Source: Betaproteobacteria bacterium (GTDB lineage: Bacteria; Pseudomonadota; Gammaproteobacteria; Burkholderiales; JACQAP01). Taken from it: a stretch of 64,000 nucleotides of DNA. The notes below the pieces were generated by a model. It saw only the letters and a program-made list of their open reading frames with translations, made no database searches and was not told where the DNA came from. The translations under genes and the position numbers were made by a program. How positions within the stretch are numbered: position 1 is the first letter of the stretch; each line of letters starts with the position of its first letter. Where the stretch lies: positions 564 to 64,563 of the forward strand of contig JBDTRK010000005.1 of the NCBI GenBank assembly GCA_039931685.1. The letters are read 5' to 3'. Positions 1 through 64,000 of the stretch are shown in pieces.

Positions 1-984
1 CACCTGACCCTGTGGCGCGACGACCGCCTTGCGGCGGCCATGCCGCTCTACCTGAAATCCCATTCTTACGGCGAATACGTGTTCGACTGGGCCTGGGCGG
101 ACGCCTATGAGCGGCACGGTTTGCGCTATTACCCCAAGCTGTTGAACGCGGTGCCGTTCACGCCGGTGACCGGACCGCGACTGCTGGCCGCAGGCGATGC
201 CGACCGGCGTGCGCTTGTCGATGCGGCCTTGTCGTTCGCGCGCGACTCCGGCGTGTCTTCGCTGCATTGCCTGTTCCCGGCCGAACCCGAGGTTGCGGCT
301 TTCGCGTCCGCCGGGATGATGCTGCGAGCTTCGGTGCAATTCCACTGGCGCAACGAGGATTTCACCGACTTCGAGGATTTTCTCGGCCGCATGAACCATG
401 ACAAGCGCAAGAAAATTCGCCAGGAGCGGCGCAAAGTGCGCGCGGCGGGCATCGAGTTCCGGCAATTGCGCGCGACCGAAGCAACGCCGGCCGACTGGCG
501 CTTCTTCGTCGAATGCTATGACCGGACCTATCACGCCCATCACTCGACGCCTTACCTGAACCTCGAGTTTTTCCAGCGCCTGGCGCTGGCGATGCCCGAA
601 CGCCTGCTGCTGATAATCGGGTACCGCAACGGCGCGCCGGTGGCATCGGCTTTCAACATCATCGGCGACGACACGCTGTACGGCCGTTACTGGGGGGCAA
701 CCGAATTCCATTCCGGCCTGCATTTCGAAGCCTGCTACTACCAGGCCATAGAATTTTGCATTGCGCAGAAGCTCGCGTGCTTCGAAGGCGGCGCACAAGG
801 CGAACACAAGCTCGCCCGCGGACTGCTGCCGCAGCGCACCGTTTCGGCGCACTGGCTGGCCCATCCCGAATTCGCCGAGGCGGTAACGCGCTTCCTGCGC
901 AAGGAATCCAGCGGCATCGAACATTATGTCGATGAACTCTCCGAGCACAGCCCCTTCAAGCAGGCACAGGGCGCTCCCGAATAA
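1..984 (+). CDS. FemAB/GNAT-like acyltransferase family protein (DUF482/COG3146 type), 5' end outside window
   Basis: Frame 1 is open from base 1 (HLTLWRDDRLAAAMPLYLKSHSYGEYVFDW...), so the Met at 40 is internal. The blocks PLYLKSHSYGEYVFDWAWADAY and GGAQGEHKLARG fit this family. Stop at 982-984. Confidence 0.7.
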   Translation, partial: HLTLWRDDRLAAAMPLYLKSHSYGEYVFDWAWADAYERHGLRYYPKLLNAVPFTPVTGPRLLAAGDADRRALVDAALSFARDSGVSSLHCLFPAEPEVAAFASAGMMLRASVQFHWRNEDFTDFEDFLGRMNHDKRKKIRQERRKVRAAGIEFRQLRATEATPADWRFFVECYDRTYHAHHSTPYLNLEFFQRLALAMPERLLLIIGYRNGAPVASAFNIIGDDTLYGRYWGATEFHSGLHFEACYYQAIEFCIAQKLACFEGGAQGEHKLARGLLPQRTVSAHWLAHPEFAEAVTRFLRKESSGIEHYVDELSEHSPFKQAQGAPE

Positions 985-1010
985 TCCATGGATTTGGTTA
1001 AACTAGCGCC

Positions 1011-1490
1011 ATGACAATCATTCGCGCCTTTCCTGCGGTAATCGCGCTGGCATTCACCAGCCTGCTTCTTGTTGCGACAACATGGTCTACCCCGGCACCC
1101 GCCGCGCCGACCGAAATCGAAGTGGTCGACCGCGTAGTGGGCAACGGCCAGGTGCCGCGACGCGGCTGGTTTGTGATCATCCGCTACACCGGCTGGATCT
1201 ACGACGAAATGGCCGCGGACAAGAAGGGAAAGAAGTTCATCAATTCGGACGACCGCGGCGCTCCCGTATCCTTTGTTTATGGCTTCAAGCGGGCGCTGCC
1301 CGGCCTCGAAAAAGGCATGCAAGGCATGCAAGTCGGCGGGCAGCGCACGCTGGTCATCCCCGCCAAATACGCGTTCAAGGGTGCCCGCCAGGAAAGTCCG
1401 GATGGCGTTTCCGTCGATTCGGATCTGATCATCGACGTCGAACTCATCGATGTCGTGCCGCAGGCAAACTCGGCGCCTGCCAACGAATAG
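1011..1490 (+). CDS. FKBP-type peptidyl-prolyl cis-trans isomerase, exported
   Basis: ATG at 1011. Hydrophobic signal peptide (AVIALAFTSLLLVATTWS). FKBP core blocks VSFVYGFKRALPGLEKGMQGMQVGGQRTLVIP and LIIDVELIDV. Confidence 0.8.
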   Translation: MTIIRAFPAVIALAFTSLLLVATTWSTPAPAAPTEIEVVDRVVGNGQVPRRGWFVIIRYTGWIYDEMAADKKGKKFINSDDRGAPVSFVYGFKRALPGLEKGMQGMQVGGQRTLVIPAKYAFKGARQESPDGVSVDSDLIIDVELIDVVPQANSAPANE

Positions 1491-1530
1491 CCCGAATAAC
1501 AATTACATAACGATTAAAGGAGTAGCAGGC

Positions 1531-2214
1531 ATGATTGGCGATCCCGTTGCCCTGACCGTCCGACGCAGCATCGAACGCGCGCCGCGAGCTGTCATGAAGG
1601 CCTTTGCCGGTATGCCCACCGGATTCGTCACTGATGCCTGCAACGGCAAGGGCTGCCTCGACTACGCCATCAAACCCCTGCTGCCGACCATGCGATTCAG
1701 CGGCAGTGCCGTCACCGCCTTCTGCGGCCCGATGGACAATCTCGCGGCCATGGCGATGCTCGATTTCGCCAAAAAAGGCGACGTGCTCGTGATCGCCACT
1801 ACCGGCGACGAGACTGCAGCGACCATCGGCGACCTGTGGGCATTTTGGGCAAAAAAAATCGGCGTCGTCGCCATCGTCTGTGACGGCCTGGTGCGCGACG
1901 TAAACGGATTGCTCAAAGTCGGCATCCCGGTATTCGCGCGCGGCGTAAAACCGAATTCGGCCTTCAAGAACGGCCCGGGCGAAGTCAACACCACGGTGAC
2001 CTGCGGCGGCGTGGCGATCAGCGCGGGCGACATCCTTGTCGGCGACCGCGACGGCGTGGTCGCGGTTCCGCGCGCCGAGGCCGCGCAGGTAGTCGATCGG
2101 CTGGAACACGTCAAGAAAAAAGAAGCCGAGGCCGAGGCCAGGGTCAAGAAGGGCATCAAGCTCAAATTCTGGGACCCCGACGCGCTCGGTAGCCGGCTCA
2201 ATTACATCGATTGA
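1531..2214 (+). CDS. RraA-family protein (4-hydroxy-4-methyl-2-oxoglutarate aldolase / RNase E regulator-like)
   Basis: ATG at 1531 lies 8 nt after AAAGGAG (1516-1522). Family-like blocks are GSAVTAFCGPMDNLAAMAMLD, GDVLVIAT and DGVVAVP. The track ORF start at 1450 is an upstream extension overlapping the FKBP gene. Confidence 0.8.
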   Translation: MIGDPVALTVRRSIERAPRAVMKAFAGMPTGFVTDACNGKGCLDYAIKPLLPTMRFSGSAVTAFCGPMDNLAAMAMLDFAKKGDVLVIATTGDETAATIGDLWAFWAKKIGVVAIVCDGLVRDVNGLLKVGIPVFARGVKPNSAFKNGPGEVNTTVTCGGVAISAGDILVGDRDGVVAVPRAEAAQVVDRLEHVKKKEAEAEARVKKGIKLKFWDPDALGSRLNYID

Positions 2215-2221
2215 AGCGGAA

Positions 2222-2746
2222 TTGGTTTTCGATTACTACAAGCGGCTTTCCGCCAAAAAACAGAGTATCTACCGGCAAAGCGATGCCATCGTCGCCGTCG
2301 CACTGCCAGATGCCGAAATTCTGCGGGCGCCGGCAAACGCCCTGCTGGAAGCACTGAAACTGGAGGATCGGACCACCATCCGGCATTTGTCGCAACAGGT
2401 TTGCGACGGCATCATCGCGCAGTTGCAGGTGCCGCCGCTGCGCATCCAGGTACTGGCGGTCAGGCCAAGCGACGACTGGGGCGAATTGCACGGCCTGTAT
2501 CTGCCGGAAGAAGACGGCGCGACCGCGAAAATACAGCTGTGGATGCGCACCGCCAAATACAAGCGCGTCGTCGCGTTCAAAAGTTATCTGCGCACCTTGC
2601 TGCACGAAATCTGCCACCACCTCGACTACGAACTGTACAAATTCCCGGAAACCTTCCACACCGAGGGCTTTTACAATCGTGAGTCCAGTCTGTTCTACCA
2701 GCTCGTGCCCGGTGCGCAGCGCAATCCGCCGCAACAGGAGACTTGA
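2222..2746 (+). CDS. hypothetical protein with HExxH metallopeptidase-like motif (SprT/WLM-like?)
   Basis: Only possible start is TTG at 2222; the next Met is far internal. It carries LLHEICHHLDYELY (HExxH). Its stop forms TGAATG with the next gene. Confidence 0.5.
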   Translation: MVFDYYKRLSAKKQSIYRQSDAIVAVALPDAEILRAPANALLEALKLEDRTTIRHLSQQVCDGIIAQLQVPPLRIQVLAVRPSDDWGELHGLYLPEEDGATAKIQLWMRTAKYKRVVAFKSYLRTLLHEICHHLDYELYKFPETFHTEGFYNRESSLFYQLVPGAQRNPPQQET

Positions 2747-3361
2747 ATGAAAATAGCCGGTGCAATTGTCGGTTTCATCATCCTTGCGGTGGTCTTCGTC
2801 GTCTGGATTCGCGCCTACAAGTCGATTAAAGGCGGTGAGGACGCGCCGCCCGCGGGCGGCAATCGCAAACCGGGCGGGCAGAAGGACTCCCTGGAGGATT
2901 TCATCGCAGCCTACAAGCGCGGCGACGTTGCAGTGGGCGGCGGCCAGCCCGCCGCGGCGCAGGCGCATGCGAAGCCCGCACCTGTTTCCACTCCCGCTGC
3001 CGCGCCGATTGCCACCGCCCCGGTACGGCGCGAAGCCTTCATCGCGGGTGCGAACAAACTGGTCTATCTGGCCTGCAAGACCGGGCTGCGCGATCACCAT
3101 ATTTTCGCGCATGTACAACTCGCGGCGTTATCGGCCGGCGGCCCGATCGATCCGGCGCTGGAGCGCAGCGCAGTCGATCTGCTGATCTGCAACGCGGCCA
3201 TGTCGGCCGTGGCCGCCATCGATCTCATCGACGCCGGCAACGGTCCGGCACATGTCGCCAAGTCCAATCACCTGAAGACGCTGGGTATCCGTTATTTGCG
3301 CCTTTCCGCCAAATCCCTGCCGCGTCCGGACGAATTGCACGGGCTGTTGTATAAGATGTGA
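2747..3361 (+). CDS. DUF2726-like membrane-anchored protein
   Basis: N-terminal TM helix (IAGAIVGFIILAVVFVVWI), an Ala/Pro-rich linker, and a C-terminal block HHIFAHVQLAAL...AVDLLICN...AAIDLID...LKTLGIRYLRL typical of DUF2726. Confidence 0.6.
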   Translation: MKIAGAIVGFIILAVVFVVWIRAYKSIKGGEDAPPAGGNRKPGGQKDSLEDFIAAYKRGDVAVGGGQPAAAQAHAKPAPVSTPAAAPIATAPVRREAFIAGANKLVYLACKTGLRDHHIFAHVQLAALSAGGPIDPALERSAVDLLICNAAMSAVAAIDLIDAGNGPAHVAKSNHLKTLGIRYLRLSAKSLPRPDELHGLLYKM

Positions 3362-3390
3362 AAAAGGCCGCGCACAGCGGCCTTTTTTTT
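3361..3390. terminator. bidirectional Rho-independent terminator between convergent genes
   Basis: AAAAA-GGCCGC-gcaca-GCGGCC-TTTTTTTT. The stem is flanked by an A-run and a T-run and lies between the stops at 3361 (+) and 3406 (-). Confidence 0.7.
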
Positions 3391-3405
3391 CGGGGAAACG
3401 AACGC

Positions 3406-3720
3406 TTAGCCCTTCTTGCCCGTCTCCGACCCGGCTGGCTTTTTGCCCGGCTGCATCTCGGTTGGATGCGGAATCGCGTTCTCGTCCGCCGGACAAAACG
3501 CGTCGATCGCTTCGTTATGGCACCAGTGGGCGTTGAAGCCGTCGTTTTTCTTGATGCATTCGAACATGTATTTGCCCATTTCGTCGGTCCAGGCACAGTT
3601 CTGCCGTTTGAGGAAAAACCGCTCGCGGCCGTTGGTCGCGCCTTCAGCGAAAACCGGGGATACCCCCCCCGCCCAAACGAGGGCCAGTCCGATGAGGCCG
3701 AGTACAACTTGTTGTTTCAT
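3406..3720 (-). CDS. small exported Cys-containing protein, unknown function
   Basis: Signal peptide MKQQVVLGLIGLALVWAGGVSPVFA followed by a 4-Cys mature part. Followed by the terminator at 3361-3390. Confidence 0.55.
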   Translation of the reverse strand: MKQQVVLGLIGLALVWAGGVSPVFAEGATNGRERFFLKRQNCAWTDEMGKYMFECIKKNDGFNAHWCHNEAIDAFCPADENAIPHPTEMQPGKKPAGSETGKKG

Positions 3721-3855
3721 AGATAACCTTTCAATTTTGACGGCCGAGCCTCACGCGCCTGGACTAACGCAGGCGTGGATCGCTGCGGCGCCCAGACTGG
3801 ACTCAATGGCGCGATTCTAGGTTAAAACCGCCACAGCGGATATCGCGTGCACACA

Positions 3856-4194
3856 TCAAGAAGGAGTGCGCCTGCCGGGCGCGGCGGCCGGGCGTTTGCG
3901 CCGCCTGGCCGCGGGCTTCTTCGCGGCACCGGGTCTGGCCGCCATGCGCCTGGCTTTTTTGACTTTTTTCAGCATGCGCTCGGCGGTGAACAAGTCCTGG
4001 TCGAGGATGCCGGCGGCGCGCGCTATCGCAATCTTGGCCTGCGCCCGGCTCAGGTCGGGGTTGATGCGGATCAGTTCGGAAATCGCCTCGCCGATCGCCT
4101 TGTTCGCATTGGCGCGTAGATGCGCCTGCCTGGCGCGATCGAATGCCTTGAGCAGCGCATCGACCACAGGTTTTGCAAGCGACTCGATCGCCAC
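3856..4194 (-). CDS. hypothetical protein with Lys/Arg/Ala/Pro-rich basic tail
   Basis: ATG at 4194 lies 3 nt after the stop of the upstream gene (4198). Helical N-terminal part, then the tail KKVKKARRMAARPGAAKKPAARRRKRPAAAPGRR. No family recognised. Confidence 0.45.
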   Translation of the reverse strand: MAIESLAKPVVDALLKAFDRARQAHLRANANKAIGEAISELIRINPDLSRAQAKIAIARAAGILDQDLFTAERMLKKVKKARRMAARPGAAKKPAARRRKRPAAAPGRRTPS

Positions 4195-4197
4195 GGG

Positions 4198-4623
4198 CTA
4201 TTTTGGGTGAAACTTGAATTCGAGGACCAGATAGCGGCGGCCGACCAGGTCCTTCGTCGCGGATTGTTTTTCGCCGTTATATTCGGCATCGATAATGAAA
4301 CGTCCGCCGGCCGGCGGATTCATATAAAAATACGGTCCTTCCGAAACGGCTTCGATCAAATTATTTCCGCTCTGATCGGTCAGCGTTACCTTGACTCCGC
4401 TGATATCGGTCTGCTCACCTTCCACTTCGAAAATTAGCTGGATCGGAAATTTTGGCGCGATCCTGAATAATGCCTTGCGCTGCGCTTCGCCGATGCCACC
4501 CGTCGCGTAAGTCGAGCCGCCCTGCTTGTGGATTTTGGGCGGCTCCACGTCCTCTGCCGCCAGCAGCACCGATGCTGCAAGGGCGAGCACAAGCGCCGTC
4601 ATCATGGCGATTCTGGTTTTCAT
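4198..4623 (-). CDS. exported hypothetical protein
   Basis: Signal peptide MKTRIAMMTALVLALAASVLLAA. The beta-rich mature part has ordinary, non-artefact composition. Confidence 0.6.
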   Translation of the reverse strand: MKTRIAMMTALVLALAASVLLAAEDVEPPKIHKQGGSTYATGGIGEAQRKALFRIAPKFPIQLIFEVEGEQTDISGVKVTLTDQSGNNLIEAVSEGPYFYMNPPAGGRFIIDAEYNGEKQSATKDLVGRRYLVLEFKFHPK

Positions 4624-4666
4624 TTTTCCTCCCCAACGATCAGGGAATCAGAATAGCACGGTGGCT

Positions 4667-5308
4667 TCATTGCGCGTCCGGCTGGTTCTGCGGCATCGCC
4701 TTCCTGAAAGGCTCAAGCGCCAGGCACTGCTCATTGATGCGCCGAATGGTGGGAAACAGCGCAAGGTCGACCTTGTACCGGTTTGCGTTGGCCACCTGCG
4801 GCACCAGCACGATGTCGGCAAACCCCGGCACATCGCCGTGGCAGAACCGCCCGGTATCCTTTTCCGTTGCCAGCCGCTTCTCCAGCGCCGTGAAGCCAAT
4901 CGTCACCCAATGCGCATACCAGGCATTTTTCTGTTCTTCGGTCAGTTTCAGCGTGTCGGTCAGATACGCCAGCACCCGCGTGTTGTTCAGCGGGTGGATT
5001 TCGCATGCGCTGATCAACGCCAGCGAGCGCACGCGGTTGCGGCCGCCGGCATCGCCCGGCAGCAGGGGTGGCCGCGGAAATTTCTCGTCGAGATAGTCGA
5101 TGATGGCCAACGACTGGTACAGGCGAGCGCCGTCGTGCTCCAGTACCGGCACCAGATTCTGTGGGCTGATGTCGGAAAATTCCGGCGTGTACTGTCTGCG
5201 CTTCATCAGGTGGATGCTGGATTGTTCGTAGTCGAGGCCCTTCATCGCCAGCGCGATGCGCACCCGGTAGGACGCGGAACTTCTGAAATAGCCGTAGAGT
5301 TTCAGCAT
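4667..5308 (-). CDS. maiA: zeta-class glutathione S-transferase: maleylacetoacetate/maleylpyruvate isomerase
   Basis: N-terminus MLKLYGYFRSSASYRVRIALAMKGLDYE carries the zeta-GST SSxSxRVRIAL signature. Length is 213 aa. Confidence 0.85.
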   Translation of the reverse strand: MLKLYGYFRSSASYRVRIALAMKGLDYEQSSIHLMKRRQYTPEFSDISPQNLVPVLEHDGARLYQSLAIIDYLDEKFPRPPLLPGDAGGRNRVRSLALISACEIHPLNNTRVLAYLTDTLKLTEEQKNAWYAHWVTIGFTALEKRLATEKDTGRFCHGDVPGFADIVLVPQVANANRYKVDLALFPTIRRINEQCLALEPFRKAMPQNQPDAQ

Positions 5309-5332
5309 TTTTTCTGCCCTGGTCTGCGCCTT

Positions 5333-6727
5333 TCAGCGAATCGAATTGAGCGCCCGATGACGCATCAGCATGCCGGCAGCCGTGCACATTTCCTCGGCAT
5401 CCGCGAACGTCGGCACGCCGGCCTGCTCCATTTGCGCGAACCAGGTCTGCCGATGTTCAAGTGTGCCCATCATGCAATGCAGGATCGGCAGCTTCGCTTT
5501 TTTGCATATTGCGGCGAGCACCTCGACAACTTCGCCGGCGTCGACCATGAATGGCACGACATGGATCATCAGGATCGCGTCGAAGTTCTCCGGCGCTGCT
5601 TCCAGCGCGGCCGCGAGCGTCGCTGAAAAACGATCCGCGCGCGCGTCGGCAAGCAAATCGATCGGGTTGGCCATCGACGCTTCGGCAGGCAGGAAACCGC
5701 GCAGCCTCTCCAGCATCGCGCCCGGCAATTCCGGCAGCGAGAGCCCCTCCTCCGTCGCCCGATCCGCGGCCAGCACGCCGGGGCCGCCGGAATTCGACAG
5801 CAATAAAACGCGCTTGCCGATGCCTTGCGCAAAACTGCCAAACGCCTTGCCCGCGAGCAGCAGGCTGCGCAGGCTATTGACCCGCACGATGCCGTTGCGG
5901 CGACAGAAGTCGTCCGTGGCCGCATCGTCACCCGGGCGCGATCCGGTATGGCGAAACGCCGCTTCGCGGCCAGCCGGCGTGCGTCCGCCGATCAGGGCAA
6001 TCACCGGCTTCGTTTTCGCCACCGCTCGCGCCACTTCGCCAAAGCGCAGCGCGTCGCCGAACGATTCGACGTAAAGCAGGATCGCGTTGCAGCGCGCATC
6101 GCGACCCAGTTCCTCCAGGTATTCGATGATGCCCAGGTGCATGCTGTTGCCGACCGACACCACGGCACCCAGCGGGATGTTGCTGGCATGGCTGGCTTCG
6201 ATGGCCTCTTCGATGATCGCGCCCGACTGCGAAATCATCGCCACGGATCCGCCTTTTGGCATGGCGCGGAAGAATGTCGCCGCGAACGGCGACTTCGGGT
6301 CGAGCAGGTTGATCACGCCCGCGCAATTCGGTCCGCCGATGGTCAGCCCGCGCGCAGCCGCGAGTTCGCGCAAGGCCAGATCGCGCGCCCGCCCGCTTTC
6401 TCCGGCTTCCGCGAAACCGCCCGGCAAAATCAGGATGTTCTTGTGACCGGTGTCGGCCGCCTCGGTGGCCACTTCGACGATGTTGTCCGGTCGCACCAGA
6501 ACCGCGACCAGGTCGACCGGCCCCTGCATTTGACTGAGGGACGCCACCACCTTGAGGCCGTCTATTTCACCGCCCTTGGGATTGACCGGGACAATGCGTC
6601 CGGTATAGCCCGACCGGCGCAAATTGCGCAACACCGCACCGCCCGAACTCGTCGGCCGCTCCCCCGCGCCCACCACCGCAATGCTGCGCGGGTTCAGAAA
6701 AGGGCTGATGGCGGATTTGGCCGGCAC
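5333..6727 (-). CDS. CoA-binding protein related to ADP-forming acetyl-CoA synthetase alpha part (no ATP-grasp part)
   Basis: FLNPRSIAVVGAGERPTSSGGAVLRNL...IVPVNPKGGEIDGL is a CoA-binding Rossmann fold. GGPNCAGVINL is present, as is RHTGS at the position of the phospho-His loop. Confidence 0.75.
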   Translation of the reverse strand: MPAKSAISPFLNPRSIAVVGAGERPTSSGGAVLRNLRRSGYTGRIVPVNPKGGEIDGLKVVASLSQMQGPVDLVAVLVRPDNIVEVATEAADTGHKNILILPGGFAEAGESGRARDLALRELAAARGLTIGGPNCAGVINLLDPKSPFAATFFRAMPKGGSVAMISQSGAIIEEAIEASHASNIPLGAVVSVGNSMHLGIIEYLEELGRDARCNAILLYVESFGDALRFGEVARAVAKTKPVIALIGGRTPAGREAAFRHTGSRPGDDAATDDFCRRNGIVRVNSLRSLLLAGKAFGSFAQGIGKRVLLLSNSGGPGVLAADRATEEGLSLPELPGAMLERLRGFLPAEASMANPIDLLADARADRFSATLAAALEAAPENFDAILMIHVVPFMVDAGEVVEVLAAICKKAKLPILHCMMGTLEHRQTWFAQMEQAGVPTFADAEEMCTAAGMLMRHRALNSIR

Positions 6728-6732
6728 CGGCT

Positions 6733-7905
6733 TCAGTCCCCGCGCAAGCGACGCGCGACATCGCGAAACGTATCGCGCGCGCCGAACCCGCCGGCTTTGG
6801 TCACCAGCAGGAGCGACTCCCCGTCGAGGCGGATGCGCGCGTAAGGAATACCGGGCATCAGGTCACCGAGGACTTGCAACGCCGGATTGCCGCTCGCCGC
6901 GAGAATGGCGATCGCCGTGTCGCCGCCGGTCGCGACCAGCGCCTCGGCCTGCGCGCGGCGGGCAATTTCGAGCGCATGATCCGCGATGGCGGCGGCGACA
7001 CGTTCTGCGTCGCCCTCGCGGCCGGCGTCGTCTGGCGTGGCCTTGAGTACAAGATTACGCGCGACCGGTAACTGCGCGTATTGCAGTCGCCCGTTGGGTG
7101 CGCGCAATACCTCGGTACCCGGTTCCCCAGCCAGGGATTCGACCTGCTCGGCGCTGCGCATGGCGCGCGAACCGACTGCGAACACGATGGCCCCGGTCAG
7201 ATGCGGCAGCGCGGGCGCCGGCTGGCGGTCGAAGCAAACCGACGCCAGCGCCGTGGTCAAACCCGCCGAACCAACCATCATCACACTACCCATGCGCGAC
7301 GCGAATGCCTGCACGATCCTGGTCAGATCGACGTCGACCTCACTGTCGGCAATCCAGACATCGGCTGCGGTGTCGAAGGAGGCGGAAGAGGCAACCGCGA
7401 CGACCCGCAGTCCGGATTTCGCCGCAGCGAAGGCTTCCCGCAATGGCGCCAGCGGCGGCGGCGACAGTGCATCCAGGGCAAACGCGGTCTGCGCGAGCGG
7501 CGTGCCATCGACGTGAACCACGCCGCCGCGCACGGTACGACCCTGCGCCGGGAAGGCGGCAGCGACCAGCGCCTGATGCCGGCCGCTGGCGTCGAGCAGC
7601 GCCATGGTCTCCGCGACGACGTTGCCCCGCAGGGTGGAATCGATTTTCTTGACGATGATGTCGAATCCGTCGCCACCCAGATGGCGCACGATTTCGCGCA
7701 CGCGCGCGGCAGCCTCGGCCGCCGGAAGATGGCGGCTGTCGGTATTGACGGAAACGACGCGGGCGGTTTGCAGCGACGCCGGATCGCAGCGTATCGGCAT
7801 GGCCACAACCCAGGTTTCGATGCCGAGCGCGGCGAAAGGTCCCGCAGCGTCCATTGCCCCGGTCAGATCATCGGCGACGATGAGTACACGGGGCTGGCGG
7901 CTCAT
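6733..7905 (-). CDS. four-carbon acid-sugar kinase family protein (DUF1537; DtnK/OtnK-like)
   Basis: N-terminus VLIVADDLTGAMDAAGPFA and C-terminus LVTKAGGFG are the two hallmark blocks of the DUF1537 kinase family. It lies next to a PdxA-family gene. Confidence 0.8.
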   Translation of the reverse strand: MSRQPRVLIVADDLTGAMDAAGPFAALGIETWVVAMPIRCDPASLQTARVVSVNTDSRHLPAAEAAARVREIVRHLGGDGFDIIVKKIDSTLRGNVVAETMALLDASGRHQALVAAAFPAQGRTVRGGVVHVDGTPLAQTAFALDALSPPPLAPLREAFAAAKSGLRVVAVASSASFDTAADVWIADSEVDVDLTRIVQAFASRMGSVMMVGSAGLTTALASVCFDRQPAPALPHLTGAIVFAVGSRAMRSAEQVESLAGEPGTEVLRAPNGRLQYAQLPVARNLVLKATPDDAGREGDAERVAAAIADHALEIARRAQAEALVATGGDTAIAILAASGNPALQVLGDLMPGIPYARIRLDGESLLLVTKAGGFGARDTFRDVARRLRGD

Positions 7906-7917
7906 CGGATCGCGCCT

Positions 7918-8898
7918 TCAGGCCGCAATGTGGTCCGCCATCTTGCGGGCATAGGCGATAGCCGCCTGCATGTTCACGTTGCTGGCCTTGCCGGTCCAGG
8001 CGATATCGTGCGCCGTGCCATGATCCACCGAAGTGCGGCGAATCGGCAGGCCGAGGCTGATATTCACGGTTTCGTCGAATGCGATCAGTTTGGTCGGAAT
8101 ATGGCCCTGGTCGTGGTATTGCGCGACGACCAGGTCGAACTCGCCCTTGAGCGCGCGGTAAAACACCGTATCGCCGGAAATGGGCCCCTTTACGTCGATG
8201 CCTTCCTTCTGCGCGATTTCGATTGCCGGCTGGATGCGTTCGATTTCCTCGCGCCCGAAAATGCCACCTTCGCCGCTGTGCGGGTTGAGACCGGCGACTG
8301 CGATGCGCGGTTTGTCGATGCCAAGTTCGCGGAAGTGCCGATGTCCGGCACGGATGGTCGCCACCACCCTGTCGATAGTCGGACGCTCGGCGGCATTCTT
8401 CAGCGACTGGTGCGTGGTGACGTGAATCGCGCACAGCTTGTCGCTCGCCAGCAGCATGAATGAGGACTTCGCCCCGGTCAGGTGTGCCAGCAATTCGGTG
8501 TGGCCATCGAAGTGGTGTCCGGCCGAGTGCATCGCGGCCTTGTTCAGCGGCGCGGTGACAATCACGGCAATTTTGCCATCGAGCGCCAGTTTGACGGCCT
8601 CTTCCACATATCGATAGGCCGCTTCGCCGCCGGCGGCGGAAATTTTGCCGTCTGCAATCTTGTCCTGGTCCTTGCTCGCGACATCCACGACAGGAACTTC
8701 GCCGTTTCTGGCGTCGAGTCCATCGACGAACTTCAGTCCGGTCCCCAGCAGTTTGTCGGCCCGTCGTAGCAAGGCGAGATTCCCCACCACGGCGGAAAGC
8801 GAACGCGTTGCCGGTGTCATCTGGGCAAGCGTCTTGACGATGATTTCCGGTCCGATGCCGGACGGATCGCCCATGGTAATGCCAATTTTTGCGGTCAT
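7918..8898 (-). CDS. pdxA2: PdxA-family NAD-dependent oxidative decarboxylase (4-phospho-D-threonate 3-dehydrogenase-like)
   Basis: GITMGDPSGIGPEI, TTHQSL, AGLNPHSGEGG and TSVDHGTAHDIAW match PdxA family blocks. The pdxA2 assignment is by context with the adjacent DUF1537 kinase. Confidence 0.8.
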   Translation of the reverse strand: MTAKIGITMGDPSGIGPEIIVKTLAQMTPATRSLSAVVGNLALLRRADKLLGTGLKFVDGLDARNGEVPVVDVASKDQDKIADGKISAAGGEAAYRYVEEAVKLALDGKIAVIVTAPLNKAAMHSAGHHFDGHTELLAHLTGAKSSFMLLASDKLCAIHVTTHQSLKNAAERPTIDRVVATIRAGHRHFRELGIDKPRIAVAGLNPHSGEGGIFGREEIERIQPAIEIAQKEGIDVKGPISGDTVFYRALKGEFDLVVAQYHDQGHIPTKLIAFDETVNISLGLPIRRTSVDHGTAHDIAWTGKASNVNMQAAIAYARKMADHIAA

Positions 8899-8959
8899 GC
8901 GATCCTTATGGTTTCAGAAAATACAGACAGGGAAATTATAGCCGAGAGACGCCGGGCGC

Positions 8960-9865
8960 TCAGGCTGCGCCATGCTCCTCGGGAGCCATGGCCACCCGCA
9001 CCTCCGCGGCCGTTGCAAGCTCACCGCCACTGTTGGCGATTTTACGCGCGGCGTCCTCGACCAGCTGCAGGTTGGACCGTTCACAGCCCCACACCGCATC
9101 TTCCAGCCCGACGCGCACGTGCCCCCCCTCCGCCACCGCGCGCGGGATCATCGGCAACATGTCGACTTGCAGCCCGGCCACCATCCACTGCGCGCCGGGT
9201 GCCACCTGGTCGAGCAATTTCAGATAGGCGGTGAGCGCATAATCTTCCGGCGGAAAGCTGAAGGTGTAGCCGCTGGAAAACATGAAGCGATACACCGGCG
9301 CCGGACAACTCTCGCGCCAGTGCAATGTCGCGCCCAGGCGCACAAATCCAGGCTCATAGATGGCGTAACTCGGGTGTAATCCGTAGCGCATGGCCAGCTT
9401 GAGCCCATGACGCACGTCCTGTTCCTGATTGAGATAGACGAATCCCGGTTTGTCCTCGCGTAATTCGTCATACAGCGAAAAATTGGTCGAGCCGGGATCG
9501 ACCGCCGCCCATTCGATCAACCCGCGTCGCGCCAGTTCCTCGACGTGCGCGAAACGCTGTTGTGCGGTCTGCACGCCCGATTCAGCGCCCAGGCCAGCAG
9601 CCGGAATCGTCGGGTAGACGATGGCGTCTACCTGGCTGCGAATGCCATCAATGATTCTGGCGTAGACATCCGCATCCTGTGTTTGTGTCGCGCTCGCCTC
9701 GTCATAGGCATGGGCATGGACGATGGACGCGCCCGCCTTGACGCAGGCGATGCCCTCTTCCACGATCTCCTTCACGGTCACCGGGATACGTGGTTGGGAG
9801 CGGCGTGTCCAGGCTCCGTTCAGCGCGACTTCCAGCCAGGTCTTGCCCTGCCCTGTTGCTTGCAT
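8960..9865 (-). CDS. 3-keto-5-aminohexanoate cleavage enzyme family protein (BKACE, DUF849)
   Basis: LEVALNGAW...PVTVKEIVEEGIACVKAGASIVHAH is the typical BKACE N-terminus. GHVRVGLED lies near the C-terminus. Confidence 0.8.
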   Translation of the reverse strand: MQATGQGKTWLEVALNGAWTRRSQPRIPVTVKEIVEEGIACVKAGASIVHAHAYDEASATQTQDADVYARIIDGIRSQVDAIVYPTIPAAGLGAESGVQTAQQRFAHVEELARRGLIEWAAVDPGSTNFSLYDELREDKPGFVYLNQEQDVRHGLKLAMRYGLHPSYAIYEPGFVRLGATLHWRESCPAPVYRFMFSSGYTFSFPPEDYALTAYLKLLDQVAPGAQWMVAGLQVDMLPMIPRAVAEGGHVRVGLEDAVWGCERSNLQLVEDAARKIANSGGELATAAEVRVAMAPEEHGAA

Positions 9866-9886
9866 ATTTTTCGTTATCCGGTTAAA

Positions 9887-10582
9887 TCAAACCAGCGTGA
9901 CAGCCAGTTCTCCCAGGCCCTCGATCGAGCCGAGCATCTGGTCGCCAATTTTCACGGCGCCGACCCCGGCCGGCGTTCCGGTGTAGATCAGGTCGCCGGG
10001 CTTGAGCAGGTAATACTGCGACAGGTAGGCAATCGTGTCCTGGACATTCCAGATCATTTCCTGGATATCCGCCTGCTGACGCATCTCGCCGTTGACCGTC
10101 AGGGAAATCCTGCCCGTCGAATGATGGCCGTGGCTCGAAACCGGATGGATCGCCGCGATCGGCGCGGACTCGTCGAAGGCCTTGCCGAAATCCCACGGCC
10201 GTCCCATGTCGCGCGCCTTGAATTGCAGGTCGCGACGGGTCATGTCCAGGCCCACCGCGTAGCCAAAGACGAATTCAAGCGCCTTGGCGGCCGGTATGTT
10301 GCGGCCCTCGCGCTCGATCGCCACCACCATCTCGATTTCATGATGCAGGTTTTCCGTGCCGGGCGGGTAATGCATCTTGCCGCCGCCCGGCAGCACCGCA
10401 TCGGCCGGCTTGAGAAAGAAAAACGGCGGCTCTTTTTCCGGATCCTTGCCCATTTCCCGCGCATGGGCGGCGTAATTGCGGCCAACGCAATATATGCGGT
10501 GCACCGGGAAGCGTTCCTTGCGGCCGACGATCGGTACGGACGGCACCGGGCCGATACCGAACAACAATTCATTTTCGTTCAT
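9887..10582 (-). CDS. fumarylacetoacetate hydrolase family protein (likely fumarylpyruvate hydrolase)
   Basis: ATG at 10582 (MNENELLFGI...). FAH blocks are RIYCVGRNYAAHAREMG, FFFLKP, HHEIEMVVAI and PGDLIYTGTPAGVG. The track start at 10672 is an extension. Confidence 0.85.
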   Translation of the reverse strand: MNENELLFGIGPVPSVPIVGRKERFPVHRIYCVGRNYAAHAREMGKDPEKEPPFFFLKPADAVLPGGGKMHYPPGTENLHHEIEMVVAIEREGRNIPAAKALEFVFGYAVGLDMTRRDLQFKARDMGRPWDFGKAFDESAPIAAIHPVSSHGHHSTGRISLTVNGEMRQQADIQEMIWNVQDTIAYLSQYYLLKPGDLIYTGTPAGVGAVKIGDQMLGSIEGLGELAVTLV

Positions 10583-10723
10583 GGCTGAATAATTGAGAGT
10601 CAGAAAAGAAGGTTGGTCCGCGAGTGCCAGACAGCAGGCCGTCGGCCGCGAACAAGGCGTATTTTTGCACAAATGGCGTGAAGTTCTCCGCGGCCGGCCG
10701 CCAGCACTGGCGCGCGCCGCGGC

Positions 10724-11767
10724 TTATTGCAGCTGTTCCTCCCGCCACAGGCCCAGCGCCCGCTGCACCGGCCGGTCCGAGAAACTGAACAATACCGTCT
10801 GTTCCGACGCGTACAGCGCGTAGGCTTGCCAGGAAGGCACGACGAAGGTGTCGCGTGCCGAAAATTCAAAACTCTCGCCGCCGATCACGGCACGCCCGCT
10901 TCCCTCGATCACCGAGAAAACGCTGCCGTCCGTGCTGCGATAAGGCAGCCCGCTGAATCCCTTGGGCAGCAACTGGATATAGGCACCCATCGTCGGCATG
11001 GCGGCGCCGCCGCTCGCCGGATTGACGAATTCCATCTTGTGGCCATGGCTCGCATGCGGTTTATCGACGCGGGCAAGTTGCATCAGGCTTTCGCGCGACC
11101 GCGAATAGGGGTAGGCGAACACTGGCGAAGTCGCATCCTTCGGCTGGAAAGCGATTGGCAGCAGGTTGTTGCCGTAACGCAGCCAGGCGTCGCCTTCCGG
11201 GCGCACCACTTCCTGTTCCTCGCGTGGGTATTCCTCGGCGAATCCGGCATCGAAAAAACGCACCAGCGGTATGTCGAGGCCATCGAGCCAGACCACCGGT
11301 TCGTCCGCCGCATTGCCATGGTCGTGCCATGTCCACGATGGCGTGATGATGAAATCGCCGGGATGCATGGTCACGCGCTCCCCGTCGACCGCGGTATAGG
11401 CGCCGGTACCTTCGACGATCAGTCGCAACGCGGTCTGCGTATGGCGGTGGCTCGGCGCCACTTCGCCGGGAAGGATCAGTTGCCAGCCGGCGTAAAGCGA
11501 ATTCGTGATCGCTGACTGGCCGGGAATCCCCGGGTTCTCGAGAATCAGCACGCGCCGCACCGCTTCCTTCGCCGTGATCAGGCTGCCCGACTCCATCAGC
11601 CAGGGCCGCACTTGCGCGTATTTCCAGATGGCCGGCAGGCAGGGCGATTTCGGCTGGCGCGGCACCAGGGCACTCATCATTTCCCACAGCGGCGTCAGAT
11701 GCGCCGGCGCAATGCGGCGGTAATATGCCTCCCGCTCCGCGCGGGGGTCCTTCTGCGTCTGGCCCAT
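10724..11767 (-). CDS. gentisate 1,2-dioxygenase (bicupin)
   Basis: 347 aa. LTPLWE, the first cupin motif PGEVAPSHRHTQTALRLIVEG and the second cupin VFSVIEGSG are characteristic of gentisate dioxygenases. Confidence 0.85.
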   Translation of the reverse strand: MGQTQKDPRAEREAYYRRIAPAHLTPLWEMMSALVPRQPKSPCLPAIWKYAQVRPWLMESGSLITAKEAVRRVLILENPGIPGQSAITNSLYAGWQLILPGEVAPSHRHTQTALRLIVEGTGAYTAVDGERVTMHPGDFIITPSWTWHDHGNAADEPVVWLDGLDIPLVRFFDAGFAEEYPREEQEVVRPEGDAWLRYGNNLLPIAFQPKDATSPVFAYPYSRSRESLMQLARVDKPHASHGHKMEFVNPASGGAAMPTMGAYIQLLPKGFSGLPYRSTDGSVFSVIEGSGRAVIGGESFEFSARDTFVVPSWQAYALYASEQTVLFSFSDRPVQRALGLWREEQLQ

Positions 11768-11812
11768 GTCCCGCCTCCTTGATGCACCGATCCCGTTACG
11801 GCGTCGCCATTA

Positions 11813-12523
11813 TCACGACGTCTGGATTTTCGGCAAAGTCAATCCAAAATCCTTCTCGACCAGTTCGGTGACGCGCGACAGAAAATCGGCGCGCATCTCG
11901 TCGTTGCTGCGGCTCTTCAGGCCCCAGCGCAGATAGATCTCATTGTTTTTCGACTTGCTGGCGCCGAAAAATCCCGGCGTGATGGGATAGTAACGGTTGA
12001 TCGCATCCTGCACCGCCGCCTTGCCCGGCTCGGTAGCGATCAATTCCATGCAGAAATCCTTGCCGAACTTGGCATGGAATTTCTCCTCCGGCATGGTTAT
12101 GCGCGCCAGGTCGCGCAGCGGATGAAAGGAGCAGTGCAGCAAGTCTTCGACCTGGAGAATCTCGGCATAGTCGGCAATCGCCTTGATCACGCAGAATTCC
12201 GGCCACGTCTTCAACTGGAACCCGAATATCGTCAGCGGTTTTTTGATTTTTGGATCCATCATTTCCGCCGGCACTCCGATCTGCTCCGCCAGCCCGCGGA
12301 AACGAATATGGTGATGGTACTCCTCCATCGCCACGCGGCAGGTCAGCCATTTCGCGTAAGGCGAAGGTGCCAGCGCGATGGCGGGCTCGTCGAATACCTG
12401 CGCGCCGTACAACTCGTTCACGGCATGGCTGATGACGATTTTCCTGACGGCGGTCTGGTATTCCTCCGGCTGTTGCGCGAACTCGGCCGCGGTTTTCACG
12501 GCAAAGGTGGCGGTTGCAGTCAT
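11813..12523 (-). CDS. PaaA-like ferritin-fold di-iron oxygenase subunit (phenylacetic-acid catabolic protein family)
   Basis: Full E...ExxH...E...ExxH set: NELYG, MEEYHHH, VEDLLH, PEEKFHAKF. The C-terminal WGLKSRSNDEMRADFLSRV...GLTLP resembles the PaaA C-terminus. I chose ATG at 12523; a TTG at 12538 is also possible. Confidence 0.7.
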   Translation of the reverse strand: MTATATFAVKTAAEFAQQPEEYQTAVRKIVISHAVNELYGAQVFDEPAIALAPSPYAKWLTCRVAMEEYHHHIRFRGLAEQIGVPAEMMDPKIKKPLTIFGFQLKTWPEFCVIKAIADYAEILQVEDLLHCSFHPLRDLARITMPEEKFHAKFGKDFCMELIATEPGKAAVQDAINRYYPITPGFFGASKSKNNEIYLRWGLKSRSNDEMRADFLSRVTELVEKDFGLTLPKIQTS

Positions 12524-12534
12524 GAATGCACCTC

Positions 12535-13467
12535 TCAAACGATCGGTTCGGTATTGAAATATTCGAGGTCGGTGGCGAGATCGGTGAACCCGCTTCCCAA
12601 CTCGGCGTTGATGGCCAGCGCCAGTGCGGCTTCATCCCACTCGCCTGCGGCCGCCATGAGCGTTCGCGCGACCGGACGCGGTTGCGAAAACAACAGCAGT
12701 TCGCGCCCGCGCACGCCAAACAACTGGCCGGTGACCGCGTTCGCGTCCGCACTCAACAAGGCCGCCAGCCTGGCCACATAGTGCGCAGGCACCCGCAGCG
12801 CGCGCGCCTTGTAAGAAGCCTGGGCATCATTGGCCGGCAGGATGGATTCGGTCACCCGCGTAGCGGCGAACGGCGCAATCGCATTGCAGGTGACGTTTGA
12901 GCGCGACATATCCATCGCGACCACGCGCGTGAGCCCGACCAGTCCAGCCTTGGCCGAGGCATACGCCGACTGTCCGAAATTACCGAACAATCCGGCGCTC
13001 GAGACGATATTGACGATGCGTCCGGGCGCGCGGCCGGACTTTTGCTGCTCGCGCATCAATGGCGTGGCCGCCGCGAGCAGCGCGAATGGTGCGGTCAGAT
13101 TGGTGGCGACGACTTTTTCCCAGTTGTCGCGGCTCGCCTTGAAAATGAAACCGTCGCGCAGAATCGCCGCGTTGTTGATGACGATGTCGATCGCCCCGAA
13201 CGCCTTGACGACGCTCTGCACGGCGCGCTCCGGGACACCGGCAACGGCCAGGTCTTCGCCAAACGCGAGCGCGCGGGCGCCGAGCTTGGCCGCAAGAGAT
13301 TCGGCAAGCGCGGGGTCAGGCTCGGTGCCGGCGATCGATACGCCGCTGTCGGCGATGAGTATCGCGGCGCCGCGGCGGTGCAATTCCTCGACGATCGCCA
13401 GCCCGATGCCGCGCGCGCCGCCGGTTACGATCGCAACCCTGCCCGCCAAGGTCTGTGCCACGCTCAT
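12535..13467 (-). CDS. SDR-family oxidoreductase with about 60-aa C-terminal extension (MFE-2-type hydroxyacyl-CoA dehydrogenase-like)
   Basis: TGGARGIG cofactor motif, NNAAI, and the catalytic YASAKAG (YxxxK). 4-nt overlap with the upstream reductase gene. Confidence 0.8.
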   Translation of the reverse strand: MSVAQTLAGRVAIVTGGARGIGLAIVEELHRRGAAILIADSGVSIAGTEPDPALAESLAAKLGARALAFGEDLAVAGVPERAVQSVVKAFGAIDIVINNAAILRDGFIFKASRDNWEKVVATNLTAPFALLAAATPLMREQQKSGRAPGRIVNIVSSAGLFGNFGQSAYASAKAGLVGLTRVVAMDMSRSNVTCNAIAPFAATRVTESILPANDAQASYKARALRVPAHYVARLAALLSADANAVTGQLFGVRGRELLLFSQPRPVARTLMAAAGEWDEAALALAINAELGSGFTDLATDLEYFNTEPIV

Positions 13468-14519
13468 CGTGCCTCCGCCATTTTTTCAGGATTCTCCGCA
13501 GCCGGAAAAAAAGCATCGGCATGGATATCGCGGGATTCGACGCCCCGCTCGCGCACCAGCGTGGTCGCTGCATCGACCATGGGCGGCGGCCCCGCGAAAT
13601 AGGCCTTGAATCCCGCGAGCGATGCAAAATCCGCCGCAACCGCATCGGTAACCAGGCCGTTTCTTCTTGGCAGCAAGGTCGCCCGGGACTGCGCAACGCC
13701 TTCGGACAACACGATGTGCGCCTTGAAGCCGGGATGTCGTTGCTGCAATGCGGCCAATTCCGCCTCGAAGTAAACGTCGCGCTCGGCGCGCACGCCGAAA
13801 TACAGGTGCAGCGGCCGCCCGAAGCCACCGACCAGTGCCGCCTCGATGATTGATTTGATCGGCGCCAGGCCACTGCCGCCGGCAATACATAGCATCGCAC
13901 CGGAGTGTTGCGCGCGCAGGTACGACGTGCCGAGCGGACCGGCGACCCTGACCATGCCCCCTGGGTGCAGCCCCCTCGCGACGCGGCCGCTCACCGAATT
14001 TGCAGCGGGCATGACGCGAATGTGGAACTCGAGCAGTTTCTCATCCGGCCGGTTTGCCATGGAATAGTCGCGGGCCTGGCCGGGCGCGAATGGAAACTCA
14101 AGGCTGGCAAACTGTCCCGCGGAAAACACGAAGGGTCCACCAGAGATAATTTCCAGCCTGAGCCTGAGAATGTCATGCGTAAGTGCCGTCACGTCGGTCA
14201 CCTTGCAGCCCAGTATGCGCGAGGGATGCACGACAAACTCTTCGGCGTCGAGCCGGCGCACGACGACATCGCTCCACACCTGCGACCGGCACGCGAGCAC
14301 GATGCCGCGGCCGCGTTCGGCGGCCGACAGCGCGTGTTCGGAGTATTCGAGCTCCATGATGTCGCCGGATACGAACTCGCAACGGCAGGTTCCACAATTG
14401 CCGGCCTGGCAGCTGTAGGCAAAACCGACACCGTGCGCGAGCAAGGCGTCTAGCACGGTTTGGCCTTCCTCGGCCGGGACGCTCTGGTTCAGATCGGCGA
14501 CGGTGACGGTCAGGCTCAC
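13464..14519 (-). CDS. [2Fe-2S] ferredoxin-FAD/NAD(P)H oxidoreductase (N-terminal ferredoxin; MmoC/DmpP/BenC architecture)
   Basis: Plant-type cluster motif CQAGNCGTCRC...C, FAD motif RDYSMAN, NAD motif MLCIAGGSGLAP. GTG at 14519 (VSLTVTVADL) was chosen; the track start TTG at 14570 would nearly abut marR. Confidence 0.8.
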   Translation of the reverse strand: MSLTVTVADLNQSVPAEEGQTVLDALLAHGVGFAYSCQAGNCGTCRCEFVSGDIMELEYSEHALSAAERGRGIVLACRSQVWSDVVVRRLDAEEFVVHPSRILGCKVTDVTALTHDILRLRLEIISGGPFVFSAGQFASLEFPFAPGQARDYSMANRPDEKLLEFHIRVMPAANSVSGRVARGLHPGGMVRVAGPLGTSYLRAQHSGAMLCIAGGSGLAPIKSIIEAALVGGFGRPLHLYFGVRAERDVYFEAELAALQQRHPGFKAHIVLSEGVAQSRATLLPRRNGLVTDAVAADFASLAGFKAYFAGPPPMVDAATTLVRERGVESRDIHADAFFPAAENPEKMAEAR

Positions 14520-14563
14520 GATTGTGGACGGCTGGCGGGGTGGTTGCGGATGGACTACTATCC

Positions 14564-15070
14564 ATGCCAAGTATGGGAAGCAAACCGTTGGATGTCAAAC
14601 AATCGCGCCGCGCGGGCCAAGGTCGCGCGGCGCCGGACCGCGAACCGCCGGATCTGGGGGTATTGACCGGCCTGATCGGCTACCAGCTGCGGCTGGCGCA
14701 GCGCGCGATATTTGCCGATTTCGCCGACACGGTTGGCACTGACGGTATCTCGCCGGGGCTGTTCGGCATCCTCGTCGTCATCGGGCAAAACCCAGGACTG
14801 ACCCAGCAGGCACTGGCCAATGCCGCCCATCTGGACCGCTCCAGCGTCGTAACCGTGATCGACAAGCTTGAAGACCGCGGCCTGGTGGAGCGCCGCGCAG
14901 CCGACCGGCGCAGCAACGGGCTGTTCCTGGCGGCCAAGGGCGCCGCACTGTTGCGCGGCCTGAAGCGCAAGGTGACGCAGCACGAACGCCGGGTTGTCCA
15001 GAAACTTTCCTCGCACGAGCGCGCCCAATTGATCGAACTGCTGCAGCGCATCCTGCCGGAACGGCGCTGA
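14564..15070 (+). CDS. MarR-family transcriptional regulator
   Basis: ATG at 14564 (or 14573). Winged-helix block GLTQQALANAAHLDRSSVVTVIDKLEDRGLVERR. Divergent from the oxygenase cluster. Confidence 0.75.
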   Translation: MPSMGSKPLDVKQSRRAGQGRAAPDREPPDLGVLTGLIGYQLRLAQRAIFADFADTVGTDGISPGLFGILVVIGQNPGLTQQALANAAHLDRSSVVTVIDKLEDRGLVERRAADRRSNGLFLAAKGAALLRGLKRKVTQHERRVVQKLSSHERAQLIELLQRILPERR

Positions 15071-15083
15071 CCCGGAGACCGCC

Positions 15084-16166
15084 ATGGCCCGAAAACCTGT
15101 CAACCGCAAGAAGCCGTTTCGCCCGCGTGGCAAAACACCCGGACTGCCGCCGGGTTCGCTGGTCTACGGTGGGGACACGCTGGCGCTGCCGCGCGTGACC
15201 ATGCTCGACTACGATGAAAACAGGGTCGTCGAGAAGGAACTGGCACGGGTCGACGACTGCATCCCGTTCAAGGATGCCCAGACCGTGACCTGGATCAACG
15301 TCGAGAACATCGCACAGCCTGGACTGCTGGAGAACTTCGGGCGGGTCATGGGTTTCCATGCGCTGATGCTCGAAGACATTCTCCACACCGACCAGCGGCC
15401 CAAATTCGAGGATTACGGCAATTACATTTACATCACCGTAAAAATGCTCGACTACGACAGCGCCAAGGATGGAATCGAAATCGAGCAGCTATCGCTGGTT
15501 CTTGGACCGAACTACGTCATTTCCTTCCAGGAACGCGCCGGGGATTTCTTCGATCCGCTGCGCGAGCGCATACGCAAATCCCTCGGACGCGTACGCAAGA
15601 TGGGCAGCGACTATCTGGCCTATGCCATTCTGGACATCATCGTCAACCACTATTTCGTGGTGCTGGAGAAACTCGGCGAGAAAATAGACAAACTCGAAGA
15701 CGTCGTGATCGACAACCCCGGTCAGGACACGGTGCGCGCGGTACATGCCGTCAAGCGCGAGATGATCTTCGTGCGCAAATCCACCTGGCCCCTGCGCGAA
15801 GTCGTGACCAGCCTGCAGCGTTCGGAATCGGCACTGGTGCGCGAATCGAACGCCGCCTACTATCGTGACCTGCACGACCACATCATGCAGGTCACCGATA
15901 GCGTGGACACGTTTCGCGACCTGCTCAACGGCATGCTCGACTCCTATTATTCGACCATCACCACGCGCACCAACAGTGTCATGAAAGTGCTGACGCTGTT
16001 TTCCGCGATTTTCATGCCGCTGACCTTCATTACCGGCATTTTCGGCATGAACTTCCGGAACTTTCCGGAACTCGAATGGCGCTACGGATTTCAGGGCTCG
16101 CTGATCCTGATGGTGACCGTGATTCTCGGCATGGTCGTGATGTTCAAGTGGAAAAAATGGTTATAG
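15084..16166 (+). CDS. corA: magnesium/cobalt transporter CorA
   Basis: 360 aa, C-terminal two TM helices with the GMN motif (GIFGMNF). Confidence 0.9.
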   Translation: MARKPVNRKKPFRPRGKTPGLPPGSLVYGGDTLALPRVTMLDYDENRVVEKELARVDDCIPFKDAQTVTWINVENIAQPGLLENFGRVMGFHALMLEDILHTDQRPKFEDYGNYIYITVKMLDYDSAKDGIEIEQLSLVLGPNYVISFQERAGDFFDPLRERIRKSLGRVRKMGSDYLAYAILDIIVNHYFVVLEKLGEKIDKLEDVVIDNPGQDTVRAVHAVKREMIFVRKSTWPLREVVTSLQRSESALVRESNAAYYRDLHDHIMQVTDSVDTFRDLLNGMLDSYYSTITTRTNSVMKVLTLFSAIFMPLTFITGIFGMNFRNFPELEWRYGFQGSLILMVTVILGMVVMFKWKKWL

Positions 16167-16235
16167 ATCGACGAGCGGACGGCCACCGGCGGGACCGAAA
16201 TGCCGCGACCGCCGTCTGCCGAGAACCAGCGGAAT

Positions 16236-16649
16236 TCAGTCCGTCTCTGGGACACGGCCGCGCGCGCGTTTGAGGCTTGCGCGCGTGCGCTTTCCGGCGA
16301 TGCGCCGCTCCTTCGAGGCGCGTGTCGGACGTGTCGCGATGCGTCTTTTCGGTTTTTCCGACGCAGCCTGCAGCAATCGCGTCAGCCGGCCCAGCGCATC
16401 GCGCCGGTTCGCTTCCTGCGTGCGAAAACGCCCGGCATCGATGACCAGCACGTCCTGGATGCTGACGCGCCTGCCGCCAAGCCGGCGCAGGCGTGACTTG
16501 ACGTCTTCGGCCAGCGAGTTACTGGCGCCGATGTTGAAGCGCAATTCCACCGCGGTGGACACCTTGTTGACGTTCTGTCCTCCAGGCCCGGAAGCCCGCA
16601 CGTGCCGGAACTCCAGTTCTGCCTCGGGTATCGGGAAGTCACGCAACAC
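16236..16649 (-). CDS. arfB: alternative ribosome-rescue factor ArfB (peptidyl-tRNA hydrolase, YaeJ)
   Basis: 137 aa, ASGPGGQNVNKVSTAV GGQ motif plus a basic C-terminal tail. Confidence 0.85.
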   Translation of the reverse strand: MLRDFPIPEAELEFRHVRASGPGGQNVNKVSTAVELRFNIGASNSLAEDVKSRLRRLGGRRVSIQDVLVIDAGRFRTQEANRRDALGRLTRLLQAASEKPKRRIATRPTRASKERRIAGKRTRASLKRARGRVPETD

Positions 16650-16941
16650 AACGCTCCTTTAACTGATTCTTGACGTGCAGGCCGGACATTCTGCCATTCC
16701 CGGCAATGCCCTGTTATGCGGCGGCGCAGCACATTGCAACGCGCATCCGGCAACAATTTGGCGGCGCCGGAAAATTGTTTCGGCATGCTTGCAATCGAAA
16801 ATAATGAGGGCTACATTTGCGACGGGCTTCCTCTAGGGCGCCGCTTGAACAAGAACTCAATAAGCAGGTGGCACGCGAGGGGACAATCAGTACGCCATTA
16901 GTTGCGCCCAATCCACTAAATAAAATGAACGGGAGAGAGTT

Positions 16942-18687
16942 ATGAAACGATGGACGTATAAGGGGGTCGCAAAGACCCTGTCCGCAGTCGCTTTCGTCGG
17001 TATCGCATCCCAGGCACTGGCAGGAGATGTCACCTGGGATCGGCTGATGAACGCGGACAAGGACGCCAACAATTGGCTCATGTACCACCAGTCCTTCAAG
17101 GGCTGGCATTACAGCGGGCTGGACCAGGTCAACGCAGACAACGTCAAGAACCTGCACGTTGCGTGGTTGCATACACCGTCTGCCAGCAAGCGCGGCATTC
17201 AGTCCTTCCCGCTGGCTGTTGACGGCGTGCTCTACTACACCAGCTCGTCGGGCCAGGTTTGGGCATTGGACGGTGCGACCGGGGCGGTGATCTGGCGCTA
17301 TCAGGCCAAGATCGACACCGAGCGCGCAGAAGGAACGTTCTACAACCCTTACAACCGCGGTCTGGCCATCGGCTACGGCAAGGTCTACATCGGCACCGTT
17401 GACGGCCGCATGATCGCCCTCGACGCAAAGAACGGCAAAGTGGTCTGGGACAACACCATCCTCAGCGTAGAAAAAGGCAACAAGGGCTTCACAGGCGCAC
17501 CCGTGATCGTGAAAGACAAGGTCATCATCGGTTCGAACGGCGGCGAGCTGTCCGGCTGCTGCGGCCCGATTTTCGCAGTCAACGCGCAGACCGGCGAAGT
17601 GGCATGGCAATTCGACACCATCGGTGGCGACGAGCGTTCCCGCCAGTCCTGGGGCAACGATTCGTGGAAAATCGGCGGCGGCGGTGGCTGGATGACGGGT
17701 TCCTATGACCCGAAGACCAACACCGTATGGTGGGGTACCGCCAATCCGGCACCCGACTATGACTATGCCGGCGATAACTGGAAAACCGACGGCCCGCGTC
17801 CTGGCGATAACCTCTACAGCTCCTCAGTAGTGGTTCTGGATGCAGACTCCGGCGAACTGAAGTCCTACTTCCAGGAAATGCCGCATGACGCTTGGGACTT
17901 TGATGCGGCACCCGGCGAATTTGTGACCCTCGACAAGGGCGGCAAGCATTACATGCTGCACCCGAACAAGGGCGGCATCATTTTCGTCTACAACGCAGAT
18001 CAGGTTGGCGGCGGCAACCAGCTGAAGGTGGAAAACGCCTACATGCTGGGTGAGACCTACAACTACATCAAGGGTGTGGATCCCAAGACCGGCCAGCTCA
18101 TCGGCCGTCGCGACCTGCCCGAAGGCAAGCATACCAATGTCTGCCCGGCCATTGACGGGGCGATCAGCTGGAACACCGGTTCGTTCAACCCGGGAACCGG
18201 CCTGTACTACAAGATCGGCCAGGAATGGTGCTTCGACATCGAAGTGGTGAAGGCAGACCGTCCGGCTGATTTCTCCGGCCAGGCCTACTTCGGCGCTTCG
18301 TGGACGGCGACCCACCCGCAAGGCAAGAAGGCGTACGGCCATGTGACCGGCCGCGACCCGCTGTCCGGCAAGATCAAGTGGCGTACCGAGTTCAAGTACC
18401 CGCCGCTGGCCTCGCTGATGTCGACCAAGGGTAACCTGGTATTCGTGCCAGGCGCTGACGGCAACTTCCACGCACTCGATGCCCGTACCGGCAAAGAACT
18501 GTGGAAGTTCAACAACGGCATCGGCCACCACGGCGGCGTAATCTCCTACATGGCAGGCGGCAAGCAGTACATCGCCGTCGTGTCCGGTTGGGGCAGCCAC
18601 GTGTCGGGCAACTACGGCCCGCTGTTCGGCCATCCGTTCACGGAAATGCCGACAGATGCAGGCCAGTTGGTTGTATTCAGCCTGTAA
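16942..18687 (+). CDS. PQQ-dependent alcohol dehydrogenase, methanol/ethanol family, atypical clade
   Basis: Signal peptide, NWLMYHQSFKGWHYSGLDQVNADNVKNL, repeated W-motif propeller blades, and the WDFD active-site block. GGAGAG lies 5 nt upstream of the ATG. Confidence 0.85.
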   Translation: MKRWTYKGVAKTLSAVAFVGIASQALAGDVTWDRLMNADKDANNWLMYHQSFKGWHYSGLDQVNADNVKNLHVAWLHTPSASKRGIQSFPLAVDGVLYYTSSSGQVWALDGATGAVIWRYQAKIDTERAEGTFYNPYNRGLAIGYGKVYIGTVDGRMIALDAKNGKVVWDNTILSVEKGNKGFTGAPVIVKDKVIIGSNGGELSGCCGPIFAVNAQTGEVAWQFDTIGGDERSRQSWGNDSWKIGGGGGWMTGSYDPKTNTVWWGTANPAPDYDYAGDNWKTDGPRPGDNLYSSSVVVLDADSGELKSYFQEMPHDAWDFDAAPGEFVTLDKGGKHYMLHPNKGGIIFVYNADQVGGGNQLKVENAYMLGETYNYIKGVDPKTGQLIGRRDLPEGKHTNVCPAIDGAISWNTGSFNPGTGLYYKIGQEWCFDIEVVKADRPADFSGQAYFGASWTATHPQGKKAYGHVTGRDPLSGKIKWRTEFKYPPLASLMSTKGNLVFVPGADGNFHALDARTGKELWKFNNGIGHHGGVISYMAGGKQYIAVVSGWGSHVSGNYGPLFGHPFTEMPTDAGQLVVFSL

Positions 18688-18784
18688 TCGAACTGCTGCA
18701 GTAAAGCGTTAAGTGCGGGCGGGGGAGCGATCCCTCGCCCGTTTGTTATTCGATCAGACTCACCGCCCTCTTGCGGAGAAACAA

Positions 18785-19135
18785 ATGAAAGCATCACGCA
18801 GCAAGAAATTCGCCCTACTCATCGCGTTGATTGCGGGACTGACGGCCATGTCCGCTTATGCCCAGGATCCGACCGATGAGGTCGCAGCCAAGATCGATGA
18901 AAAATTCGGCGGCAACATCAAGAAGCTTTTTGCGACGAGATGCAGTTGGTGCCACCAGGGTTACGGCATGAAGCAAGCCGACGGGCCCAAACTCGCCGGC
19001 ACCAGCAAGTCCGTGGCGCAAGTCATGGCGCAGATCATGAACGGCAAGACACCGATGCCCGGATTCAAAAACCAGCTGTCGTTCGAGCAAGTTCAGGCTC
19101 TCGCCGAATACATCAAGGCGCTCCCCGGCAGTTGA
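18785..19135 (+). CDS. exported mono-haem c-type cytochrome (probable electron acceptor of the PQQ dehydrogenase)
   Basis: ATG at 18785 follows GGAGA. Signal peptide FALLIALIAGLTAMSAYA. One CxxCH (CSWCH) and a distal Met (KTPMPGF). Confidence 0.75.
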   Translation: MKASRSKKFALLIALIAGLTAMSAYAQDPTDEVAAKIDEKFGGNIKKLFATRCSWCHQGYGMKQADGPKLAGTSKSVAQVMAQIMNGKTPMPGFKNQLSFEQVQALAEYIKALPGS

Positions 19136-19152
19136 CGTGCCGCCGAGCCGAA

Positions 19153-19185
19153 GAAAAAGGGCGGCCCTGGCCGCCCTTTATTATT
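19153..19185. terminator. Rho-independent terminator between convergent genes
   Basis: GAAAAA-GGGCGGCC-ct-GGCCGCCC-TTTATTATT directly after the cytochrome stop and before the stop at 19199 (-). Confidence 0.6.
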
Positions 19186-19198
19186 CCTGCAGTCCTCC

Positions 19199-19573
19199 TC
19201 AATCTACGCGCTTCAGCTCCATCCTCGCGCCGAATCCGCCGTGCTTGCCGTTGCCACGCATTTGCCTGCCGCCTTCGTCCAGCCGCAGTCTCATCACCAG
19301 CGGCGCGCCATTTGCCCCGATGGCGGTGAAGGCAAAAGCTTTGCCATCGAACGTCTGCGTGGACAACGCGATCGGCTGCTGCCCGAATTCATCCAGATTC
19401 GTGAGCGCGATACTGCCGGAACCATCCTCAGCGATTTCCATTGCCACAATGCCACTGCTCATGCCGATATACCATGGCCCCTTCCACGTCCCGCGTAGCG
19501 CGCCGGTATCGGCGGCGGCCGCGCCGGCCAACAGTGCCGCCACCATCACGGCGACAATCCAGAATGCTTTCAT
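19199..19573 (-). CDS. exported hypothetical protein
   Basis: ATG at 19573 (MKAFWIVAVMVAALLAGAAAA signal peptide). The track start at 19660 is an extension. Confidence 0.5.
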   Translation of the reverse strand: MKAFWIVAVMVAALLAGAAAADTGALRGTWKGPWYIGMSSGIVAMEIAEDGSGSIALTNLDEFGQQPIALSTQTFDGKAFAFTAIGANGAPLVMRLRLDEGGRQMRGNGKHGGFGARMELKRVD

Positions 19574-19712
19574 TGCGTCCTCCGGCAATTGGCTCCGGCA
19601 AAGGCGCCGGGCTCGGTGTAATTCTAACCGCAGGCCCGGCAAATTTCCGGCCGCAGTCATGGCCGCACCTCCTTATATAATGCACTCTGGTTCCCGCACA
19701 CCGTAACGTCGT

Positions 19713-20264
19713 ATGGAATATTGCAGCGCATGCGGCGCGCGCGTCGAGCAGCGCGTGCCCCCTGGCGATACGCTTCCGCGCGACGTATGCGCGAGTTGCG
19801 GCATCGTGCACTACGAAAATCCGAAAATGATCGTGGGTTGTATCCCTGAATGGGAAAACCGCATCCTGCTGTGCCGCCGCGCCATCGAACCGCGCCACGG
19901 CTTGTGGACGGTGCCGGCGGGCTTCATGGAAAATCAGGAGACCACGGCAGAAGGGGCCATGCGCGAGACCCTCGAGGAAGCCAACGCGAGAGTGGAGATC
20001 CTCGGGCTGTATGCGTTGTTCAACATCCCTCACATCAACCAGGTGTACATGCTGTTTCGTGCCCGGCTTCTCGATGCCGATTTCAGCGCCGGCGCAGAAA
20101 CGCTGGAAACCAGGCTGTTCGCAGAGGACGAAATCCCCTGGGATGAAATTGCTTTCATTACGGTCCGGCGCACGTTGCGACACTACTTCGATGATCGCCG
20201 TGCCGGCGAATTCCGGTTTCACATGGGCACCATCGATCCCATGCCCAAACCCGCGGCAACCTGA
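19713..20264 (+). CDS. NUDIX hydrolase with N-terminal zinc ribbon
   Basis: CSACG...CASCG ribbon, then the Nudix box GFMENQETTAEGAMRETLEEANA. Confidence 0.8.
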   Translation: MEYCSACGARVEQRVPPGDTLPRDVCASCGIVHYENPKMIVGCIPEWENRILLCRRAIEPRHGLWTVPAGFMENQETTAEGAMRETLEEANARVEILGLYALFNIPHINQVYMLFRARLLDADFSAGAETLETRLFAEDEIPWDEIAFITVRRTLRHYFDDRRAGEFRFHMGTIDPMPKPAAT

Positions 20265-20282
20265 AACCGGCCGACGGCCCGC

Positions 20283-21449
20283 CTACGGCGCACGCAGGGA
20301 ATCGACGATGTTCAGGCGCGAAGCCCGGGCTGCCGGCAGGAATCCCCCGAGCAATCCCATGAACAGCGCGAAAGCAAGTGACTTTGCGATGATTGCCGGA
20401 TTCAGCCTGAAAGAAAACGCCAGTTCGGAAAACGACTGCCAATTCATCGTCGAGATCGTCAGGAACTGCATGAAGGACGCCAGTATCAATCCGATGCCGC
20501 CACCGATCAGCCCGAGCAGCAATGCCTCCAGAAGGAATACCGCAAGAATGCCGCTGCGGCGAAAACCAAGTGCGCGCAGCGTTCCGATTTCGGCGGTGCG
20601 GCTGGCCACCGATGCATACATCGTGATCATGGCGCCTATGGTCGCACCGATCGAGAAGATTACGGACAGAGTCAGTCCGAGATAACCGATGAAATTCGCC
20701 AGCACTTCGGACTGCTCGGCGTAGAACACCGATTCGCGCTTGGTTTCCACCGTCAGCCGCGGGTCGGACTCGATGCGCTGTTTGAAGCCTTCGAAACGCG
20801 CCGGGTCGTTCAGTTTCAGGACCAGGGAGGAAAAAACCGGCCGGCGAAAAGCCTGCATGAGCTGTTCGACGTCTCCCCAGATCTCCGAATCGAAACCGCT
20901 GTTGTTGGCATCGAAGATTCCGACCACGGTCCAGTCGCGCATGCCAAAGCGCAGTTGTTCGCCCGCGCCGGCGCCGCGGAAGCGCGCTGCAATGCCGCTC
21001 CCGGCAATAATTTCGGACGACCCGGCCCTGAACATGCGGCCCTGCACGATACGCACCTGGGGACGCAGGTCCCTCCCCTGTGGGCCGACGCCGCGGATGA
21101 TCACGTTGGACGGTTTTCCCGAATCGCGTTTCAGTAGCGTGATCAGCACGACCATTTCCTTCGATACACGCGCCCGGCCATCCGTTCCGTAGGCGATTTC
21201 CGGCTGGCTTTCCACCACGGCAGCCTGGACACGATCGATGCCGCTTTGCACTTCCGTTCCGGCCGAACGCCGCGTGACCACGACATTGTCCGGGGATCCG
21301 GTATCGACCAGGGTTTTTTTCAGTCCCTCCTGCAGCATCAGCACGGTGGCAAACACGAATACCACCAGCGCCATGCCGGCGGCGGTGAGCGCGGTCGTCA
21401 GCTTGCGCGCGCCCAGATTCTTCACTGTGTACGAATACGGGATCACCAT
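20283..21449 (-). CDS. ABC transporter permease (FtsX/MacB-type)
   Basis: N-terminal TM helix, large periplasmic domain, and a C-terminal FtsX block (RTAEIGTLRALGF). Confidence 0.8.
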   Translation of the reverse strand: MVIPYSYTVKNLGARKLTTALTAAGMALVVFVFATVLMLQEGLKKTLVDTGSPDNVVVTRRSAGTEVQSGIDRVQAAVVESQPEIAYGTDGRARVSKEMVVLITLLKRDSGKPSNVIIRGVGPQGRDLRPQVRIVQGRMFRAGSSEIIAGSGIAARFRGAGAGEQLRFGMRDWTVVGIFDANNSGFDSEIWGDVEQLMQAFRRPVFSSLVLKLNDPARFEGFKQRIESDPRLTVETKRESVFYAEQSEVLANFIGYLGLTLSVIFSIGATIGAMITMYASVASRTAEIGTLRALGFRRSGILAVFLLEALLLGLIGGGIGLILASFMQFLTISTMNWQSFSELAFSFRLNPAIIAKSLAFALFMGLLGGFLPAARASRLNIVDSLRAP

Positions 21450-21601
21450 GGATTCGATCTCACCGTCGCGGCACGCGCATCACCGGGAACGGCAAATCCG
21501 ACAGGACCTGGAACGCACACAGGTGCGCATTCATGCCGGCCTCAGACAGACATGACCTGCTTCCACCCGGGTTTCGTGATTCGTGTGTCCGCATGGAGCC
21601 C

Positions 21602-22759
21602 TCACCCGATATTGCGCAAGCCATCGACGATATGCAATCTGGCTGCGCTCAGACTGGGGAACAGCGCGGCGACCACGCCAACCAGCAGCGCCGCAGCCAA
21701 CTGCATGATCACGGTGTGACGCGATACGCCGAATACGGGAAACAGCGTTCCCAGCTTGGCGCCAAACCACTCTGCAACCGGATACGTTGCGGCGATGCCG
21801 GCAGCGGCGCCGGCCACGGCAATGGCAAGCGACTCACCGAAGATCAGCGCTACCAGTCGGGCCGGGCCGAAGCCGAGCGCCTTCATCGTTGCATACTCCG
21901 CCAGACGCTCGCGCGCCGTCATTGCCATGGTGTTCGCCATGACCGCCATGATGATGAAGATCACCAGGAAAGATACAATTTGGATGGCCACCACGATAGC
22001 CTCGGTCATGGCAACAAACCCCAGCTGGAATGCCTTTTCGGTTTCGGTCAGGGTTTCGGCGAGCGAATTCCTGAACATCAGGTCGACGGCGGCACTGACC
22101 TGCGCCGCGTTGCCCGGCTGATCGATGCCCACGATGTATACGCCAACACTGTTGGCGCGGCGGGGCACCAACTTCTTCAGGGTTTCGTTCAGGTAATCCC
22201 AATGGAAGAAGAACTGTGACGTATCCGTCTTGGCATCGGCACCGTCGTAGATAGCGCGGACGACAAACTCCCAGGTGCCGGGGAAAATGGTGCCGCGCAG
22301 GGGCACCGTGTCGCCAACCCGAAAACCGTATTGCTGCGCGAGCTTGCGTCCGACTATGCAGCCCTTGCGATCGCGCATGAACGCCGTCATGTTTTCGGCC
22401 GCAATCCGGTATTCAGGGTAAAGCGGAAAATAAGTCGGCGCATCCACCGCAAACTGCGGAAAGAAATTCCTTTCGGAGACATATATGCCACCAAACCAAT
22501 TGGCGTGGCTGACCTCCTTCACCCCTGCAACCGTGCGGATACGTGCGCTGTAAGTTATCGGCAGGGGAAAAACGAGGGAGATTGCGTTGCGCGTAACCAG
22601 CCGAGTCGTAGACGCGTTCTCGGCCCCGGCAAACCACGCCTCCACTACCGTGCGCAGCAGGCCGAATGCCAGGATGGCGACGAATATGCCGAGCAGGGTG
22701 AGTCCGGTGCGCAGGCGATGGCGCAGGGCGTTGCGCAAGATCAGCTTCAGGAAGTACAT
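21602..22759 (-). CDS. ABC transporter permease (FtsX/MacB-type), second copy
   Basis: Same architecture as the first copy: LRNALRHRLRTGLTLLGI N-terminus and RERLAEYATMKALGF FtsX block. Confidence 0.8.
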   Translation of the reverse strand: MYFLKLILRNALRHRLRTGLTLLGIFVAILAFGLLRTVVEAWFAGAENASTTRLVTRNAISLVFPLPITYSARIRTVAGVKEVSHANWFGGIYVSERNFFPQFAVDAPTYFPLYPEYRIAAENMTAFMRDRKGCIVGRKLAQQYGFRVGDTVPLRGTIFPGTWEFVVRAIYDGADAKTDTSQFFFHWDYLNETLKKLVPRRANSVGVYIVGIDQPGNAAQVSAAVDLMFRNSLAETLTETEKAFQLGFVAMTEAIVVAIQIVSFLVIFIIMAVMANTMAMTARERLAEYATMKALGFGPARLVALIFGESLAIAVAGAAAGIAATYPVAEWFGAKLGTLFPVFGVSRHTVIMQLAAALLVGVVAALFPSLSAARLHIVDGLRNIG

Positions 22760-22810
22760 GCACTCACCGCGTCAAAACCGCTCACTGATTGCGCCTGGAA
22801 TCGTGCACGG

Positions 22811-23509
22811 TTAGGTGGTCGACATGGCGGCTTCGACCAACTCACCTTTGTCCAGGTTCATGATCAGGTTGGCACGCTGTGCCGCACGCTGATCGTGGGT
22901 GACCATTACGATGGTCTTTCCCATCTCGCGATTCAGCCTCTCAAGCAGTCCAAGGATATCTCCGGCCGATACCCGGTCCAGATCGCCGGTCGGCTCGTCG
23001 GCAACGATCAGCAAAGGATCCGTGATGATGGCGCGCGCGATGGCAACGCGTTGCTGCTGCCCGCCGGATAGCTCGGAAGGATAATGTGCCGCTCGGTCAG
23101 TCAGGCTGACCATTTGTAGCGCAAGCTCCACCCGCTCGCGCCTGTCGCGACGGCCCAGTCTGGTCAGCAGCAGTGGCAGCTCGACGTTTTCGAAGGCGGT
23201 AAGCACCGGCATCAAGTTATAGAACTGAAAAATAAACCCGATATTGGCCGCGCGCCAATCCGCCAGCGCGGACTCTGAAAGTAGGGAGATGTCCTGCGAG
23301 TCGATGCGCAACTGGCCGCTGTCGGGCTTATCGATTCCGGCGATAAGGTTGAGCAATGTGCTCTTGCCGGACCCAGACGGACCCATCAGGGCCAGAAATT
23401 CACCCTGCGCAATGTCGAAACTCAGGTCATGCAATACCGCAATGACCTGGCCGCCACGGCGGTAGGATTTGAACAACCGGCGTATCTCGACAATCGGCGG
23501 ATTGCCCAT
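22811..23509 (-). CDS. ABC transporter ATP-binding protein (MacB/LolD-like)
   Basis: Walker [10 protein letters not shown], signature [14 protein letters not shown], Walker [10 protein letters not shown]. Confidence 0.9.
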
Positions 23510-24739
23510 CTACTTGGCGGCTAGCTTGACGGCAACGCCATCGCGCAGTTTGTCGACCGGCTTCAGGACCACTTTTTCGCCGGGCTGCGGGCCGCTACGA
23601 ATTTCGACGAGGTCTCCGATCCTTGCACCGGTTTCGACGGGAACGGCAACGACTTTGTCCTGCCTGACAACGAACACGACGTCGCGACCGTCCCGCTTCG
23701 CGATTGCCGCCGGGTCGAGCGCCGGCCGCGCCGTGCGCTCGTCATTGGCGATCTCTCGGGTCAGGAAAGCCGCCTTGGCGCTCATTTCCGGCAGCACGCG
23801 ATCATCCGGGTCGAGGAAGCGGATCTTGGTCATCACCGTCGCCTTGGCTCGGTCCACCGTCGGGACGGTGCGGCTGACCTCCCCACGGAATCGTTTGTCG
23901 GGTAGCGCGTCCAGCTGAATCTCCACCGGTTGGCCAATATGCACCTTGGAAAGACTGGATTCGGAAACGTCGGCCTCAACTTCCAGCGTCGTCATGTCGG
24001 CCATGGTAACCACTGCGCCCTTGCTGTCGAGCGCCGAGGAGAATGGCGTGACGATATCCCCGACATTGGCGGCCTTGGTCAGCACGACGCCGTCGAATGG
24101 CGCCCGAATGAGCGTTTGTTCGACGCCCACCTGTGCACCGCGCAGGTTTGCCACAGCTGCGGCGATCGCCGCCTGCAGGCTGGCAATCTGTGCGGTGGAT
24201 TTGTTATAACGTGCCACGGCCACATCGTGGGAAGCCTGCGAGACAAAACCTTCCGCCAGCAGGCCCTGGGAACGCTTCAATGCCGTTTCCGCGTCCTTCT
24301 GCTCGGCCTGGCCCTGCGCCAGATTGGCACGTGCCACCTGTACATTGGCGGCAGCTTGCTCGCGCGTAGCCTTCACATCCATGTCTTCCAGGCGCGCAAT
24401 GACATCATTCTTGCGCACGCGGCTGCCTTCCTGCACCCCGAGCCACACCAGGCGGCCGGTCGCTTTCGACGCAACCGCGGCCTTGCGTTGTGCCACGACA
24501 TAACCTGTCGCGTTCAGAATGGTGAAGCCTTGTGATGGATAGGCCATCGTGACCGTCGCCGTCTGCACCTCGACAGGCGCGGCGGCGACACGAAAATAAA
24601 CAGCCGCGGCAGCCAGTGCGGCGGCGGCGACCAGGGAAGTCAACACCAGCGGCCGCCTCCATCGACCACCGCGCCCCGCCGCGCCTGTGGCCGCATTCGT
24701 GCGGTCAATTTTCAGTCTGCTCAGATCTGTCGTATCCAA
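23510..24739 (-). CDS. efflux periplasmic adaptor (HlyD/MacA family)
   Basis: Its stop abuts the ATPase start. N-terminal LSRLKIDR, one TM helix, then coiled-coil and barrel-sandwich regions. The start is TTG at 24739; there is no nearer ATG. Confidence 0.8.
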   Translation of the reverse strand: MDTTDLSRLKIDRTNAATGAAGRGGRWRRPLVLTSLVAAAALAAAAVYFRVAAAPVEVQTATVTMAYPSQGFTILNATGYVVAQRKAAVASKATGRLVWLGVQEGSRVRKNDVIARLEDMDVKATREQAAANVQVARANLAQGQAEQKDAETALKRSQGLLAEGFVSQASHDVAVARYNKSTAQIASLQAAIAAAVANLRGAQVGVEQTLIRAPFDGVVLTKAANVGDIVTPFSSALDSKGAVVTMADMTTLEVEADVSESSLSKVHIGQPVEIQLDALPDKRFRGEVSRTVPTVDRAKATVMTKIRFLDPDDRVLPEMSAKAAFLTREIANDERTARPALDPAAIAKRDGRDVVFVVRQDKVVAVPVETGARIGDLVEIRSGPQPGEKVVLKPVDKLRDGVAVKLAAK

Positions 24740-24822
24740 ACGCGTTCACCAGGTTTCATTGCACCATTATGGCGGAACCCATGGCGTTGGATCGATGCGC
24801 TTCGAATACGTGCGCCAGATTC

Positions 24823-24849
24823 AAAAAAAAAGCGGCGCGAATGCGCCGC
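24823..24849 (-). terminator. Rho-independent terminator of amt
   Basis: On the minus strand GCGGCGC-attc-GCGCCGC followed by nine T, about 30 nt after the amt stop. Confidence 0.7.
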
Positions 24850-24881
24850 CTGCAGATTGCCTTGCTCAATCAGCGCGCGAA

Positions 24882-26084
24882 CTACCAGCTGACTTCTTTT
24901 TCCGCTGTGGCTGAAATCTTGTGGATGCTCAGGTCGGCGCCCATGAACTCCTGTTCTGCGTCCAGTCGGATCCCCACCGCCGCTTTCAAGGTCCCGTAAA
25001 TTAATAATGCACCGCTTACGGCAATGGCAACGCCGAGCACCGAGCCGGCCAACTGCGACAGCATGCTTACCCCTCCCAGTCCGCCGAAAGCCTTGAGGCC
25101 GAAAATGCCGGCGGCGATCCCTCCCCACAATCCACAGAGCCCGTGCAGGGGCCAGACGCCGAGCACATCGTCGATCTTCCAGCGATTCTGCGTCACCGTA
25201 AACATGAATACGAAGAGGACGCCGGCAATGATTCCAGTTGCCAGGCCACCAAGTGGATGCATCAGATCCGACCCCGCGCAAATCGCGACCAGCCCGGCGA
25301 GCGGACCGTTATGGACGAAACCGGGGTCATTGCGGCCCGCGATCAATGCGCCGATGGTACCGCCCGCCATGGCCATTAGAGAGTTCACGGCAACCAGGCC
25401 GCTGATCTTGTCGATGGCTTGTGCCGACATTACATTGAAGCCAAACCAGCCAACCGTGAGAATCCACGCGCCCAGCGCCAGAAACGGGATGCTTGACGGC
25501 GGATGGGCCGCGACGCCGCCTTCTTTGTTATAACGACCGCGCCTGGCGCCGAGCAGCAGCGCGGCGATCAGGCCGACCCATCCACCCACCGCGTGAACGA
25601 CGATGGATCCGGCGAAATCATGGAAAGGCGCACCGAAACTGGACTCCAGCCACCCCTGGATGCCGTAATTGCCATTCCATGCGATCCCTTCGAACAGCGG
25701 ATAGAGAAAGCCCACCAACATGAAAGTCGCTGCCAACTGTGGATTGAATTTCGCGCGCTCGGCGATGCCGCCCGATACGATCGCGGGAATCGCGGCGGCG
25801 AAGGTCAGCAGAAAAAAGAACTTGACCAGCTGATAGCCGCTGCCGACCGCCAGGGCATCCGCAGACGAGAAGAAATGAACCCCGTATGCAATCGAGTAGC
25901 CGATGAAGAAGTAGGCGATGGTCGACACTGAAAAATCGACCAGTATCTTGACCAGTGCATTGACCTGATTTTTCTTCCGCACAGTTCCGAGTTCGAGAAA
26001 AGCAAATCCGGCGTGCATTGCCAGAACCATGATGGCGCCCAGCAATATGAAAAGTGCATCACTACTTATTTTTAGGTTCTCCAT
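24882..26084 (-). CDS. amt: ammonium transporter
   Basis: 400 aa with about 11 TM helices. Amt blocks are MHAGFAFLELG, AGSIVVHAVGGW and DDVLGVWPLHGLCGLWGG. Confidence 0.9.
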   Translation of the reverse strand: MENLKISSDALFILLGAIMVLAMHAGFAFLELGTVRKKNQVNALVKILVDFSVSTIAYFFIGYSIAYGVHFFSSADALAVGSGYQLVKFFFLLTFAAAIPAIVSGGIAERAKFNPQLAATFMLVGFLYPLFEGIAWNGNYGIQGWLESSFGAPFHDFAGSIVVHAVGGWVGLIAALLLGARRGRYNKEGGVAAHPPSSIPFLALGAWILTVGWFGFNVMSAQAIDKISGLVAVNSLMAMAGGTIGALIAGRNDPGFVHNGPLAGLVAICAGSDLMHPLGGLATGIIAGVLFVFMFTVTQNRWKIDDVLGVWPLHGLCGLWGGIAAGIFGLKAFGGLGGVSMLSQLAGSVLGVAIAVSGALLIYGTLKAAVGIRLDAEQEFMGADLSIHKISATAEKEVSW

Positions 26085-26134
26085 GCTCCCCCCTCTATTT
26101 TTTCGGAAACTCGCAAAAACCTCGCATTCGCATG

Positions 26135-26165
26135 CAATAGCTGTTCCTTATTGTCTAAGCTATTG
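26135..26165. promoter_or_regulatory. candidate operator: 8-bp inverted repeat in the AT-rich amt/gspE-like divergent region
   Basis: CAATAGCT-N15-AGCTATTG, 50-80 nt upstream of the amt start. No known consensus was matched. Confidence 0.25.
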
Positions 26166-26363
26166 TGTAATAATTGATTTATATTATTTTCCGTTTACGA
26201 CAATCAAATAAAAGCTCTACTATGGTGCCTTATCGTCCGGATGCGCACTATTGTGATGCCTCTTACCAGCCGAACCTTCTCCCGAACATCGCTCCAGCGT
26301 TCCGAAGCGAGTTGGAGGCGCATGTCCCGCAGTTTATAGTGCCGTCAGATCACGCGAAAAATC

Positions 26364-28241
26364 ATGCCTGCCAATACTCCAGCACCTGCATCTCAAGCCG
26401 AAATGCGAAAGCAGACTGCGGGCGCGACGCCGCCGCCGGCAGGTCCCGCCAAAACCCAGAAGATACCGGACCGCAAGCTCACCATCGACCAATTGCTCGC
26501 GGATCTGGTCGCAGACAAGCTGGTCGCGGCGGATGTCGCCGAAAAACTGCTCGCGCTGCGGCACAATCTGCGCAGCAGCGACATCCATCCGCTGATTATC
26601 CTCGCCGACCAGAAATGGAAGGATCCGCGTAATCCCAAGAAACTGCTGACCCTGGAAGTGCTGACTGAATGGCTGGCGGGCAAGGTAGACCTCCCCTACC
26701 TGCATATTGATCCTTTCAAGATCGACTTCGCCGCAGTCACCAAGGTCATGTCCAACGCCTACGCCGAGCGCTTCAAGATTCTGCCGGTGCAAGTGAACTC
26801 GACCGAAGCCGTGATCGCCACCTGTGAACCCCATGTTCGCGAATGGGAGGCTGAACTCGCGCGCATCATGCGTCTTGACATCAAGCGGGTCATCGCCAAT
26901 CCACAGGACATCAACGGCTTCCTCGTGGAGTTCTACAATCTGGCGCGCTCGGTCAAGAGCGCCAGCGCACTTCACGGAGCAGCCCTCTCCGACATCACCA
27001 ATTTCGAGCAACTGGTCCAGCTTGGCACCAGCGGCAAGCTCGATGCCAACGACCAGCACATCGTCCGGCTGGTGGACTGGCTGCTGCAGTATGCGTTCGA
27101 GGAAGGCGCGAGCGACATCCACGTGGAACCACGGCGCGACGTCGCCAACGTACGCTTCCGCATCGACGGCGTGCTGCATCAGGTCTATCAGATTCCCACG
27201 CCGGTCGTCGCCGCGATGACCAGCCGCATCAAGATCCTTGGGCGCATGGACGTCGTGGAAAAGCGGCGCCCACAGGATGGCCGCATCAAGACTCGCACAT
27301 CGGAAGGCGAGGAAATCGAACTGCGGCTGTCGACCATGCCGACCGCATTCGGCGAAAAACTGGTCATGCGGATTTTCAACCCGGACGTCATCGTCAAGGA
27401 CTACAAGGATCTCGGCTTCTCGGACGAAGACCGGGAACGCTGGCAAACAGTGGTCAAACAACCACACGGCATTGTCCTCGTCACGGGTCCGACCGGATCG
27501 GGCAAGACGACGACGTTGTACTCGACGCTTAAACTCCTGGCTCAGCCCGACGTCAATGTCTGCACCATAGAAGATCCAATCGAAATGATTGAACCCGCGT
27601 TCAACCAGATGCAGGTCCAAAGCGCCATCGGACTGGATTTTGCGGCCGGCATCCGCACGCTCATGCGGCAGGACCCGGACATCGTAATGGTCGGCGAAAT
27701 TCGCGATCTGGAGACCGCCGATATGGCGATCCAGGCCGCACTGACCGGACATCTGGTCTTGTCCACGCTGCACACCAACGATTCTGCGTCTGCCGTCACG
27801 CGCCTGCTTGACCTCGGCGTACCGCCCTACCTCCTTCACTCGACCATTCTTGGCATCATGGCGCAGCGCCTGGTGCGGACGCTGTGCCCACATTGCCGCG
27901 AAGCCACACAAATCGACGCGGATACCTGGAACATGCTGATCGCACCATGGCAGGCGGAAAAACCGCAACAAATGTATCTGGCGAAGGGCTGCCTGGAATG
28001 CCGCATGACCGGATATGCCGGCCGCATTGGCATTTACGAGATCCTGCTCATGACGCCTGCACAGCGCCCCCTGGTCACCGTCGGCGCAGATTTCACGCAG
28101 ATACGCGACCAGGCGTACCGGGACGGCATGAAGCCACTGCGCATCTCCGGCGCCATGAAAGTCGCAGCCGGCGTGACGACCGTGGATGAAGTGCTCAAGG
28201 TCGCCCCACCAATTGGCGGAGACCGCCGCAAGAAACCGTAA
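26364..28241 (+). CDS. GspE/PilB-family secretion ATPase (orphan)
   Basis: T2SSE_N-like N-terminal domain, Walker A GPTGSGKTTT, Asp and His boxes, and tetracysteine CPHC...CLEC. Confidence 0.85.
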   Translation: MPANTPAPASQAEMRKQTAGATPPPAGPAKTQKIPDRKLTIDQLLADLVADKLVAADVAEKLLALRHNLRSSDIHPLIILADQKWKDPRNPKKLLTLEVLTEWLAGKVDLPYLHIDPFKIDFAAVTKVMSNAYAERFKILPVQVNSTEAVIATCEPHVREWEAELARIMRLDIKRVIANPQDINGFLVEFYNLARSVKSASALHGAALSDITNFEQLVQLGTSGKLDANDQHIVRLVDWLLQYAFEEGASDIHVEPRRDVANVRFRIDGVLHQVYQIPTPVVAAMTSRIKILGRMDVVEKRRPQDGRIKTRTSEGEEIELRLSTMPTAFGEKLVMRIFNPDVIVKDYKDLGFSDEDRERWQTVVKQPHGIVLVTGPTGSGKTTTLYSTLKLLAQPDVNVCTIEDPIEMIEPAFNQMQVQSAIGLDFAAGIRTLMRQDPDIVMVGEIRDLETADMAIQAALTGHLVLSTLHTNDSASAVTRLLDLGVPPYLLHSTILGIMAQRLVRTLCPHCREATQIDADTWNMLIAPWQAEKPQQMYLAKGCLECRMTGYAGRIGIYEILLMTPAQRPLVTVGADFTQIRDQAYRDGMKPLRISGAMKVAAGVTTVDEVLKVAPPIGGDRRKKP

Positions 28242-28295
28242 CGGACCTCGCTTGCGGCCAGCGCTCGCGACCCGCGGCATTGCGGCATATCGGCC

Positions 28296-28319
28296 GGTCG
28301 GTTGGTCGGTCGGTCGGTC
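28296..28319. repeat. tetranucleotide tandem repeat (GGTC)n, 6 units with one imperfect
   Basis: GGTC GGTT GGTC GGTC GGTC GGTC read directly in the intergenic spacer. Confidence 0.6.
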
Positions 28320-28399
28320 CGGCAGTCTGGTCGCCGGGCCCGCATACAAATTCCCGAATTGCCGGATTTCCCCTTCGACCACACGTTTAGATCACAAAA

Positions 28400-28828
28400 A
28401 TGAAAGACACCCTGAAGCCAGGCCTCACCCACTCCTTCCGTTTCCGCGTTCCCACCAACAAGACGGTCCCGCATCTTTACCCGGAATCCGATATGTTCCG
28501 GGAAATGCCGGAAGTGCTGGCGACCGGCTTCATGATCGGCCTTCTCGAGTGGGCCTGCGTGGAAACCCTGCGCCCGCATCTTGACTGGCCGGCCGAACAA
28601 ACGCTCGGCACCCACGTCAATTTTTCGCACGAGGCTGCCACGCCACCGGGTCTGCTGGTCACGGTTGATGTGCGCCTGGAAAAGATCGAAGGTCGCAGGC
28701 TCGTTTTCCACGTTGAGGCCCACGACGGGGTCGATCGTATTTCATCCGGAACCCACGAACGCTTCGTCATCGACGCAGCCCGCTTCCGCAGCAAAATGGC
28801 GCAGAAGGCGGAAAAGGCACAGGCTTGA
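28400..28828 (+). CDS. hot-dog fold thioesterase, FlK (fluoroacetyl-CoA thioesterase)-like family
   Basis: TVPHLYPES, ATGFMIGLLEWACV, SHEAATPPG and GSGTHERFVI align block-for-block with my recollection of FlK. Confidence 0.7.
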   Translation: MKDTLKPGLTHSFRFRVPTNKTVPHLYPESDMFREMPEVLATGFMIGLLEWACVETLRPHLDWPAEQTLGTHVNFSHEAATPPGLLVTVDVRLEKIEGRRLVFHVEAHDGVDRISSGTHERFVIDAARFRSKMAQKAEKAQA

Positions 28829-28880
28829 AACGGCATGCTGCATCAGGCTTGTTGCGATCTACCGCGAATGCATTAGGCGC

Positions 28881-31800
28881 ATGAGAGCGAACCCACCGTC
28901 GATTTATCGCACCATGGGCGAATGCGCCGTGCTCGCTGCCGTGTATACCGCAGCAGGCATCGGCGGTCTGCATTTCGCATTCTTCAATTCCGTCGTGACC
29001 ACGGTTTGGCCGCCCTCGGGCATTGCGCTGGCCGCGTTGTTGTTGTTCGGAATGCGGCTCGCGCCGGGCGTCGCCATTGGCGCCTTCGCCGTGAATCTGT
29101 GGAGTTCGGGTACCGTCATTGGCGCTTTCGGCGTAGCGATTGGCAATACCCTGGCAGTCGCTGTAGGGGTCATGGCACTGACCCGTTATTTCGGCTTCGA
29201 CAGTCGCATGACCAGGCTGCGGGACATTGTCGTGATGCTTTTCGTCGGGGCCGCGGCCAGCCCGCTGATCGCAGCCACAATCGGACCGTTCATGTTGATG
29301 GTTGGCGGCGCAATTTCACCGCATGAATACCCGAGCGTGTGGCTGTTCTGGTGGCTGGGCGATTCCCTCGGGGTCATCCTGTTCACGCCGCTGATCCTCG
29401 CCTGGTACAAGACGTCGCTTCAGGCAACCAGTCGGGACAGGCTGGCGATCGGACTCATCATCGTGCAGGCCTTTACTGCATTTCTCATCTTTTACGGCCT
29501 GCTGAGCGAACCCTTCAACACTCAACGTGTAACTTATGCGTTGCTGCCGATCGTCATCTGGCTGGCGCTAGCTTGTCCGCTGCGCTACACCGCAACGGCG
29601 AACATTCTGTTGTTCTTTATCGCTATCAGCGGAACCGCTGCCGGGCTTGGCCCCTACGCGGCCGGCGACATCGTCGGCAACGCCCTCTCGCTGCATGTGT
29701 TTCTGGTTGTCGTGACTTACACGACATCCCTTGTCGCCGGCGTCAACGCCGAACGCATCGAGGCCCTCACCAGGACTCGCGAAAGCGCCGATCGCTTCCG
29801 TAATCTGCTGGATCTATCGGCAGATTGGTACTGGGAGCAGGATGATCAGTTTCGGTTTACCTCGCGCGCCGGTCAGGGCCTGGAAAACAAAGGCTTCAGG
29901 CTTGACGAAGGCTTGGGCAAGACGCGCTGGGAACTCGACGTGGAGGGAATGACTGAAGCGGACTGGGCACCACACAAGGCGACGCTCAGGGCCCATCGAC
30001 CGTTCCGGGATTTCGTGCTCAGACGCCGCAATAGCGACGGCAAGCTGTTATATGTAAGTCAGAGCGGCGAGCCGGTCTTCGACAAAGAGGGTCGCTTCAA
30101 AGGCTTTCGTGGCGTTGGTCGCGACATTACTGAACGAGAGCTGGCGCAACGGGCATTGCAGGAAAGCGAAGCGCGCTTCCGCAGCCTTACCGAGTTGTCT
30201 TCGGACTGGTACTGGGAACAGGACCCGGAGCTGAACTTTACTTTTGTTTCCGACGCAATCTATGCCGTATCGAGCATCGATGCCAGCTTGCGTCGCGGAA
30301 GAAAGCGCTGGGAGATCCCGGGTCTGAGATTCGATCCGGTGACGCTCGAAGAACACAAGAAGTTGCTTTCCGAGCGCATGCCCTTCCGCGACTTCCGTTA
30401 CATCAGGGTGATGCCCGACGGTCATCCGCGGCACATTTCCGTCACGGGAGCACCTCTGTTCGATTCCGACGGCAAGTTCACCGGCTATCGCGGCGTCGGC
30501 AGGGAAGTTACTGCCGAGGTCACCGCCGAGCAACGCCTCGCCCGGCTTCGCGATTTCTATGCAGCCTTGTCGAAAGGCAACAATGCCATCATTCATGCGA
30601 CGAATGAGCGGCAGTTGTTCGACGAAGTCTGCAACATTGCGGTGACCTACGGACGAGTCATTTTCGCGCGCATCTGCCTGATCAACAGGCAAACTGGAGT
30701 ACTGGACGACATCGCCATCGCCGGAAACCACAAGGCCTACTCCGGACGCGTGCCGATCTCGACCGACCCCGACCGACCCGAAGGCCGCGGACCGACGGCC
30801 ATCGCGCTGCGCACCAACGTACCCGACGTATGTAACGACATCGAAAGCGATCCGCGCAATGAACTATGGCGCCCGTCCATGATGCACGCCGGGGTGCGCT
30901 CCTACGTCGTCTTTCCGCTTAGTCGAAACAGTGAAGTCGTCGGTTCGATGCATATCTACGCCGCGGAAAAAAACTGGTTCGACGACGATCTGGTAGCGCT
31001 GATCACCGAACTGAGTGCGAACCTGTCTTTCGCATTGGACAATTTTTCTCGGGAACAGGCGCGCAGGAGCGCGGAGCTGGCGCTACGCGCCAGCGAACAG
31101 CGCTTTCGCGACTTTGCCGAAGCCGCCGGTGAGTTCGTCTGGGAAAACGATCTCGAAGGCCGCTTCACTTATGTTTCGCCTCGCGTACTGGAATACACCG
31201 GCTATGCGCCGGAAGAGCTCGTCGGTCACACTGCGATCGAGTTCATGCCCCCCGGGGAAGGCGTGCGGGTCCGGCAATGGTTGACGGAAAACATGAACGC
31301 GGACCGCGCAATCCGCGGCATGGAGCACATGTTCCTGTCCAAGTCCGGCGAAATTTTATGGATGCAGGTCAGTGCTGTGTCGATCTGGGACGAGAACGGA
31401 CGGCCGCTCGGCCAGCGCGGCACGACACGCGATATTTCCTCAGTCAAGCGCTCCGAAGCGCGCATCAGCTATCTCGCCACTCGGGATCCGCTGACTGAAC
31501 TACCCAACAGATTGCTGTTCAACGACCGCCTTGAGCAAGGCCTGATCGCCGCGCGGCGCAAGCGCGACAAGCTCGGCGTGCTGTTTCTCGACCTGGATCG
31601 CTTCAAGAACATCAATGACTCGCTTGGCCACCACATCGGAGATCTGCTGCTCAAGGAAATCGCCTTGCGCATGGCGGCGTGCATTCGCAAAGGGGACACG
31701 CTCTCGCGCCTCGGCGGCGATGAATTTGTCGTGACGCTCGAAGGCCTGGCGCAGGCCGAAGACGCGGCACAGGTCGCCCTCAAGATCATCTCGACCATGC

Positions 31801-32774
31801 GAAAGCCTGTCGACGTGGATGGCCATACCCTGAACACATCATGCAGCGTTGGCATCAGCATCTTTCCAGACGACGCGGAAAACAGCCTCGAATTGATGAA
31901 GAATGCCGATACCGCCATGTATCACGCCAAGGAGCAGGGCCGAAACAATTTCAAGTTCTTCTCTCCGGAGATGAACCAGCGCGCGGTGGAACGTCATCGC
32001 CTCGAAACCGAACTGCGTCTGGCAATCGAGCAGGAGCAATTCGTCCTGCACTATCAGCCACAAGCGGATTTGAGAACCGGGCGGTTGATCGGCATGGAAG
32101 CGCTGATTCGCTGGCAGCACCCGGAGCGTGGCCTTGTGCCGCCGATGAGCTTCATCCCGGTTGCCGAAGAATCCGGGCTGATCGATCTCATCGGTGGCTG
32201 GGCGCTGCGCAGCGCCTGCGCGCAGAACCGGGCATGGCAGCAGGCTGGTTTTCCCCGTCTCAAAGTCGCGGTCAACATCTCGGCCCGCCAGCTCGACGAT
32301 CCGGACGCGCTTGCCGACGAAGTGATGAAGTTGCTGGGCGAAACGCACCTGGATGCGCAATACCTCGAACTGGAAATGACCGAGAGCGTGCTGTTGAAAA
32401 ATGTCAACGAAAACGTTGCCGTGCTGCGACGTCTCGGACAGGCCGGCGTCCGCATGGCCGTCGATGACTTTGGCACCGGATACTCGTCACTTGCCTATCT
32501 CAAGCAACTGCCGATCGACACGTTGAAAATCGATCGCAGTTTTGTGCGCGACATCGAGACCGACCCCGACGACGCCGCGATCATCCAGGCGATTATTGCC
32601 ATGGCCCACGGACTCGATCTGCGAGTGACAGCGGAAGGGGTGGAAACCGCAGGCCAGCTCGCCGCGCTGCGCAAGCTTGGTTGCGATGAGTTCCAGGGTT
32701 ATTTGCTGGCAAAGCCTTTGCCAACCGCAGATTTCCTGACCACACTTCTCGAACCCCTGCGTGCCGACCGGTAA
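28881..32774 (+). CDS. MASE1-PAS-PAS-GAF-PAS-GGDEF-EAL signalling protein
   Basis: ATG at 28881; the track ORF start at 28581 overlaps the thioesterase. MASE1 membrane domain (VWPPSGIALAALL), two WYWEQD PAS domains, a GAF domain, an intact GGDEF (RLGGDEF) and EAL (MEALIRW). Confidence 0.85.
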   Translation: MRANPPSIYRTMGECAVLAAVYTAAGIGGLHFAFFNSVVTTVWPPSGIALAALLLFGMRLAPGVAIGAFAVNLWSSGTVIGAFGVAIGNTLAVAVGVMALTRYFGFDSRMTRLRDIVVMLFVGAAASPLIAATIGPFMLMVGGAISPHEYPSVWLFWWLGDSLGVILFTPLILAWYKTSLQATSRDRLAIGLIIVQAFTAFLIFYGLLSEPFNTQRVTYALLPIVIWLALACPLRYTATANILLFFIAISGTAAGLGPYAAGDIVGNALSLHVFLVVVTYTTSLVAGVNAERIEALTRTRESADRFRNLLDLSADWYWEQDDQFRFTSRAGQGLENKGFRLDEGLGKTRWELDVEGMTEADWAPHKATLRAHRPFRDFVLRRRNSDGKLLYVSQSGEPVFDKEGRFKGFRGVGRDITERELAQRALQESEARFRSLTELSSDWYWEQDPELNFTFVSDAIYAVSSIDASLRRGRKRWEIPGLRFDPVTLEEHKKLLSERMPFRDFRYIRVMPDGHPRHISVTGAPLFDSDGKFTGYRGVGREVTAEVTAEQRLARLRDFYAALSKGNNAIIHATNERQLFDEVCNIAVTYGRVIFARICLINRQTGVLDDIAIAGNHKAYSGRVPISTDPDRPEGRGPTAIALRTNVPDVCNDIESDPRNELWRPSMMHAGVRSYVVFPLSRNSEVVGSMHIYAAEKNWFDDDLVALITELSANLSFALDNFSREQARRSAELALRASEQRFRDFAEAAGEFVWENDLEGRFTYVSPRVLEYTGYAPEELVGHTAIEFMPPGEGVRVRQWLTENMNADRAIRGMEHMFLSKSGEILWMQVSAVSIWDENGRPLGQRGTTRDISSVKRSEARISYLATRDPLTELPNRLLFNDRLEQGLIAARRKRDKLGVLFLDLDRFKNINDSLGHHIGDLLLKEIALRMAACIRKGDTLSRLGGDEFVVTLEGLAQAEDAAQVALKIISTMRKPVDVDGHTLNTSCSVGISIFPDDAENSLELMKNADTAMYHAKEQGRNNFKFFSPEMNQRAVERHRLETELRLAIEQEQFVLHYQPQADLRTGRLIGMEALIRWQHPERGLVPPMSFIPVAEESGLIDLIGGWALRSACAQNRAWQQAGFPRLKVAVNISARQLDDPDALADEVMKLLGETHLDAQYLELEMTESVLLKNVNENVAVLRRLGQAGVRMAVDDFGTGYSSLAYLKQLPIDTLKIDRSFVRDIETDPDDAAIIQAIIAMAHGLDLRVTAEGVETAGQLAALRKLGCDEFQGYLLAKPLPTADFLTTLLEPLRADR

Positions 32775-32802
32775 GGTAAATCAACGCGACCGTTCTTCCC
32801 AG

Positions 32803-33981
32803 CTATCGCGCGAGCGCACGCATGGCCTTTTCCAGGCCTTCCAGGGTCAGCGGATACATGCGATCGCTCATCAGGTTGCGCACCATGCCGATGGATTCGT
32901 AGTAATCCCAGCGGTCCTGCGGGGTCGGATTGAGCCATGCGGCGTGCGGATAGACGTTAAGCATGCGCTGCAGCCAGACCGCCCCGGCCTCATCGTTCTG
33001 GTGCTCGACGCTGCCGCCCGGATAGCCGATTTCATATGGGCTCATGGTTGCGTCGCCAACGAAGATAAGCTTGTAATCGTGCGGGTACTTGTGCAGGACC
33101 TGAAACGTCGGCGTGCGCTCCGAGTTACGGCGGCGATTGTCGCGCCAAACCGACTCGTAGAGAAAATTATGGAAGTAGAAGTACTCCAGATGCTTGAATT
33201 CCACGCGCGCAGCCGAGAATAATTCCTCGCATATGCGAACGTAGTCCTCCATCGATCCGCCGACGTCCAGGAACAGGAGCACCTTCACGGCATTGTGGCG
33301 CTCCGGCACCATCTTGATGTCGAGGTAGCCGGCGTTCCTGGCCGTGGAGCGAATCGTGTCATCCAGGTCGAGTTCGTCAGCCGCGCCGTCGCGCGCGAAT
33401 TTGCGCAATCGCCTGAGCGCAACCTTGATGTTGCGAACACCCAGTTCAAGCGAGTCGTCGAGGTTGCGGTACTCGCGCTTGTCCCAGACCTTGACCGCGC
33501 TGCGATTGCGCGAACCGTCCTGGCCGATGCGCACGCCTTCCGGGTTGTAGCCATAAGCACCGAACGGCGAGGTGCCGCCGGTGCCGATCCATTTCGAGCC
33601 GCCCTGGTGCCGGCCCTTCTGCTCCTCAAGGCGTTTGCGCAGCGTCTCCATGAGCTTTTCCCAGCCGCCCAGCGATTCGACCAGTTTCTTTTCCTCCTCC
33701 GTGAGCAGCAATTCCGCCTGCCTGCGCAGCCATTCCTCGGGGATTTCGACGCTCACGCCGTCGGGTGGTGATGCGATGCCCTTGAAGTAGGCGGCGAAGG
33801 CGCGATCGAACTTGTCGTATTTCGCCTCGTCCTTGACCAGGCAGGCGCGCGCGAGGTAATAGAACTCGTCCAGACTGCCCGAGCTGACGTGTTTTTGCAG
33901 GGCTTCCATCAGCGTCAGGTATTCCCTGACCGACGCCGGCACGCCGCCTTCGCGCAGCTTCAGGAAAAAATCTGTCAGCAA
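32803..33981 (-). CDS. VWA domain protein, CoxE-like (MoxR partner)
   Basis: N-terminus FFLKLREGGVPASVREYLTLMEAL and C-terminal VWA block LLFLDVGGSM...LIFVGDA are typical of the COG3552 family. Confidence 0.75.
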   Translation of the reverse strand: MLTDFFLKLREGGVPASVREYLTLMEALQKHVSSGSLDEFYYLARACLVKDEAKYDKFDRAFAAYFKGIASPPDGVSVEIPEEWLRRQAELLLTEEEKKLVESLGGWEKLMETLRKRLEEQKGRHQGGSKWIGTGGTSPFGAYGYNPEGVRIGQDGSRNRSAVKVWDKREYRNLDDSLELGVRNIKVALRRLRKFARDGAADELDLDDTIRSTARNAGYLDIKMVPERHNAVKVLLFLDVGGSMEDYVRICEELFSAARVEFKHLEYFYFHNFLYESVWRDNRRRNSERTPTFQVLHKYPHDYKLIFVGDATMSPYEIGYPGGSVEHQNDEAGAVWLQRMLNVYPHAAWLNPTPQDRWDYYESIGMVRNLMSDRMYPLTLEGLEKAMRALAR

Positions 33982-34015
33982 GTGCTGTTGCTCCTGCCAG
34001 GGCGGGCGATGCGGA

Positions 34016-37006
34016 TCATTGCGAACGCAACCTGGCCAGCGTAATGACTTCCAGCCAGCGCAATTCAGTGGACGGATCGCTGCCGGGCGGAACGCGCTGG
34101 CTCAATTCCGGCCAGACGTCGCGCGCGCGACCGGTTTCCCCACGCGCAAGATGGCCGAGGATCATCGCGCCGGCCGCATAGTACGTATCCCGTGCCGGTG
34201 ACTCCACAGTTGCCCTTTTCAGCAATTCTCCTCCATGCTCGATCATCGCCTGGGCATCGCGCGCGCCGACCGCGACCAGCAGCCGGTACCAGTGCTGTGC
34301 CTCCGGCGTCAGGCGTTCACGGCAACGCGCGGGCAGCAGCTTGTTCCAGAACAGCGCCGCCTTGTCACGATCCATGTAAGGTGTGACGAAGCGTCCCACG
34401 TGAACCCACGCCGACTGCCAGACCCTGGGCGCGCTCGCGCCGCAATCCTGCACGCCCAGGCGCGCCATGGCCACGGCATCGCGCATGTGCGCAAGCACGA
34501 TGTCGTCCTGTCCTTCGATGACAAAGCGCATAACCAGCTGGGCCAGGCTGCGCGCCGACGGATTCTGGATTGACAGGCGCTTCCACGCCACTTCGTCGTG
34601 CGCCCCGTCCGACAGCATGGCGTCGATCGGCAGGTCGGTGATCAGCAACAGCACCGGCTCCGCCGCCTTCAGGTTCATGAAGCGCGCGCGCGCGGCGCGG
34701 TTATCAATAAACGGAAAATAATCCGAATTGACCGGCGCCCGGGAAATGCCGAAGAACGGATCCAGCAAGGCCTTGCCGCTGACCCGTCGCGCGCGCACGT
34801 CGTCGGTACTGAGGACGGCCATGCGGGCGAGGTCTTCGCGCAGCTCCGGCAGCGCGAAAACGCGCTCCTGCGGCAGGTCGAGTCTGGCATTCTTTCTTGC
34901 CACGATGAGTATGTTGTCGCGGTCGGCGATGTAGATCGCGTAATCCGTGAACCACGGCGACAAGGCCTTCGTTACCGATGCCACGGAGGCGAAATCGATT
35001 TCGTAAAGTTGCACCCATTGCACCAGCACGCCACCGTCGTTCAGGTGTCCCGCCACGTGTCGGTAAAATTCCTCGGTAAACAGGGATGCGATACCGCTGA
35101 CCCACGGATTGGAGGGCTCGGAAACAATGATGTCGTATTGTTTGTTGGCCACCGAGAAATAAGTCTTCGCATCCTCGATATGGATGCTGCTCCTCGGGTC
35201 TTCATAGGCCTTGCGGTTGCGCGGGAAGAAGCCCCTGCGCGCCGCCTCGATCATGCGTTCCTCGATTTCGATGGTATCGACCCGCTCGAGCCCGGGATCC
35301 GACAGCAGGATCTGCGTCGTCATGCCGGAACCGAAACCGACAACGGCGGCCGTCTTCGGCGCCGGATGAAGCATCAGTGGCAGCGCCCCCAGCAGTGTTT
35401 GCGTGACCTCGTCCACGCCCGCGGGGCCGGGACCCATGTTGACGGATGCGTCGAATTTGCCGTTCGTGGCCAGGCTGACTTCCGATCCCCTGCGGCTGAC
35501 GCTGACATTCGCCGTTTTACCGTCCCGCAAATACAAGACTTCATCCTGGGATGAGCGGGCGTAACCGTAACGGAATACGCCGGAAGTTATCGTGAGCGGA
35601 TCGACGTTGGCCGCCAGATAGGTGAACGCAAACGCCACCGCGCCGATGACGGCCGCGATCGTTGTTCGGCGCACGCGTGCGGGCGGAGCCAGTGTCGCGA
35701 ATAGCAGCAATCCCAGACCCAAATCCATCGCCGCACCGGCGAAAATCACGCCTTTGGCATTGAATGCCGGCATGAACACATGTGTGGCGAGCACGATGCC
35801 GGCGATGGCGCCCACCGTATTTGCCGCATACACGGCACCGATCGCGCGCTCACCCGCGCCCGCGCGCAGGGCCGCGAAGGTGATGACCGGCAGCGTCATC
35901 CCGGCGCAGAAAGTGGCCGGCAGCATGAGCAGCGATGCGATGGCGTGGCTGGCCCAGTTGAAGCCGGTATAGCCGGATTCGGTGCGGGCGAACGTGTTCA
36001 TCACCACGCTCATCCAGTCGAACGTGCGGCCGTAGACAAACAGCGTGGCCAGCGCCAGCAGGCCCATCGCCACTTGAATGACGGCGAGTAAATTGCGCAA
36101 GTCGGCGGTCGATTCGATTCGCCGTCGGATCCACAGGCCACCCAGCGCGAGGCCGAGAATGAAGGACGACAACATGAGTTCGAACGCGTGCGTGCTCGCG
36201 CCGAGCACCAGGCTGAGCATCCTCAGCCAACCGATCTCGTAGCAGAATGACGCCATGCCCGTGACCAGCGAGGCGACGAGCAGCAGGCGGTAATCCACGA
36301 TCGCGCCGCCCGCCACCGGGCGCCCGGCCGCCGGGGCCCTACCCGGCGCTTCGGGCAGGCTCATGTCCCTGACCAGCAACCAGGTCGCGAATGCCACGAC
36401 AATATTCAGCAGCCCTGCGGTCATGATGGTGCCCGGCAGGCCGACGTTTGGAATCAGCAGGAATCCGCTCGCCAGCACGCCGATCGCGCCACCGAGGCTG
36501 TTGGTGAAATAGAGCATGGACAGGCTGCGGCCGGCCCGGTCCGGCGCGTGGCGGATGAATCCGGCACTCATCAGTGGGAACGTCATGCCCAGCAGGATGG
36601 ATTGCGGCAGCAGCATGAGCGCGCCAAGCCCCCATTTGTAGGCATGCACCGCGGCGGGTGAACCCAGATTGGGAATGACGTGGGCGAAGGAAACCTGGGT
36701 AATGCGGTCGAAGGCGCCGTGAAACAGCAACGCCAGCAGCCCGGTGATGGCTTCGACCACCGCGTAGGCCAGCAGCACCCGCTTCCAGCGCGCGGAAAAA
36801 CGGCCTGCCAGCAGCGATCCGATGGCCAGGCCGCCCATGAAGATCACGAGCACCAACACCTGGGAATACGCCGCATGACCGAGAAACAGCTTCAGGTAAT
36901 GGCTCCAGATCGATTCGTAGATCAATCCGGAAAAGCCGGAAAGCGTAAAGATGCAGAGCAGCGCGACGGGTGCGGGAATTCTGCGCATGTATTGTGATCC
37001 TTTCAT
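34016..37006 (-). CDS. fused MFS-like membrane domain / spermidine-synthase-like methyltransferase-fold protein with C-terminal helical-repeat domain
   Basis: About 12 TM helices (FSGLIYESIWSHYLKLFLGH), then VVGFGSGMT...YDIIVSEPSNPWVSG (SpeE fold), then an about 270-aa extension. The start may be 37006 or 36988. Confidence 0.75.
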   Translation of the reverse strand: MKGSQYMRRIPAPVALLCIFTLSGFSGLIYESIWSHYLKLFLGHAAYSQVLVLVIFMGGLAIGSLLAGRFSARWKRVLLAYAVVEAITGLLALLFHGAFDRITQVSFAHVIPNLGSPAAVHAYKWGLGALMLLPQSILLGMTFPLMSAGFIRHAPDRAGRSLSMLYFTNSLGGAIGVLASGFLLIPNVGLPGTIMTAGLLNIVVAFATWLLVRDMSLPEAPGRAPAAGRPVAGGAIVDYRLLLVASLVTGMASFCYEIGWLRMLSLVLGASTHAFELMLSSFILGLALGGLWIRRRIESTADLRNLLAVIQVAMGLLALATLFVYGRTFDWMSVVMNTFARTESGYTGFNWASHAIASLLMLPATFCAGMTLPVITFAALRAGAGERAIGAVYAANTVGAIAGIVLATHVFMPAFNAKGVIFAGAAMDLGLGLLLFATLAPPARVRRTTIAAVIGAVAFAFTYLAANVDPLTITSGVFRYGYARSSQDEVLYLRDGKTANVSVSRRGSEVSLATNGKFDASVNMGPGPAGVDEVTQTLLGALPLMLHPAPKTAAVVGFGSGMTTQILLSDPGLERVDTIEIEERMIEAARRGFFPRNRKAYEDPRSSIHIEDAKTYFSVANKQYDIIVSEPSNPWVSGIASLFTEEFYRHVAGHLNDGGVLVQWVQLYEIDFASVASVTKALSPWFTDYAIYIADRDNILIVARKNARLDLPQERVFALPELREDLARMAVLSTDDVRARRVSGKALLDPFFGISRAPVNSDYFPFIDNRAARARFMNLKAAEPVLLLITDLPIDAMLSDGAHDEVAWKRLSIQNPSARSLAQLVMRFVIEGQDDIVLAHMRDAVAMARLGVQDCGASAPRVWQSAWVHVGRFVTPYMDRDKAALFWNKLLPARCRERLTPEAQHWYRLLVAVGARDAQAMIEHGGELLKRATVESPARDTYYAAGAMILGHLARGETGRARDVWPELSQRVPPGSDPSTELRWLEVITLARLRSQ

Positions 37007-37050
37007 GTGTAGTGCCGTGTCATTGTCCGAAGAGAATACCGGTCGGCGGT

Positions 37051-39129
37051 CTAGCCGGTGCGCGTACCGGCAATCTCTTGCCCGCCGGGATCGTAAACCA
37101 CGACGCGATCGCGTCCCAACGCCTTGGCCAGGTAGAGCGCCCGGTCGGCATTTCGCAGCAGATCCTCGGTCGAGCTGCCATGATCCGGAAATACTGCAAT
37201 TCCCACCGACAGCGTGCAGCGGAAGATACCCTTCTCCGCCAACACATCCGTCTGCGCGAACATCTGCCGCCAGCGCTCTGCCCGCACCCGCGCCGACTCC
37301 AGATTCATCTTCGGCAGCAACAGCACGAATTCCTCGCCGCCATAACGGCAGGCCACGTCGCTGCGTCGGGCTTCATTGCGCAGGATGTCCGCCAGCATTT
37401 TGAGCACTTTGTCGCCGGTCTGGTGTCCATGGGTGTCGTTGACGCGCTTGAAGTGGTCGATGTCGATCATCATTATGGACAGCGGCGTAAACTCGCGCAC
37501 CGCCCTCGCGATTTCGCCTGGCAGGGCGTCGTCGAGGTAGCGCCGGTTGTACATTCCGGTCAGCGGATCGCGCATGACCTGCTCGCGCAACTGCGCCTGC
37601 AGCGCATGGATGTCATCCAGTCGCAGCTTGAGCTTTACGTTTGCTTCCTCCAGCGCCGCCCGCGAGCGCAGCCGCTCGGTGACATCCTGGGCCAGGGAGA
37701 ACACCGTTTCCGGCCGGCCATCGGTGCCGGCCACGACCGTGTTATGCCATTCGACTTCGATGGTCCGGCCATCCTTGGTCAGGTTGGAGTTCAACGAATG
37801 GCTCTCGATGCCCAGCTCGATGGCCTGCTCGACGATCTTTCCCACTTGCACGCGCGCATCCTGCGGGACCATGAACGTCAGCAAGTCGCGCCCCTGCACC
37901 TCGCTCTGGCTCCAGCCGAACACCTCCTGGGCCTGCTTGTTCCAGCCGGTGATCTGGCGCTGCTTGTCCCAGATCACCATGGCCAGCGGCGCGCTCTCGA
38001 TCAGCGTGCGCAAGCGCTGCTCGCTGTTGCGCAGCGCGCCCTGGATCTCGCGCCGCTCTTTCACTTCGTGCGAAAGCCGCAAGTTCAGGCGAACCAGCAC
38101 CGCCACCACCACACCCGCGACCAGCAGGACGATCACGGCCGCCGCGCCGATCCGGTACAACGGCGCCCAGTCGATTCCCTGCTGCGGACGAAACAGGAAT
38201 CCGTCGAGCGTGTACGACGCCGGCATCATGCCCGCTTGCGCATAAGTCGCCGCCACTTGATCCCAGCGGCGCGGATTCATGTAGCCGATTTCCACCAGAT
38301 TCGGCTGCATCAGCCGCTGCATTTCCGCCGCCTCGAACAGCAGATGGTCGCGCGACTTGCGCCGGCTATAGCGCGCGATAATGAGGTCGGCCATCTCGCC
38401 GTGATGACCCATCGCGTAACGCCAGCCGCGCAAGCTCGCATTCAGGAAGGCAGCGGCTTGTTCCGGCCGGGCACTCGCCAGTTTCTCCGAAGTGAACAGC
38501 GAATCGCCGTAGAAATCGATACCGCTGGCTCTTGGCGACATCAGGTTGAACGAAACGCCCGCCTTCTTCAGCAGAAACGGCTCGTCGGTGGAATAGCCGG
38601 AGGCCGCGCTCACTTTGCCTGCGAGCAGGTCATTGACATTGAAGGAATGCTGCACCACTACAACGCGGTCGAGCGGCAACTGCTCCATCTTCAGGTAGGC
38701 AATCAGTTCCTTTTCATGCGGCAGCAGCATGATCTTCTTGCCTGCCAGCTCGTGCAGGGTCACCCCGCCGTGTCCGGGCACGATCAGCACCAATGGCGAA
38801 TGCTGCAGGATCGAGGCAAGCACCACCACCGGCAGCCCCTGTGCCCGGCGCAATGCCAGTTCGGATGCGCCGACACCAAAGTCAGCCTCCCCGGAAAGCA
38901 CCACGTCGACCGGATCGCGGTCCGCCTGCTGCTCCTGCAGCCGCACGCTAAAACCGGCGTCACGGTAATAACCGTGCTCTATGGCCGCGTAATAGCCGGC
39001 GAACTGGAACTGATGTTTCCAGTTCAGTTGCAGGGTAACGGATTGCAGCTTGGCATCGTCATTGGCCAGGGCCGGCGCCAGGACGCCGGCAAGCAACAAG
39101 ACTGCACAAAGCTGGCGTGCGAGCTTCAA
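37051..39129 (-). CDS. sensor diguanylate cyclase: periplasmic NMT1/SBP-like domain-TM-PAS-GGDEF
   Basis: Signal/TM helix, SBP-like domain (TLQLNWKHQFQFAGYY), TM helix, PAS domain, and active-site RYGGEEF. Confidence 0.8.
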   Translation of the reverse strand: MKLARQLCAVLLLAGVLAPALANDDAKLQSVTLQLNWKHQFQFAGYYAAIEHGYYRDAGFSVRLQEQQADRDPVDVVLSGEADFGVGASELALRRAQGLPVVVLASILQHSPLVLIVPGHGGVTLHELAGKKIMLLPHEKELIAYLKMEQLPLDRVVVVQHSFNVNDLLAGKVSAASGYSTDEPFLLKKAGVSFNLMSPRASGIDFYGDSLFTSEKLASARPEQAAAFLNASLRGWRYAMGHHGEMADLIIARYSRRKSRDHLLFEAAEMQRLMQPNLVEIGYMNPRRWDQVAATYAQAGMMPASYTLDGFLFRPQQGIDWAPLYRIGAAAVIVLLVAGVVVAVLVRLNLRLSHEVKERREIQGALRNSEQRLRTLIESAPLAMVIWDKQRQITGWNKQAQEVFGWSQSEVQGRDLLTFMVPQDARVQVGKIVEQAIELGIESHSLNSNLTKDGRTIEVEWHNTVVAGTDGRPETVFSLAQDVTERLRSRAALEEANVKLKLRLDDIHALQAQLREQVMRDPLTGMYNRRYLDDALPGEIARAVREFTPLSIMMIDIDHFKRVNDTHGHQTGDKVLKMLADILRNEARRSDVACRYGGEEFVLLLPKMNLESARVRAERWRQMFAQTDVLAEKGIFRCTLSVGIAVFPDHGSSTEDLLRNADRALYLAKALGRDRVVVYDPGGQEIAGTRTG

Positions 39130-39133
39130 GCGC

Positions 39134-39976
39134 CTAGCGATTGTGACGGGACATGAAGGCCAGCCGTTCGAACAGGTGCACGTCCTGTTCGTTCTTGAGC
39201 AGCGCGCCGGCCAGCGGCGGGATGATTTTCGACTGGTCCTTGCCGCGCAGCGTTTCCGGGGAAATGTCCTCCGCCATCAGCAGTTTCAGCCAGTCGAGCA
39301 ATTCCGATGTGGACGGTTTTTTCTTCAATCCTGGCACGTCGCGTATTTCGAAGAACACCTCGAGCGCTTCGCGTAGCAGCGACTTCTTCAAACCGGGAAA
39401 ATGCACGTCGACGATGCGCTGCATGGTCTCCTTGTCCGGGAACCGGATGTAATGAAAAAAGCAGCGGCGCAGGAAGGCGTCCGGCAATTCCTTTTCGTTG
39501 TTGCTGGTGATGATGATCGTCGGCCGGTGCCTGGCCTTGACCAGTTTTTGCGTCTCGTAGACGTAAAACTCCATGCGGTCCAGCTCACGCAGCAGGTCGT
39601 TGGGAAATTCGATGTCCGCCTTGTCGACTTCGTCGATCAGCAGCACCGCCGGGCGCTCGGAGTCGAACGCGTCCCACAAGGGGCCGCGCACGATGTAGTT
39701 GGCGATGTCGTGAACGCGGCCGTCGCCCAATTGGGAATCGCGCAGGCGTGAAACGGCGTCGTATTCGTACAGGCCCTGCTGCGCCTTGGAGGTGGATTTC
39801 ACATGCCATTGCAACAGCGGCCGGTCGAGGGCCCTGGCCACTTCCATCGCCAGCATGGTCTTGCCCGTGCCCGGCTCGCCCTTGATCAGCAGCGGCCGCT
39901 CGAGGGTGACGGCGGCGTTGACCGCCATCATCAAGTCCTCGGTCGCCACGTAAGATTCGGTTCCCCTGAATTTCAT
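39134..39976 (-). CDS. MoxR-family AAA+ ATPase
   Basis: ATG at 39976 (MKFRGTESY). Walker A GEPGTGKT, Walker B LLIDEVDK. The track start at 40054 is an extension. Confidence 0.85.
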   Translation of the reverse strand: MKFRGTESYVATEDLMMAVNAAVTLERPLLIKGEPGTGKTMLAMEVARALDRPLLQWHVKSTSKAQQGLYEYDAVSRLRDSQLGDGRVHDIANYIVRGPLWDAFDSERPAVLLIDEVDKADIEFPNDLLRELDRMEFYVYETQKLVKARHRPTIIITSNNEKELPDAFLRRCFFHYIRFPDKETMQRIVDVHFPGLKKSLLREALEVFFEIRDVPGLKKKPSTSELLDWLKLLMAEDISPETLRGKDQSKIIPPLAGALLKNEQDVHLFERLAFMSRHNR

Positions 39977-40079
39977 CGACGTCCCGCCCGCGTATGGATT
40001 CAGGAACCGATTATAACGGCGCGGGCGGCTATAATTGCCGCTCTGGCCTACCAATTTCCAACGCTATCCGGGAGGATGC

Positions 40080-40856
<777 letters not shown>

Positions 40857-40938
40857 GGATATTCATCGCAGATACCCGATGCGCTACGCACGTAGGGAAT
40901 CTGCAGTGAGATTTTGATCTGGATATCAGGAGAAAAAA

Positions 40939-41820
40939 ATGAACGTGGGATTCATCGGGCTGGGCATCATGGGCAAGCCCATGGTCGTAAATCTGATCAA
41001 AGGCGGCCACACCCTGTTCCTGGCAAGCCGCAGCGGTGTGCCGCAGGAACTGACCGCGGCAGGCGGCAAGACCTGCGCGTCCGCCAAGGAAGTCGCCCAG
41101 AAGGCCGACATCATCATAACCATGGTTCCCGACACGCCGGACGTCGCGAAAGTGTTGTTCGACAAGGATGGCGTGGCCGACGGCCTGTCCGCCGGCAAGA
41201 TCGTCGTCGACATGAGTTCGATCTCGCCGATTGAAACCAAGGCCTTCGCCGAGCGCATTAGAAAAACCGGCGCGGATTATGTCGATGCACCGGTATCCGG
41301 CGGCGAAGTCGGCGCGAAGAACGCGGCGCTGACCATTATGGTCGGGGCTTCCGAGTCGACGTTCGCGAAGGTCAAGCCGCTATTTGAGCTCATGGGCAAG
41401 AACATCACGCTGGTCGGCGAAGTCGGCGCCGGCCAGATCTGCAAGGTGTGCAACCAGATCATCGTCGCGCTGAACATCGAGGCCGTTGGCGAAGCGTTGC
41501 TGCTCGCCTCCAAGGCAGGGGTCGATCCCGGCAAGGTACGCACGGCCCTGATGGGGGGATTCGCGTCCTCGCGCGTGCTCGAAGTGCACGGCGAACGCAT
41601 GGTCAAGCGCACCTTCGATCCGGGTTTCCGCATTGAACTGCACCAGAAGGACCTGAATCTGGCCTTGTCCTCCGCGCGGGCGCTGAAGATGAGCCTGCCC
41701 AACACGGCGACCGCGCAGGAATTGTTCAGCGCATGCCAGGCTCAGGGCGGCGGCAAGTGGGACCATTCCGCCATGGTGAAAGCGCTCGAAGCGCTCGCCA
41801 ATCACGCTGTGGCGAAGTAA
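40939..41820 (+). CDS. glxR: 2-hydroxy-3-oxopropionate (tartronate semialdehyde) reductase
   Basis: GFIGLGIMGKPM Rossmann fold, DAPVSGG and a conserved C-terminal domain. 293 aa. Confidence 0.85.
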   Translation: MNVGFIGLGIMGKPMVVNLIKGGHTLFLASRSGVPQELTAAGGKTCASAKEVAQKADIIITMVPDTPDVAKVLFDKDGVADGLSAGKIVVDMSSISPIETKAFAERIRKTGADYVDAPVSGGEVGAKNAALTIMVGASESTFAKVKPLFELMGKNITLVGEVGAGQICKVCNQIIVALNIEAVGEALLLASKAGVDPGKVRTALMGGFASSRVLEVHGERMVKRTFDPGFRIELHQKDLNLALSSARALKMSLPNTATAQELFSACQAQGGGKWDHSAMVKALEALANHAVAK

Positions 41821-41830
41821 ATCCGGGAAA

Positions 41831-41940
41831 ACCGTGAATATCGTGAATGCCGTGAATGCCGTAACGGCTCCAGATCGCTACCCACGCATTCTCGACATTC
41901 ACGAATTCACGACATTCACGGAATTCACATGATTCACGAC
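41831..41940. repeat. palindromic repeat element built of 9-bp-periodic CGTGAAT / ATTCACG heptamers
   Basis: CGTGAAT at 41833, 41842 and 41851. ATTCACG (or ATTCACA) at 41897, 41905, 41914, 41923 and 41932. Central core CGTAACGGCTCCAGATCGCTA. The last copies overlap the ATG at 41929. Confidence 0.7.
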
Positions 41941-43191
41941 CCCCGCGCGCTGCTGCGCGCAATGTTCGATGCGGCCGTTGCCGCGGCGCTGCCGGCCGCG
42001 ACGCTGCCCGCCTATCTACCCTTGCCACCGAAAGGCCGCGCGCTGGTCGTCGGCTGCGGCAAGGCTGCGGCGAGCATGGCAAAAGCCGTCGAGGATCACT
42101 GGCCGGGCGAATTGTCCGGAATGGTGGTAACACGCTACGGATACAACGTGCCAACCAGGATGATCGAAGTTGTCGAGGCGGCGCATCCCGTGCCCGACGA
42201 AGCCGGGCGCAAGGCCGCCGAGCGCATGCTGAAGATGGTGCAAGGGTTGTCCGCCGACGATCTCGTGCTGTTTTTGGTTTCGGGCGGCGGATCCGCGCTG
42301 CTGCCGCTACCGGCCCCGGGCCTGACGCTGGCGGACAAGCAGGCGATCAACAAGGCGCTGTTGCGAAGCGGCGCAAACATCACGGAAATGAACTGCGTGC
42401 GCAAGCATCTTTCCGCCGTTAAAGGCGGCAGGCTGGCAGCCGCCTGCGCCCCGGCGAGGGTGATCACGCTCGCGATCTCCGATATCCCCGGGGACGATCC
42501 CGCCGTGATTGCTTCCGGGCCCACGGTGGCCGATGCAACCACCTTCGCCGACGCGCGCGCGATTCTCGAGAAGTACGGCATCACGGAACCGCGTGCGGTG
42601 GTGGAACACCTGCGCGCGGCGCGGGAGGAAAGCCCCAAGCCCGGTGATCCCCGGCTCGAGAAAACCGAATTGCACATGGTGGCGGCGCCGCAGATATCGC
42701 TCGAAGCAGCGGCACAGGTCGCGCTCAGAGCCGGTGTCACGCCGGTCATTCTCGGCGATGCCATCGAAGGGGAAGCCCGCGAAGTGGCCATCGTGCATGC
42801 CGGCATTGCGCGGCAGGTGCGCCGTCACGGCCAGCCCGCGCCGGCGCCGTGCGTGCTGCTTTCCGGTGGGGAAACCACCGTTACCGTGCGCGGCAACGGC
42901 CGCGGCGGACGCAATGCCGAATTCCTGCTGGCACTGGCCGTTGCCCTCGACGGCGAGTCGGGTATCCATGCGCTGGCTGGCGACACCGACGGCATCGACG
43001 GCACGGAAGACAACGCCGGCGCACTGCTCGGACCTGATTCCCTGGCGCGGGCGGCGCAACGCAATCTGGACGCGAAACACATGCTCGCCGATAATGACGG
43101 CTACAATTTTTTCTCCGGTCTCGGCGATCTTGTCATGACCGGCCCCACCCTCACCAACGTCAACGATTTCCGCGCGATCCTGGTCACCTGA
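41929..43191 (+). CDS. glycerate 2-kinase (MOFRL/TtuD family)
   Basis: N-terminus DPRALLRAMFDAAVAAALP, then GCGKAAASMA, SGGGSALL and a C-terminal MOFRL block (TGPTLTNVNDF). Confidence 0.8.
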   Translation: MIHDPRALLRAMFDAAVAAALPAATLPAYLPLPPKGRALVVGCGKAAASMAKAVEDHWPGELSGMVVTRYGYNVPTRMIEVVEAAHPVPDEAGRKAAERMLKMVQGLSADDLVLFLVSGGGSALLPLPAPGLTLADKQAINKALLRSGANITEMNCVRKHLSAVKGGRLAAACAPARVITLAISDIPGDDPAVIASGPTVADATTFADARAILEKYGITEPRAVVEHLRAAREESPKPGDPRLEKTELHMVAAPQISLEAAAQVALRAGVTPVILGDAIEGEAREVAIVHAGIARQVRRHGQPAPAPCVLLSGGETTVTVRGNGRGGRNAEFLLALAVALDGESGIHALAGDTDGIDGTEDNAGALLGPDSLARAAQRNLDAKHMLADNDGYNFFSGLGDLVMTGPTLTNVNDFRAILVT

Positions 43192-43193
43192 AT

Positions 43194-44693
43194 ATGGGCA
43201 TGCCCGTACTGCTTTCGTCGGAGACTTTTCAGCCCCACGTCGGGCACGCCGACCTGGTCGCGCAGCTGACTGCTGTGCTGCCGCCGGCGAGCCTGTTGCA
43301 CGAGCAAGAAGATCTCAGGCCCTTCGAGTGCGACGGCATGACCGCCTATCAGCGCATGCCGCTGATGGTGGCGCTGCCGGAAACCGAAGACCAGGTGCGC
43401 GACGTGCTGCGCATCTGCCACAGGGGCCACGTGCCGGTGGTGTTCCGCGGCGCCGGCACCGGGCTGTCGGGCGGCGCCCTGCCCTACGCGCAGGGCCTGC
43501 TGCTGGTGATGGCGAAGATGAAGCGCATCGTCGGCATCGATCCCGTCGCGCGAACCGCGCGCCTGCAACCTGGGGTGCGCAATGCGGCGATATCGGAAGC
43601 GGCCGCGCCTTACGGCCTTTACTACGCACCCGACCCGTCCAGCCAGATCGCCTGTTCCATCGGCGGCAACGTCGCCGAGAATTCCGGGGGCGTGCATTGC
43701 CTGAAGTATGGCCTGACGGTCCACAACATCCTGAAACTGCGCTTCGTCACCATCGACGGCGAATTGCTCGAGATCGGCTCGGAGGGCCTCGACGCGCCGG
43801 GTTATGACCTGATGGCGCTGATCACCGGTTCCGAGGGCATGCTCGGCGTGGTCACCGAAATCACCGTCAAGCTACTGCCGAAGCCGGAGAAAGCCCAGGT
43901 CGTGTTGGCCGCATTCGACGATGTCGGCAAGGCCGGCCAGGCGGTGGCGGGCGTCATCGCCGCCGGCATCATTCCGGCCGGGCTGGAAATGATGGACAAG
44001 AAAGCCACCGCCGCAGTTGAACAATTCGTGCACGCGGGCTACCCGCTCGACGCCGCGGCCATCCTGCTGTGCGAATCCGACGGCACGGCCGAGGAGGTCG
44101 CCGACGAAATCGCGCGCGTCAAGCAAGTCATGACGCGCGCCGGCGCAACTGAGATCCGCACGTCGCGCGACGAGTCCGAGCGGCTGAAATTCTGGGCCGG
44201 ACGCAAGGCAGCCTTTCCGGCGGTGGGCCGCATATTGCCGGACTATTACTGCATGGACGGCACCATCCCGAAGAAACAACTGCCTCACGTCCTCAAGCGC
44301 ATCGACGAGCTGTCGGCGCAGTTCAACCTGCAGTGCGCCAACGTTTTTCATGCCGGCGACGGCAACCTGCATCCGCTGATCATGTTCGACGCCAACGAAG
44401 GCGACCAGAACGAGCGCGCCGAAGCCTATGGCGCGGCAATCCTGGAACTTTGCGTCGAAGTCGGTGGCACGATTACCGGCGAGCACGGTGTCGGCATCGA
44501 AAAAATAAACCAGATGTGCGTGCAGTTCAATACCGGCGAATTGAATACCTTCCACGCGGTGAAGAAAGTATTCGACGAACATGGCCTGCTCAATCCCGGC
44601 AAGGCCGTGCCGACGCTGCAACGCTGCGCCGAATTCGGCGCCATGCACGTGCACCGCGGACAAGAGAAGTTTCCCGATTTGCCGCGCTTCTAA
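43194..44693 (+). CDS. glcD: glycolate oxidase subunit GlcD (FAD-linked)
   Basis: Long identity runs to my memory of E. coli GlcD: RGAGTGLSGGALP, YYAPDPSSQIACSIGGNVAENSGGVHCLKYGLTVHN. Confidence 0.9.
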   Translation: MGMPVLLSSETFQPHVGHADLVAQLTAVLPPASLLHEQEDLRPFECDGMTAYQRMPLMVALPETEDQVRDVLRICHRGHVPVVFRGAGTGLSGGALPYAQGLLLVMAKMKRIVGIDPVARTARLQPGVRNAAISEAAAPYGLYYAPDPSSQIACSIGGNVAENSGGVHCLKYGLTVHNILKLRFVTIDGELLEIGSEGLDAPGYDLMALITGSEGMLGVVTEITVKLLPKPEKAQVVLAAFDDVGKAGQAVAGVIAAGIIPAGLEMMDKKATAAVEQFVHAGYPLDAAAILLCESDGTAEEVADEIARVKQVMTRAGATEIRTSRDESERLKFWAGRKAAFPAVGRILPDYYCMDGTIPKKQLPHVLKRIDELSAQFNLQCANVFHAGDGNLHPLIMFDANEGDQNERAEAYGAAILELCVEVGGTITGEHGVGIEKINQMCVQFNTGELNTFHAVKKVFDEHGLLNPGKAVPTLQRCAEFGAMHVHRGQEKFPDLPRF

Positions 44694-44704
44694 TTCAAAA
44701 TCTT

Positions 44705-44874
44705 GAACCACGGAGGACACAGAGGACACGGAATAAAAACATGAAGAATACGTAACGGGAAAACTGGCAGGTTGCTCCGGCAGATCGGGAGCCCGATCTA
44801 AATCGCCGCCTCCAGCGCTCCTGAAATCCGGGGTTCCCTTTTGTCCGCGGGTTTTTCCGTGTCCTCCGTGGTTC
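44705..44874. repeat. MITE/REP-like element: 20-bp terminal inverted repeat with 9-bp internal duplication
   Basis: Left arm GAACCACGGAGGACAC[AGAGGACAC]GGAA (44705-44733). Right arm TTCCGTGTCCTCCGTGGTTC (44855-44874). The interior shares CGTAACGG...CTCC...CAGATCG with the 41.8-kb element and has the hairpin AGATCGGG-agc-CCCGATCT. Confidence 0.75.
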
Positions 44875-44887
44875 CATCCTCTTTCCG

Positions 44888-45940
44888 ATGCAGGAAGTAA
44901 TCGAGCAATTTTCCGAAACCATCCGCAAAGCCGCCGCCGAGCGCACGCAATTGCGCATCCGCGGCAGTGGCAGCAAGGATTTCTACGGCCTGGTCCTCAT
45001 GGGCGACGTGCTCGATACGCGCGCCCTGACCGGCATTGTCGACTACGAGACCAGCGAACTGGTCGTTACCGCCCGCGCCGGGACACCGCTGCGCGACATT
45101 GAAGCGGCGCTGGCCCAGGGCGGCCAGATGCTGCCGTTCGAGCCGCCACACTTCGGCGCCGGCGCGACGCTCGGTGGTTGTGTCGCGTCCGGCTTTTCCG
45201 GGCCGCGCCGCGCCGCGGCGGGCTCGGTGCGGGATTTCGTGCTGGGCGTGCGTATTGTGAATGGCACGGGAGAAAATCTGCGCTTCGGCGGCCAGGTCAT
45301 GAAAAACGTCGCCGGCTATGACTTGTCGCGCGTGCTGACCGGATCCTTCGGAACCCTGGGACTCATCACCGAGGTATCGTTGAAAGTGCTGCCGATCCCG
45401 CCACAAGACCGCACGCTGCGCTTCGATCTGGGCGAAGCCGCGGCAATCGAGTCCATGAACAAATGGGCGGCCAGGCCGCTGACGCTGTCGGCAACCTGTT
45501 ACGTTGACGGTGCGCTGTATGTGAGGTTGTCGGGCGCAAGCGCCGCCGTCGCGGCATCGCACAGCAAGCTCGGCGGGGAAGTCGTCGAGAATGACGCGGC
45601 GTTCTGGCAGTCCATTCGCGAACAGACGCACGCTTTTTTCGCGAACGCGCCGGCCTTGTGGCGATTCTCGATCAAATCGACCGCCGCGCCACTCGGCCTT
45701 GGCAGCCAGATGATCGAATGGAACGGCAGCCTGCGCTGGGTTGCCGCCGATCTCGATCCGTCGGCGGCATTCGACATCGCGCACCGGGCGGGCGGCCACG
45801 CCACCTTGTTCCGCGGCGGCAACAAGCGCCACGGCATCCAGCAACTCGCACCGGGCTTGCTGGCCGTGCACAAGAAGCTCAAGCGTGCATTCGATCCCCA
45901 GGGCATTCTCGGTCCGGGACGCATTCATGCCGATTTCTAG
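44888..45940 (+). CDS. glcE: glycolate oxidase FAD-binding subunit GlcE
   Basis: 350 aa, LRIRGSGSKDFYG and GGQVMKNVAGYDL blocks, positioned between glcD and glcF. Confidence 0.85.
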   Translation: MQEVIEQFSETIRKAAAERTQLRIRGSGSKDFYGLVLMGDVLDTRALTGIVDYETSELVVTARAGTPLRDIEAALAQGGQMLPFEPPHFGAGATLGGCVASGFSGPRRAAAGSVRDFVLGVRIVNGTGENLRFGGQVMKNVAGYDLSRVLTGSFGTLGLITEVSLKVLPIPPQDRTLRFDLGEAAAIESMNKWAARPLTLSATCYVDGALYVRLSGASAAVAASHSKLGGEVVENDAAFWQSIREQTHAFFANAPALWRFSIKSTAAPLGLGSQMIEWNGSLRWVAADLDPSAAFDIAHRAGGHATLFRGGNKRHGIQQLAPGLLAVHKKLKRAFDPQGILGPGRIHADF

Positions 45941-45958
45941 CGATTACTGCCTGCGCCC

Positions 45959-46185
45959 AACACAGAGGCACAGATACCCTACGTGCGGAGCACGTCGGAG
46001 TTATGGTCGAAGACCGGTATCCCCCGGAACCCTTTTAGGACACGGAGAAGAACAGCGAGAACGTGAAGTCGAGGCAGCAGAGGCGTCGCAATTTTATTTT
46101 CTGCATTCTCACTCCATGAGCTTCATTTGACAATTGAGCATCCATCCGCATGACCTGTTTATTCTTTCTCCGTGCCTCTGTGTTG
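45959..46185. repeat. composite repeat element bounded by 13-bp inverted repeat AACACAGAGGCAC
   Basis: AACACAGAGGCAC at 45959-45971 and GTGCCTCTGTGTT at 46173-46185. The interior contains CCCTTTTAGGACACGGAG, related to the arm of the 44.7-kb element. Confidence 0.6.
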
Positions 46186-46199
46186 CGAAGCTGACTTAA

Positions 46200-49455
<3,256 letters not shown>

Positions 49456-49458
49456 TAT

Positions 49459-49875
49459 TTATTTGTTGCCGCCGGACTGCTGTGCTTCCAGAACCTGTTC
49501 CACGCACAGCCTGATTCTCGATGCTTCGCGACCCCAGTACCGGTTCTGGCAATCCTCCAGAATGGGTCCGTGATCCCTGGCGTAAATCTCGAGAACGGGG
49601 CCGGCGGCAATGTCGTCGTCGATGCACTTCTTGACGATTCCCCAGCCCATTTCCTTGCGGCGCGTGCAGCGCACGACAATATTCTTGTACTCATCCGGAT
49701 AGCGCGCCACTTCGGCGCGGGCGGCCTTGTTTTCCTCGATGCATATTTGCGCCATCTCGGTACCGAACTCGGCGTTGGACATCAGACAGCCGGTGACGAT
49801 GTCGGCGTCTTCGTCGTCGGCAAGGCATGCACCGGATGCCAGGGCGAAGGCCAATGCAACAATTGTTGTCTTCAT
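49459..49875 (-). CDS. small exported 8-Cys protein, unknown function
   Basis: ATG at 49875 (MKTTIVALAFALASGA signal). Its stop lies 3 nt before the SBP start. Confidence 0.5.
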   Translation of the reverse strand: MKTTIVALAFALASGACLADDEDADIVTGCLMSNAEFGTEMAQICIEENKAARAEVARYPDEYKNIVVRCTRRKEMGWGIVKKCIDDDIAAGPVLEIYARDHGPILEDCQNRYWGREASRIRLCVEQVLEAQQSGGNK

Positions 49876-50072
49876 GGGCAATAGAAACTTTCATTGAACA
49901 TCAGTTTCAGAAAGGCGCAGAAAATCCGATCACGGCCCGGCGCCGGCATTGGCGCCAAGGGCCGATAGAATGCATAGTATTACAATCTTGCCGCCAACTC
50001 GCGCGCATTGCCTCCATCCGAAACCTTCGACGTTGCTCGGCGTCCAATTTGCAACGCGCCGACCGGTGTGGA

Positions 50073-50597
50073 TCAGGGCGTGTGCGCGGGCCCCGGGCTG
50101 ATTGCCGTCAGGATGCCTTGCATGAGCGCCAGCGGTGTGGGGGGACAGCCGGGTACTGCAACATCCACGGGAATTACATTGGCGATGCGCCCGCAGCTCG
50201 CATAACTCTCGCCGAAAATTCCGCCTGTGCAACCACAATCCCCCACTGCGACAACCAGCTTGGGCTCGGGCGTGGCGTCATAGGTGCGCCGCAGGGCGGT
50301 CATCATGTGGCGGGACACCGGCCCCGTAACCAGCAACATGTCCGCATGCCTGGGGCTGGCGACGAAGTGGATACCCAGACCTTCGAGGTTGTAGTAGGGA
50401 TTGGTCAATGCATGGATTTCGAGTTCACAGCCGTTGCAGGAGCCCGCGTCGACATGGCGTATCGCCAGCGACCCATTGAACGTCGCGAGGACTTCGCTTT
50501 GCAGTCGCTGCACGGCGACGCGCAAGTTTTCGTCGGCCTGCGACGGCGCTTCCGTTCTGATTCCCGAGCTTACGATGAGCTTGATCGTCTGGTACAT
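50073..50597 (-). CDS. NuoB/HycG/HyfI-like small subunit (EhrS-like)
   Basis: VDAGSCNGCELEI, ASPRHADMLLVTG, GDCGCTGGIF and VPGCPP. Ligands for one [4Fe-4S] cluster are retained. Confidence 0.85.
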   Translation of the reverse strand: MYQTIKLIVSSGIRTEAPSQADENLRVAVQRLQSEVLATFNGSLAIRHVDAGSCNGCELEIHALTNPYYNLEGLGIHFVASPRHADMLLVTGPVSRHMMTALRRTYDATPEPKLVVAVGDCGCTGGIFGESYASCGRIANVIPVDVAVPGCPPTPLALMQGILTAISPGPAHTP

Positions 50598-50612
50598 GAT
50601 GATTTGGCCTTC

Positions 50613-52154
50613 CTACAGGTCATGCCCGCTATAGCTCAGATTGAGTGACTTGTTGATCAGCGGAAAGTCCGGCACGATGTTTCCAATGACTGCATGTTCC
50701 AGCAGCGGCCAGTTTTGCCAGGATGGATCATGCGGATGCACCCGACGGATCCCGCCTGCCGCATCGGTATGGATGGCAATGAGGATCTCGCCGCGCCAGC
50801 CTTCTATCCAGCCCACGCCGAAGGCATCCCGCGGCGCTTCCGGCAGCGGCATGAAGACCGGGCCATCAGGTATCCGTTCCAGAATCTGCCGGCAAAGGCG
50901 GATGGCCTCGGCAACCTCCTCGAAACGTACGGTCACGCGCGCAGCCACGTCGCCCGCCTGACGCGTCGCGATGCGCACGTCGAGCCGATCGTAAGGTGCC
51001 GACGGAAAATCCACGCGCAGGTCCACCGCTTGCGCACTCGCGCGTCCGGCCAATCCGGTCAGGCCCAGCCGTGCGGCCAGTTCGGGCGTGATGCGCCCCG
51101 CTTCCATGAACCGGTCCTGCAGACCTGCGTGGTCGTCGTAAATGCCGCGCAGGCGCGCCACTGATTTTTCGATCGCTTCGAGGGCTGCGAACTGCTCGCT
51201 GATGCCGGCGCGGTCGAGGTCGGCAGCGACGCCTCCGGGAACGATCGCATCCATCAGGTAGCGGTGTCCGAACAGCCCGGCATTGGCACGAAGCAACTGT
51301 TCCTTGAGACTCGAGAACTGGGCCAGGCCGAAAGCGAACCCGGCATCGTTGCCCAGGGCACCGAGATCCCCCAGGTGGTTCGCGATGCGTTCGCGCTCCA
51401 GCATCAGGGCACGCAGCCAAAGCGCCCTGTCAGGCGCGGATATTGCGCTCAGGTTCTCCACCGCCATTGCGTAGGCCCACGCATAGGCGACGGTGGAATC
51501 GCCACTGATGCGGCCCGCCAGGCGGGCGCCCTGCTGGAGCGTCATCGCCTCGAATCGTTTCTCGATCCCCTTGTGCGTGTAGCCCAATCGCTCTTCCAGG
51601 CGCAGCACGCGCTCGCCGATGACGGAGAAGCGGAAATGTCCCGGTTCGATGGTTCCAGCGTGGACCGGACCGACCGCGACTTCGTGCACGCCGTCTCCCT
51701 CGACGGCAACAAATGCATAATTGTCCGGCGCGGATGCATGGACCATAGATGCATCGACATCGCTGCGCAGCGGAAACCGGTCGGCCGGCCACGCGCCGTG
51801 GCGCAACCACGGGCGTTTATCCGGTTGGCCGGCCGCCTCGAGCCCCATCAGGTCCGCAACCGCCCGCTGCATGCGGTTCGCCACCGGGAAAATGTCGGCG
51901 ATGCCGGGATAGACTTCGTTCCTTACCGGCAGCGTCAGACAGACCAGCCCGGACCGACTGACAAGCGCGGCATGCACCGCAAATGCGAAACCACCCGGGC
52001 GCCGGTCGCTCGCCCATAACGCGAGCAGACGCCCGCCGCGCCGGCGCACCTGCTCGCACAGGCGCCGCCAGCCGGCCTCATCGACCTCGGCCTGCCAGGC
52101 CGCAACCGCGCCCGGCAGCGGATCGAACTCGAATTCGATATCTTCCACGCGCAC
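50613..52154 (-). CDS. fused NuoC-NuoD / HycE-HyfG-like large subunit lacking [NiFe] ligands (EhrL-like)
   Basis: The FPVANRMQRAVADLMGLE, GPVHAGTIEPGHFRF and LGYTHKGIEKRF blocks are intact. The Cys motifs are replaced by RISGDSTVAY and C-terminal SLNLSYSGHDL. Confidence 0.85.
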   Translation of the reverse strand: MRVEDIEFEFDPLPGAVAAWQAEVDEAGWRRLCEQVRRRGGRLLALWASDRRPGGFAFAVHAALVSRSGLVCLTLPVRNEVYPGIADIFPVANRMQRAVADLMGLEAAGQPDKRPWLRHGAWPADRFPLRSDVDASMVHASAPDNYAFVAVEGDGVHEVAVGPVHAGTIEPGHFRFSVIGERVLRLEERLGYTHKGIEKRFEAMTLQQGARLAGRISGDSTVAYAWAYAMAVENLSAISAPDRALWLRALMLERERIANHLGDLGALGNDAGFAFGLAQFSSLKEQLLRANAGLFGHRYLMDAIVPGGVAADLDRAGISEQFAALEAIEKSVARLRGIYDDHAGLQDRFMEAGRITPELAARLGLTGLAGRASAQAVDLRVDFPSAPYDRLDVRIATRQAGDVAARVTVRFEEVAEAIRLCRQILERIPDGPVFMPLPEAPRDAFGVGWIEGWRGEILIAIHTDAAGGIRRVHPHDPSWQNWPLLEHAVIGNIVPDFPLINKSLNLSYSGHDL

Positions 52155-52164
52155 GACGGCTTTC

Positions 52165-53613
52165 CTATCCGATCAATCTCGCCGCCTGGCGATACCAGTC
52201 GGCGAGATACGGTGGTATGAACAGTCCGAGCAGCAACACCAGCGCGAGATGCACGAATACAGGGATCAACGCCGGCGGGTGCGGCAGTCGTTTGCCTGAA
52301 GTCTCGCCGAACACCATCGTCTGCACCTTGCCGAACACGGCGGCAAAGGCGACCCCGAGCGCAACCAGCAGGATCGGTGTCGCCCAGGGATGCTCATGCA
52401 TCGCCGTTGTCAAAATCAGGAACTCGCTGGCGAACACGCCAAATGGCGGTATGCCCAGAATGGCAAGACTGCCGAGCATCAATCCCCAGCCTATTGTGGG
52501 ATTGGTGACGACCAGCCCGCGGATGTCCGCGATCAGTTGCGTACCGCTTTTCTGTGCCGCATGACCGACCGTGAAAAATATCGCCGACTTGGTTAGCGAA
52601 TGAACTGTCATATGCAGCAGCGCGGCGAATGTGGCGACCGCGCCTCCCATGCCGAAGGCAAAGGTGACGATGCCCATGTGCTCGATCGACGAGTAGGCGA
52701 AGAGCCGCTTGACATCCTTCTGGCGCGACAGGAAGAAAGCCGCCACCACGACGCTGAACAGACCGAAACCCATCATCAGGTTCCCCGCGACTCCATTCTG
52801 CAAGGCGCCGTCGACCAGCACTTTGGTACGCACCACGGCATACAGCGCGACGTTGAGCAGAAGCCCGGACAGCACGGCGGAAACCGGCGTCGGACCCTCG
52901 GCATGCGCGTCGGGCAACCAGCTATGCAGCGGCGCGAGGCCCACTTTGGTGCCGTAGCCGACCAGCAGGAAGACAAATGCCAGCGACACTACCGTCGGCT
53001 CCAGTTGTCCCTTGACTTCGTTCAGGTGCGTCCACAGCAGCGCATTGCCGCCCGCCCCGAGCACTTTCTCCGCGGCAAGGTAAAGCAGGATCGTTCCGAA
53101 CAGCGCTTGCGCAATGCCGACTCCGCAAAGGATAAAATACTTCCAGGCGGCCTCGAGACTCGCGGGCGTTCGATACAGACTCACCAGCAGGACTGTCGTC
53201 AGCGTGGCAGCCTCCATCGCCACCCAGAGGATGCCCAGATTGTTGGTGAGCAGTGCCAGCAACATGGTGAACATGAACAGCTGGAACATGCTGTGATAGA
53301 GCCGCAAACGCGCCGGGGTGAGCTTGCCCGCGTGCTGTTCGTTGCGCATGTAGGGAAGGCTGAACAACGATGTCGTGAAGCCGACGAACGCGGTGAGGGC
53401 AACGAGGAACACGTTGAAGGAATCCACAAAGAACATTTCGCCAAGCACCCGGATCGGCCCCTCGCCGACGATTCTGGCGGTCAAAACGGCTGCAGCGGCG
53501 AGCGTCAGGAAGCTCATGACCGCGCTCAACTCTCCGGCGCGATCCTTATGCCCGTACAAGGCCAGCAGGAGCCCGCCGGCGAGCGGCATGCCGAGCAGTA
53601 CGATCAGTTCCAT
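52165..53613 (-). CDS. NuoN/HyfF-like antiporter-type membrane subunit
   Basis: ATG at 53613 (MELIVLLGMPLAGG). Mrp/NuoLMN-type blocks (WLPDAHAEGPTPVSA). The track start at 54165 is an extension across the upstream gene. Confidence 0.8.
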   Translation of the reverse strand: MELIVLLGMPLAGGLLLALYGHKDRAGELSAVMSFLTLAAAAVLTARIVGEGPIRVLGEMFFVDSFNVFLVALTAFVGFTTSLFSLPYMRNEQHAGKLTPARLRLYHSMFQLFMFTMLLALLTNNLGILWVAMEAATLTTVLLVSLYRTPASLEAAWKYFILCGVGIAQALFGTILLYLAAEKVLGAGGNALLWTHLNEVKGQLEPTVVSLAFVFLLVGYGTKVGLAPLHSWLPDAHAEGPTPVSAVLSGLLLNVALYAVVRTKVLVDGALQNGVAGNLMMGFGLFSVVVAAFFLSRQKDVKRLFAYSSIEHMGIVTFAFGMGGAVATFAALLHMTVHSLTKSAIFFTVGHAAQKSGTQLIADIRGLVVTNPTIGWGLMLGSLAILGIPPFGVFASEFLILTTAMHEHPWATPILLVALGVAFAAVFGKVQTMVFGETSGKRLPHPPALIPVFVHLALVLLLGLFIPPYLADWYRQAARLIG

Positions 53614-53615
53614 CG

Positions 53616-54278
53616 TCAGCGTTCCTTGAGTTTTTCCAGGTGCCGGGTGTCGAGGCTGTCGAACGTTTCCCGGATCTGGAAAAAGAAAATGCCGAAAATG
53701 AAGGTTCCAACCAGGACGTCCAACGCGACGCCGAGCTCGACGACCATGGGCATGCCGTAGGTAGCGCTGGTGGCGGCGAAGAACAACCCGTTCTCCATTG
53801 CCAGGAAGCCCACGACCTGCGGGATGGCCTTGCGCCGCGTGATCATCATCAGGAAAGACAACAGCACGCAGGCGATGGCCACGCCCAGAGAGTGACGCGT
53901 AACGGTACTTGCCTGCTCGGATATCGGCAACGCCAGATTGAGGGAAAAGATCACCACGACGATTCCGATCATCATCGTCGTCGGAATATTGATCAGGGTT
54001 TCCCTGTCCCATTTCACGTTCAGCCGAATGATCAGCCGATGCAGTATCCAGGGCAGCGCAAACACCTTGAGAACCACGGTCAGAACGGCCGAATAATACA
54101 GATGATGCTGGCCCGTGCTGTAAGCGACGACAGCCGTGCTGACCGAGAGAACGAGTCCTTGCCACGCAAACAGATAAACCAGCGACAGGACGCGGCGTTG
54201 CGACAACATGGCGAACGCTATCAGCAGCAAAAGTGCCGCCAGCACGTTGATCAGCTGTCCGGAAAAGGATGGGGGCAT
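53616..54278 (-). CDS. HyfE-like small membrane subunit
   Basis: ATG at 54278. About 7 TM helices in 220 aa. Its position and size equal HyfE, and the block GFLAMENGLFFAA is typical. Confidence 0.7.
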   Translation of the reverse strand: MPPSFSGQLINVLAALLLLIAFAMLSQRRVLSLVYLFAWQGLVLSVSTAVVAYSTGQHHLYYSAVLTVVLKVFALPWILHRLIIRLNVKWDRETLINIPTTMMIGIVVVIFSLNLALPISEQASTVTRHSLGVAIACVLLSFLMMITRRKAIPQVVGFLAMENGLFFAATSATYGMPMVVELGVALDVLVGTFIFGIFFFQIRETFDSLDTRHLEKLKER

Positions 54279-54279
54279 G

Positions 54280-55224
54280 TCAGCGCTCCAACGCCAGCCG
54301 GACCAGGATGCCCAGAACCGCCAGCAGGAAAGCGGTGCCGAGGAATTCGGGTGCGCGAAAGATGCGCAGCTTCGCCGACAGCGTTTCAACGAGCGCGAGC
54401 CCGGCCCCGCCCACAAGCAGCTTTAATGACAGCGCGACCAGCGCCAGCGGCATGAGCAGCCAGTCTCCGGCCGTCACGATTCCCCAGGGCAGGAACAGGG
54501 CGATGCCAATGGCACTGTAGTTCAACAGCTTCATCGCCGACGCCCACTCGATTAGCGCCAGATGCCGCGCGGAATACTCGAGCGTCATCGCCTCATGAAT
54601 CATCGTCAGTTCCAGGTGCGTCGCCGGATTGTCGACGGGAATACGCGCGTTCTCGGCGAGCGCGACCATGTAAAAGGCGACCGCCGCGAAAGCGAGACTG
54701 GGATAGAGCACGAATTCGCGATGTGCGATGGTCTCGACGATCGTGGTAAGCGAAGTCGACTGGGCGATCAGGACCGGCGTGAACAACACCATCAGTAACG
54801 CGGGCTCGGCCAGGCAGGCCACCAGCATTTCGCGGCGCGCCCCCATGCTGCCGAATGCGGTGCCTACATCCATCGCCGCCAGCGCCGCGAACAGGCGGGC
54901 AAGTGCAAACAGCCCCACCAGCGCAATCACGTCCGCCGCCGCCGAGAAAGCCAGGTCGGTCGCCAGAATGGGGACGATGCTGGCGACGAGCATCATGCAT
55001 CCGAATTGCAGATAGGGCGCCATCCTGAACAGGGACGACGCGTGCTCTGCAAGCACCGCATCCTTGTGGAAGAGCTTGTGCAACACCCGGTACGGCTGCA
55101 ATACGCCGGCACCACTCTTGTTCTGCAGCCACGCGCGGCATTGGTTGACCCATCCCAGCAAAAGGGGCGCCAACGCGACGATGAGCACGGTCTGCAGCGC
55201 CTGCGAAAGAAGGGACTGGATCAT
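54280..55224 (-). CDS. NuoH/HycD/HyfC-like membrane subunit
   Basis: ATG at 55224 in an ATGA overlap with the upstream stop. Block ENARIPVDNPATHLELTMIHEAMTLEYS is typical of HycD/NuoH. Confidence 0.8.
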   Translation of the reverse strand: MIQSLLSQALQTVLIVALAPLLLGWVNQCRAWLQNKSGAGVLQPYRVLHKLFHKDAVLAEHASSLFRMAPYLQFGCMMLVASIVPILATDLAFSAAADVIALVGLFALARLFAALAAMDVGTAFGSMGARREMLVACLAEPALLMVLFTPVLIAQSTSLTTIVETIAHREFVLYPSLAFAAVAFYMVALAENARIPVDNPATHLELTMIHEAMTLEYSARHLALIEWASAMKLLNYSAIGIALFLPWGIVTAGDWLLMPLALVALSLKLLVGGAGLALVETLSAKLRIFRAPEFLGTAFLLAVLGILVRLALER

Positions 55225-57233
55225 CGAATGAAGAACAACAGAATGATCAAGGTGGCGAAGCTGTACATGAGATAAATATTGATGCGGCCGTGTTGCAGAA
55301 TGCCGATGGCTGCGGAAAGCCTCTCCACAAGGCGGGCCACCGGCAGGTAGAGCGCGTACCACAACTTGTCTTCGACGATGCCGTGGTAACGGGGGCGATC
55401 GTCGAACGGACTCGGCACCTGACGGTCGATACGGAAGATCGGCTCGAAAATCTGCTTGATCGGTTGGCCGAAGCCCTCGGCGGTATCCTGCATGCGTGCC
55501 GTTTGCTGGGGGAAACCACAGTCCCACGCGGGTCCACGGCGCACGCGGCCATGATAAAGCTTGCGCACCAGAACCACCGAAAGCATCAACGCACCGGCAA
55601 TTCCAATTAAAAACAGGAGCGGGCTGTAACTCGAGCGCTGCGCTGACGTGGCCGTGATGAACAGCCATGACTGGGCGCCGGCCGCTCCGACGATCTCCCC
55701 GGTCAACATTTGGGTCGTCTTGCCCAGCGCGGCAAGCACCCAGACGGGGGCAAGCCCCAGCACGACGCAGCCCGATGCCAGCCAGCCCAGTCCCAGCCGC
55801 TCTGGCCAATTGGCGTCGTGGGCCTCCGCGAGCTTCGCCTCACGCGGCCGTCCCAGAAAAATGACACCGTAGAATTTGACCATGACATACCCGGCGAGCG
55901 CGACAGCAAGAACAAAGGCGGCCGAACCAACCGGAACCAGCATGCTCAGGTAAGAACTCGGCAGGCCCGGCGTGGCCAGAAATGCCTGCAGCAGCAGCCA
56001 CTCCGATACGAATCCGTTGAGCGGCGGCAGGCCGGCGATGGCAATGGTGCCGACCAGGCCGAGCCATGCGACCCACGGCATGCTGCGGATCAACCCTCCC
56101 AACTTGCCCAGGCTCCGCTCCCTGGTCGAGTGCAGAACGGTCCCGGTCACGAGGAACAGCAGACTCTTGAAAAATGCGTGATTGAGGCAGTGATACAGCG
56201 TTCCGGCCAGGGCAAGCGCGGCGAGGGCGTTTGCCTCGTAGACATGGAAAATCAGCGTCAGGCCGACGCCCGCCAGAATGATGCCCATGTTCTCGATGGA
56301 GGAATACGCCAGCAGGCGCTTCATGTCGGTCTGCACGGCGGCGAACATGACCCCGAACAATGCCGTCATCAGGCCCAATGTCGTCGCCAGCACACCCCAC
56401 CAGACCAGTTGAATCTGCAGCAGGTCAAAGGTCACCCGCAACAATCCATAGATTGCCGTCTTCAGCATTACGCCGCTCATCAATGCCGAGATCGGCGACG
56501 GAGCGGCCGGATGGGCTTCGGGCAGCCAGGCATGGACCGGCAGAAATCCGGCTTTGGCGCCAAACCCGAACAAGGCCAGCAGAAATGCCGCACTCGCCCA
56601 GAAATGATCGAGGTGGCTCGCCCTCATGGTCGCGAAAGTGTAATCGCCGTGCCCGCCCTGCATCACTCCAAAGCACAGCAGAATGCCGATCGCACCGATA
56701 TGCGCCAGCAACAGGTAAAGGAAACCGGCGCTTCGGATCGCCGGAATCTTGTGGTTGCTGATGACCAGGAAATAGGATGCGAGTGCCATCGTTTCCCACG
56801 CGACCATGAACAGGTAGGCGTCGTCCGCAAGCATGACGGCCGTCATCGCAACAAGAAATAGGTGGTACTGCAGGCAGTGCAATCCGGGCGCAGTGCCTTC
56901 GCCCGCGCGGAAGTAGCCTGCGGAATAAATGGAAATACCGGCCGAGGCCCCTCCCAGCAGCACCAGGAAAAAAGCCGACAGCGCATCCAGCCGCATATGG
57001 AAGGGAAGATCGGGCAGGCCCAGCGCGAGAACAGCCGTCTGCGGAACGTCGCCCAGGCCGACAAGGCCGGCGCCGGCAAGGACCAGCGAGGCCACAGCAC
57101 TCGCCGGAAACAGCATGTGCGCGATGAAGCGCAGGTTATGCGGCGCGGCGAGCCCGAGGAACCCGGCGACCATCCAGAATACGATGACGCCGAGCACCAC
57201 GTCCAACGGCAGAACCTGCGTCAGGCCCATCAT
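55221..57233 (-). CDS. NuoL/HycC/HyfB-like antiporter-type membrane subunit
   Basis: 670 aa. WETMALASYFLV, WLPEAHPAAPSPISALMSG, and a long C-terminal extension as in HyfB. Confidence 0.85.
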   Translation of the reverse strand: MMGLTQVLPLDVVLGVIVFWMVAGFLGLAAPHNLRFIAHMLFPASAVASLVLAGAGLVGLGDVPQTAVLALGLPDLPFHMRLDALSAFFLVLLGGASAGISIYSAGYFRAGEGTAPGLHCLQYHLFLVAMTAVMLADDAYLFMVAWETMALASYFLVISNHKIPAIRSAGFLYLLLAHIGAIGILLCFGVMQGGHGDYTFATMRASHLDHFWASAAFLLALFGFGAKAGFLPVHAWLPEAHPAAPSPISALMSGVMLKTAIYGLLRVTFDLLQIQLVWWGVLATTLGLMTALFGVMFAAVQTDMKRLLAYSSIENMGIILAGVGLTLIFHVYEANALAALALAGTLYHCLNHAFFKSLLFLVTGTVLHSTRERSLGKLGGLIRSMPWVAWLGLVGTIAIAGLPPLNGFVSEWLLLQAFLATPGLPSSYLSMLVPVGSAAFVLAVALAGYVMVKFYGVIFLGRPREAKLAEAHDANWPERLGLGWLASGCVVLGLAPVWVLAALGKTTQMLTGEIVGAAGAQSWLFITATSAQRSSYSPLLFLIGIAGALMLSVVLVRKLYHGRVRRGPAWDCGFPQQTARMQDTAEGFGQPIKQIFEPIFRIDRQVPSPFDDRPRYHGIVEDKLWYALYLPVARLVERLSAAIGILQHGRINIYLMYSFATLIILLFFIR

Positions 57234-57490
57234 TACGCAGTTCGCGGTGGAACAGACGGCGTCATCGGGCCGACTCGCCGACGACGGTCAGACAACCCGC
57301 GATGTGGATTACTACGGCGGCGGTGGCGATCCGAACCGGCGCATCCTCCCTCGCACCGGACCCGCAATCGTGCTGCCTTCCCGCACCGACGGATCCGCAA
57401 TCAGCGCCTGCGTCACCTGGAAGTGATCGGGGTTGCGTCGGGACGCCGACTCTTCCGGTTCGGGACGGCCTAGATTCACCCATGTCTAAG

Positions 57491-57511
57491 TGTACGCCCA
57501 TTTCATGTACA
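57491..57511. promoter_or_regulatory. candidate operator in the divergent region between the RHH gene and the ehr-like operon
   Basis: TGTAC-N11-GTACA in the only AT-rich patch of the spacer. No consensus was matched. Confidence 0.25.
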
Positions 57512-57578
57512 TTCAAGACAACATCAAGCATCTCTGATTACGATATCATGAACATACAATATTTTTCGGAGCCCTGCC

Positions 57579-57782
57579 GTGGAAAACAAGACCGGCCGTT
57601 TGACTTTACTCATCGATCCGAGAAAGAAGCAGATATTCGAGGAGATCTGCTCGGAACGGGACCTGACGCCATCGCAAGTCGTGCGCCAACTGATTCGCGA
57701 GTACATCATCGAATATGCGGGAAACCGGAAGCTACCCCCCTGGCTCGTGAATGCAGCGACAAGGAGCAAGCGCAAGGATTAG
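57579..57782 (+). CDS. ribbon-helix-helix (CopG/Arc-like) protein
   Basis: GTG start. RLTLLIDPRKKQIFEEICSERDLTPSQVVRQLIREYI has the beta-strand/helix/helix pattern of RHH repressors. Basic tail. Confidence 0.55.
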   Translation: MENKTGRLTLLIDPRKKQIFEEICSERDLTPSQVVRQLIREYIIEYAGNRKLPPWLVNAATRSKRKD

Positions 57783-57988
57783 CGCGCGCCGTCCGGGGAA
57801 AACGCGCGCAAGGACGGATAACTAGAGAAGGGGTAAATTATCGAACCGGCGGGCCGCCAGAATTTCTTCAAAACTTTCCCCGGAGACGATCGACGCCTGC
57901 CGACACATTGATCGAATCGGCCAGGCCGTTCTGCAACACTGACCCGCCTGCCTGACGCAGGCGTCTGGCCCTGTCCGGACCGCGAAAA

Positions 57989-58351
57989 TTACCTGGCCGG
58001 CTGCTTTAATTCGACGATCACGACGTCGGTGTCGCTGTCGCCAATGTTTTCGCCGATATGGGTCTGGCCCTTCATGAATATCACGTCGCCGGCCTTGAAC
58101 TCGCGGTTCATCGACTTTCCGTCGGGGAATGTCAGCTTGCGCTTGAAGGAGCTCAGCGCGTAGAGAACGAAGTCCGGATGCTCGTGCATGTTGGTCTTGT
58201 CGCCGGGCTTGTCATGATATTCGAGCACGCGCACGCGTTCGTTCTCGATTCGCAGCTTGTATTTGTCGGCGTCCGTATCCAGCGGGTCCGCGGCATGGCC
58301 GACGCCCGCTGCCAAAAGGAAAAGGCCTGCGATCACAACGGCTGGATTCAT
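57989..58351 (-). CDS. exported cupin-domain protein
   Basis: Signal peptide, then the cupin motifs NMHEHPDFVLY and GDVIFMKGQTHIGEN. Confidence 0.7.
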   Translation of the reverse strand: MNPAVVIAGLFLLAAGVGHAADPLDTDADKYKLRIENERVRVLEYHDKPGDKTNMHEHPDFVLYALSSFKRKLTFPDGKSMNREFKAGDVIFMKGQTHIGENIGDSDTDVVIVELKQPAR

Positions 58352-58460
58352 TTCATGGTCCCTGTTTCATTAATCGGAAGTGCGGCAAGGCCGCGACAAG
58401 CGCAGACGCAAACGGGGCACGGCTCACGCCCTGCCCCGCCCTGTTGACCCGGCTCCTGCT

Positions 58461-60266
58461 TTAGTGATTGTCCCTGGGCACGCCCTTGGTCTTGTCGATG
58501 CGCTGATACTTGACCGCCGGCTTGAGCACCATGCCGTTAGCAAGCTCGTCGACCATGCCACGCTGGATTTCCTGCCACGGCGTCTGGCTGGCCGGAACCT
58601 TGAAGCCGCCCTGCTTCTCCAGCGCCTTCATGCGCCGCGCGTATTCTGCCTTGCTGATGAGGATGTTGGCGGTGCGCTTGTTCAGGTCGATGCGCACGCG
58701 GTCATTGGTCTTCAGGATGGCGAGACCGCCCATGCTGGCGGCTTCCGGCGACGCGTTCAGGATCGACGGTGAACCCGACGTACCCGACTGGCGGCCATCG
58801 CCGATGCACGGCAGCTCGGTGATACCCTGCTTGATGAGCTTTGCGGGCGGTTGCATGTTCACCACTTCGGCCGCCCCCGGATAACCCTTCGGGCCGGTGC
58901 CGCGCACGAACAGCATGCAGGTGTCGTCGATTTTCAGTTTCGGGTCGTCGATGCGGTGGTGGTAGTCCTCCGGGCCTTCGAACACGATGGCGCGGCCTTC
59001 CCATGCATTCATATCCTTCGGGTTGGACAGGTAACGCTTGCGGAATGCGTCGGAGATCACGCTGGTCTTCATGATCGCGCTGTCGAACAGGTTGCCCTTG
59101 AGGTTCAGGAAGCCGGCGGACTTCTTCATCGGCTGCTTGTAGGGCCAGATTACCTTCACGTCGTCGACCACGGCTTTCCTGCAGTTGTCGTACAGCGACT
59201 TGCCGTTGACCGTGATCGGGTTCTTGCGGATCTTGCCGGCCTTGATCAGTTCGCCGACCACCGCGGGCACGCCGCCGGCGCGATGATATTCCTCGCCCAG
59301 GTATTCGCCAGCCGGCTGCAGGTTCACGAGCAGCGGAATGTCGTAGCCGATCTTTTCCCAGTCGTTGTTGTCCAGCTTGACGCCGATGTGGCGGGCAATG
59401 GCGTTGAAGTGGACCGGCGCATTGGTGGAGCCGCCGATCGCCGAATTGACGATGATGACGTTCTCGAACGCTTCGCGCGTCATGATCTTCGACGGGCGCA
59501 GGTCTTCCCAAACCATGTCGACGATGCGCTTGCCGGTTTCATAGGCGTTCACGGCGCGGTCCTTGTGCGGCGCCGGAATCGCTGCGCTGCCCGGCAGCGA
59601 CATGCCCAGTGCCTCGGCCAGCGAGTTCATGGTCGAAGCCGTGCCCATGGTGTTGCAGTGCCCGGGCGACGGCGCCGAGGAGGCGATCAGGTCGATGAAT
59701 TCCTCGTCATTGATTGCACCCGCGGCAAGCAGTTCGCGCGCCTTCCAAACGATGGTGCCGGAACCGGTGCGCTCGCCATGGAACCAGCCGTTGAGCATTG
59801 GTCCGCCTGAGAGCACGATGGCCGGGATGTCGACGGTGGCCGCCGCCATCAATTGCGCGGGCGTGGTCTTGTCGCAGCCGGTGGTAAGCACCACGCCGTC
59901 GATGAAATAACCGTAAAGCGTTTCCACCAGGCCGAGGTAGCAAAGATTGCGGTCCAGGGACGCGGTCGGGCGCTTGCCGGTTTCCTGGATCGGATGCACG
60001 GGGAATTCAAAGGCGATACCGCCGGCCTCGCGAATGCCTTCGCGCACGCGGTGCGCGAGTTCCAGATGATGGCGGTTGCACGGCGACAGGTCGGACCCCG
60101 ACTGGGCGATGCCGATGATCGGCTTGCCGGCCTGGAGTTCTTCGCGCTTGAGGCCCCAGTTCATGTAGCGCTCCAGGTACAGCGCCGTCATGTTGGGATT
60201 GTGCGGATTGGCGAACCACTGGCGGGAACGCAGTTTCGCGGGATCTTTTTTGGGTCTGGCTGCCAT
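58461..60266 (-). CDS. IlvD/Edd-family sugar-acid dehydratase (arabinonate/xylonate dehydratase-like)
   Basis: 601 aa. [32 protein letters not shown] and [14 protein letters not shown] are family blocks. The N-terminus resembles pentonate dehydratases rather than IlvD proper. Confidence 0.85.
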
Positions 60267-60462
60267 GATTTACTTCTCCTCGGTGACGCCCGGCCTTCGA
60301 GGGCGCGGGTCATCTGCTGGTTGGGTGACGGGCGGATTTTACCCGAGGCAAAAGGCCCGCGCGCGTTCGCAGCGATAATTGTGCAATTGCGCGCGCCCCG
60401 TCGGCATCAGGGCGGCCCGATCCTGCGTTGCGGATTCGGCGCGACCGGACAATGGCCGCGCC

Positions 60463-60723
60463 CTAGCGCGATTTGCGCAGCGCCGGATTGACCCGATCGA
60501 TGTCGGCCTGCACCTGGTCGCGGCTGCGCTCGTAAATGAGCTCGCGCCCCATGGCGCTGCCGGCATAACCCATGCCGTTGCGCGTCGGCGACAGGTCGCA
60601 CTTGACGCTGTGGATGCCCTCTCCGAGAACGATCTGGATGCGTTCCGCGCGCTTGTTCAGCACGACCACATCGAGGACTTGACCGGTTTCGGTAACCCGC
60701 ACCTTGATTTTCTCGTCGATCAT
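60463..60723 (-). CDS. small hypothetical protein
   Basis: ATG at 60723 lies 8 nt after GGAGG. Ordinary composition. No family recognised. Confidence 0.45.
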   Translation of the reverse strand: MIDEKIKVRVTETGQVLDVVVLNKRAERIQIVLGEGIHSVKCDLSPTRNGMGYAGSAMGRELIYERSRDQVQADIDRVNPALRKSR

Positions 60724-60828
60724 GCGCATCACCTCCAATTACGAATCATGCATCAGTCTGCAGGACAAGCTATCGGGCATTCCATTGCATCTTACCGGAC
60801 TTTGGAGCGCAACCTGCCCGAGCCAGAA

Positions 60829-61347
60829 TCATGGCGACTTCCCGAAAGCGGCATCGATCCCGCGACCGATAAAGTGGAGTACCGCTACGTTGATGGCAAA
60901 TCCGAGGACCCCCAGCAGATAGCCGACTCCCGGGATAACTTCCTGAATCTGGAATGGGAATACCGCCGGAACCATGATCCAGGGCAGCAGCGTCAAACCA
61001 ATGAACATTGCACACATGTCTCCGCCGCAAGAAAAGAACTGCAGCGCAGCCAAAATGACGACGACCACATAGGCGCCCGGCAACCATACACGGCATTTCG
61101 CGATCTGCCGCCGGATCGGACCGGGTTGCGGCTCAAGACGGGCATCCAGTCCCAGTCCGCGCCGGCGCCGGGAAATATCGACGAAGTTCAATTCGGCGGG
61201 TGCGGCACATCGGTTGCAGACCTCGGCGCCGGCCGTGTTGGACGCCGCGCACACCTGGCAGACCCACGCATAGGCTGGCACCTGTTCGCTCCTGTCTGGA
61301 AGATTTCCAGCAGGCCATTTTAGTCTCGCGGCACGGCATGTGCGCAT
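60829..61347 (-). CDS. hypothetical membrane protein with N-terminal CxxC...CxxC ribbon
   Basis: ATG at 61347. CQVC...CNRC, followed by 3 predicted TM helices. No family recognised. Confidence 0.4.
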   Translation of the reverse strand: MRTCRAARLKWPAGNLPDRSEQVPAYAWVCQVCAASNTAGAEVCNRCAAPAELNFVDISRRRRGLGLDARLEPQPGPIRRQIAKCRVWLPGAYVVVVILAALQFFSCGGDMCAMFIGLTLLPWIMVPAVFPFQIQEVIPGVGYLLGVLGFAINVAVLHFIGRGIDAAFGKSP

Positions 61348-61405
61348 GCGGGATCGAATCGACAACGAAGCCCGGATCGTCGTTTCAGGAGGAATCGACG
61401 CCTCT

Positions 61406-61435
61406 AAAAAAATGCCGGGCTGGTGGGCCCGGCAT
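61406..61435 (-). terminator. Rho-independent terminator downstream of eboC
   Basis: Minus strand: ATGCCGGGC-caccA-GCCCGGCAT followed by TTTTTTT. Confidence 0.65.
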
Positions 61436-61591
61436 CAAATCGAGAGGCCTATATGAAACGCATACCGCCAAAGTGGCTCGAATGTCACGCGGGCGGCACG
61501 CGAAACGGATCGTACCGGCTGACACGCTTGCGCCACAGGGATGCGCACCCGAGCGCGGATGGAAGTTTTCCCGAAAGCTACAGGGAGCAGC

Positions 61592-62464
61592 TCAGGTGCC
61601 GGAGATCCAGCACTGCAGGGCGAGCGTGATGACGAAGGCCACGGCCGCAAGGCAGGCAAACAGGAGTTGACCGCTGCCCGCGAGCAACATCGAGTCCAGA
61701 AGCGAGATGCCAGCGATCAGGCTCACCACCGCGCGCGGCACGTCGCCCGGCTTGCGCCGGCGTAGCAGCCACAACGCGTAAGTCGCCCACGCAGCGAGCA
61801 ACACCAGCGGCAACACGACTATCGGTCGCGCTGTCGCGAGATGAATTCCATAGAGCACCGGCACCGCCAGGAATACCAGCGGCCAGGCGTTTTCCAGGCG
61901 ACCGAGATGTTCTTTCTTGGCAGCGAAAGTCAGGCCGATCAGATAGCAAAGCAGGACCACGGCGGCAACGACGACCTGTTGCGGAACGACGACCGCAACG
62001 GCCAATGCGGCAGTCACATACACCAGCATCCGGCAAACCCCCATGACCAGCGGACTCAGCGGATTGTTCTTGTGATGCCAGTTGTAGAACACGATCGCAG
62101 CGGCAAGCGCAAATCCCGCGGCAACGGGGCGCCACTGCGTCAACGGTTCGTAACCGTAACCGACCCAGGCCAGCAGCGCGAGCCCACCGGCCAGCATGCC
62201 GAAACCGAAAGCGTGCACTTGCGCCGCATTGACCTGGCCGGACGGAATCGGCCGTTCCGGCCGCGCTTTGGCATCAAAGCCATGGTCGAAGGCGTCGTTC
62301 AGGAACATGCCGCCGACGTAAAACAGCGAGAAGGAAACAATGAGGGTCAGCAGCCGGGAGTCGATCGCCGCGCCCCCAGCCAACGCCATGCCCGTGAGCA
62401 CGTTCGACCAGACCGTCGGCAGGTTGGATACGCGCCCGAGTTTGAGCGCGACGGACAGCTTCAT
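61592..62464 (-). CDS. eboC: UbiA-family prenyltransferase, EboC-like
   Basis: ATG at 62464 in an ATGA overlap with the upstream stop. LGRVSNLPTVWSN, the Asp-rich motif NDAFDHGFD, and about 8 TM helices. The track start at 62962 is an extension. Confidence 0.7.
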   Translation of the reverse strand: MKLSVALKLGRVSNLPTVWSNVLTGMALAGGAAIDSRLLTLIVSFSLFYVGGMFLNDAFDHGFDAKARPERPIPSGQVNAAQVHAFGFGMLAGGLALLAWVGYGYEPLTQWRPVAAGFALAAAIVFYNWHHKNNPLSPLVMGVCRMLVYVTAALAVAVVVPQQVVVAAVVLLCYLIGLTFAAKKEHLGRLENAWPLVFLAVPVLYGIHLATARPIVVLPLVLLAAWATYALWLLRRRKPGDVPRAVVSLIAGISLLDSMLLAGSGQLLFACLAAVAFVITLALQCWISGT

Positions 62465-63654
62465 GCCAAAGCTTCTTTGACCCAATTCAGTTCGCGTGCG
62501 ATCGCCTGCTCCATGCCACCTGCGCGCAGGTGTTCGGGCAACGCGTTCCAGGTATAGGTTTCGACTTCCAGGTGTCCCGAAACGGGATGCCGGCGATGGA
62601 TGCCGAGCACCTCGCTGATGAAGGACTGCGTCGACGAGAAAGCGCCCAGATCGTCCATGAATATTGGAACGTGACAGTGCACTCGCCATTCGCGACCATC
62701 GGCTCTGCCGGTTGCCGTCGCCAGCGCCTCCGGCAAATCGGCGAAACGCCTGATGCCGGCCGGCCCTTGCTCGACCACCTGGTGCAGATAGACCGGATCG
62801 TCGAATTGTTTCAGCGCAGCCACCGCCTGTTGGGTCAGCTGCGGCAGGCGCAGTCCGGCGCTGATCTGCAGTTTGGTGACGCGAATGTCCGCTTCCTGCA
62901 ACGCGCGAATGCAGCCGGCCGGATCCTCGAACTCGACGGCTGCATGGCATAAATCCAGGCACAGTCCGATGTGATCGTGCAGCGCCGCGGCGGCGGCACC
63001 GGGATCGAGGTCGGAGAGTTCGCCCAGGCGGCGCACGGCGGCCGGCCCGAACAGGTGCTCGCGGAAGAACTTCACGCTTTCAGCCACGGTCTCCAGATAG
63101 CAATGCGGTTCGGGCTCGATCGCCAGCGCGATGTGGCGACCGCTACTGCGCCGGATTTCGACCAGCTTCGCCACATGACGCAGCATATTGTCGGCGATCT
63201 TGCCGACGTCTGCGGTTTCATCCATGGCCGGCTTGAACGCTCCGGGCACCGTGCTGATGCTCCCTTCCACGCCGTCGGGCAGGAGCTTGTCCAGCAGATC
63301 GGCAAGCTCGTCCGTGTAACGCAAGCGTTCCTCGTCACGCCAGTCTGGAAGATAAACCTCCTCCTTGACGCGCGTGCCATGGAACGTGCCGTACGGAAAG
63401 CCATTGATGGTGAATACGTAGAGAGCGTTGGCCGCCAGAAAGCGCTTGAATTCCGCGAGGGCATCGCCGGTCCCAAGCTCCTTTGCCGCGCGGGCGGAAA
63501 GGCGCAATCCGATGCCGAACGCCTGGCCAGGCGCAACTTTGTCGCGCACTGCGGGAAAATACTTTCCGATGTTGGCCCTGACATCCGCCCAGGACTCGCC
63601 CGGATGGATGTTGCTGCAATACGTCAGGTGAATGCCGTCCGCGCCGATTCTCAC
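62461..63654 (-). CDS. eboE: xylose-isomerase-like TIM-barrel protein, EboE-like
   Basis: LTYCSNIHPGESW, FGIGLRLS, TINGFPYGTFHGTRVKEEVYLPDW and GSISTVPG. GTG at 63654 forms a GTGA overlap with the eboD-like stop. The alternative is GTG at 63681. Confidence 0.7.
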   Translation of the reverse strand: MRIGADGIHLTYCSNIHPGESWADVRANIGKYFPAVRDKVAPGQAFGIGLRLSARAAKELGTGDALAEFKRFLAANALYVFTINGFPYGTFHGTRVKEEVYLPDWRDEERLRYTDELADLLDKLLPDGVEGSISTVPGAFKPAMDETADVGKIADNMLRHVAKLVEIRRSSGRHIALAIEPEPHCYLETVAESVKFFREHLFGPAAVRRLGELSDLDPGAAAAALHDHIGLCLDLCHAAVEFEDPAGCIRALQEADIRVTKLQISAGLRLPQLTQQAVAALKQFDDPVYLHQVVEQGPAGIRRFADLPEALATATGRADGREWRVHCHVPIFMDDLGAFSSTQSFISEVLGIHRRHPVSGHLEVETYTWNALPEHLRAGGMEQAIARELNWVKEALA

Positions 63655-64000
63655 TGTCCGGTCTCTTTGCGGCGCAGCCACGTCATGGCGTGCAGGATCT
63701 CGTCGTTGTCCATCGCATGCACTTCCTCACCGCGGCCGATGTCGCGCAACAGCGTGATGGTCAATTCGCCGCCCAGATGCTCGCGAAACTCCTCGATGCC
63801 GCGCAGGATCAGCATGCGCCCCTGTTCGTCGCGGGTTTCCATCGCCGGATGCCACAGGTAGAATCCAAGCTGCTTGAGCAGGTTATAAACACGCTCTTCG
63901 CCTCCCGCTGCAAGCATGCCGATCTGCACCGAATAGCGTGTGTCGAGCGCGAGGCCGATCGCCACCGCCTCGCCATGGCGCAATTCATGGCCGGTCAATC
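63651..64000 (-). CDS. eboD: 3-dehydroquinate-synthase-like sugar-phosphate cyclase, EboD-like; 3' part only
   Basis: HGEAVAIGLALD is the metal-binding His block of the DHQS fold. The ORF is open to the window edge. Confidence 0.7.
   Translation of the reverse strand, partial: LTGHELRHGEAVAIGLALDTRYSVQIGMLAAGGEERVYNLLKQLGFYLWHPAMETRDEQGRMLILRGIEEFREHLGGELTITLLRDIGRGEEVHAMDNDEILHAMTWLRRKETGQ

Follow-up and report, generated by a model that had tools for sequence, protein, structure and literature searches.

The window analysed here, a stretch of 64,000 nucleotides from an uncultured soil or sediment bacterium (Betaproteobacteria bacterium), carries on its minus strand three closely packed genes (11813-14519), which code in order for a reductase, an SDR and a di-iron protein. 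These are the first genes of a 10-gene operon-like cluster (4667-14519, minus strand) that also encodes a gentisate 1,2-dioxygenase, an FAH hydrolase, a GST-zeta isomerase and an alpha-subunit-like protein of the ADP-forming acyl-CoA synthetases, hereafter COAB; the preliminary description of the locus had overlooked the extension of the cluster to position 4667, including this CoA enzyme. The start of the SDR gene overlaps the stop of the reductase gene (ATGA), and the two are predicted to be translationally coupled; 11 nt separate the SDR stop from the di-iron ATG, and 45 nt the di-iron stop from the ATG of the gentisate dioxygenase. The comparison set comprised 80 relatives, mostly from uncultured Burkholderiales, with synteny scored over 65, 71 or 41 (full) loci depending on the gene. 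In 65/65 loci the reductase and SDR genes immediately precede the di-iron gene, a recurrence which argues that the three-gene arrangement is not due to chance, and the gentisate dioxygenase gene directly follows the di-iron gene in 68/71. The position of the trio immediately upstream of the dioxygenase, as originally described, is thus seen both in the window and in the neighborhoods of its homologues. This synteny is maintained across classes of Proteobacteria; in L092 and L093 no reductase gene adjoins the trio's counterparts.

Profile and domain searches, PDB matches and synteny identify the first gene product (13464-14519, minus strand; 351 aa from a GTG start, 348-349 aa in relatives) as a class IB NAD(P)H:[2Fe-2S] reductase of the BenC/MmoC-like type. 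It combines an N-terminal plant-type Fer2 domain (C37QAGNCGTC) with FAD_binding_6 and NAD_binding_1 domains, an order opposite, as had been noted earlier, to that of PaaE, in which the FNR-like module is N-terminal and the [2Fe-2S] domain C-terminal (PMC4498308). Its top NCBIfam matches are BenC, which scores best, MmoC and AntC, and its top PDB matches are the GcoB-type P450 reductase, CarAd, BenC and T4moF; the match to BoxA is weak (24.9 bits). The SDR (12535-13467, minus strand; 310 aa) possesses a C-terminal extension and the motifs TGGARGIG, NNAA, SSAG and YASAK, with an intact cofactor motif and catalytic Ser-Tyr-Lys (S156, Y169xxxK173). Its best PDB relative is 2et6 (E = 9e-65), an MFE-2 (3R)-hydroxyacyl-CoA dehydrogenase, followed by 3oml, 1zbq and 1gz6, which together with its motifs and synteny places it among the MFE-2-type dehydrogenase SDRs, in line with the first reading of this gene. 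Full-length SDR orthologues with 44% identity adjoin di-iron homologues 50% identical to the window protein, indicating that the two genes co-vary down to 44-50% identity.

The third gene product (11813-12523, minus strand; 236 aa) is a short PaaA-like di-iron oxygenase, as judged by its domain, aligned ligands, structural model and phylogenetic position. It passes the gathering threshold of the Pfam model PF05138 (PaaA_PaaC; 81.7 bits against 28.5) and fails the equivalog cut-offs of both PaaA (TIGR02156; 85.5 bits against 280) and BoxB (TIGR03225; 17 bits against 499). Residue-by-residue alignment to E. coli PaaA defined its six di-iron ligands as E37, E68, H71, D118, E147 and H150, corresponding to the published PaaA ligands E42, E72, H75, D126, E155 and H158 (PMC4498308); all six are invariant across the family. 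The earlier claim of a complete di-iron site therefore stands for the ligand set, though not for the VEDLLH motif that had been taken to supply the third ligand: its E126/D127 align to V134/A135 of PaaA and are unconserved across the wider family, the third ligand being D118 in the motif IADYAE. An AF2 model (pLDDT 92.5) used as a Foldseek query recovered PaaA as the top match (TMq 0.85-0.89), followed by SSO1313, PaaC and BoxB. In phylogenetic analysis the protein falls in its own clade of roughly 235-260-aa proteins, apart from PaaA and PaaC, which, with the profile scores, agrees with its initial characterization as PaaA-like yet distinct from PaaA. It did not group with any family of established non-aromatic function, an outcome that would have spoken against the first reading.

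Databases label this protein 'PaaA', and it might accordingly be asked if a canonical paa cluster has decayed here, losing PaaB, PaaC and PaaD and leaving genes with no function of their own. We regard this as extremely improbable. Searches with tblastn detected no homologues of PaaB, PaaC or PaaD in the 64-kb window, and none were present in any of the 80 related loci, such that the neighbors give no indication of a local gene loss. Moreover, the protein has over 2000 homologues with conserved ligands and length that group apart from PaaA and PaaC, the synteny is strict across proteobacterial classes, the reductase is of a different type, and related sequences occur in metatranscriptomes.

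The cluster encodes a complete set of enzymes for gentisate ring cleavage. The gentisate 1,2-dioxygenase (10724-11767, minus strand) scores 545.9 bits against TIGR02272 (cut-off 442); the FAH-family protein (9887-10582, minus strand; PF01557; 38/41 loci) is presumably a fumarylpyruvate hydrolase, and the GST-zeta protein (4667-5308, minus strand; 30/41 loci), which passes TIGR01262 maiA with 274 bits (cut-off 171), presumably a glutathione-dependent maleylpyruvate isomerase. Embedded among these genes are three accessory ones, likewise on the minus strand, to which the route proposed below assigns no role: a BKACE-family beta-keto-acid cleavage enzyme (8960-9865; PF05853; 31/41 loci), which L012, L024 and L030 lack, as do the gamma- and alphaproteobacterial relatives; a PdxA-family dehydrogenase (7918-8898; PF04166; TIGR00557, 349.9; 33/41 loci); and a DUF1537 (SBD_N/NBD_C) kinase whose best match, D-threonate kinase, lies below its cut-off (6733-7905; 32/41 loci).

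Facing the cluster is a divergent MarR-family regulator of 165 aa (14573-15070, plus strand; PF01047/PF12802), present in 64/65 related loci, whose best NCBIfam match is the Saro_0803 family (87.7 bits, below cut-off). Depending on the choice between its ATG and an alternative one at 14564, its start lies 53 or 44 nt from that of the reductase, consistent with the distance of about 44 nt first reported. A sigma-70-like promoter of the cluster (14570-14598, minus strand; TTGACA, 17 nt, CATACT; 10/12 matches) has a -10 box that overlaps the MarR start codon of the opposite strand, and its positions are conserved across relatives. Overlapping the -35 box is a palindrome, TTGTTTGACATCCAACGG (14585-14602, minus strand), presumed to be the MarR operator; the window contains a single copy, where 0.02 would be expected. 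Among related MarR-reductase intergenic regions 61/64 possess it, irrespective of any overlap with the MarR coding sequence, and its consensus is TTGTTTGACATCCAACAG; in L055 it forms the perfect palindrome TTGTTGGATATCCAACAA. The conserved promoter and operator upstream of genes with short or overlapping spacing are signals suggestive of an operon. The related sequences found in metatranscriptome contigs are pieces of genes, none of which spans a gene junction.

Contextual information further connects the trio with CoA thioesters. COAB (5333-6727, minus strand; 33/41 loci) contains CoA_binding_2, Succ_CoA_lig and Ligase_CoA_2 domains and conserves the phospho-histidine motif H260TGS. Inspection of the cluster and of 10 additional window ORFs gave no ATP-grasp partner for it, and neither a thioesterase nor an AMP-forming ligase was found in the window. 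Among relatives COAB co-occurs or alternates with such enzymes, and every pairwise combination of COAB, a benzoate/3-hydroxybenzoate-CoA-ligase-like gene and a 4HBT thioesterase is seen. Thus, in L077 a HbdA/benzoate-CoA-ligase-like gene, scoring best against the 3-hydroxybenzoate-CoA ligase HbdA, and a 4HBT thioesterase replace COAB; L078 and L084 combine COAB with a 4HBT-class thioesterase, and L035 and L056 COAB with a ligase; L092 has a thioesterase, SDR, di-iron gene, GDO-like cupin and PaaK-like ligase. More distant homologues also adjoin aryl-CoA ligases. Those of actinomycetes lie in NRPS clusters without an SDR; their neighbors, PabAB/PabC and a gene of the benzoate-CoA ligase family, point to benzoyl-type thioesters as the substrate class. 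In a sister clade a short PaaA-like gene, the same reductase type and an AMP ligase lie inside a beta-oxidation-like cluster.

The CoA dependence that had been raised as a possibility is therefore supported by these neighbors, and by analogy with the closest characterized relatives of the oxygenase (PaaA and BoxB) and of the SDR (MFE-2), which use CoA esters. Oxygenation of a CoA ester is favored because the top structural matches, PaaA and BoxB, both act on CoA thioesters only. One might alternatively suppose that the trio hydroxylates a free aromatic acid, salicylate or 3-hydroxybenzoate, and that the CoA genes serve something else: oxygenases of free aromatics use this reductase type (BenC, AntC, T4moF, GcoB), and the window has no AMP ligase or thioesterase. 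Against the usage of those closest relatives, and the association of CoA-activating or -releasing genes with the module in nearly every variant, including the sister and actinomycete clades, we consider this improbable. We give slightly less weight again to the notion that the substrate of the trio is a non-aromatic or side-chain acyl-CoA, with O2-dependent beta-hydroxylation and dehydrogenation yielding a beta-keto-acyl-CoA handled by BKACE, and the gentisate genes adjacent only through a shared regulon. The beta-oxidation type of the SDR, the presence of BKACE in the same operon-like cluster and the context of the sister clade would be in keeping with such chemistry; however, BKACE is missing from 10/41 full loci in which trio and dioxygenase remain, the core lacks a hydratase and a thiolase, the dioxygenase almost always directly follows the di-iron gene, and the variable partners are aryl-CoA ligases and 4HBT-class aromatic thioesterases.

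Comparison with known systems brings out the distinctive composition of the module. Its closest counterpart is the 1,2-phenylacetyl-CoA epoxidase PaaABC(D)E of E. coli and Pseudomonas, with which it shares the fold, the six ligands and PF05138; PaaA ranks first in both sequence and structure comparisons, and the two systems probably also have in common a CoA-thioester substrate and a [2Fe-2S] flavoprotein reductase driven by NAD(P)H. However, PaaA has about 309 aa, and its C-terminal roughly 65 residues, including the Leu286 'door' (PMC4498308), have no equivalent in the 236-aa protein, whose Val64 aligns to Lys68 of the PaaA 'lysine bridge'. Furthermore, PaaA acts together with PaaB, PaaC and, in vivo, PaaD, encoded beside it, and requires a non-catalytic partner (PMC4498308), whereas in the window PaaB, PaaC and PaaD are lacking and the SDR appears as an obligatory partner; and the Paa product proceeds to oxepin ring opening, whereas that of the module would proceed to gentisate cleavage. 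BoxAB, the benzoyl-CoA 2,3-epoxidase, is a structurally related di-iron oxygenase system that serves as the precedent for oxygenating the ring beta/gamma to the thioester, with BoxB acting without a PaaC-like structural subunit (PMC4498308). It differs in that BoxB has about 470 aa, BoxA is a [4Fe-4S] flavoprotein (PMC4498308), and the ring is opened hydrolytically by BoxC, so that gentisate is never formed.

The soluble multicomponent di-iron monooxygenases (MMO, toluene and phenol hydroxylases) combine an alpha subunit of ~500 aa, beta (and gamma) subunits, a small effector and an MmoC-type reductase. The reductase type alone matches, and no MMO-type alpha/beta hydroxylase or effector genes are present in the cluster. 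Benzoate 1,2-dioxygenase (BenABC), together with BenD, the SDR that re-aromatizes the dihydro-diol, similarly unites an oxygenase, a BenC-type Fer2-FAD-NAD reductase and an SDR; but its oxygenase is a Rieske alpha3beta3 enzyme rather than a di-iron ferritin-fold protein, its product is catechol as opposed to the para-diol gentisate proposed here, the substrate here is probably a CoA ester, and the SDR is MFE-2-like and not BenD-like.

Known CoA-dependent routes to gentisate, compared by their descriptions, include PhgABC of Brevibacillus (4-hydroxybenzoate to gentisate via CoA with an NIH shift), the salicylyl-CoA 5-hydroxylase route SdgABC/CehGHI, and the cluster of B. halodurans BH1999, a gentisyl-CoA thioesterase. 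They share the logic of a ligase, hydroxylation of the CoA ester, a 4HBT-class gentisyl-CoA thioesterase and a gentisate dioxygenase, and thioesterases of this class also occur in the relatives L077, L078, L084 and L092. However, accounts of these systems list a ligase, a hydroxylase and a thioesterase, three genes in all, and neither a dedicated reductase nor an SDR; SdgC is a flavoprotein, and the window has an ADP-forming synthetase-like protein in place of the AMP ligase and thioesterase. No published account of the present gene set was found, consistent with the module being undescribed, as first supposed.

On balance, it appears likely, though by no means certain, that the cluster encodes a CoA-thioester-dependent peripheral route delivering an aromatic acid to gentisate ring cleavage. 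We infer each catalytic step, the substrate and the dual role of COAB from comparative genomics. An aryl carboxylate would be converted to its CoA thioester, by COAB in the window and by the AMP-forming benzoate/3-hydroxybenzoate-CoA-ligase-like enzyme in some relatives. The di-iron protein, receiving electrons from NAD(P)H via its dedicated Fer2-FAD-NAD reductase, would oxygenate the aroyl-CoA ring beta/gamma to the thioester, in the manner of PaaA and BoxB, and the MFE-2-like SDR would oxidize the resulting beta-hydroxy (dihydro) intermediate to gentisyl-CoA. Release of CoA would fall to the 4HBT thioesterase in those relatives that have one, and in the window presumably to COAB acting in reverse. 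With no thioesterase or AMP ligase in the window and no ATP-grasp partner of COAB in the cluster, both activation and release would have to depend on COAB, a point that weighs against the proposal. Gentisate would then be converted to fumarate and pyruvate by the dioxygenase, the GST-zeta isomerase and the FAH hydrolase. MarR is predicted to bind the palindrome at the -35 box and repress the operon, with an aromatic ligand or an aryl-CoA relieving the repression.

Benzoyl-CoA is the favored substrate, the other candidates being salicylyl-CoA, 3-hydroxybenzoyl-CoA and 4-hydroxybenzoyl-CoA, since an obligatory dehydrogenase fits one O2-dependent and one NAD-dependent oxidation. This role of the SDR is derived by chemical reasoning, and a direct aromatic hydroxylation would need no SDR. 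Hence, the di-iron enzyme and reductase may instead form a plain monooxygenase acting on a hydroxylated CoA ester (3-hydroxybenzoyl-CoA at C6, salicylyl-CoA at C5 or 4-hydroxybenzoyl-CoA with an NIH shift), with the SDR relegated to keeping the hydroquinone reduced or to substituting structurally for PaaC/PaaB. This we hold to be unlikely but credible: known CoA routes to gentisate begin at salicylate or 4-hydroxybenzoate (PhgABC; BH1999), the L077 ligase scores highest against HbdA, the actinomycete homologues dispense with an SDR, and the dependence of PaaA on a non-catalytic partner offers a precedent. Nevertheless, the SDR retains its cofactor motif and Ser-Tyr-Lys, and its presence in 65/65 loci, translational coupling and co-conservation over deep divergence are together easier to reconcile with a catalytic step than with an accessory one.

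As for the chemistry of the favored CoA-dependent route from benzoyl-CoA, a specific but rather doubtful version, offered as speculation, is that the di-iron enzyme, like BoxB, epoxidizes benzoyl-CoA at C2-C3, water adds at C5 by SN2' opening, and the SDR aromatizes the product to gentisyl-CoA. The intermediate would be 2,5-dihydro-2,5-dihydroxybenzoyl-CoA, of which the SDR would oxidize the beta-hydroxyl, and a single O2-dependent step would account for two hydroxyls, one oxygen coming from O2 and the other from water; the lone COAB would then both attach and remove CoA without net expenditure of ATP. A route from benzoyl-CoA to gentisate was reportedly observed in the 1990s and is not known to have been resolved genetically; if true, this version would supply its missing enzymology.

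Paa and Box are the main known examples of aerobic 'hybrid' pathways, which oxygenate aromatics activated with CoA, and in both of them ring opening is non-oxygenolytic. The present cluster is apparently a new variant on this PaaA/BoxB theme and, if the proposal holds, would represent a third design, in which a minimal PaaA-like oxygenase, equipped with a BenC-type reductase of its own and with a dehydrogenase as obligatory partner, feeds the dioxygenolytic gentisate pathway. Given that the gene set is widespread (over 2000 homologues; 542 species-level genome loci, mostly in uncultured Burkholderiales of soil, rhizosphere and sediment), part of the turnover of benzoate, salicylate or hydroxybenzoate may pass through it and may currently be mislabelled in annotation as 'PaaA / phenylacetate catabolism'. 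The actinomycete NRPS clusters suggest that the same enzyme type might decorate the (amino)benzoyl units of natural products. If the proposal holds, the system would also offer a small two-component scaffold for the regioselective hydroxylation of aroyl-CoAs.

The three minus-strand genes that face the divergent marR gene have the extents and the character that the preliminary description had ascribed to them, namely a reductase (13464-14519), a 310-aa short-chain dehydrogenase/reductase (SDR; 12535-13467) and a 236-aa di-iron protein (11813-12523). The reductase displays the Pfam order Fer2, FAD_binding_6 and NAD_binding_1, with the cluster-binding motif C37QAGNCGTC; its nearest NCBIfam models are BenC, MmoC and AntC, and the best matches among solved structures are the GcoB-type P450 reductase, CarAd, BenC and T4moF. 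The SDR possesses intact TGGARGIG and NNAA motifs along with Ser156 and Tyr169-x3-Lys173, and among solved structures it is closest to the (3R)-hydroxyacyl-CoA dehydrogenase domains of MFE-2 (2et6, 3oml, 1zbq and 1gz6). The stop codon of the reductase gene and the SDR start overlap (ATGA), the di-iron gene follows the SDR gene after 11 nt, and another 45 nt lie between the di-iron gene and the gene for gentisate 1,2-dioxygenase (10724-11767, minus strand; TIGR02272, 546 bits, above the cut-off), which is preceded by a good ribosome-binding site, AAGGAGG. These four genes are packed in an operon-like fashion.

The di-iron protein belongs to the PF05138 superfamily (81.7 bits versus a cut-off of 28.5), and in tests of membership it fell outside PaaA proper, BoxB and the multicomponent di-iron monooxygenases; its score against the PaaA equivalog model was 85.5 versus the 280 required, and it likewise fell short of the PaaC and BoxB models. 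Residue-by-residue alignment to E. coli PaaA, whose published ligands are E42/E72/H75/D126/E155/H158 (PMC4498308), identifies the ligands of the window protein as E37, E68, H71, D118, E147 and H150, all six of which show no variation across a family alignment of 38 sequences. The complete di-iron site proposed in the preliminary description stands, except for its third motif: VEDLLH aligns to V134/A135 of PaaA and is unconserved in the wider family, the true third ligand being D118 in the motif IADYAE. One family representative (P0123, alignment A4) has MEALQHH in place of the MEEYHHH found elsewhere and lacks the E68 iron ligand; it may be a non-catalytic paralogue or reflect a sequencing error. 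An AlphaFold2 model computed with 38 homologues as input was confident (pLDDT 92.5), and a Foldseek search of the PDB with it ranked PaaA (TMq 0.85-0.89), the uncharacterised SSO1313 (4mud), PaaC and BoxB as the closest folds. In contrast to PaaA, the protein ends at about PaaA residue 245, without the C-terminal segment bearing Leu286, which forms part of the substrate-pocket door (PMC4498308), and the position of the "lysine bridge" Lys68 of PaaA is occupied by Val64.

A HMMER search of 1.84 billion representatives recovered only a compact family as relatives of this protein, while a word-indexed search returned more than 2000 homologues, whose sole names are "PaaA" or "phenylacetic acid catabolic protein". 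In a neighbor-joining tree the window protein falls in a clade of its own, the sister of which is a small clade of proteins about 250 aa long; both are nested within a radiation of "short PaaA-like" proteins, 235-260 aa in length, that stands apart from PaaC as well as canonical PaaA (300-340 aa). The phylogeny and the profile searches agree in describing a PaaA-like protein that is not PaaA. Our tblastn search of a plasmid collection retrieved only canonical paaA at about 30% identity, and no close relative on a studied catabolic plasmid. A Phyllobacterium plasmid (L089:8604-9359; L numbers denote related loci in other genomes, with their own coordinates) carries canonical paaABCDE followed, after paaE, by an additional protein of 251 aa named "phenylacetic acid catabolic protein", which groups in the tree with the short PaaA-like proteins and with neither PaaA nor PaaC.

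Scanning one genome per species with the family alignment as query yielded 542 loci, and synteny was mapped on the best 80 of these by tblastn with the window proteins together with same-strand ORFs in the gaps. Nearly all of these 80 are MAGs of uncultured Burkholderiales/Betaproteobacteria, the remainder including Sulfurifustis, Acidiferrobacteraceae, several Alphaproteobacteria and Uliginosibacterium; the window sequence itself is present in sediment, soil and rhizosphere metagenomes. Among these best 80 loci the reductase and SDR lie directly upstream of the di-iron gene in 65 of 65, MarR is divergent in 64 of 65, and gentisate dioxygenase is downstream in 68 of 71. As claimed earlier, reference PaaB, PaaC and PaaD gave no tblastn match anywhere in the 64-kb window. 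This absence might be read as the mark of a paa remnant shaped by gene loss, an explanation that we reject on the conservation data.

The cluster extends beyond the genes reported earlier, with further same-strand genes separated by short spacers. Downstream of the dioxygenase follow a presumed fumarylpyruvate hydrolase (FAH; 9887-10582, PF01557), a BKACE gene (8960-9865, PF05853), a PdxA-like gene (7918-8898, PF04166), a D-threonate-kinase-like DUF1537 kinase (6733-7905, SBD_N/NBD_C), the 464-aa protein COAB (5333-6727) and a zeta-class GST, presumably maleylpyruvate isomerase (4667-5308; maiA, 274 bits, above the cut-off), all on the minus strand. The positions of the gentisate pathway genes are such that they bracket the whole cluster, which tested as a member of this pathway. 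In relatives with full flanks, FAH occurs in 38 of 41 loci, COAB in 33, the GST in 30, and the PdxA-like, DUF1537 and BKACE genes in 33, 32 and 31, respectively. The last three, which in the window sit between FAH and COAB, inside the gentisate operon (6733-9865, minus strand), do not occur in the gamma- and alphaproteobacterial relatives, where all else is retained, and BKACE alone is missing in L012, L024 and L030; we therefore treat them as an accessory insertion. They were considered as core pathway steps and rejected, being missing from distant relatives that are otherwise complete.

In 26 of the 41 relatives a protein of about 170 aa without any Pfam match is encoded between gentisate dioxygenase and FAH (e.g. 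L004:11952-12479, L078:12074-12577, L081:8728-9297 and L085:11731-12252). It bears a conserved terminal G-x-WP-L/I-G motif and is weakly akin (E = 1e-4) to 192-194-aa proteins of actinomycete NRPS clusters, whose coding sequences overlap those of di-iron homologues at the 3' end of the latter. A role in assembling the oxygenase, or as an accessory to it, is conceivable. The window lacks this gene and has a 141-nt spacer at that place (10583-10723). The other flank of the cluster (15084-19135) comprises genes for CorA (15084-16166), a peptide-release-factor-like protein with an ArfB/RF-1 domain (16236-16649, minus strand), a XoxF-type PQQ dehydrogenase (16942-18687) and a cytochrome c (18713-19135). 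Related MAGs show the same neighbors, so the cluster lies on the chromosome and on no obvious mobile element.

Just 5' of the reductase start lies a sigma-70-like promoter (14598-14570; TTGACA, a 17-nt spacer and CATACT), over the -35 box of which is a palindrome, TTGTTTGACATCCAACGG (14585-14602), that is a candidate MarR site. An inverted-repeat search of the window intergenic region alone detected only GC-rich repeats inside marR, and the operator became visible only across an alignment of 64 MarR-reductase intergenic regions, with the consensus TTGTTTGACATCCAACAG and the perfect form TTGTTGGATATCCAACAA in L055. The palindrome is found in 61 of the 64 loci, over the -35 box, and occurs once in the window against 0.02 copies expected by chance. 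Since it overlaps the first marR codons in some loci and is purely intergenic in others, its conservation is not a by-product of coding. The arrangement fits the layout expected if MarR represses a catabolic operon and its own gene. In two loci (L020 and L036) an insertion of 220-290 bp with the terminal inverted repeats GTGTCCTGTTCCGCTGATTCG ... CGAATCAGCGGAACAGGACAC separates the promoter/operator from the reductase start, thereby splitting the leader, and resembles a miniature inverted-repeat element. None of the RNA runs searched contained the window sequence; two metatranscriptomes gave fragments 80-90% alike, each below 310 nt and none spanning a gene junction. Co-transcription is suggested by the gene spacing and the single conserved promoter.

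The CoA enzymes of the cluster are variable across relatives. In the window COAB is the only one: it is similar to the alpha subunit of ADP-forming acyl-CoA synthetases (CoA_binding_2, Succ_CoA_lig and Ligase_CoA_2) and keeps the phospho-histidine motif HTGS. Neither the cluster nor the further window ORFs that were examined yielded an ATP-grasp partner. L077 lacks COAB and instead encodes an AMP-forming ligase (best models 3-hydroxybenzoate-CoA ligase HbdA and the benzoate-CoA ligase family) and a 4HBT-class thioesterase; L078 and L084 combine COAB with such a thioesterase; and in L035 and L056 COAB is directly followed by an AMP-forming benzoate/3-hydroxybenzoate-CoA-ligase-like gene. Thus, every pairwise combination of ligase, thioesterase and COAB exists. 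The ligase-like genes of these two Burkholderiales MAGs lie at L035:18631-19740 and L056:9459-10217; the latter match covers about half of the query and is possibly a fragment. The 4HBT class I subfamily includes the characterised gentisyl-CoA thioesterase BH1999, which is encoded within the gentisate cluster of B. halodurans (PMC516016).

More distant relatives show comparable linkages. L092 (50% identity) has the order thioesterase, SDR, DUF4279, di-iron gene, gentisate dioxygenase-like cupin and PaaK-like ligase, and L093 the order SDR, di-iron gene and PaaK-like ligase; both SDRs are orthologous to that of the window over the full length (44% identity). In the sister clade the short PaaA-like gene is paired with a Fer2-FAD-NAD reductase of the window type and an AMP ligase, amidst MaoC, thiolase, enoyl-CoA hydratase and acyl-CoA dehydrogenase genes, an arrangement suggestive of another, likewise uncharacterised, CoA-dependent oxygenase pathway. 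Genes for an alpha/beta hydrolase and an aldehyde dehydrogenase are also present at such loci (L086:1850-14268, L087 and L088). Homologues from Streptosporangium and Spirillospora/Actinomadura (L091:10001-15034 and L095:10001-15767) adjoin a benzoate-CoA-ligase family gene, fused PabAB and PabC(-like) genes, beside large NRPS genes. These neighborhoods point to a substrate class of benzoyl-type thioesters, and suggest p-aminobenzoyl thioester hydroxylation in natural-product biosynthesis.

In the pathway that we propose, an aromatic acid would be converted to its CoA ester, and the di-iron protein, with electrons from its dedicated reductase, would oxygenate the ring beta/gamma to the thioester. 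Both PaaA (ring C1-C2 of phenylacetyl-CoA) and BoxB (C2-C3 of benzoyl-CoA) act at such positions (PMC4498308). The MFE-2-like SDR would then oxidise the beta-hydroxyl to the ortho-phenol of gentisyl-CoA, followed by CoA release and gentisate cleavage. The simple hydroxylation of a CoA ester that is already phenolic would need no dehydrogenase, and the invariable, translationally coupled SDR argues for one O2-dependent and one NAD-dependent oxidation. On chemical reasoning, the simplest case would be benzoyl-CoA converted to the 2,3-epoxide, with SN2' hydration at C5 and dehydrogenation to gentisyl-CoA.

The same logic of CoA ester, hydroxylation and thioesterase leading to gentisate is seen in PhgABC. 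It also underlies SdgABC/CehGHI and a flavin benzoyl-CoA 3-monooxygenase. PhgABC and SdgABC/CehGHI are described as three-gene systems with no dedicated reductase or SDR. Full-text literature searches found no paper describing the reductase-SDR-di-iron-gentisate gene set. The comparative genomics supports the earlier interpretation of a possibly CoA-dependent route to gentisate or gentisyl-CoA. ADP-forming synthetases are reversible, and across the relatives COAB stands in for the ligase or for the thioesterase; hence the window COAB may serve for both the loading and the unloading of CoA.

Follow-up and report, generated by a model that had tools for sequence, protein, structure and literature searches.

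Organization of the operon

The window, by which we mean the whole 64-kb stretch of DNA that was analyzed, contains an operon of six tightly packed genes on its minus strand at positions 50073-57233. The ORF reading of the sequence gives the order ehrA-B-C-D-L-S. The genes and the region upstream of them are as follows:

55221..57233, minus strand: ehrA, hyfB/nuoL-like antiporter-type subunit, 670 aa (Proton_antipo_M, 2e-51)
54280..55224, minus strand: ehrB, hyfC/hycD/nuoH-like subunit, 314 aa (NADHdh, 2e-33)
53616..54278, minus strand: ehrC, hyfE-like, NuoK/J-related small membrane subunit, 220 aa (NCBIfam 'hydrogenase 4 membrane subunit', 1e-27)
52165..53613, minus strand: ehrD, hyfF/nuoM/N-like antiporter-type subunit, 482 aa (Proton_antipo_M, 5e-55)
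50613..52154, minus strand: ehrL, fused NuoC+NuoD / HycE-like large subunit, 513 aa, GTG start (Complex1_30kDa and Complex1_49kDa)
50073..50597, minus strand: ehrS, NuoB/HycG-like small subunit with no NuoI-like domain, 174 aa (Oxidored_q6, 6e-31)
57234..57578, minus strand: upstream non-coding region, presumed promoter/operator from its position

All ORFs lie where a first-pass annotation of this DNA had placed them, with the same lengths and gaps. The ATGA overlap at 55221-55224, which joins the ehrA stop and the ehrB start, can be read directly from the sequence (...ttcgATGAtcc...), and the remaining intergenic gaps are 1, 2, 10 and 15 nt. Pfam and NCBIfam back all six subunit assignments (E-values from 1e-31 to 1e-265), in agreement with the HyfBCEFGI-like identities proposed earlier. 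A 345-bp gap with an AT-rich stretch separates ehrA from a divergent RHH_9 gene; it contains no sigma-70 consensus and gave no Rfam match.

Several genes expected of a hydrogenase or of complex I were not found in the 64-kb window, as had been claimed for NuoI/HycF, HyfA, formate dehydrogenase, NuoEFG and hyp/hycI. Pfam scans of essentially all long ORFs gave no hyp, hycI, fdh, nuoEFG, nuoI, hyfA or molybdopterin genes, and motif scans for HypA/B/C/D/E and HycI were also negative. Neither method found nif or hyqR-like genes. Only two CxxCxxCxxxC motifs occur in the window, both in GlcF (46272, 46422). These absences apply to the window rather than to the genome, and ORFs under ~200 aa were screened by motif alone.

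Identity and known relatives

The operon almost certainly encodes the energy-converting-hydrogenase-related (Ehr) complex, in a minimal form with a short small subunit, which descends from a group-4 (Hyf/4f-type) [NiFe]-hydrogenase. The sets ehrABCDLS, hyfBCEFGI-like and hyqBCEFGI-like are the same cassette, which is already named and widespread. Descriptions of Ehr date from 2005-2013 onward and cover Geobacter, Cupriavidus, Acidithiobacillus, Nitrospira and Azorhizobium, among others; no function had been assigned as of 2023, and both the six-gene composition and the lost CxxC motifs have been published (PMC6688271, PMC2864759, PMC7735108, PMC4378227, PMC3357923, PMC10284858). We fetched 212 loci with this gene order, drawn from more than 15 phyla, and Ehr is present in CPR bacteria (PMC7304191). 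The nearest database relative of the window, from an uncultured Burkholderiales MAG, is 90% identical.

Subunit types and order match those of ehrABCDLS in Geobacter sulfurreducens (GSU0739-45), Methylacidiphilum, Nitrospira, Sulfobacillus and CPR bacteria, where the large subunit likewise lacks the NiFe CxxC motifs and the small subunit is NuoB-like (PMC7894505, PMC6688271, PMC10284858, PMC4378227, PMC7304191). A role in pH homeostasis was proposed for the Methylacidiphilum genes (PMC6688271). In contrast to the 174-aa EhrS of the window, small subunits of the Geobacter type, such as the 259-aa one of Geomonas (L149), carry a HycF/NuoI-like 2x[4Fe-4S] domain at the N-terminus (9e-15 to 7z0s_F). 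Geobacter-type Ehr also has an HTH_17+PTS_EIIA_2 regulator upstream, whereas the window has only the divergent RHH_9 gene. Regulators of this type (15 loci) and of the ArsR type (13 loci) are dedicated to other Ehr clades, and are not redox enzymes.

Six-gene cassettes like that of the window are also found as hyfBCEFGI in Cupriavidus metallidurans (Rmet_4666-71), C. necator H16 (H16_A2196-2201), Acidithiobacillus ferrooxidans and Burkholderia, although in other species and clades and with unrelated flanking genes. The large subunit of the Burkholderia cepacia complex (P0122) is 54% identical to EhrL of the window, with the signature AGDS...NKSFNLNYAG. These betaproteobacterial or acidithiobacillial sets carry hydrogenase-4 subunit annotations, and the literature describes them as incomplete or as non-hydrogenases (PMC2864759, PMC7735108).

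Escherichia coli Hyc (PDB 7Z0S) and Hyf (group 4a/4f [NiFe]-hydrogenases) give the closest matches in sequence and fold, and share the HyfB/C/E/F/G/I subunit types. However, these enzymes have NiFe ligands, HycF/HyfH, HycB/HyfA, FdhF and HyfD, all of which are missing in the window, as is the C-terminal extension for HycI processing. HycE and HycD, rather than NuoD and NuoH, are the closest counterparts of EhrL and EhrB. Complex I/NDH-1 and Mbs (Mbx) have the NuoB-NuoCD-NuoH core and the antiporter-like TM5 Glu, TM7 Lys and TM12 Glu/Lys in common with Ehr, and Mbs is likewise a hydrogenase relative that is a hydrogenase no longer. Compared to complex I and Mbs, Ehr is without quinone ligands, NuoI/MbsN, NuoA/J and an N-module; Mbs, for its part, has retained both an Mrp module and a NuoI-like subunit.

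A conserved pocket without NiFe or quinone ligands

In line with the earlier claim that no catalytic metal is evident, none of the four [NiFe] cysteines is present in EhrL, where residue mapping places S217, S220, S507 and G510 at these positions. The complex-I quinone ligands His38 and Tyr87 (Nqo4 numbering) are also both lost, their places being taken by I169 and G218. The top PDB sequence match is HycE (2e-57). The AF2 model of EhrL (pTM 0.82) has 7z0s_E as its closest fold (TM 0.82), with low confidence precisely in the loops of the pocket (141-195 and 478-513).

The pocket residues H165, E170, H173, S217, G218, D219, S220, S507, G510 and D512 are invariant or nearly so, as are the motifs R-[VI]-S-G-D-S-T and NKS-F-N-L-S-Y-S-G-x-D-L in 76 clade sequences. 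The signature RxSGD[STEN]...NKSFNLSY[SA]G.DL occurs in ~65 of 87 full-length 50%-cluster representatives, and D219 in 94% of 165 sequences, a set that includes some true hydrogenases. Judging from this conservation, the replaced pocket is under strong purifying selection.

Loss of the catalytic cysteines and of the NuoI-like module might suggest that Ehr is an evolutionary relic, a decayed and non-functional hydrogenase operon. The Hyf subunits of A. ferrooxidans indeed went undetected in the proteome during growth on H2 (PMC7735108). Yet, the six ORFs are intact here and in sufficiently long fetched loci, with few apparently split or missing genes (e.g. L069, L156); their order does not vary, and translational coupling between them seems likely. 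Moreover, replacement and ion-pathway residues are invariant across phyla, and all Ehr subunits were detected in Geobacter (PMC7894505). A phmmer search gave 7376 matches (E <= 1e-3) among 50%-identity cluster representatives, a number that mixes Ehr with true group-4 hydrogenases and complex-I NuoD. Because the replacement residues are nearly invariant, Ehr is not a decaying hydrogenase; given the conservation data, a relic is close to refuted and extremely improbable.

The first-pass annotation had held that this copy would be a decayed hydrogenase if other strains had a NuoI-like gene or hyp genes next to an intact Cys-containing large subunit. Six-gene 4f-like operons with true Cys4 sites do exist (L111, L112, L114, L105), and those of Thermincola (L111) and Desulfotomaculum (L112) have a NuoI-like domain fused to the small subunit. 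However, the latter two belong to other phyla and are only ~40% identical to the operon of the window, and so lie at long evolutionary range. The form in the window is hydrogenase-descended but not recently decayed, with its own invariant replacement residues over hundreds of species.

Alternatively, Ehr might be a non-canonical hydrogenase. The 'endo-hydrogenase' Hyq (hyqRBCEFGI) of Azorhizobium caulinodans and other alphaproteobacterial diazotrophs has the same layout as the window, with six structural genes, a 504-aa NuoC::D fusion in which both CxxC motifs are lost, a four-Cys small subunit of the NuoB type, and no NuoI (PMC3357923); the link between the two consists of features matched to the published description of Hyq. 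Deletion of hyq removed ~80% of the microaerobic H2 evolution of A. caulinodans, also in a nifK background (PMC3357923). The alphaproteobacterial relatives that we fetched have the gene order of the window and a short small subunit of 171-194 aa. One 504-aa representative (P0136) is 49% identical to EhrL and has Cys at both C-terminal positions reported as conserved in HyqG (Cys-491, Cys-497). Furthermore, the hydrogenase-type EPGHFR motif with E170 is retained in EhrL. Conversely, EhrL has no metal-binding thiolates left, and we know of no hydrogenase chemistry that runs with Ser, Asp or Gly at the NiFe-ligand positions. The two additional conserved C-terminal Cys of Hyq (LCNKSFNCSYSG) are replaced by I500 and L506 in the window, and Hyq further differs in having a hyqR activator and NifA control. 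A NiFe centre is 'uncertain, if not unlikely' in the words of the Hyq authors themselves; the H2:quinone activity that they claim is putative, and the H2 effect was measured in vivo and could be indirect. HydDB places the A. ferrooxidans homologue as a non-hydrogenase (PMC7735108). Hence, we consider a hydrogenase function unlikely.

Stepwise loss of Fe-S clusters

The earlier proposal of a single [4Fe-4S] site in the small subunit is borne out by C54 and C57 (SCNGCE), C121 (GDCGC) and C151 (PGCPP), which fall on the HycG and MbhJ cluster ligands in alignments and are kept in 72 of 72 sequences of the window's clade. The PDB matches of EhrS (MbhJ, 2e-37; HycG, 9e-36) start only at residue 29/39. 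Its N-terminus aligns with the start of NuoI-NuoB fusions, followed by one deletion across both Fe-S motifs. Thus, the short EhrS looks like the fusion form with the Fe-S domain excised.

Among the 71 Cys-less loci whose small subunit was identified, about a third (25) have a full N-terminal NuoI-like 8-Cys (2x[4Fe-4S]) fusion, which this analysis adds to the published descriptions. This domain is partly decayed in 10 loci, the extension is almost without Cys in 6, and 30 have no N-terminal NuoI-like extension at all. The electron wire is, by this comparison, dispensable within the family. Even the last cluster can be lost: its ligands are present in 69 of the 77 small subunits sampled from diverse loci (L081-L164), ~90% of lineages, and missing in 8, namely the CPR lineages L138, L151 and L162, and L143, L130, L084, L158 and L156. 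Three of these (L084, L158, L156) retain the NuoI-like domain without N2 ligands, and therefore the wire is broken there. Where subunits were extractable (several were not at some loci), the key residues tested in subunits A to D and in the pocket of L persist in the cluster-less loci, with two positions substituted. Loss of the last cluster with ion-pathway residues and pocket kept is likewise added by this analysis. Judging from the ligands lost, Ehr of these lineages cannot be an oxidoreductase, and its pocket is conserved regardless.

The main rival to the mechanism proposed below is a redox-coupled pump with a directly docking partner, which we regard as possible but doubtful. A low-potential carrier (ferredoxin, flavodoxin or similar) would dock on EhrS at the former place of NuoI/HycF, and the single [4Fe-4S] would exchange electrons with it and, in the pocket of EhrL/EhrB, reduce or oxidize a quinone or some small substrate. 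This reaction would drive ion pumping or be run in reverse by the pmf, as in Rnf or photosynthetic NDH-1. The N2-type ligands, invariant in the clade and kept in most diverse loci, argue for such a pump; the mapped deletion should expose that face of EhrS; and the complete 8-Cys domain of many relatives suggests that ancestral Ehr was still wired. By analogy with QB-type sites, a pocket lined by Ser, His and Asp could in principle take a quinone head group. In addition, hyq of A. caulinodans belongs to the nif regulon, with NifA-dependent induction, and its loss slows diazotrophic growth (PMC2650096), which fits a supply of low-potential reductant. However, the neighborhood of the cassette in 164 loci shows no conserved gene for a donor, acceptor or partner, the canonical quinone ligands are gone, and EhrB is HycD-like, not NuoH-like. 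The pocket is equally conserved in lineages without Fe-S ligands, the wire is broken in the three loci above, and some genomes with Ehr are ones for which a complete pathway of quinone biosynthesis could not be identified (PMC6349859).

Another explanation, the 'FDH-Ehr' idea, might be that Ehr serves as membrane module to a soluble dehydrogenase, for formate or another substrate, that is encoded in trans and feeds EhrS. Genomes of Margulisbacteria and Saganbacteria have both Ehr and a formate dehydrogenase with NuoE/F-like genes (PMC6349859), every Geobacter Ehr subunit was more abundant on formate (PMC7894505), and a role in formate metabolism was proposed for A. ferrooxidans Hyf (PMC7735108). 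Nevertheless, this association is very unlikely. Its own authors presented it as a hypothesis, genes for fdh, molybdopterin or NuoE/F are neither found in the window nor conserved near the cassette in L001-L164, and the cluster-less lineages raise the same objections as for the redox pump.

Membrane subunits and proposed ion translocation

The membrane subunits retain the charged residues of an ion pathway, with at least 96% conservation across bacterial and archaeal phyla. EhrA (880 bits to NCBIfam 'hydrogenase 4 subunit B', cut-off 667) keeps E147, K227, K258, H348, H352, K356 and E411 in at least 96% of 117 sequences from many phyla. EhrD (869 bits to 'hydrogenase 4 subunit F', cut-off 543) is the best-conserved subunit (75-88% identity in L001-L080), more so than EhrL, and conserves E134, K223, H230, H334, H338, K342 and E397; Asn254 occupies the TM8 Lys position of MbsH and MbhH in 103 of 127 sequences. 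EhrB, with HycD (7z0s_D, 8e-40) as its top PDB relative and NuoH at only ~1e-6, has D119, R131, E132, E140, E191, D198, H203, E205, H210 and E211 at least 96% conserved. EhrC scores 97 bits to the HyfE-like NCBIfam model, under its cut-off of 136, with a weak Oxidored_q2 match; K71 and E162 are invariant, and E181 and D187 96-98% conserved.

NuoI-domain fusions and cluster loss, with pathway and pocket kept, favor a redox-independent (or cluster-gated) cation/proton transporter, to which we tentatively assign a probability of about 0.4; the genomic context is suggestive of the same. The conserved job of Ehr would be ion translocation without electron transfer via the peripheral arm. Antiporter-like EhrA and EhrD, EhrB with its NuoH-like E-channel and NuoK-like EhrC would build an intact charged-residue pathway, and EhrL/EhrS would cap EhrB at the former NiFe or quinone site. 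There, thiolates have given way to oxygen donors (Ser217, Asp219, Ser/Thr/Glu/Asn220, Ser507) near Glu170, His165 and His173, a chemistry that may suit a proton relay or a hard-cation (Na+/K+/Mg2+) site. Ehr could thus act as a pmf-coupled cation/proton antiporter or ion-homeostasis device, Mrp-like in function, and the [4Fe-4S] of the window's clade, instead of being a wire, as a gate sensitive to redox state or O2, or as a structural element. Gene content, residue replacements, conservation patterns and the stepwise Fe-S loss across lineages are seen directly in the sequences, whereas we infer that Ehr binds cations and acts by antiport, and what its cluster does. The Mrp Na+/H+ antiporter is proposed as a functional analogy: it combines MrpA/D-type subunits with a NuoK-like partner, requires no redox input, and its MrpD (7qru_D) matches EhrD at 1e-21. 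Ehr is not a member of the Mrp family, as it lacks MrpB/E/F/G homologues, and its NuoH-like subunit and cytoplasmic NuoB/CD cap have no equivalent in Mrp.

Some observations run counter to such a transporter. The cation site in the pocket is a predicted one, and the Mrp-specific subunits are missing. Invariant [4Fe-4S] ligands in the window's clade would also be expected from a redox function, and the cluster-less lineages may have switched function, so that their bearing on this clade is by extrapolation. The formate response of Geobacter is a further point (PMC7894505). Finally, the only six-gene Cys-less complex with genetics is Hyq of A. caulinodans (PMC2650096, PMC3357923), and these genetics point to redox or H2 chemistry over simple antiport.

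Assignment of the operon

Our analysis re-found the six minus-strand reading frames of the first-pass annotation exactly, in both position and length:

55221–57233, minus strand: ehrA, 670 aa, Proton_antipo_M (Pfam/NCBIfam)
54280–55224, minus strand: ehrB, 314 aa, NADHdh
53616–54278, minus strand: ehrC, 220 aa, HyfE-like
52165–53613, minus strand: ehrD, 482 aa, Proton_antipo_M
50613–52154, minus strand: ehrL (large subunit), 513 aa, Complex1_30kDa and Complex1_49kDa
50073–50597, minus strand: ehrS (small subunit), 174 aa, Oxidored_q6 (6e-31)

The operon order is thus ehrA-B-C-D-L-S, with NuoL-like, NuoH-like, HyfE-like and NuoN/M-like membrane subunits. The stop codon of ehrA and the start codon of ehrB have an ATGA in common, and the other intergenic gaps measure 1, 2, 10 and 15 nt. 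Chance is no issue for the subunit assignments, because the E-values range from 1e-31 to 1e-265.

The first-pass annotation had interpreted these genes as two antiporter-like subunits coupled to a single-cluster module without an evident redox partner or catalytic metal. This interpretation is supported by our results. However, the operon is a further member of the known and named Ehr/Hyq family (Ehr, energy-converting-hydrogenase-related complex), recognisable at once to a specialist, and no new kind of system. The reported lack of NuoI/ferredoxin, input-module and hyp genes likewise holds for the window, according to Pfam, Cys-motif and HypA-E/HycI motif scans. The NuoI, NuoA and NuoJ subunits that characterize complex I (Nuo/NDH-1), and the NuoEFG subunits that it needs for NADH use, are missing from the operon and from the window as a whole. 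Scans for HypA-E and HycI motifs gave nothing credible, and neither hyp maturation genes nor the endopeptidase were found within the 64 kb. Ferredoxin-type Cys motifs occurred only twice in all six frames of the window, both times in GlcF (46200–47459, plus strand). We rejected GlcF as a trans-encoded ferredoxin subunit, since it has CCG domains and is encoded, on the opposite strand, within a glcDEF glycolate oxidase cluster.

The founding descriptions of Ehr are reportedly those of Coppi in 2005 and Marreiros et al. in 2013 (BBA 1827:198). The gene names ehrABCDLS are taken from a study of Methylacidiphilum, where a role in pH homeostasis was suggested (PMC6688271). Six-gene hyfBCEFGI sets of C. 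metallidurans (Rmet_4666-71) and C. necator H16 (H16_A2196-2201) were called 'incomplete' (PMC2864759), and the same six-gene sets have been recorded in Nitrospira (PMC5596200). A literature search by locus tag for omics or Tn-seq data on H16_A2196-2201 returned only the CH34 genome paper. Ehr is also carried by CPR bacteria (PMC7304191) and by Sulfobacillus, in a study that gives the function of the family as unknown (PMC4378227). The catalytic subunit of the A. ferrooxidans set is a non-hydrogenase according to HydDB (PMC7735108). A study of 2023 treats Ehr as a relative of the Hyf/4f-type hydrogenases without CxxC motifs and states that 'their function remains unknown' (PMC10284858).

Public names for the Ehr genes disagree. 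EhrA and EhrD both exceed the curated NCBIfam cut-offs for 'hydrogenase 4 subunit B' (880 versus 667 bits) and 'hydrogenase 4 subunit F' (869 versus 543 bits), respectively. The large subunit is called 'NADH-quinone oxidoreductase subunit C' by NCBI, 'HypE' in some records and 'Ni,Fe-hydrogenase III large subunit' by JGI, and genome papers have deduced H2 or formate metabolism from such names. Knowledge of Ehr function would correct the very common misannotation as 'hydrogenase 4' that stems from the NCBIfam equivalogs.

Distribution and gene order

A scan of 185,579 species genomes with a back-translated pattern from the window's EhrL yielded at least 582 relatives. The best 80 of these (L001–L080) share 56–70% identity in EhrL and come mostly from Betaproteobacteria, including Sulfuriferula, Sulfuricella, Gallionella, Sideroxyarcus and Burkholderiales MAGs. 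Every long-enough locus among them has the order A-B-C-D-L-S, and EhrD is 75–88% identical, as against only 56–70% for EhrL. The closest protein to the window's EhrL in a set of 5.8 billion sequences, with 90% identity, belongs to a Burkholderiales MAG. A phmmer search with EhrL against 1.84 billion 50%-identity representatives gave 7376 matches (E <= 1e-3), of which 1132 were below 1e-30; the 7376 also take in true group-4 hydrogenases and complex-I NuoD.

A second scan, with an alignment of 32 diverse Cys-less large subunits, returned 80 loci from many phyla. These comprise Methanosarcinales, Methanomassiliicoccales, Rokubacteria/Methylomirabilota, Nitrospirota, Omnitrophota, Chloroflexota, Verrucomicrobiota, Acidobacteriota, Planctomycetota, Bacillota, Desulfobacterota (Geomonas), Gemmatimonadota, CPR and Paraburkholderia. 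In the diverse loci the gene order is either A-B-C-D-L-S, which is also found in alphaproteobacteria, or S-A-B-C-D-L. Altogether, the Cys-less loci that we fetched span more than 15 phyla and include aerobes (Burkholderia, Cupriavidus, Nitrospira, rhizobia). Of the relatives of complex I that await characterisation, Ehr is one of the most widespread, and the question of its function is about 20 years old.

Some genomes carry tandem double cassettes. L050 has a divergent C-D-L-S set (1–4413; 36–54% identity) just upstream of the main A-B-C-D-L-S genes. In L083 (Thermoplasmatota, 339–9991) and in L122 and L161 (Nitrospirota, whole loci), the first set is followed by another, which is partial or complete.

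The former active site of EhrL

The best PDB-chain match of EhrL in phmmer was E. coli HycE (7z0s_E, 2e-57), followed by Nqo4, MbhL and NuoD. This agrees with the description of the Ehr large subunit as a NuoC+NuoD/HycE fold homologous to the large subunits of group-4 [NiFe]-hydrogenases. An AF2 model built from a 43-sequence alignment (pTM 0.82) also had HycE 7z0s_E as its best fold match (TM 0.82/0.79), followed by fused NuoCD chains. The model yields no pocket geometry, because pLDDT is below 50 in both pocket-forming segments (141–195 and 478–513).

Group-4 hydrogenases (Hyc/Hyf; 4a, 4f) bind NiFe with four Cys ligands, whereas the window's protein lacks them. In the alignment, the HycE segment R-V-C-G-I-C-G-F-A-H lies opposite R215-I-S-G-D-S-T-V-A-Y, and D-P-C-Y-S-C lies opposite N-L-S507-Y-S-G510. 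Both NiFe-binding CxxC motifs (RxCGxCxxxH; DPCxxCxxH/R) are absent, and since Ser217, Ser220, Ser507 and, at the fourth position, Gly510 stand opposite the ligand Cys, all four NiFe cysteines are gone. Large subunits of group-4 hydrogenases carry a cleavable C-terminal extension; the window's EhrL ends three residues beyond the motif position. The quinone ligands of complex I are absent as well, as His38 and Tyr87 of T. thermophilus Nqo4 fall opposite I169 and G218 when residues are counted along the alignment. Conversely, EhrL has kept the hydrogenase-type segment G-P-x-H-x-x-x-x-E-P-G-H-F-R, which contains Glu170; together with His165 and His173, this residue flanks the former NiFe site.

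The replacement residues are themselves conserved, as called from alignments across the loci. Among 76 sequences of the window's clade, little or no variation is seen in R-[VI]-S-G-D-S-T, G-P-V-H-A-G-x-I-E-P-G-H-F-R-F and N-K-S-F-N-L-S-Y-S-G-x-D-L. Asp219, between the first two former ligand positions, is conserved in Ehr and does not occur in hydrogenases, and position 220 is occupied only by O-donors (S, T, E, N) in most lineages. Judged by these alignments, Ehr is a sister or derivative of the Hyf/4f-type hydrogenases with its own conserved replacement residues, because about 65 of the 87 closest full-length 50%-identity representatives are Cys-less, with R-x-S-G-D-[S/T/E/N] and NKSFNLSY[SA]G.DL, beside 17–20 true Cys4 hydrogenases with RxCGxC and FELCYxC.DR.

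Graded loss of Fe-S sites in EhrS

The window's EhrS matched MbhJ and HycG, with only NuoB-type chains among its matches, and its four cluster Cys are present. In group-4 hydrogenases a HycF/NuoI-type 2x[4Fe-4S] relay leads to the small subunit; no such relay was found in the window by ORF and motif scans. Elsewhere in the family, however, the relay can be part of EhrS itself. Small subunits of 260–316 aa with both Fer4 and Oxidored_q6 occur in Ca. Aquicultor, a Thermoplasmatota archaeon and one JGI contig, and the 71 Cys-less loci with an identified EhrS show several forms. The length of the extension hangs on the choice of start codon (L145, for example, is possibly an over-extended ORF).

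Form of the small subunit in the 71 Cys-less loci with an identified EhrS
N-terminal extension with at least 8 Cys: 25 loci
Extension with 4–7 Cys: 10 loci
Extension with almost no Cys (at most 3), some possibly over-extended ORFs: 6 loci
Short, as in the window: 30 loci

In Geomonas, residues 8–102 of the extension match HycF (7z0s_F, 9e-15), MbsN, MbhN and NuoI, and the remainder matches MbhJ, HycG and NuoB, which identifies this protein as a NuoI-NuoB fusion. The same fusion is found in six-gene true hydrogenases of Thermincola (L111) and Desulfotomaculum (L112). The N-terminus of the window's EhrS, MYQTIKLIVSSGIRTE, aligns with the very start of the fused forms (MFHILKKAAQTGLVT...), a single in-frame gap then deletes both CxxCxxCxxxCP motifs, and the sequences realign at the helix preceding D-A-G-S-C-N-G-C-E. 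Because the N-termini align and one gap spans both motifs, the short EhrS is best read as a NuoI-NuoB fusion from which the Fe-S domain would have been excised. An intermediate state is seen in acidobacterial forms (L110, L098), whose first Fe-S motif is degraded.

The last cluster can be lost as well. Positions C54, C57, C121 and C151 are C-C-C-C in 69 of 77 small subunits from the diverse loci (L081–L164), and deviate in the other eight: L138, L151, L162 (CPR), L143, L130, L084, L158 and L156. The wire is therefore interrupted in L084, L158 and L156, which still have an 8-Cys NuoI-like domain although their cluster ligands are no longer C-C-C-C. Within the window's clade all four Cys are invariant (72/72), and here the cluster likely has a structural, sensory or redox role.

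The invariant cluster of the window's clade also speaks for the main rival of the reading that we prefer below, namely that Ehr is a redox pump on which ferredoxin or flavodoxin would dock directly, at the vacated NuoI site of EhrS. Two further points favour the redox pump: many relatives are still wired, and Hyq, the six-gene complex of Azorhizobium caulinodans, belongs to the nif regulon. On balance, we regard this explanation as unlikely.

Conservation of the ion pathway and proposed mechanism

We checked ion-pathway and pocket residues in the eight cluster-less loci, as far as subunits could be extracted (EhrD was not extracted in L158 and L156, EhrB in L084, and EhrC in L138, L130 and L156; the EhrA fragment from L156 has only 461 aa).

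Residues kept in the cluster-less loci
EhrA: E147, K227, H234, H241, K258, H348, H352, K356, E411
EhrB: D119, R131, E132, E140, E191, R194, D198, H203, E205, H210, E211
EhrC: K71, E162 (positions 181 and 187 substituted in three loci)
EhrD: E134, K223, H230, N254, H334, H338, K342, E397 (two substitutions: K397 in L143, Q334 in L084)
EhrL: H165, E170, H173, H194, S217, D219, S507, G510, D512 (L156 has G at 217)

The same residues are at least 93–100% conserved across 117–165 sequences. Since pathway and pocket are kept where clusters have been lost, we infer that the Fe-S relay is optional in the Ehr family, and that the ion pathway and the EhrL pocket are what selection maintains. With such conservation on record, the idea that Ehr is an evolutionary relic appears very improbable.

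The two antiporter-like subunits are not equivalent, as EhrD has Asn254 in 103/127 sequences, opposite the TM8 lysine of MbsH and MbhH, whereas EhrA keeps Lys258 in 116/117 sequences. Both resemble Mrp subunits in their Glu/Lys pathway (E147, K227, K258, K356 and E411 in EhrA; E134, K223, K342 and E397 in EhrD, with a match to MrpD 7qru_D at 1e-21). Mrp, however, has MrpB/E/F/G and no NuoH/NuoB/NuoD homologues, while the window operon consists of six Hyf-type genes only; Ehr therefore may work like Mrp, but is not a member.

Our preferred reading, to which we assign a probability of roughly 0.4, is that Ehr is a redox-independent or cluster-gated cation/proton transporter. The thiolate ligands of the former NiFe site would have been swapped for O-donors, changing a soft into a hard ligand set, and the hard-ligand site could serve as a proton relay or as a Na+/K+/Mg2+ site atop the E-channel of EhrB. 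A more specific version is less probable: the site, rebuilt from oxygen ligands (Ser217, Asp219, Ser/Thr/Glu/Asn220, Ser507, with Glu170 and His173), would bind a proton or cation in a cofactor-independent, pmf-coupled cation/proton transporter, and the cluster of the window's clade would act as a redox or O2 gate. In this version, Ehr would be a hydrogenase converted into an antiporter.

If this version is true, no other machine of the complex-I type would have been shown before Ehr to work with its NuoB/NuoD/NuoH coupling module in place but no redox reaction at all, and Ehr would offer a stripped-down model of how this module drives antiporter subunits. With a NuoB-NuoD-NuoH core and only two antiporter-like subunits, Ehr is the smallest natural complex-I energy-coupling machine, and to know what drives it would be of direct relevance to the dispute over how complex I couples its reactions. 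What is new here is that Fe-S sites are lost by degrees (excised, decayed, absent) within the family while pocket and ion pathway stay unchanged, which makes 'no redox needed' concretely testable. This handle comes from the family-wide pattern; the window alone adds none.

Comparison with Hyq

Hyq of A. caulinodans (hyqRBCEFGI) has been described as 'a core (6 subunit) version' of complex I (PMC2650096, PMC3357923). Its large subunit HyqG (504 aa) lacks either CxxC motif, and its small subunit has four Cys (PMC3357923). In line with this published description, the window has the hyqBCEFGI set, a Cys-less NuoC::D large subunit and a 4-Cys NuoB-like small subunit. The link between the window and Hyq consists of these matching published features, as a genome scan with an alphaproteobacterial large subunit (P0136) returned Acetobacteraceae only. 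The Acetobacteraceae loci L165–L212 have a short EhrS (171–194 aa) and a large-subunit C-terminus LCNKSFNCSYSGVDL, with two extra Cys 13 and 7 residues from the end that agree with Cys-491 and Cys-497, reported as conserved in HyqG; in the window's EhrL, in contrast, these positions are I500 and L506. Hyq also differs in having hyqR and NifA/sigma-54 control, whereas neither a sigma-54 activator nor a nif gene lies near the window operon. Control of the hyqR type is not general, because the GAFTGA motif of sigma-54 activators was found upstream in just 1 of 33 alphaproteobacterial loci.

Hyq is induced by NifA, and deletion of hyq slows diazotrophic growth (PMC2650096, PMC3357923). About 80% of the microaerobic H2 output needs hyq, also in a nifK mutant (PMC2650096, PMC3357923). 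Because this H2 phenotype outlasts the nifK mutation, an 'endo-hydrogenase' of the Hyq style keeps some weight. However, it offers no plausible metal site, the Hyq authors themselves calling a NiFe site 'uncertain, if not unlikely' (PMC2650096, PMC3357923), and we consider it improbable.

Neighbouring genes and regulators

None of the window's flanking genes is conserved in L001–L080, and the only recurrent neighbours in this clade are metG, apbC, dnaE and SulP. The diverse clades have regulators as their only recurrent neighbours. In 13 of the diverse loci the first ehr gene is directly preceded, on its own strand, by the gene of an ArsR-family (HTH_5/HTH_20) regulator of ~118 aa, which may link Ehr to metal(loid) or ion stress. 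A protein with HTH_17 and PTS_EIIA_2 (235 aa; EIIA-Ntr-like, GIAIPH motif) is encoded ~200 bp upstream of ehrA in 15 loci, Geomonas among them. Across 164 loci, no conserved redox partner stands beside the cassette; this counts, together with the weak support from the two regulator types, for the transporter reading. Coupling to a formate dehydrogenase (FDH), by comparison, draws on an FDH-Ehr hypothesis for Margulisbacteria and Saganbacteria (PMC6349859) and on Geobacter, where Ehr subunits (GSU0739-45) were detected at higher levels on formate (PMC7894505). We judge it less likely, indeed quite improbable. The remaining probability falls to something else.

The ArsR-type loci are L081, L082, L084, L086, L091, L093, L097, L102, L103, L109, L123, L132 and L137. 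Just downstream, L084 also carries genes for HTH_20, a methyltransferase, SBF (Acr3-like) and LMWPc (ArsC-like); in L081 there are HTH_5 and methyltransferase genes. The HTH_17/PTS_EIIA_2 gene is conserved before Ehr operons of the Geobacter/Planctomycete/Verrucomicrobia type (L116, L118–L120, L125, L131, L135, L136, L140, L141, L146, L149, L156, L163 and L164).

A CO2-hydration role like that of CupA or DAB was rejected, since there is no carbonic-anhydrase-like subunit or conserved neighbour; it is further disfavoured by the seemingly heterotrophic nature of the source organism.

Divergently from ehrA, across an AT-rich gap of 345 bp, the window encodes a small protein:

57579–57782, plus strand: 67-aa ribbon-helix-helix protein (Pfam RHH_9, 8e-31)

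Homologues with 55–73% identity adjoin ehrA directly upstream on the same strand in L075, L080, L068 and L064, and lie beside ehrA on the opposite strand in L060 and L051. Possibly, the RHH_9 protein is a dedicated ehr regulator. Between 49.3 and 58.6 kb, an Rfam scan gave one sub-threshold chance match only, and sigma-70 and terminator scans nothing usable.

Other features of the window

The other genes of the window have ordinary Burkholderiales-type functions. They encode a FemAB-like protein, an aromatic/phenylacetate-type oxygenase, a PQQ dehydrogenase, CorA, a MacB-type ABC efflux system, Amt, a T2SS ATPase, GGDEF/EAL proteins, a CoxE-like VWA protein, an AAA_5 ATPase, glcDEF with glycerate-pathway genes, an SDR, a Leu/Ile/Val-type binding protein, Edd/IlvD and UbiA. 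Two further features are:

40939–47459, plus strand: glyoxylate/glycolate utilisation cluster, unrelated to the ehr operon, with a 3-hydroxyisobutyrate-DH-like (tartronate semialdehyde reductase-type) gene, a DUF4147/MOFRL glycerate kinase-type gene, glcD, glcE and glcF
57989–58351, minus strand: ORF of 120 aa whose N-terminus (MNPAVVIAGLFLLAAGVGHA...) resembles a signal peptide, located between Edd/IlvD and the region upstream of ehr

Pfam gave no match for the 120-aa ORF, and the fetched loci contained no homologue.

The plus strand of the window shows a strong positive AT skew (0.17–0.25) at 52001–58000, which is limited to the genes of the four membrane subunits. The simplest explanation is that hydrophobic residues have T-rich codons on the minus (coding) strand.

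Follow-up and report, generated by a model that had tools for sequence, protein, structure and literature searches.

The analyzed window, a stretch of 64,000 nucleotides of contig JBDTRK010000005.1 from a Betaproteobacteria bacterium, contains an operon of six tightly packed minus-strand genes that encode HyfB-, HycD-, HyfE-, HyfF-, NuoCD-, and NuoB-like proteins. All six genes are intact, with a GC3 of about 0.75 that is typical of the coding frames of this genome, and their BCEFGI order is unchanged in 64 out of 64 complete related loci. The first gene (55221..57233) encodes a 670-aa HyfB/NuoL-like antiporter-type membrane subunit that matches Pfam Proton_antipo_M and the NCBIfam model NF005086 ‘hydrogenase 4 subunit B’ (880 bits; cut-off 667), and its residues Glu147 in TM5, Lys227 in TM7, Lys258 in TM8, His348/His352 in TM11, and Glu411 in TM12 are identical to those of E. 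coli HyfB. The stop codon of this gene is overlapped by the ATG of the second one (54280..55224), encoding a 314-aa HycD/HyfC/NuoH-like membrane subunit (Pfam NADHdh, E=2e-33; alignment with HycD, HyfC, and NuoH). The small HyfE-like membrane subunit (53616..54278, 220 aa) matches NCBIfam NF008556 ‘hydrogenase 4 membrane subunit’ at E=1e-27, which lies under the cut-off of that model, and in the alignment with E. coli HyfE it keeps the NuoK-type glutamates of MENG and VE(L/I)G. The 482-aa HyfF/NuoM-N-like antiporter-type membrane subunit (52165..53613; Proton_antipo_M) scores 869 bits with NCBIfam NF005045 ‘hydrogenase 4 subunit F’, for which the cut-off is 543, and carries Glu134 in TM5, Lys223 in TM7, His334/His338 in TM11, and Glu397 in TM12 as in HyfF. 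The sixth gene (50073..50597) encodes a 174-aa NuoB/HycG-like small subunit (Pfam Oxidored_q6, E=6e-31) with four cysteines for one [4Fe-4S] cluster; these residues (C54, C57, C121, and C151) correspond in the alignment to the cluster-binding cysteines of HycG, HyfI, and NuoB, and are kept in 76-78 of 78 relatives.

The large subunit of 513 aa is encoded by the fifth gene (50613..52154), which starts with GTG at position 52154 and ends with a stop codon at 50613-50615. The strand of this ORF was not given in the first-pass annotation; the coding strand is the minus strand, and a plus-strand reading of the same interval was rejected as a frame full of stops. The protein combines the Pfam domains Complex1_30kDa (residues 23-135) and Complex1_49kDa, whereas no Pfam match to NiFeSe_Hases was found in it and all NCBIfam NuoD models score far under their cut-offs. 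Among solved structures, it is closest to E. coli HycE (7z0s_E, phmmer E=2e-57 over residues 78-510), which is also the top Foldseek match (TM 0.84) of the AlphaFold2 monomer model, a model with pTM 0.84 in which residues 146-195 and 478-513 are of low confidence. The first-pass description of a fused NuoC + NuoD/HycE-type protein is borne out by these domains and matches, and the blocks that it quoted as intact, FPVANRMQRAVADLMGLE, GPVHAGTIEPGHFRF, and LGYTHKGIEKRF, are all found in the minus-strand translation. The nearest relatives of the large subunit, at 82-90% identity, come from Burkholderiales metagenome bins; an exact-sequence look-up matched no recorded protein.

Upstream of the operon, across the intergenic region 57234-57578, and divergent from it lies a gene for a 67-aa ribbon-helix-helix protein of the RHH_9 type (57579..57782, plus strand; Pfam PF19839, E=1e-31). 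In 21 related loci, a homologue is encoded immediately upstream of the cassette, and homologues occur in 18 of the 59 upstream regions examined; this protein is a candidate regulator that might control the operon. Its identification with HyqR was considered and found unsupported: in the hyq-type locus of Rhizobium ruizarguesonis, the upstream gene is co-directional and annotated as an HTH regulator, whereas the RHH_9 gene is divergent. Scans for promoters and terminators at both operon ends gave nothing, and upstream of the operon there is a single weak sigma-54-like match with two mismatches (57364-57378, minus strand), a pattern whose matches are not above chance frequency in the window.

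All ORFs around 80 related loci were clustered with a minimum length of 90 aa, and small ORFs with a minimum of 30 aa. Besides housekeeping synteny (MetG, ApbC), the only recurrent neighbors are RHH_9 and a spermidine-synthase-like gene, the latter in 13 loci. No gene for NuoI/HycF, HycB, FdhF, NuoEFG, or a ferredoxin recurs near the cassette in these loci or was seen among the scanned ORFs of the window; likewise, none of the recurrent partners from this clustering encodes a ferredoxin, a flavodoxin, a formate dehydrogenase, or a Hyp or Nif protein, and formate dehydrogenase, hyp, and nif genes are absent from the scanned window ORFs. A 2x[4Fe-4S] subunit of the NuoI/HycF/EchF type is also absent from the six-gene operon and recurs in none of the 80 loci. 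Thus, there is no dedicated electron-input module, which limits the choice of an electron donor.

Replacement of the NiFe ligands in the large subunit

In E. coli HycE and HyfG, the NiFe ligands are supplied by the motifs L1, R-x-C-G-x-C-x-x-x-H, and L2, D-P-C-x-x-C-x-x-H/R, whereas the large subunit studied here has neither. In the former L1 motif (51483..51512, minus strand), the residues R215-I-S217-G-D219-S220-T-V-A-Y224 stand opposite R-V-C-G-I-C-G-F-A-H of HycE, and in the former L2 motif (50616..50642, minus strand) N505-L-S507-Y-S-G510-H-D-L513, followed by the stop codon, stands opposite D-P-C-Y-S-C-T-D-R. This registration is common to the phmmer alignment and to the MAFFT alignment with HycE and HyfG. 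The first-pass annotation had proposed that all four [NiFe] cysteine ligands are replaced and that no cysteine is left for such a center; indeed, the four positions are occupied by Ser, Ser, Ser, and Gly, the L1 histidine is replaced by Tyr, and the only three cysteines of the protein (C33, C72, and C421) are all distant from the site. Judged by its sequence, the large subunit cannot hold a canonical [NiFe] center. In addition, it stops at the column of the HycE arginine in C-T-D-R, whereas HycE and HyfG run about 32 residues further in the MAFFT alignment; the C-terminal extension for a maturation endopeptidase is missing by this comparison, and no hycI-like gene was seen among the scanned ORFs of the window.

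Two ways in which this reading could fail had been named at the outset, a wrong motif registration and a sequencing error. The former is ruled against by the agreement of phmmer and MAFFT. As for the latter, the codons at the four positions are AGT, TCC, AGC, and GGG, so that regaining the four cysteines would take five base changes or more and is out of reach of any frameshift; moreover, the same replacement residues recur in 63 of 87 diverse full-length representatives of 50%-identity clusters, and thus constitute a family trait, neither a sequencing error nor an accident. Conservation of S217, D219, S/T220, S507, G510, and D270 reaches down to relatives of about 35% identity. D219 is found in 92% of the cysteine-free representatives and never in the CxxC-containing relatives, while Asp270, located in the motif G-N-D-A-G (51345..51347, minus strand) and specific to the cysteine-free class, has an Asp counterpart in 90% of the cysteine-free representatives and mostly Gly in the CxxC relatives. 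The loop I169-E170-P-G-H-F-R-F is invariant among relatives. Given the retention of the replacement residues at this depth and the class-specific aspartates D219 and D270, the former active site has been remodeled under purifying selection and not left to decay. These two aspartates are obvious targets for mutagenesis.

The CxxC relatives, which share 35-40% identity with the large subunit and are probably group 4f [NiFe] hydrogenases, are its nearest true-hydrogenase neighbors in the phylogenetic tree. Both have in common the GP(I/V)HAGxIEPGHFRF loop and the C-terminal framework DFPLINKSF...Y..-D; however, the CxxC relatives keep all four cysteines, end in D-R, and as a rule carry a hydrophobic residue instead of D219 and Gly instead of D270.

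Assignment to the Ehr/Hyq family and comparison with related complexes

The Ehr family was reportedly described by Coppi in 2005, and is said to have been named or defined by Marreiros by 2013 at the latest. Its members are defined by a large subunit that resembles those of group-4 hydrogenases or NuoD and lacks the NiFe-binding cysteines (PMC6349859, PMC10284858, PMC12342949). The large subunit agrees with this definition and falls into the cysteine-free cluster of the tree, which upholds the first-pass view of the missing cysteines as an Ehr hallmark. The NuoB-, NuoH-, and antiporter-like partners are encoded by adjacent, overlapping genes (Pfam Oxidored_q6, NADHdh, and two Proton_antipo_M), and neither His38 nor Tyr87, the quinone ligands of complex I, is matched in the alignment with Thermus Nqo4. 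The same set of partners is encoded together with the large subunit in Geobacter sulfurreducens (EhrA-D/S/L, GSU0739-45), in the Ehr locus of Nitrospira, and in Mycobacterium tuberculosis (Rv0082-Rv0087) (PMC6349859, PMC10284858, PMC12342949, PMC7894505, PMC6728331). Based on the motif replacement observed in two alignments, the position in the tree, and the invariant BCEFGI gene order, the ORF almost certainly encodes the large subunit of a complex of the Ehr/Hyq type, a stripped-down, six-subunit relative of the group-4 membrane hydrogenases and complex I. There is no essential difference from the known Ehr systems: the locus is one more Burkholderiales member of a known, named, and very widespread family with thousands of members, betaproteobacterial in origin and accompanied by a divergent RHH_9 gene upstream.

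More than 8000 relatives were found in the database and at least 598 matches among species-representative genomes, in both cases with the CxxC-containing relatives counted in. The hosts include Gallionella, Thiobacillus, Burkholderia, Cupriavidus, Nitrospirota, and Acidobacteria, and the architecture is constant across many phyla; most of these hosts live under aerobic or microaerophilic conditions and possess quinone pools. Cupriavidus metallidurans CH34, C. necator N-1, Paraburkholderia phymatum STM815, and Burkholderia pyrrocinia are tractable species among the hosts. In a simple neighbor-joining tree of 82 representatives with HycE, HyfG, and NuoCD, built with no bootstrap support, the large subunit lies inside the cysteine-free cluster, beside the CxxC (apparently group-4f-like) relatives and apart from the true hydrogenases and NuoD. 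A published analysis also places Ehr adjoining group 4f (PMC10284858). We considered proteins with a ‘C-G-D-S’ motif as evolutionary intermediates and rejected them, since they are nested within the cysteine-free cluster and thus look secondary.

At every pump position, the membrane subunits of the operon have the residues of E. coli HyfB, HyfC, HyfE, and HyfF. Compared with the complete HyfABCDEFGHI and HycBCDEFG (PDB 7Z0S) complexes, however, the operon lacks HyfA/HycB, HyfH/HycF, and HyfD, the NiFe ligands, and the maturation peptide, and no formate dehydrogenase, hyp, or hycI genes were found among the scanned ORFs of the window. The small subunit has the C-x-x-C cluster motif of hydrogenases, whereas complex I has a tandem CC motif, and it lacks the C-terminal extension of HycG and HyfI. 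With complex I (Thermus Nqo4/6/8; NuoB, NuoCD, NuoH, and NuoL/M/N), it shares the fold, the module architecture, and the N2-type cluster, and NuoD, like the large subunit, has no NiFe site; on the other hand, NuoE/F/G/I, NuoA, and separate NuoJ/K are missing, and there are only two antiporter-like subunits. Among the residues His38, Tyr87, and Asp139 of Thermus Nqo4, only the last one has a match: Asp270 stands opposite Asp139 (phmmer, residues counted by hand) and opposite an Asp of E. coli NuoCD. By the same procedure His38 and Tyr87 stand opposite Ile169 and Gly218, respectively, in an alignment where a one-residue shift would put Glu170 at the His38 position. Ehr/Hyq complexes, which are present in iron, sulfur, and nitrite oxidizers, rhizobia, Burkholderia, Cupriavidus, and M. 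tuberculosis, occupy an evolutionary position between hydrogenases and complex I, and are among the few abundant complex-I-type machines of putative function.

Proposed reaction and alternative readings

The kept Fe-S cysteines, pump residues, HyfE glutamates, and replacement residues, together with the invariant loop, suggest that the operon encodes a working machine rather than a relic. Ehr is considered probably not to be a hydrogenase and probably to couple redox chemistry to charge translocation (PMC6349859, PMC12342949). We propose, with confidence and doubt in equal measure, that the complex is a minimal proton-pumping ferredoxin(-like):quinone oxidoreductase that may work in both directions; its donor, acceptor, and direction we infer. 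Electrons would pass singly via the lone N2-type [4Fe-4S] cluster of the NuoB-like subunit; the donor would be a soluble cytoplasmic low-potential carrier, most plausibly a ferredoxin docking at the place usually taken by NuoI/HycF, and the acceptor would be a quinone bound in the remodeled acidic pocket at the NuoD/NuoB/NuoH interface. This former NiFe pocket is now built from conserved Ser, Gly, and Asp residues, with D219 and D270 beside the retained β1-β2 loop glutamate E170. Changes in its protonation could then lead to proton translocation via the NuoH-like channel and the two antiporter modules, with a stoichiometry of perhaps about 3 H+ per 2 e-, as estimated by analogy with complex I.

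Hints at quinone as the acceptor come from the match of D270 to Asp139, from hosts with quinone pools, and from the argument of the Hyq authors that elements of the quinone cavity are conserved (PMC3357923), whereas the apparent absence of the canonical ligands His38 and Tyr87 from the alignment argues against it. The docking site of a ferredoxin is hypothetical in a complex that has no NuoI-like subunit, and the genetics of the homologous Azorhizobium Hyq points to H2 and not to ferredoxin (PMC3357923). Expression of Ehr in other species is uninformative or conflicting: proteomics detects all Ehr subunits in Geobacter, with raised levels in formate-grown cells (PMC7894505), and H2 does not induce the complex in Nitrospira (PMC12342949).

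The first-pass annotation knew of no biochemical function for Ehr. This stands insofar as no enzyme has been purified; however, it overlooked in vivo genetic evidence that the hyq system of Azorhizobium caulinodans is involved in H2 uptake and evolution (PMC2650096, PMC3357923). The complex could accordingly be read as a Hyq-type ‘endo-hydrogenase’ that oxidizes or evolves H2 against the quinone pool at a non-canonical, cysteine-poor site of the large subunit. The hyqRBCEFGI cluster has the same B-C-E-F-G-I order, HyqG is a fused NuoC::D protein devoid of both CxxC motifs (such subunits are about 504-513 aa in size), and HyqI has four cysteines like the NuoB-like subunit (PMC3357923); equivalents of HyfA, HyfD, and HyfH are absent from both operons, and the large subunit is 46-49% identical to alphaproteobacterial Hyq-type proteins. 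Deletion of hyq in a hupSL mutant abolishes about 80% of microaerobic H2 evolution, and hyq-dependent H2 activity remains in a nifK mutant. Diazotrophic growth, too, is slowed by hyq deletion (PMC2650096). Yet the evidence for Hyq is genetic, and a Ni,Fe site in it is doubtful to unlikely according to its own authors (PMC3357923). Furthermore, the invariant HyqG cysteines Cys258, Cys491, and Cys497 (C261, C491, and C497 in Falsiroseomonas P0136) correspond to Gly268, Ile500, and Leu506 here. Hyq belongs to the nif regulon of a diazotroph, with a NifA box and a sigma-54 promoter. The scanned window ORFs include no nif or hyp genes, and the upstream sigma-54-like match is weak, of a kind found at chance frequency. 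The homologous cluster of M. tuberculosis occurs in a genome devoid of NiFe maturation genes (PMC6728331), and the Nitrospira complex, as noted, shows no induction by H2. Taken together, an endo-hydrogenase activity appears improbable. A broader version, in which the pocket of S217, D219, S220, D270, E170, and S507 is a new catalytic site for H2 or other small-molecule redox chemistry without a cysteine-ligated [NiFe] center, is hinted at by the Azorhizobium hyq genetics and seems very unlikely; if true, it would mean an unrecognized hydrogenase class in thousands of aerobic bacteria.

The intact antiporter-like subunits of the membrane arm, the lack of both an electron-input subunit and a conserved partner gene, and a remodeled pocket rich in Asp, Glu, and Ser and suited to cation or proton binding would also fit a redox-independent or redox-gated cation/proton antiporter akin to Mrp, in which the NuoB- and NuoCD-like subunits serve as a structural cap or as a redox/ion sensor. 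However, the cassette has no MrpE/F/G-type subunits, all four Fe-S ligands are nearly perfectly conserved, and so is the β1-β2 loop, the coupler between the redox site and the membrane arm in complex I and hydrogenases. Such conservation is costly and disfavors a purely structural role, and we regard an antiporter as unlikely. A decaying, functionless relic of a hydrogenase operon, as the loss of the catalytic ligands and of the partner module might suggest, is barely credible for six intact, tightly packed genes with the GC3 of the coding frames of the genome, an architecture invariant across many phyla, strong purifying selection on the replacement and pump residues, and subunits that are all seen by proteomics in Geobacter (PMC7894505). 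Finally, a genuine [NiFe] hydrogenase with mis-registered or sequencing-corrupted motifs, in spite of its HycE-like fold and closest solved relative and of relatives at 35-40% identity with both CxxC pairs, is effectively refuted by the single registration of two alignment methods, the five or more substitutions needed, the distance of C33, C72, and C421 from the site, and dozens of independent assemblies whose proteins, at 35-90% identity, have the same Ser/Gly/Asp residues.

The warning in the first-pass annotation that an automatic ‘hydrogenase-4 / formate hydrogenlyase’ label would be wrong is well illustrated by the records of relatives. JGI labels the large subunit ‘Ni,Fe-hydrogenase III large subunit’, and PGAP labels the neighboring subunits ‘hydrogenase 4 subunit B/F’ or ‘formate hydrogenlyase’. 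Such misleading routine annotation results in an overestimation of H2 metabolism in metagenomes. In some NCBI records, relatives of the large subunit are named ‘hydrogenase expression protein HypE’.

Replacement of the [NiFe] ligands in the large subunit

The open reading frame at 50613-52154, correctly delimited in the first-pass annotation, which named no strand, lies on the minus strand. It encodes 513 aa from a GTG start at 52154, preceded by the Shine-Dalgarno-like GGAAAG, to a stop codon at 50613-50615. Its description as a fused NuoC and NuoD/HycE-type protein is borne out: Pfam assigns Complex1_30kDa (NuoC-type, residues 23-135) followed by Complex1_49kDa (NuoD-type) with no match to NiFeSe_Hases, and the NCBIfam models for NuoD, NuoCD, and FpoD all score far under their cut-offs. 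The closest PDB relative by sequence is HycE of the E. coli formate hydrogenlyase (7z0s_E, E=2e-57, query residues 78-510), with the complex I NuoD/49-kDa subunits, MbhL of MBH, and the MBS large subunit well behind, and HycE is again the top structural match (TM 0.84) of the AlphaFold2 model (pTM 0.84, mean pLDDT 77). Since the PDB holds no solved structure closer to the query than HycE, no Ehr-type structure has been deposited. The pLDDT of the monomer model drops below 50 at residues 146-195 (the beta1-beta2 loop region) and 478-513 (the ex-L2 C-terminus), which are the most conserved segments of the protein; this low confidence would fit with segments that fold only in contact with the NuoH-like and small subunits.

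Motif registration is the same in the phmmer alignment to HycE and in a MAFFT alignment that includes both HycE and HyfG of E. coli. The L1 motif R-V-C-G-I-C-G-F-A-H of HycE corresponds to R215-I-S-G-D-S-T-V-A-Y224, and the L2 motif D-P-C-Y-S-C-T-D-R to N505-L-S-Y-S-G-H-D-L513, directly followed by the stop; the four cysteine positions therefore read Ser217, Ser220, Ser507, and Gly510 (codons AGT, TCC, AGC, and GGG), in agreement with the original claim that all four [NiFe] ligands are replaced. The C-terminus of the query coincides exactly with the start of the C-terminal tail of HycE/HyfG, which is cleaved in maturation. Only three cysteines (C33, C72, and C421) occur in the whole protein, none of them close to the ex-NiFe site. 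Mis-registration of the motifs and sequencing error, the two ways in which the first-pass annotation thought it might be mistaken, are ruled out by the agreeing alignments, the lack of a nearby cysteine, and the at least five substitutions needed to restore the ligands.

Conservation, distribution and naming of the cysteine-free family

A word-indexed search with the query retrieved at least 8000 relatives, the nearest among those listed being 82-90% identical proteins from Burkholderiales metagenome bins, named 'NADH-quinone oxidoreductase subunit C' by NCBI and 'Ni,Fe-hydrogenase III large subunit' by JGI; an exhaustive HMMER search of 50%-identity representatives gave 1132 clusters at E<=1e-30. 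The family alignment comprises 90 sequences: 87 full-length representatives (34-58% identical), the query, HycE, and HyfG. Cysteine is found at none of the four positions in 63 of them (62 representatives and the query), most commonly with the patterns S-S-S-G, S-T-S-G, S-E-S-G, and S-N-S-G, and at all four in 19 (HycE, HyfG, and 17 representatives that read R-x-C-G-x-C...E-L-C-Y-[AS]-C-x-D-R). Conservation extends to the replacement residues, and four positions cleanly distinguish the two classes in this alignment: D219 (92% of the cysteine-free class, never Asp in the CxxC relatives), D270 (90%, mostly Gly in the CxxC relatives), S507 (92%, Cys), and G510 (97%, Cys). The D270 column contains Asp139 of Thermus Nqo4 and also an Asp of E. 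coli NuoCD. The loop G-P-V-H-A-G-x-I-E-P-G-H-F-R-F, with the hydrogenase-type Glu170, is nearly invariant in both classes.

On a neighbor-joining tree, which is crude and carries no support values, the cysteine-free proteins constitute one cluster adjoining the CxxC relatives, with the query deep within it. A few proteins that possess the first cysteine only (P0128, P0129, P0130, and P0244; R-x-C-G-D-S with N-L-[AS]-Y-A-G) are nested in this cluster, and by that position they look like products of secondary Ser-to-Cys changes, not like intermediates in evolution. The simplest reading of these sequences would be a single ancient loss of the NiFe ligands with the gain of two aspartates, followed by long diversification under purifying selection.

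A one-genome-per-species scan yielded at least 598 relatives, including CxxC forms because the search patterns are common to both classes. The best 80 of these belong to Gallionella, Sideroxyarcus, Thiobacillus, Nitrosomonadales, Burkholderiaceae and Paraburkholderia, Methylibium, Steroidobacteraceae, Acidobacteriaceae, Acidithiobacillus, Thiomonas, Nitrospirota, and Competibacter. Among cultured bacteria, the operon (46-58% identity) is also carried by large replicons, listed as plasmids, of Cupriavidus necator, C. metallidurans CH34, Variovorax, Burkholderia, Paraburkholderia phymatum, Rhizobium, and Azospirillum, and the gene order B-C-E-F-G-I is the same in all 64 loci holding a complete cassette. 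In the window, the NCBIfam 'equivalog' models for hydrogenase 4 subunit F (NF005045; 52165-53613, minus strand) and subunit B (NF005086; 55221-57233, minus strand) score 869 bits against a cut-off of 543 and 880 bits against 667, respectively. Because the fits lie so far above cut-off, PGAP labels Ehr/Hyq operons (for example, those on pTA1_4, a plasmid of Rhizobium ruizarguesonis, and on a replicon of Burkholderia pyrrocinia) with a mixture of names: 'hydrogenase 4', 'NADH-quinone oxidoreductase', 'formate hydrogenlyase', or even 'hydrogenase expression protein HypE'. The earlier warning that automatic hydrogenase-4 or formate hydrogenlyase labels would be wrong was thus apt, since PGAP does apply them to operons for cysteine-free complexes, a systematic mislabeling through which H2 metabolism could be overcounted.

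The six-gene operon and its proposed function

The query gene (52154-50613) is the fifth of six closely packed minus-strand genes. It is preceded by genes for HyfB/NuoL-like (57233-55221, 670 aa), HycD/NuoH-like (55224-54280, 314 aa, its start overlapping the preceding stop), HyfE-like (54278-53616, 220 aa), and HyfF-like (53613-52165, 482 aa) subunits, and followed by that for a NuoB/HycG-like subunit (50597-50073, 174 aa). E. coli Hyf/Hyc include HyfA/HycB, HyfD, and the NuoI-type HyfH/HycF, whereas the window operon has equivalents of none of these. Both antiporter-like subunits retain the TM5 Glu, TM7 Lys, TM11 His pair, and TM12 Glu, in patterns identical to those of E. coli HyfB and HyfF, respectively, and the HyfE-like subunit retains both membrane glutamates. 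The small subunit lacks the long C-terminal extension of HycG/HyfI and has the four [4Fe-4S] ligands C54-x-x-C57, C121, and C151, kept in 76-78 of 78 relatives. Judging by these residues, the complex appears to be a working proton-translocation scaffold with one Fe-S cluster, and no wreck. In the window, 15 nt lie between the large- and small-subunit genes; in some relatives these are separated by a gap of up to ~600 nt or by an extra ORF of 35 or 78 aa (L001 11636-11743; L086 10766-11002), which could encode an optional seventh small subunit.

The name Ehr (Ech- or energy-converting-hydrogenase-related complexes) was reportedly introduced for Geobacter by Coppi in 2005 and is said to have been generalized by Marreiros et al. 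in 2013. Ehr complexes are described as kin to group 4 (especially 4f) hydrogenases that lack the NiFe ligands and whose function is unknown (PMC6349859, PMC10284858, PMC12342949, PMC6728331, PMC7894505). They occur in candidate phyla (PMC6349859), in comammox Nitrospira (PMC10284858), and, as Rv0081-87, in M. tuberculosis, a host without NiFe maturation genes (PMC6728331); H2 did not induce Ehr in Nitrospirales in a 2025 study (PMC12342949), and in Geobacter all Ehr subunits were found at higher abundance on formate (PMC7894505). The assignment of the query to this group stands, as it falls inside the cysteine-free cluster and its class matches such later descriptions (e.g., PMC6349859, PMC10284858, PMC12342949). 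The accompanying statement that no biochemical function is known agrees with these papers but left out the genetics of hyq in Azorhizobium (PMC2650096, PMC3357923).

Azorhizobium caulinodans hyqRBCEFGI, characterized as encoding a 'core' form of complex I with six subunits, is under NifA/sigma-54 control (PMC2650096, PMC3357923); HyqG is a 504-aa NuoC::D fusion without either CxxC motif, and HyqI has the four cysteines (PMC3357923). Deletion of hyq slows diazotrophic growth (PMC2650096) and, in a hupSL background, cuts microaerobic H2 evolution, which is very high and is still present in a nifK mutant, by ~80% (PMC2650096, PMC3357923). Its authors infer an H2:ubiquinone oxidoreductase, call a Ni,Fe site 'uncertain, if not unlikely', and highlight three invariant HyqG cysteines, 258, 491, and 497 (PMC3357923). 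In the corresponding columns, an alphaproteobacterial relative from Falsiroseomonas (P0136, 504 aa, 49% identical to the query) has C261, C491, and C497, whereas the query has Gly268, Ile500, and Leu506; the Hyq architecture is therefore shared, but not its candidate cysteine site. No nif context is seen among the window ORFs scanned, and the gene upstream encodes a ribbon-helix-helix (RHH) protein in the window but an HTH regulator at the hyq-type locus of R. ruizarguesonis. A Hyq-like H2 function, with the deletion phenotypes on its side and these differences set against it, is unlikely for the window complex.

The window complex combines one N2-type cluster, an intact membrane arm (NuoH-like, HyfE-like, and two antiporter-like subunits), and a remodelled acidic/polar pocket at the ex-NiFe site, with no input module. 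We consider the chances about even that it acts as a minimal proton pump driven by redox chemistry, or in reverse, between a soluble low-potential carrier and the quinone pool. Electrons from the carrier would pass straight to the NuoB-like cluster, at the surface covered by NuoI/HycF in larger relatives; quinone would be the only plausible acceptor that requires no catalytic metal, and the class-specific Asp270 would be the counterpart of the complex I quinone-site aspartate. Quinone is also favored by the hosts, most of which are aerobes or microaerophiles. Against it, Ile169 and Gly218 of the query occupy the alignment positions of His38 and Tyr87, the canonical quinone ligands, no activity has ever been demonstrated for Ehr, and the sole genetic evidence, that on Hyq, favors H2 instead. 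The two antiporter modules and the NuoH channel suggest an estimated stoichiometry of about 3 H+ per 2 e-, at which it looks implausible on energetic grounds that electrons from ubiquinol could be raised to the potential of ferredoxin; thus, the forward direction, from low-potential donor to quinone, is favored. A redox-gated antiporter is as doubtful an alternative to this pump as the H2 function, and explanations by error or by a relic complex each have a negligible probability.

The complex belongs to a family already described and found in very many genomes. The present analysis contributes D219/D270 as a signature of the class, shows that pump and cluster residues are intact, finds no conserved partner gene, and sets out both the link to the Hyq work and the differences from it. 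A locus from an uncultured organism makes the function of Ehr no more testable than do the cultured hosts with the operon.

Genes neighboring the cassette

The other window ORFs scanned encode ordinary functions of an aerobic heterotroph, including GlcDEF glycolate oxidase, IlvD, PQQ dehydrogenase, an ammonium transporter, a MacB-type exporter, and GGDEF/EAL sensors, and include no hyp, nif, formate dehydrogenase, or ferredoxin genes. When all flanking ORFs of the related loci were clustered (90-aa threshold), no partner gene occurred in more than ~18% of loci, and the cassette appears by its gene content to be a self-contained module with no dedicated electron-input subunit. Among small flanking ORFs, only a 67-aa RHH_9 protein recurs (window 57579-57782, plus strand, divergent from the operon; Pfam E=1e-31). 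In 21 related loci (18 of 59 upstream regions), a homolog is the immediate upstream neighbor of the cassette, in most cases divergent from it and in some co-directional with it, and the protein is a candidate dedicated regulator. The intergenic DNA adjoining its gene (~57480-57600) is unusually AT-rich.

Several other neighbors were observed. HypF carries an acylphosphatase domain, and a small acylphosphatase gene, absent from the window, lies beside the cassette in a few relatives (six loci; e.g., L001 3834-4109). A YoaK-family (DUF1275) membrane protein is encoded just upstream of the cassette in the only distantly related R. ruizarguesonis (L087 2450-3202) and B. pyrrocinia (L088 2924-3691), with no equivalent seen beside the window operon. 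The window encodes a 996-aa fused MFS transporter/spermidine-synthase-like protein (34016-37006, minus strand); in 13 of 80 related loci, shorter spermidine-synthase-like ORFs occur no more than ~6 kb from the cassette, and in B. pyrrocinia one is annotated adjoining it (L088 1738-2574). A 140-aa protein without a Pfam match, with a signal-peptide-like N-terminus and several cysteines, is encoded 191 bp downstream of the small-subunit gene (49459-49881, minus strand), and a 45%-identical homolog is found at that position in L002, the closest long relative, and in no other related locus. Finally, the window encodes a 1397-aa MASE1-GAF-PAS-GGDEF-EAL signaling protein (28581-32774, plus strand), and a similar multi-PAS/GAF protein lies immediately beside the RHH gene and cassette in L002 (327-4493; 82%-identical relative), so that local gene order has been rearranged among close relatives.
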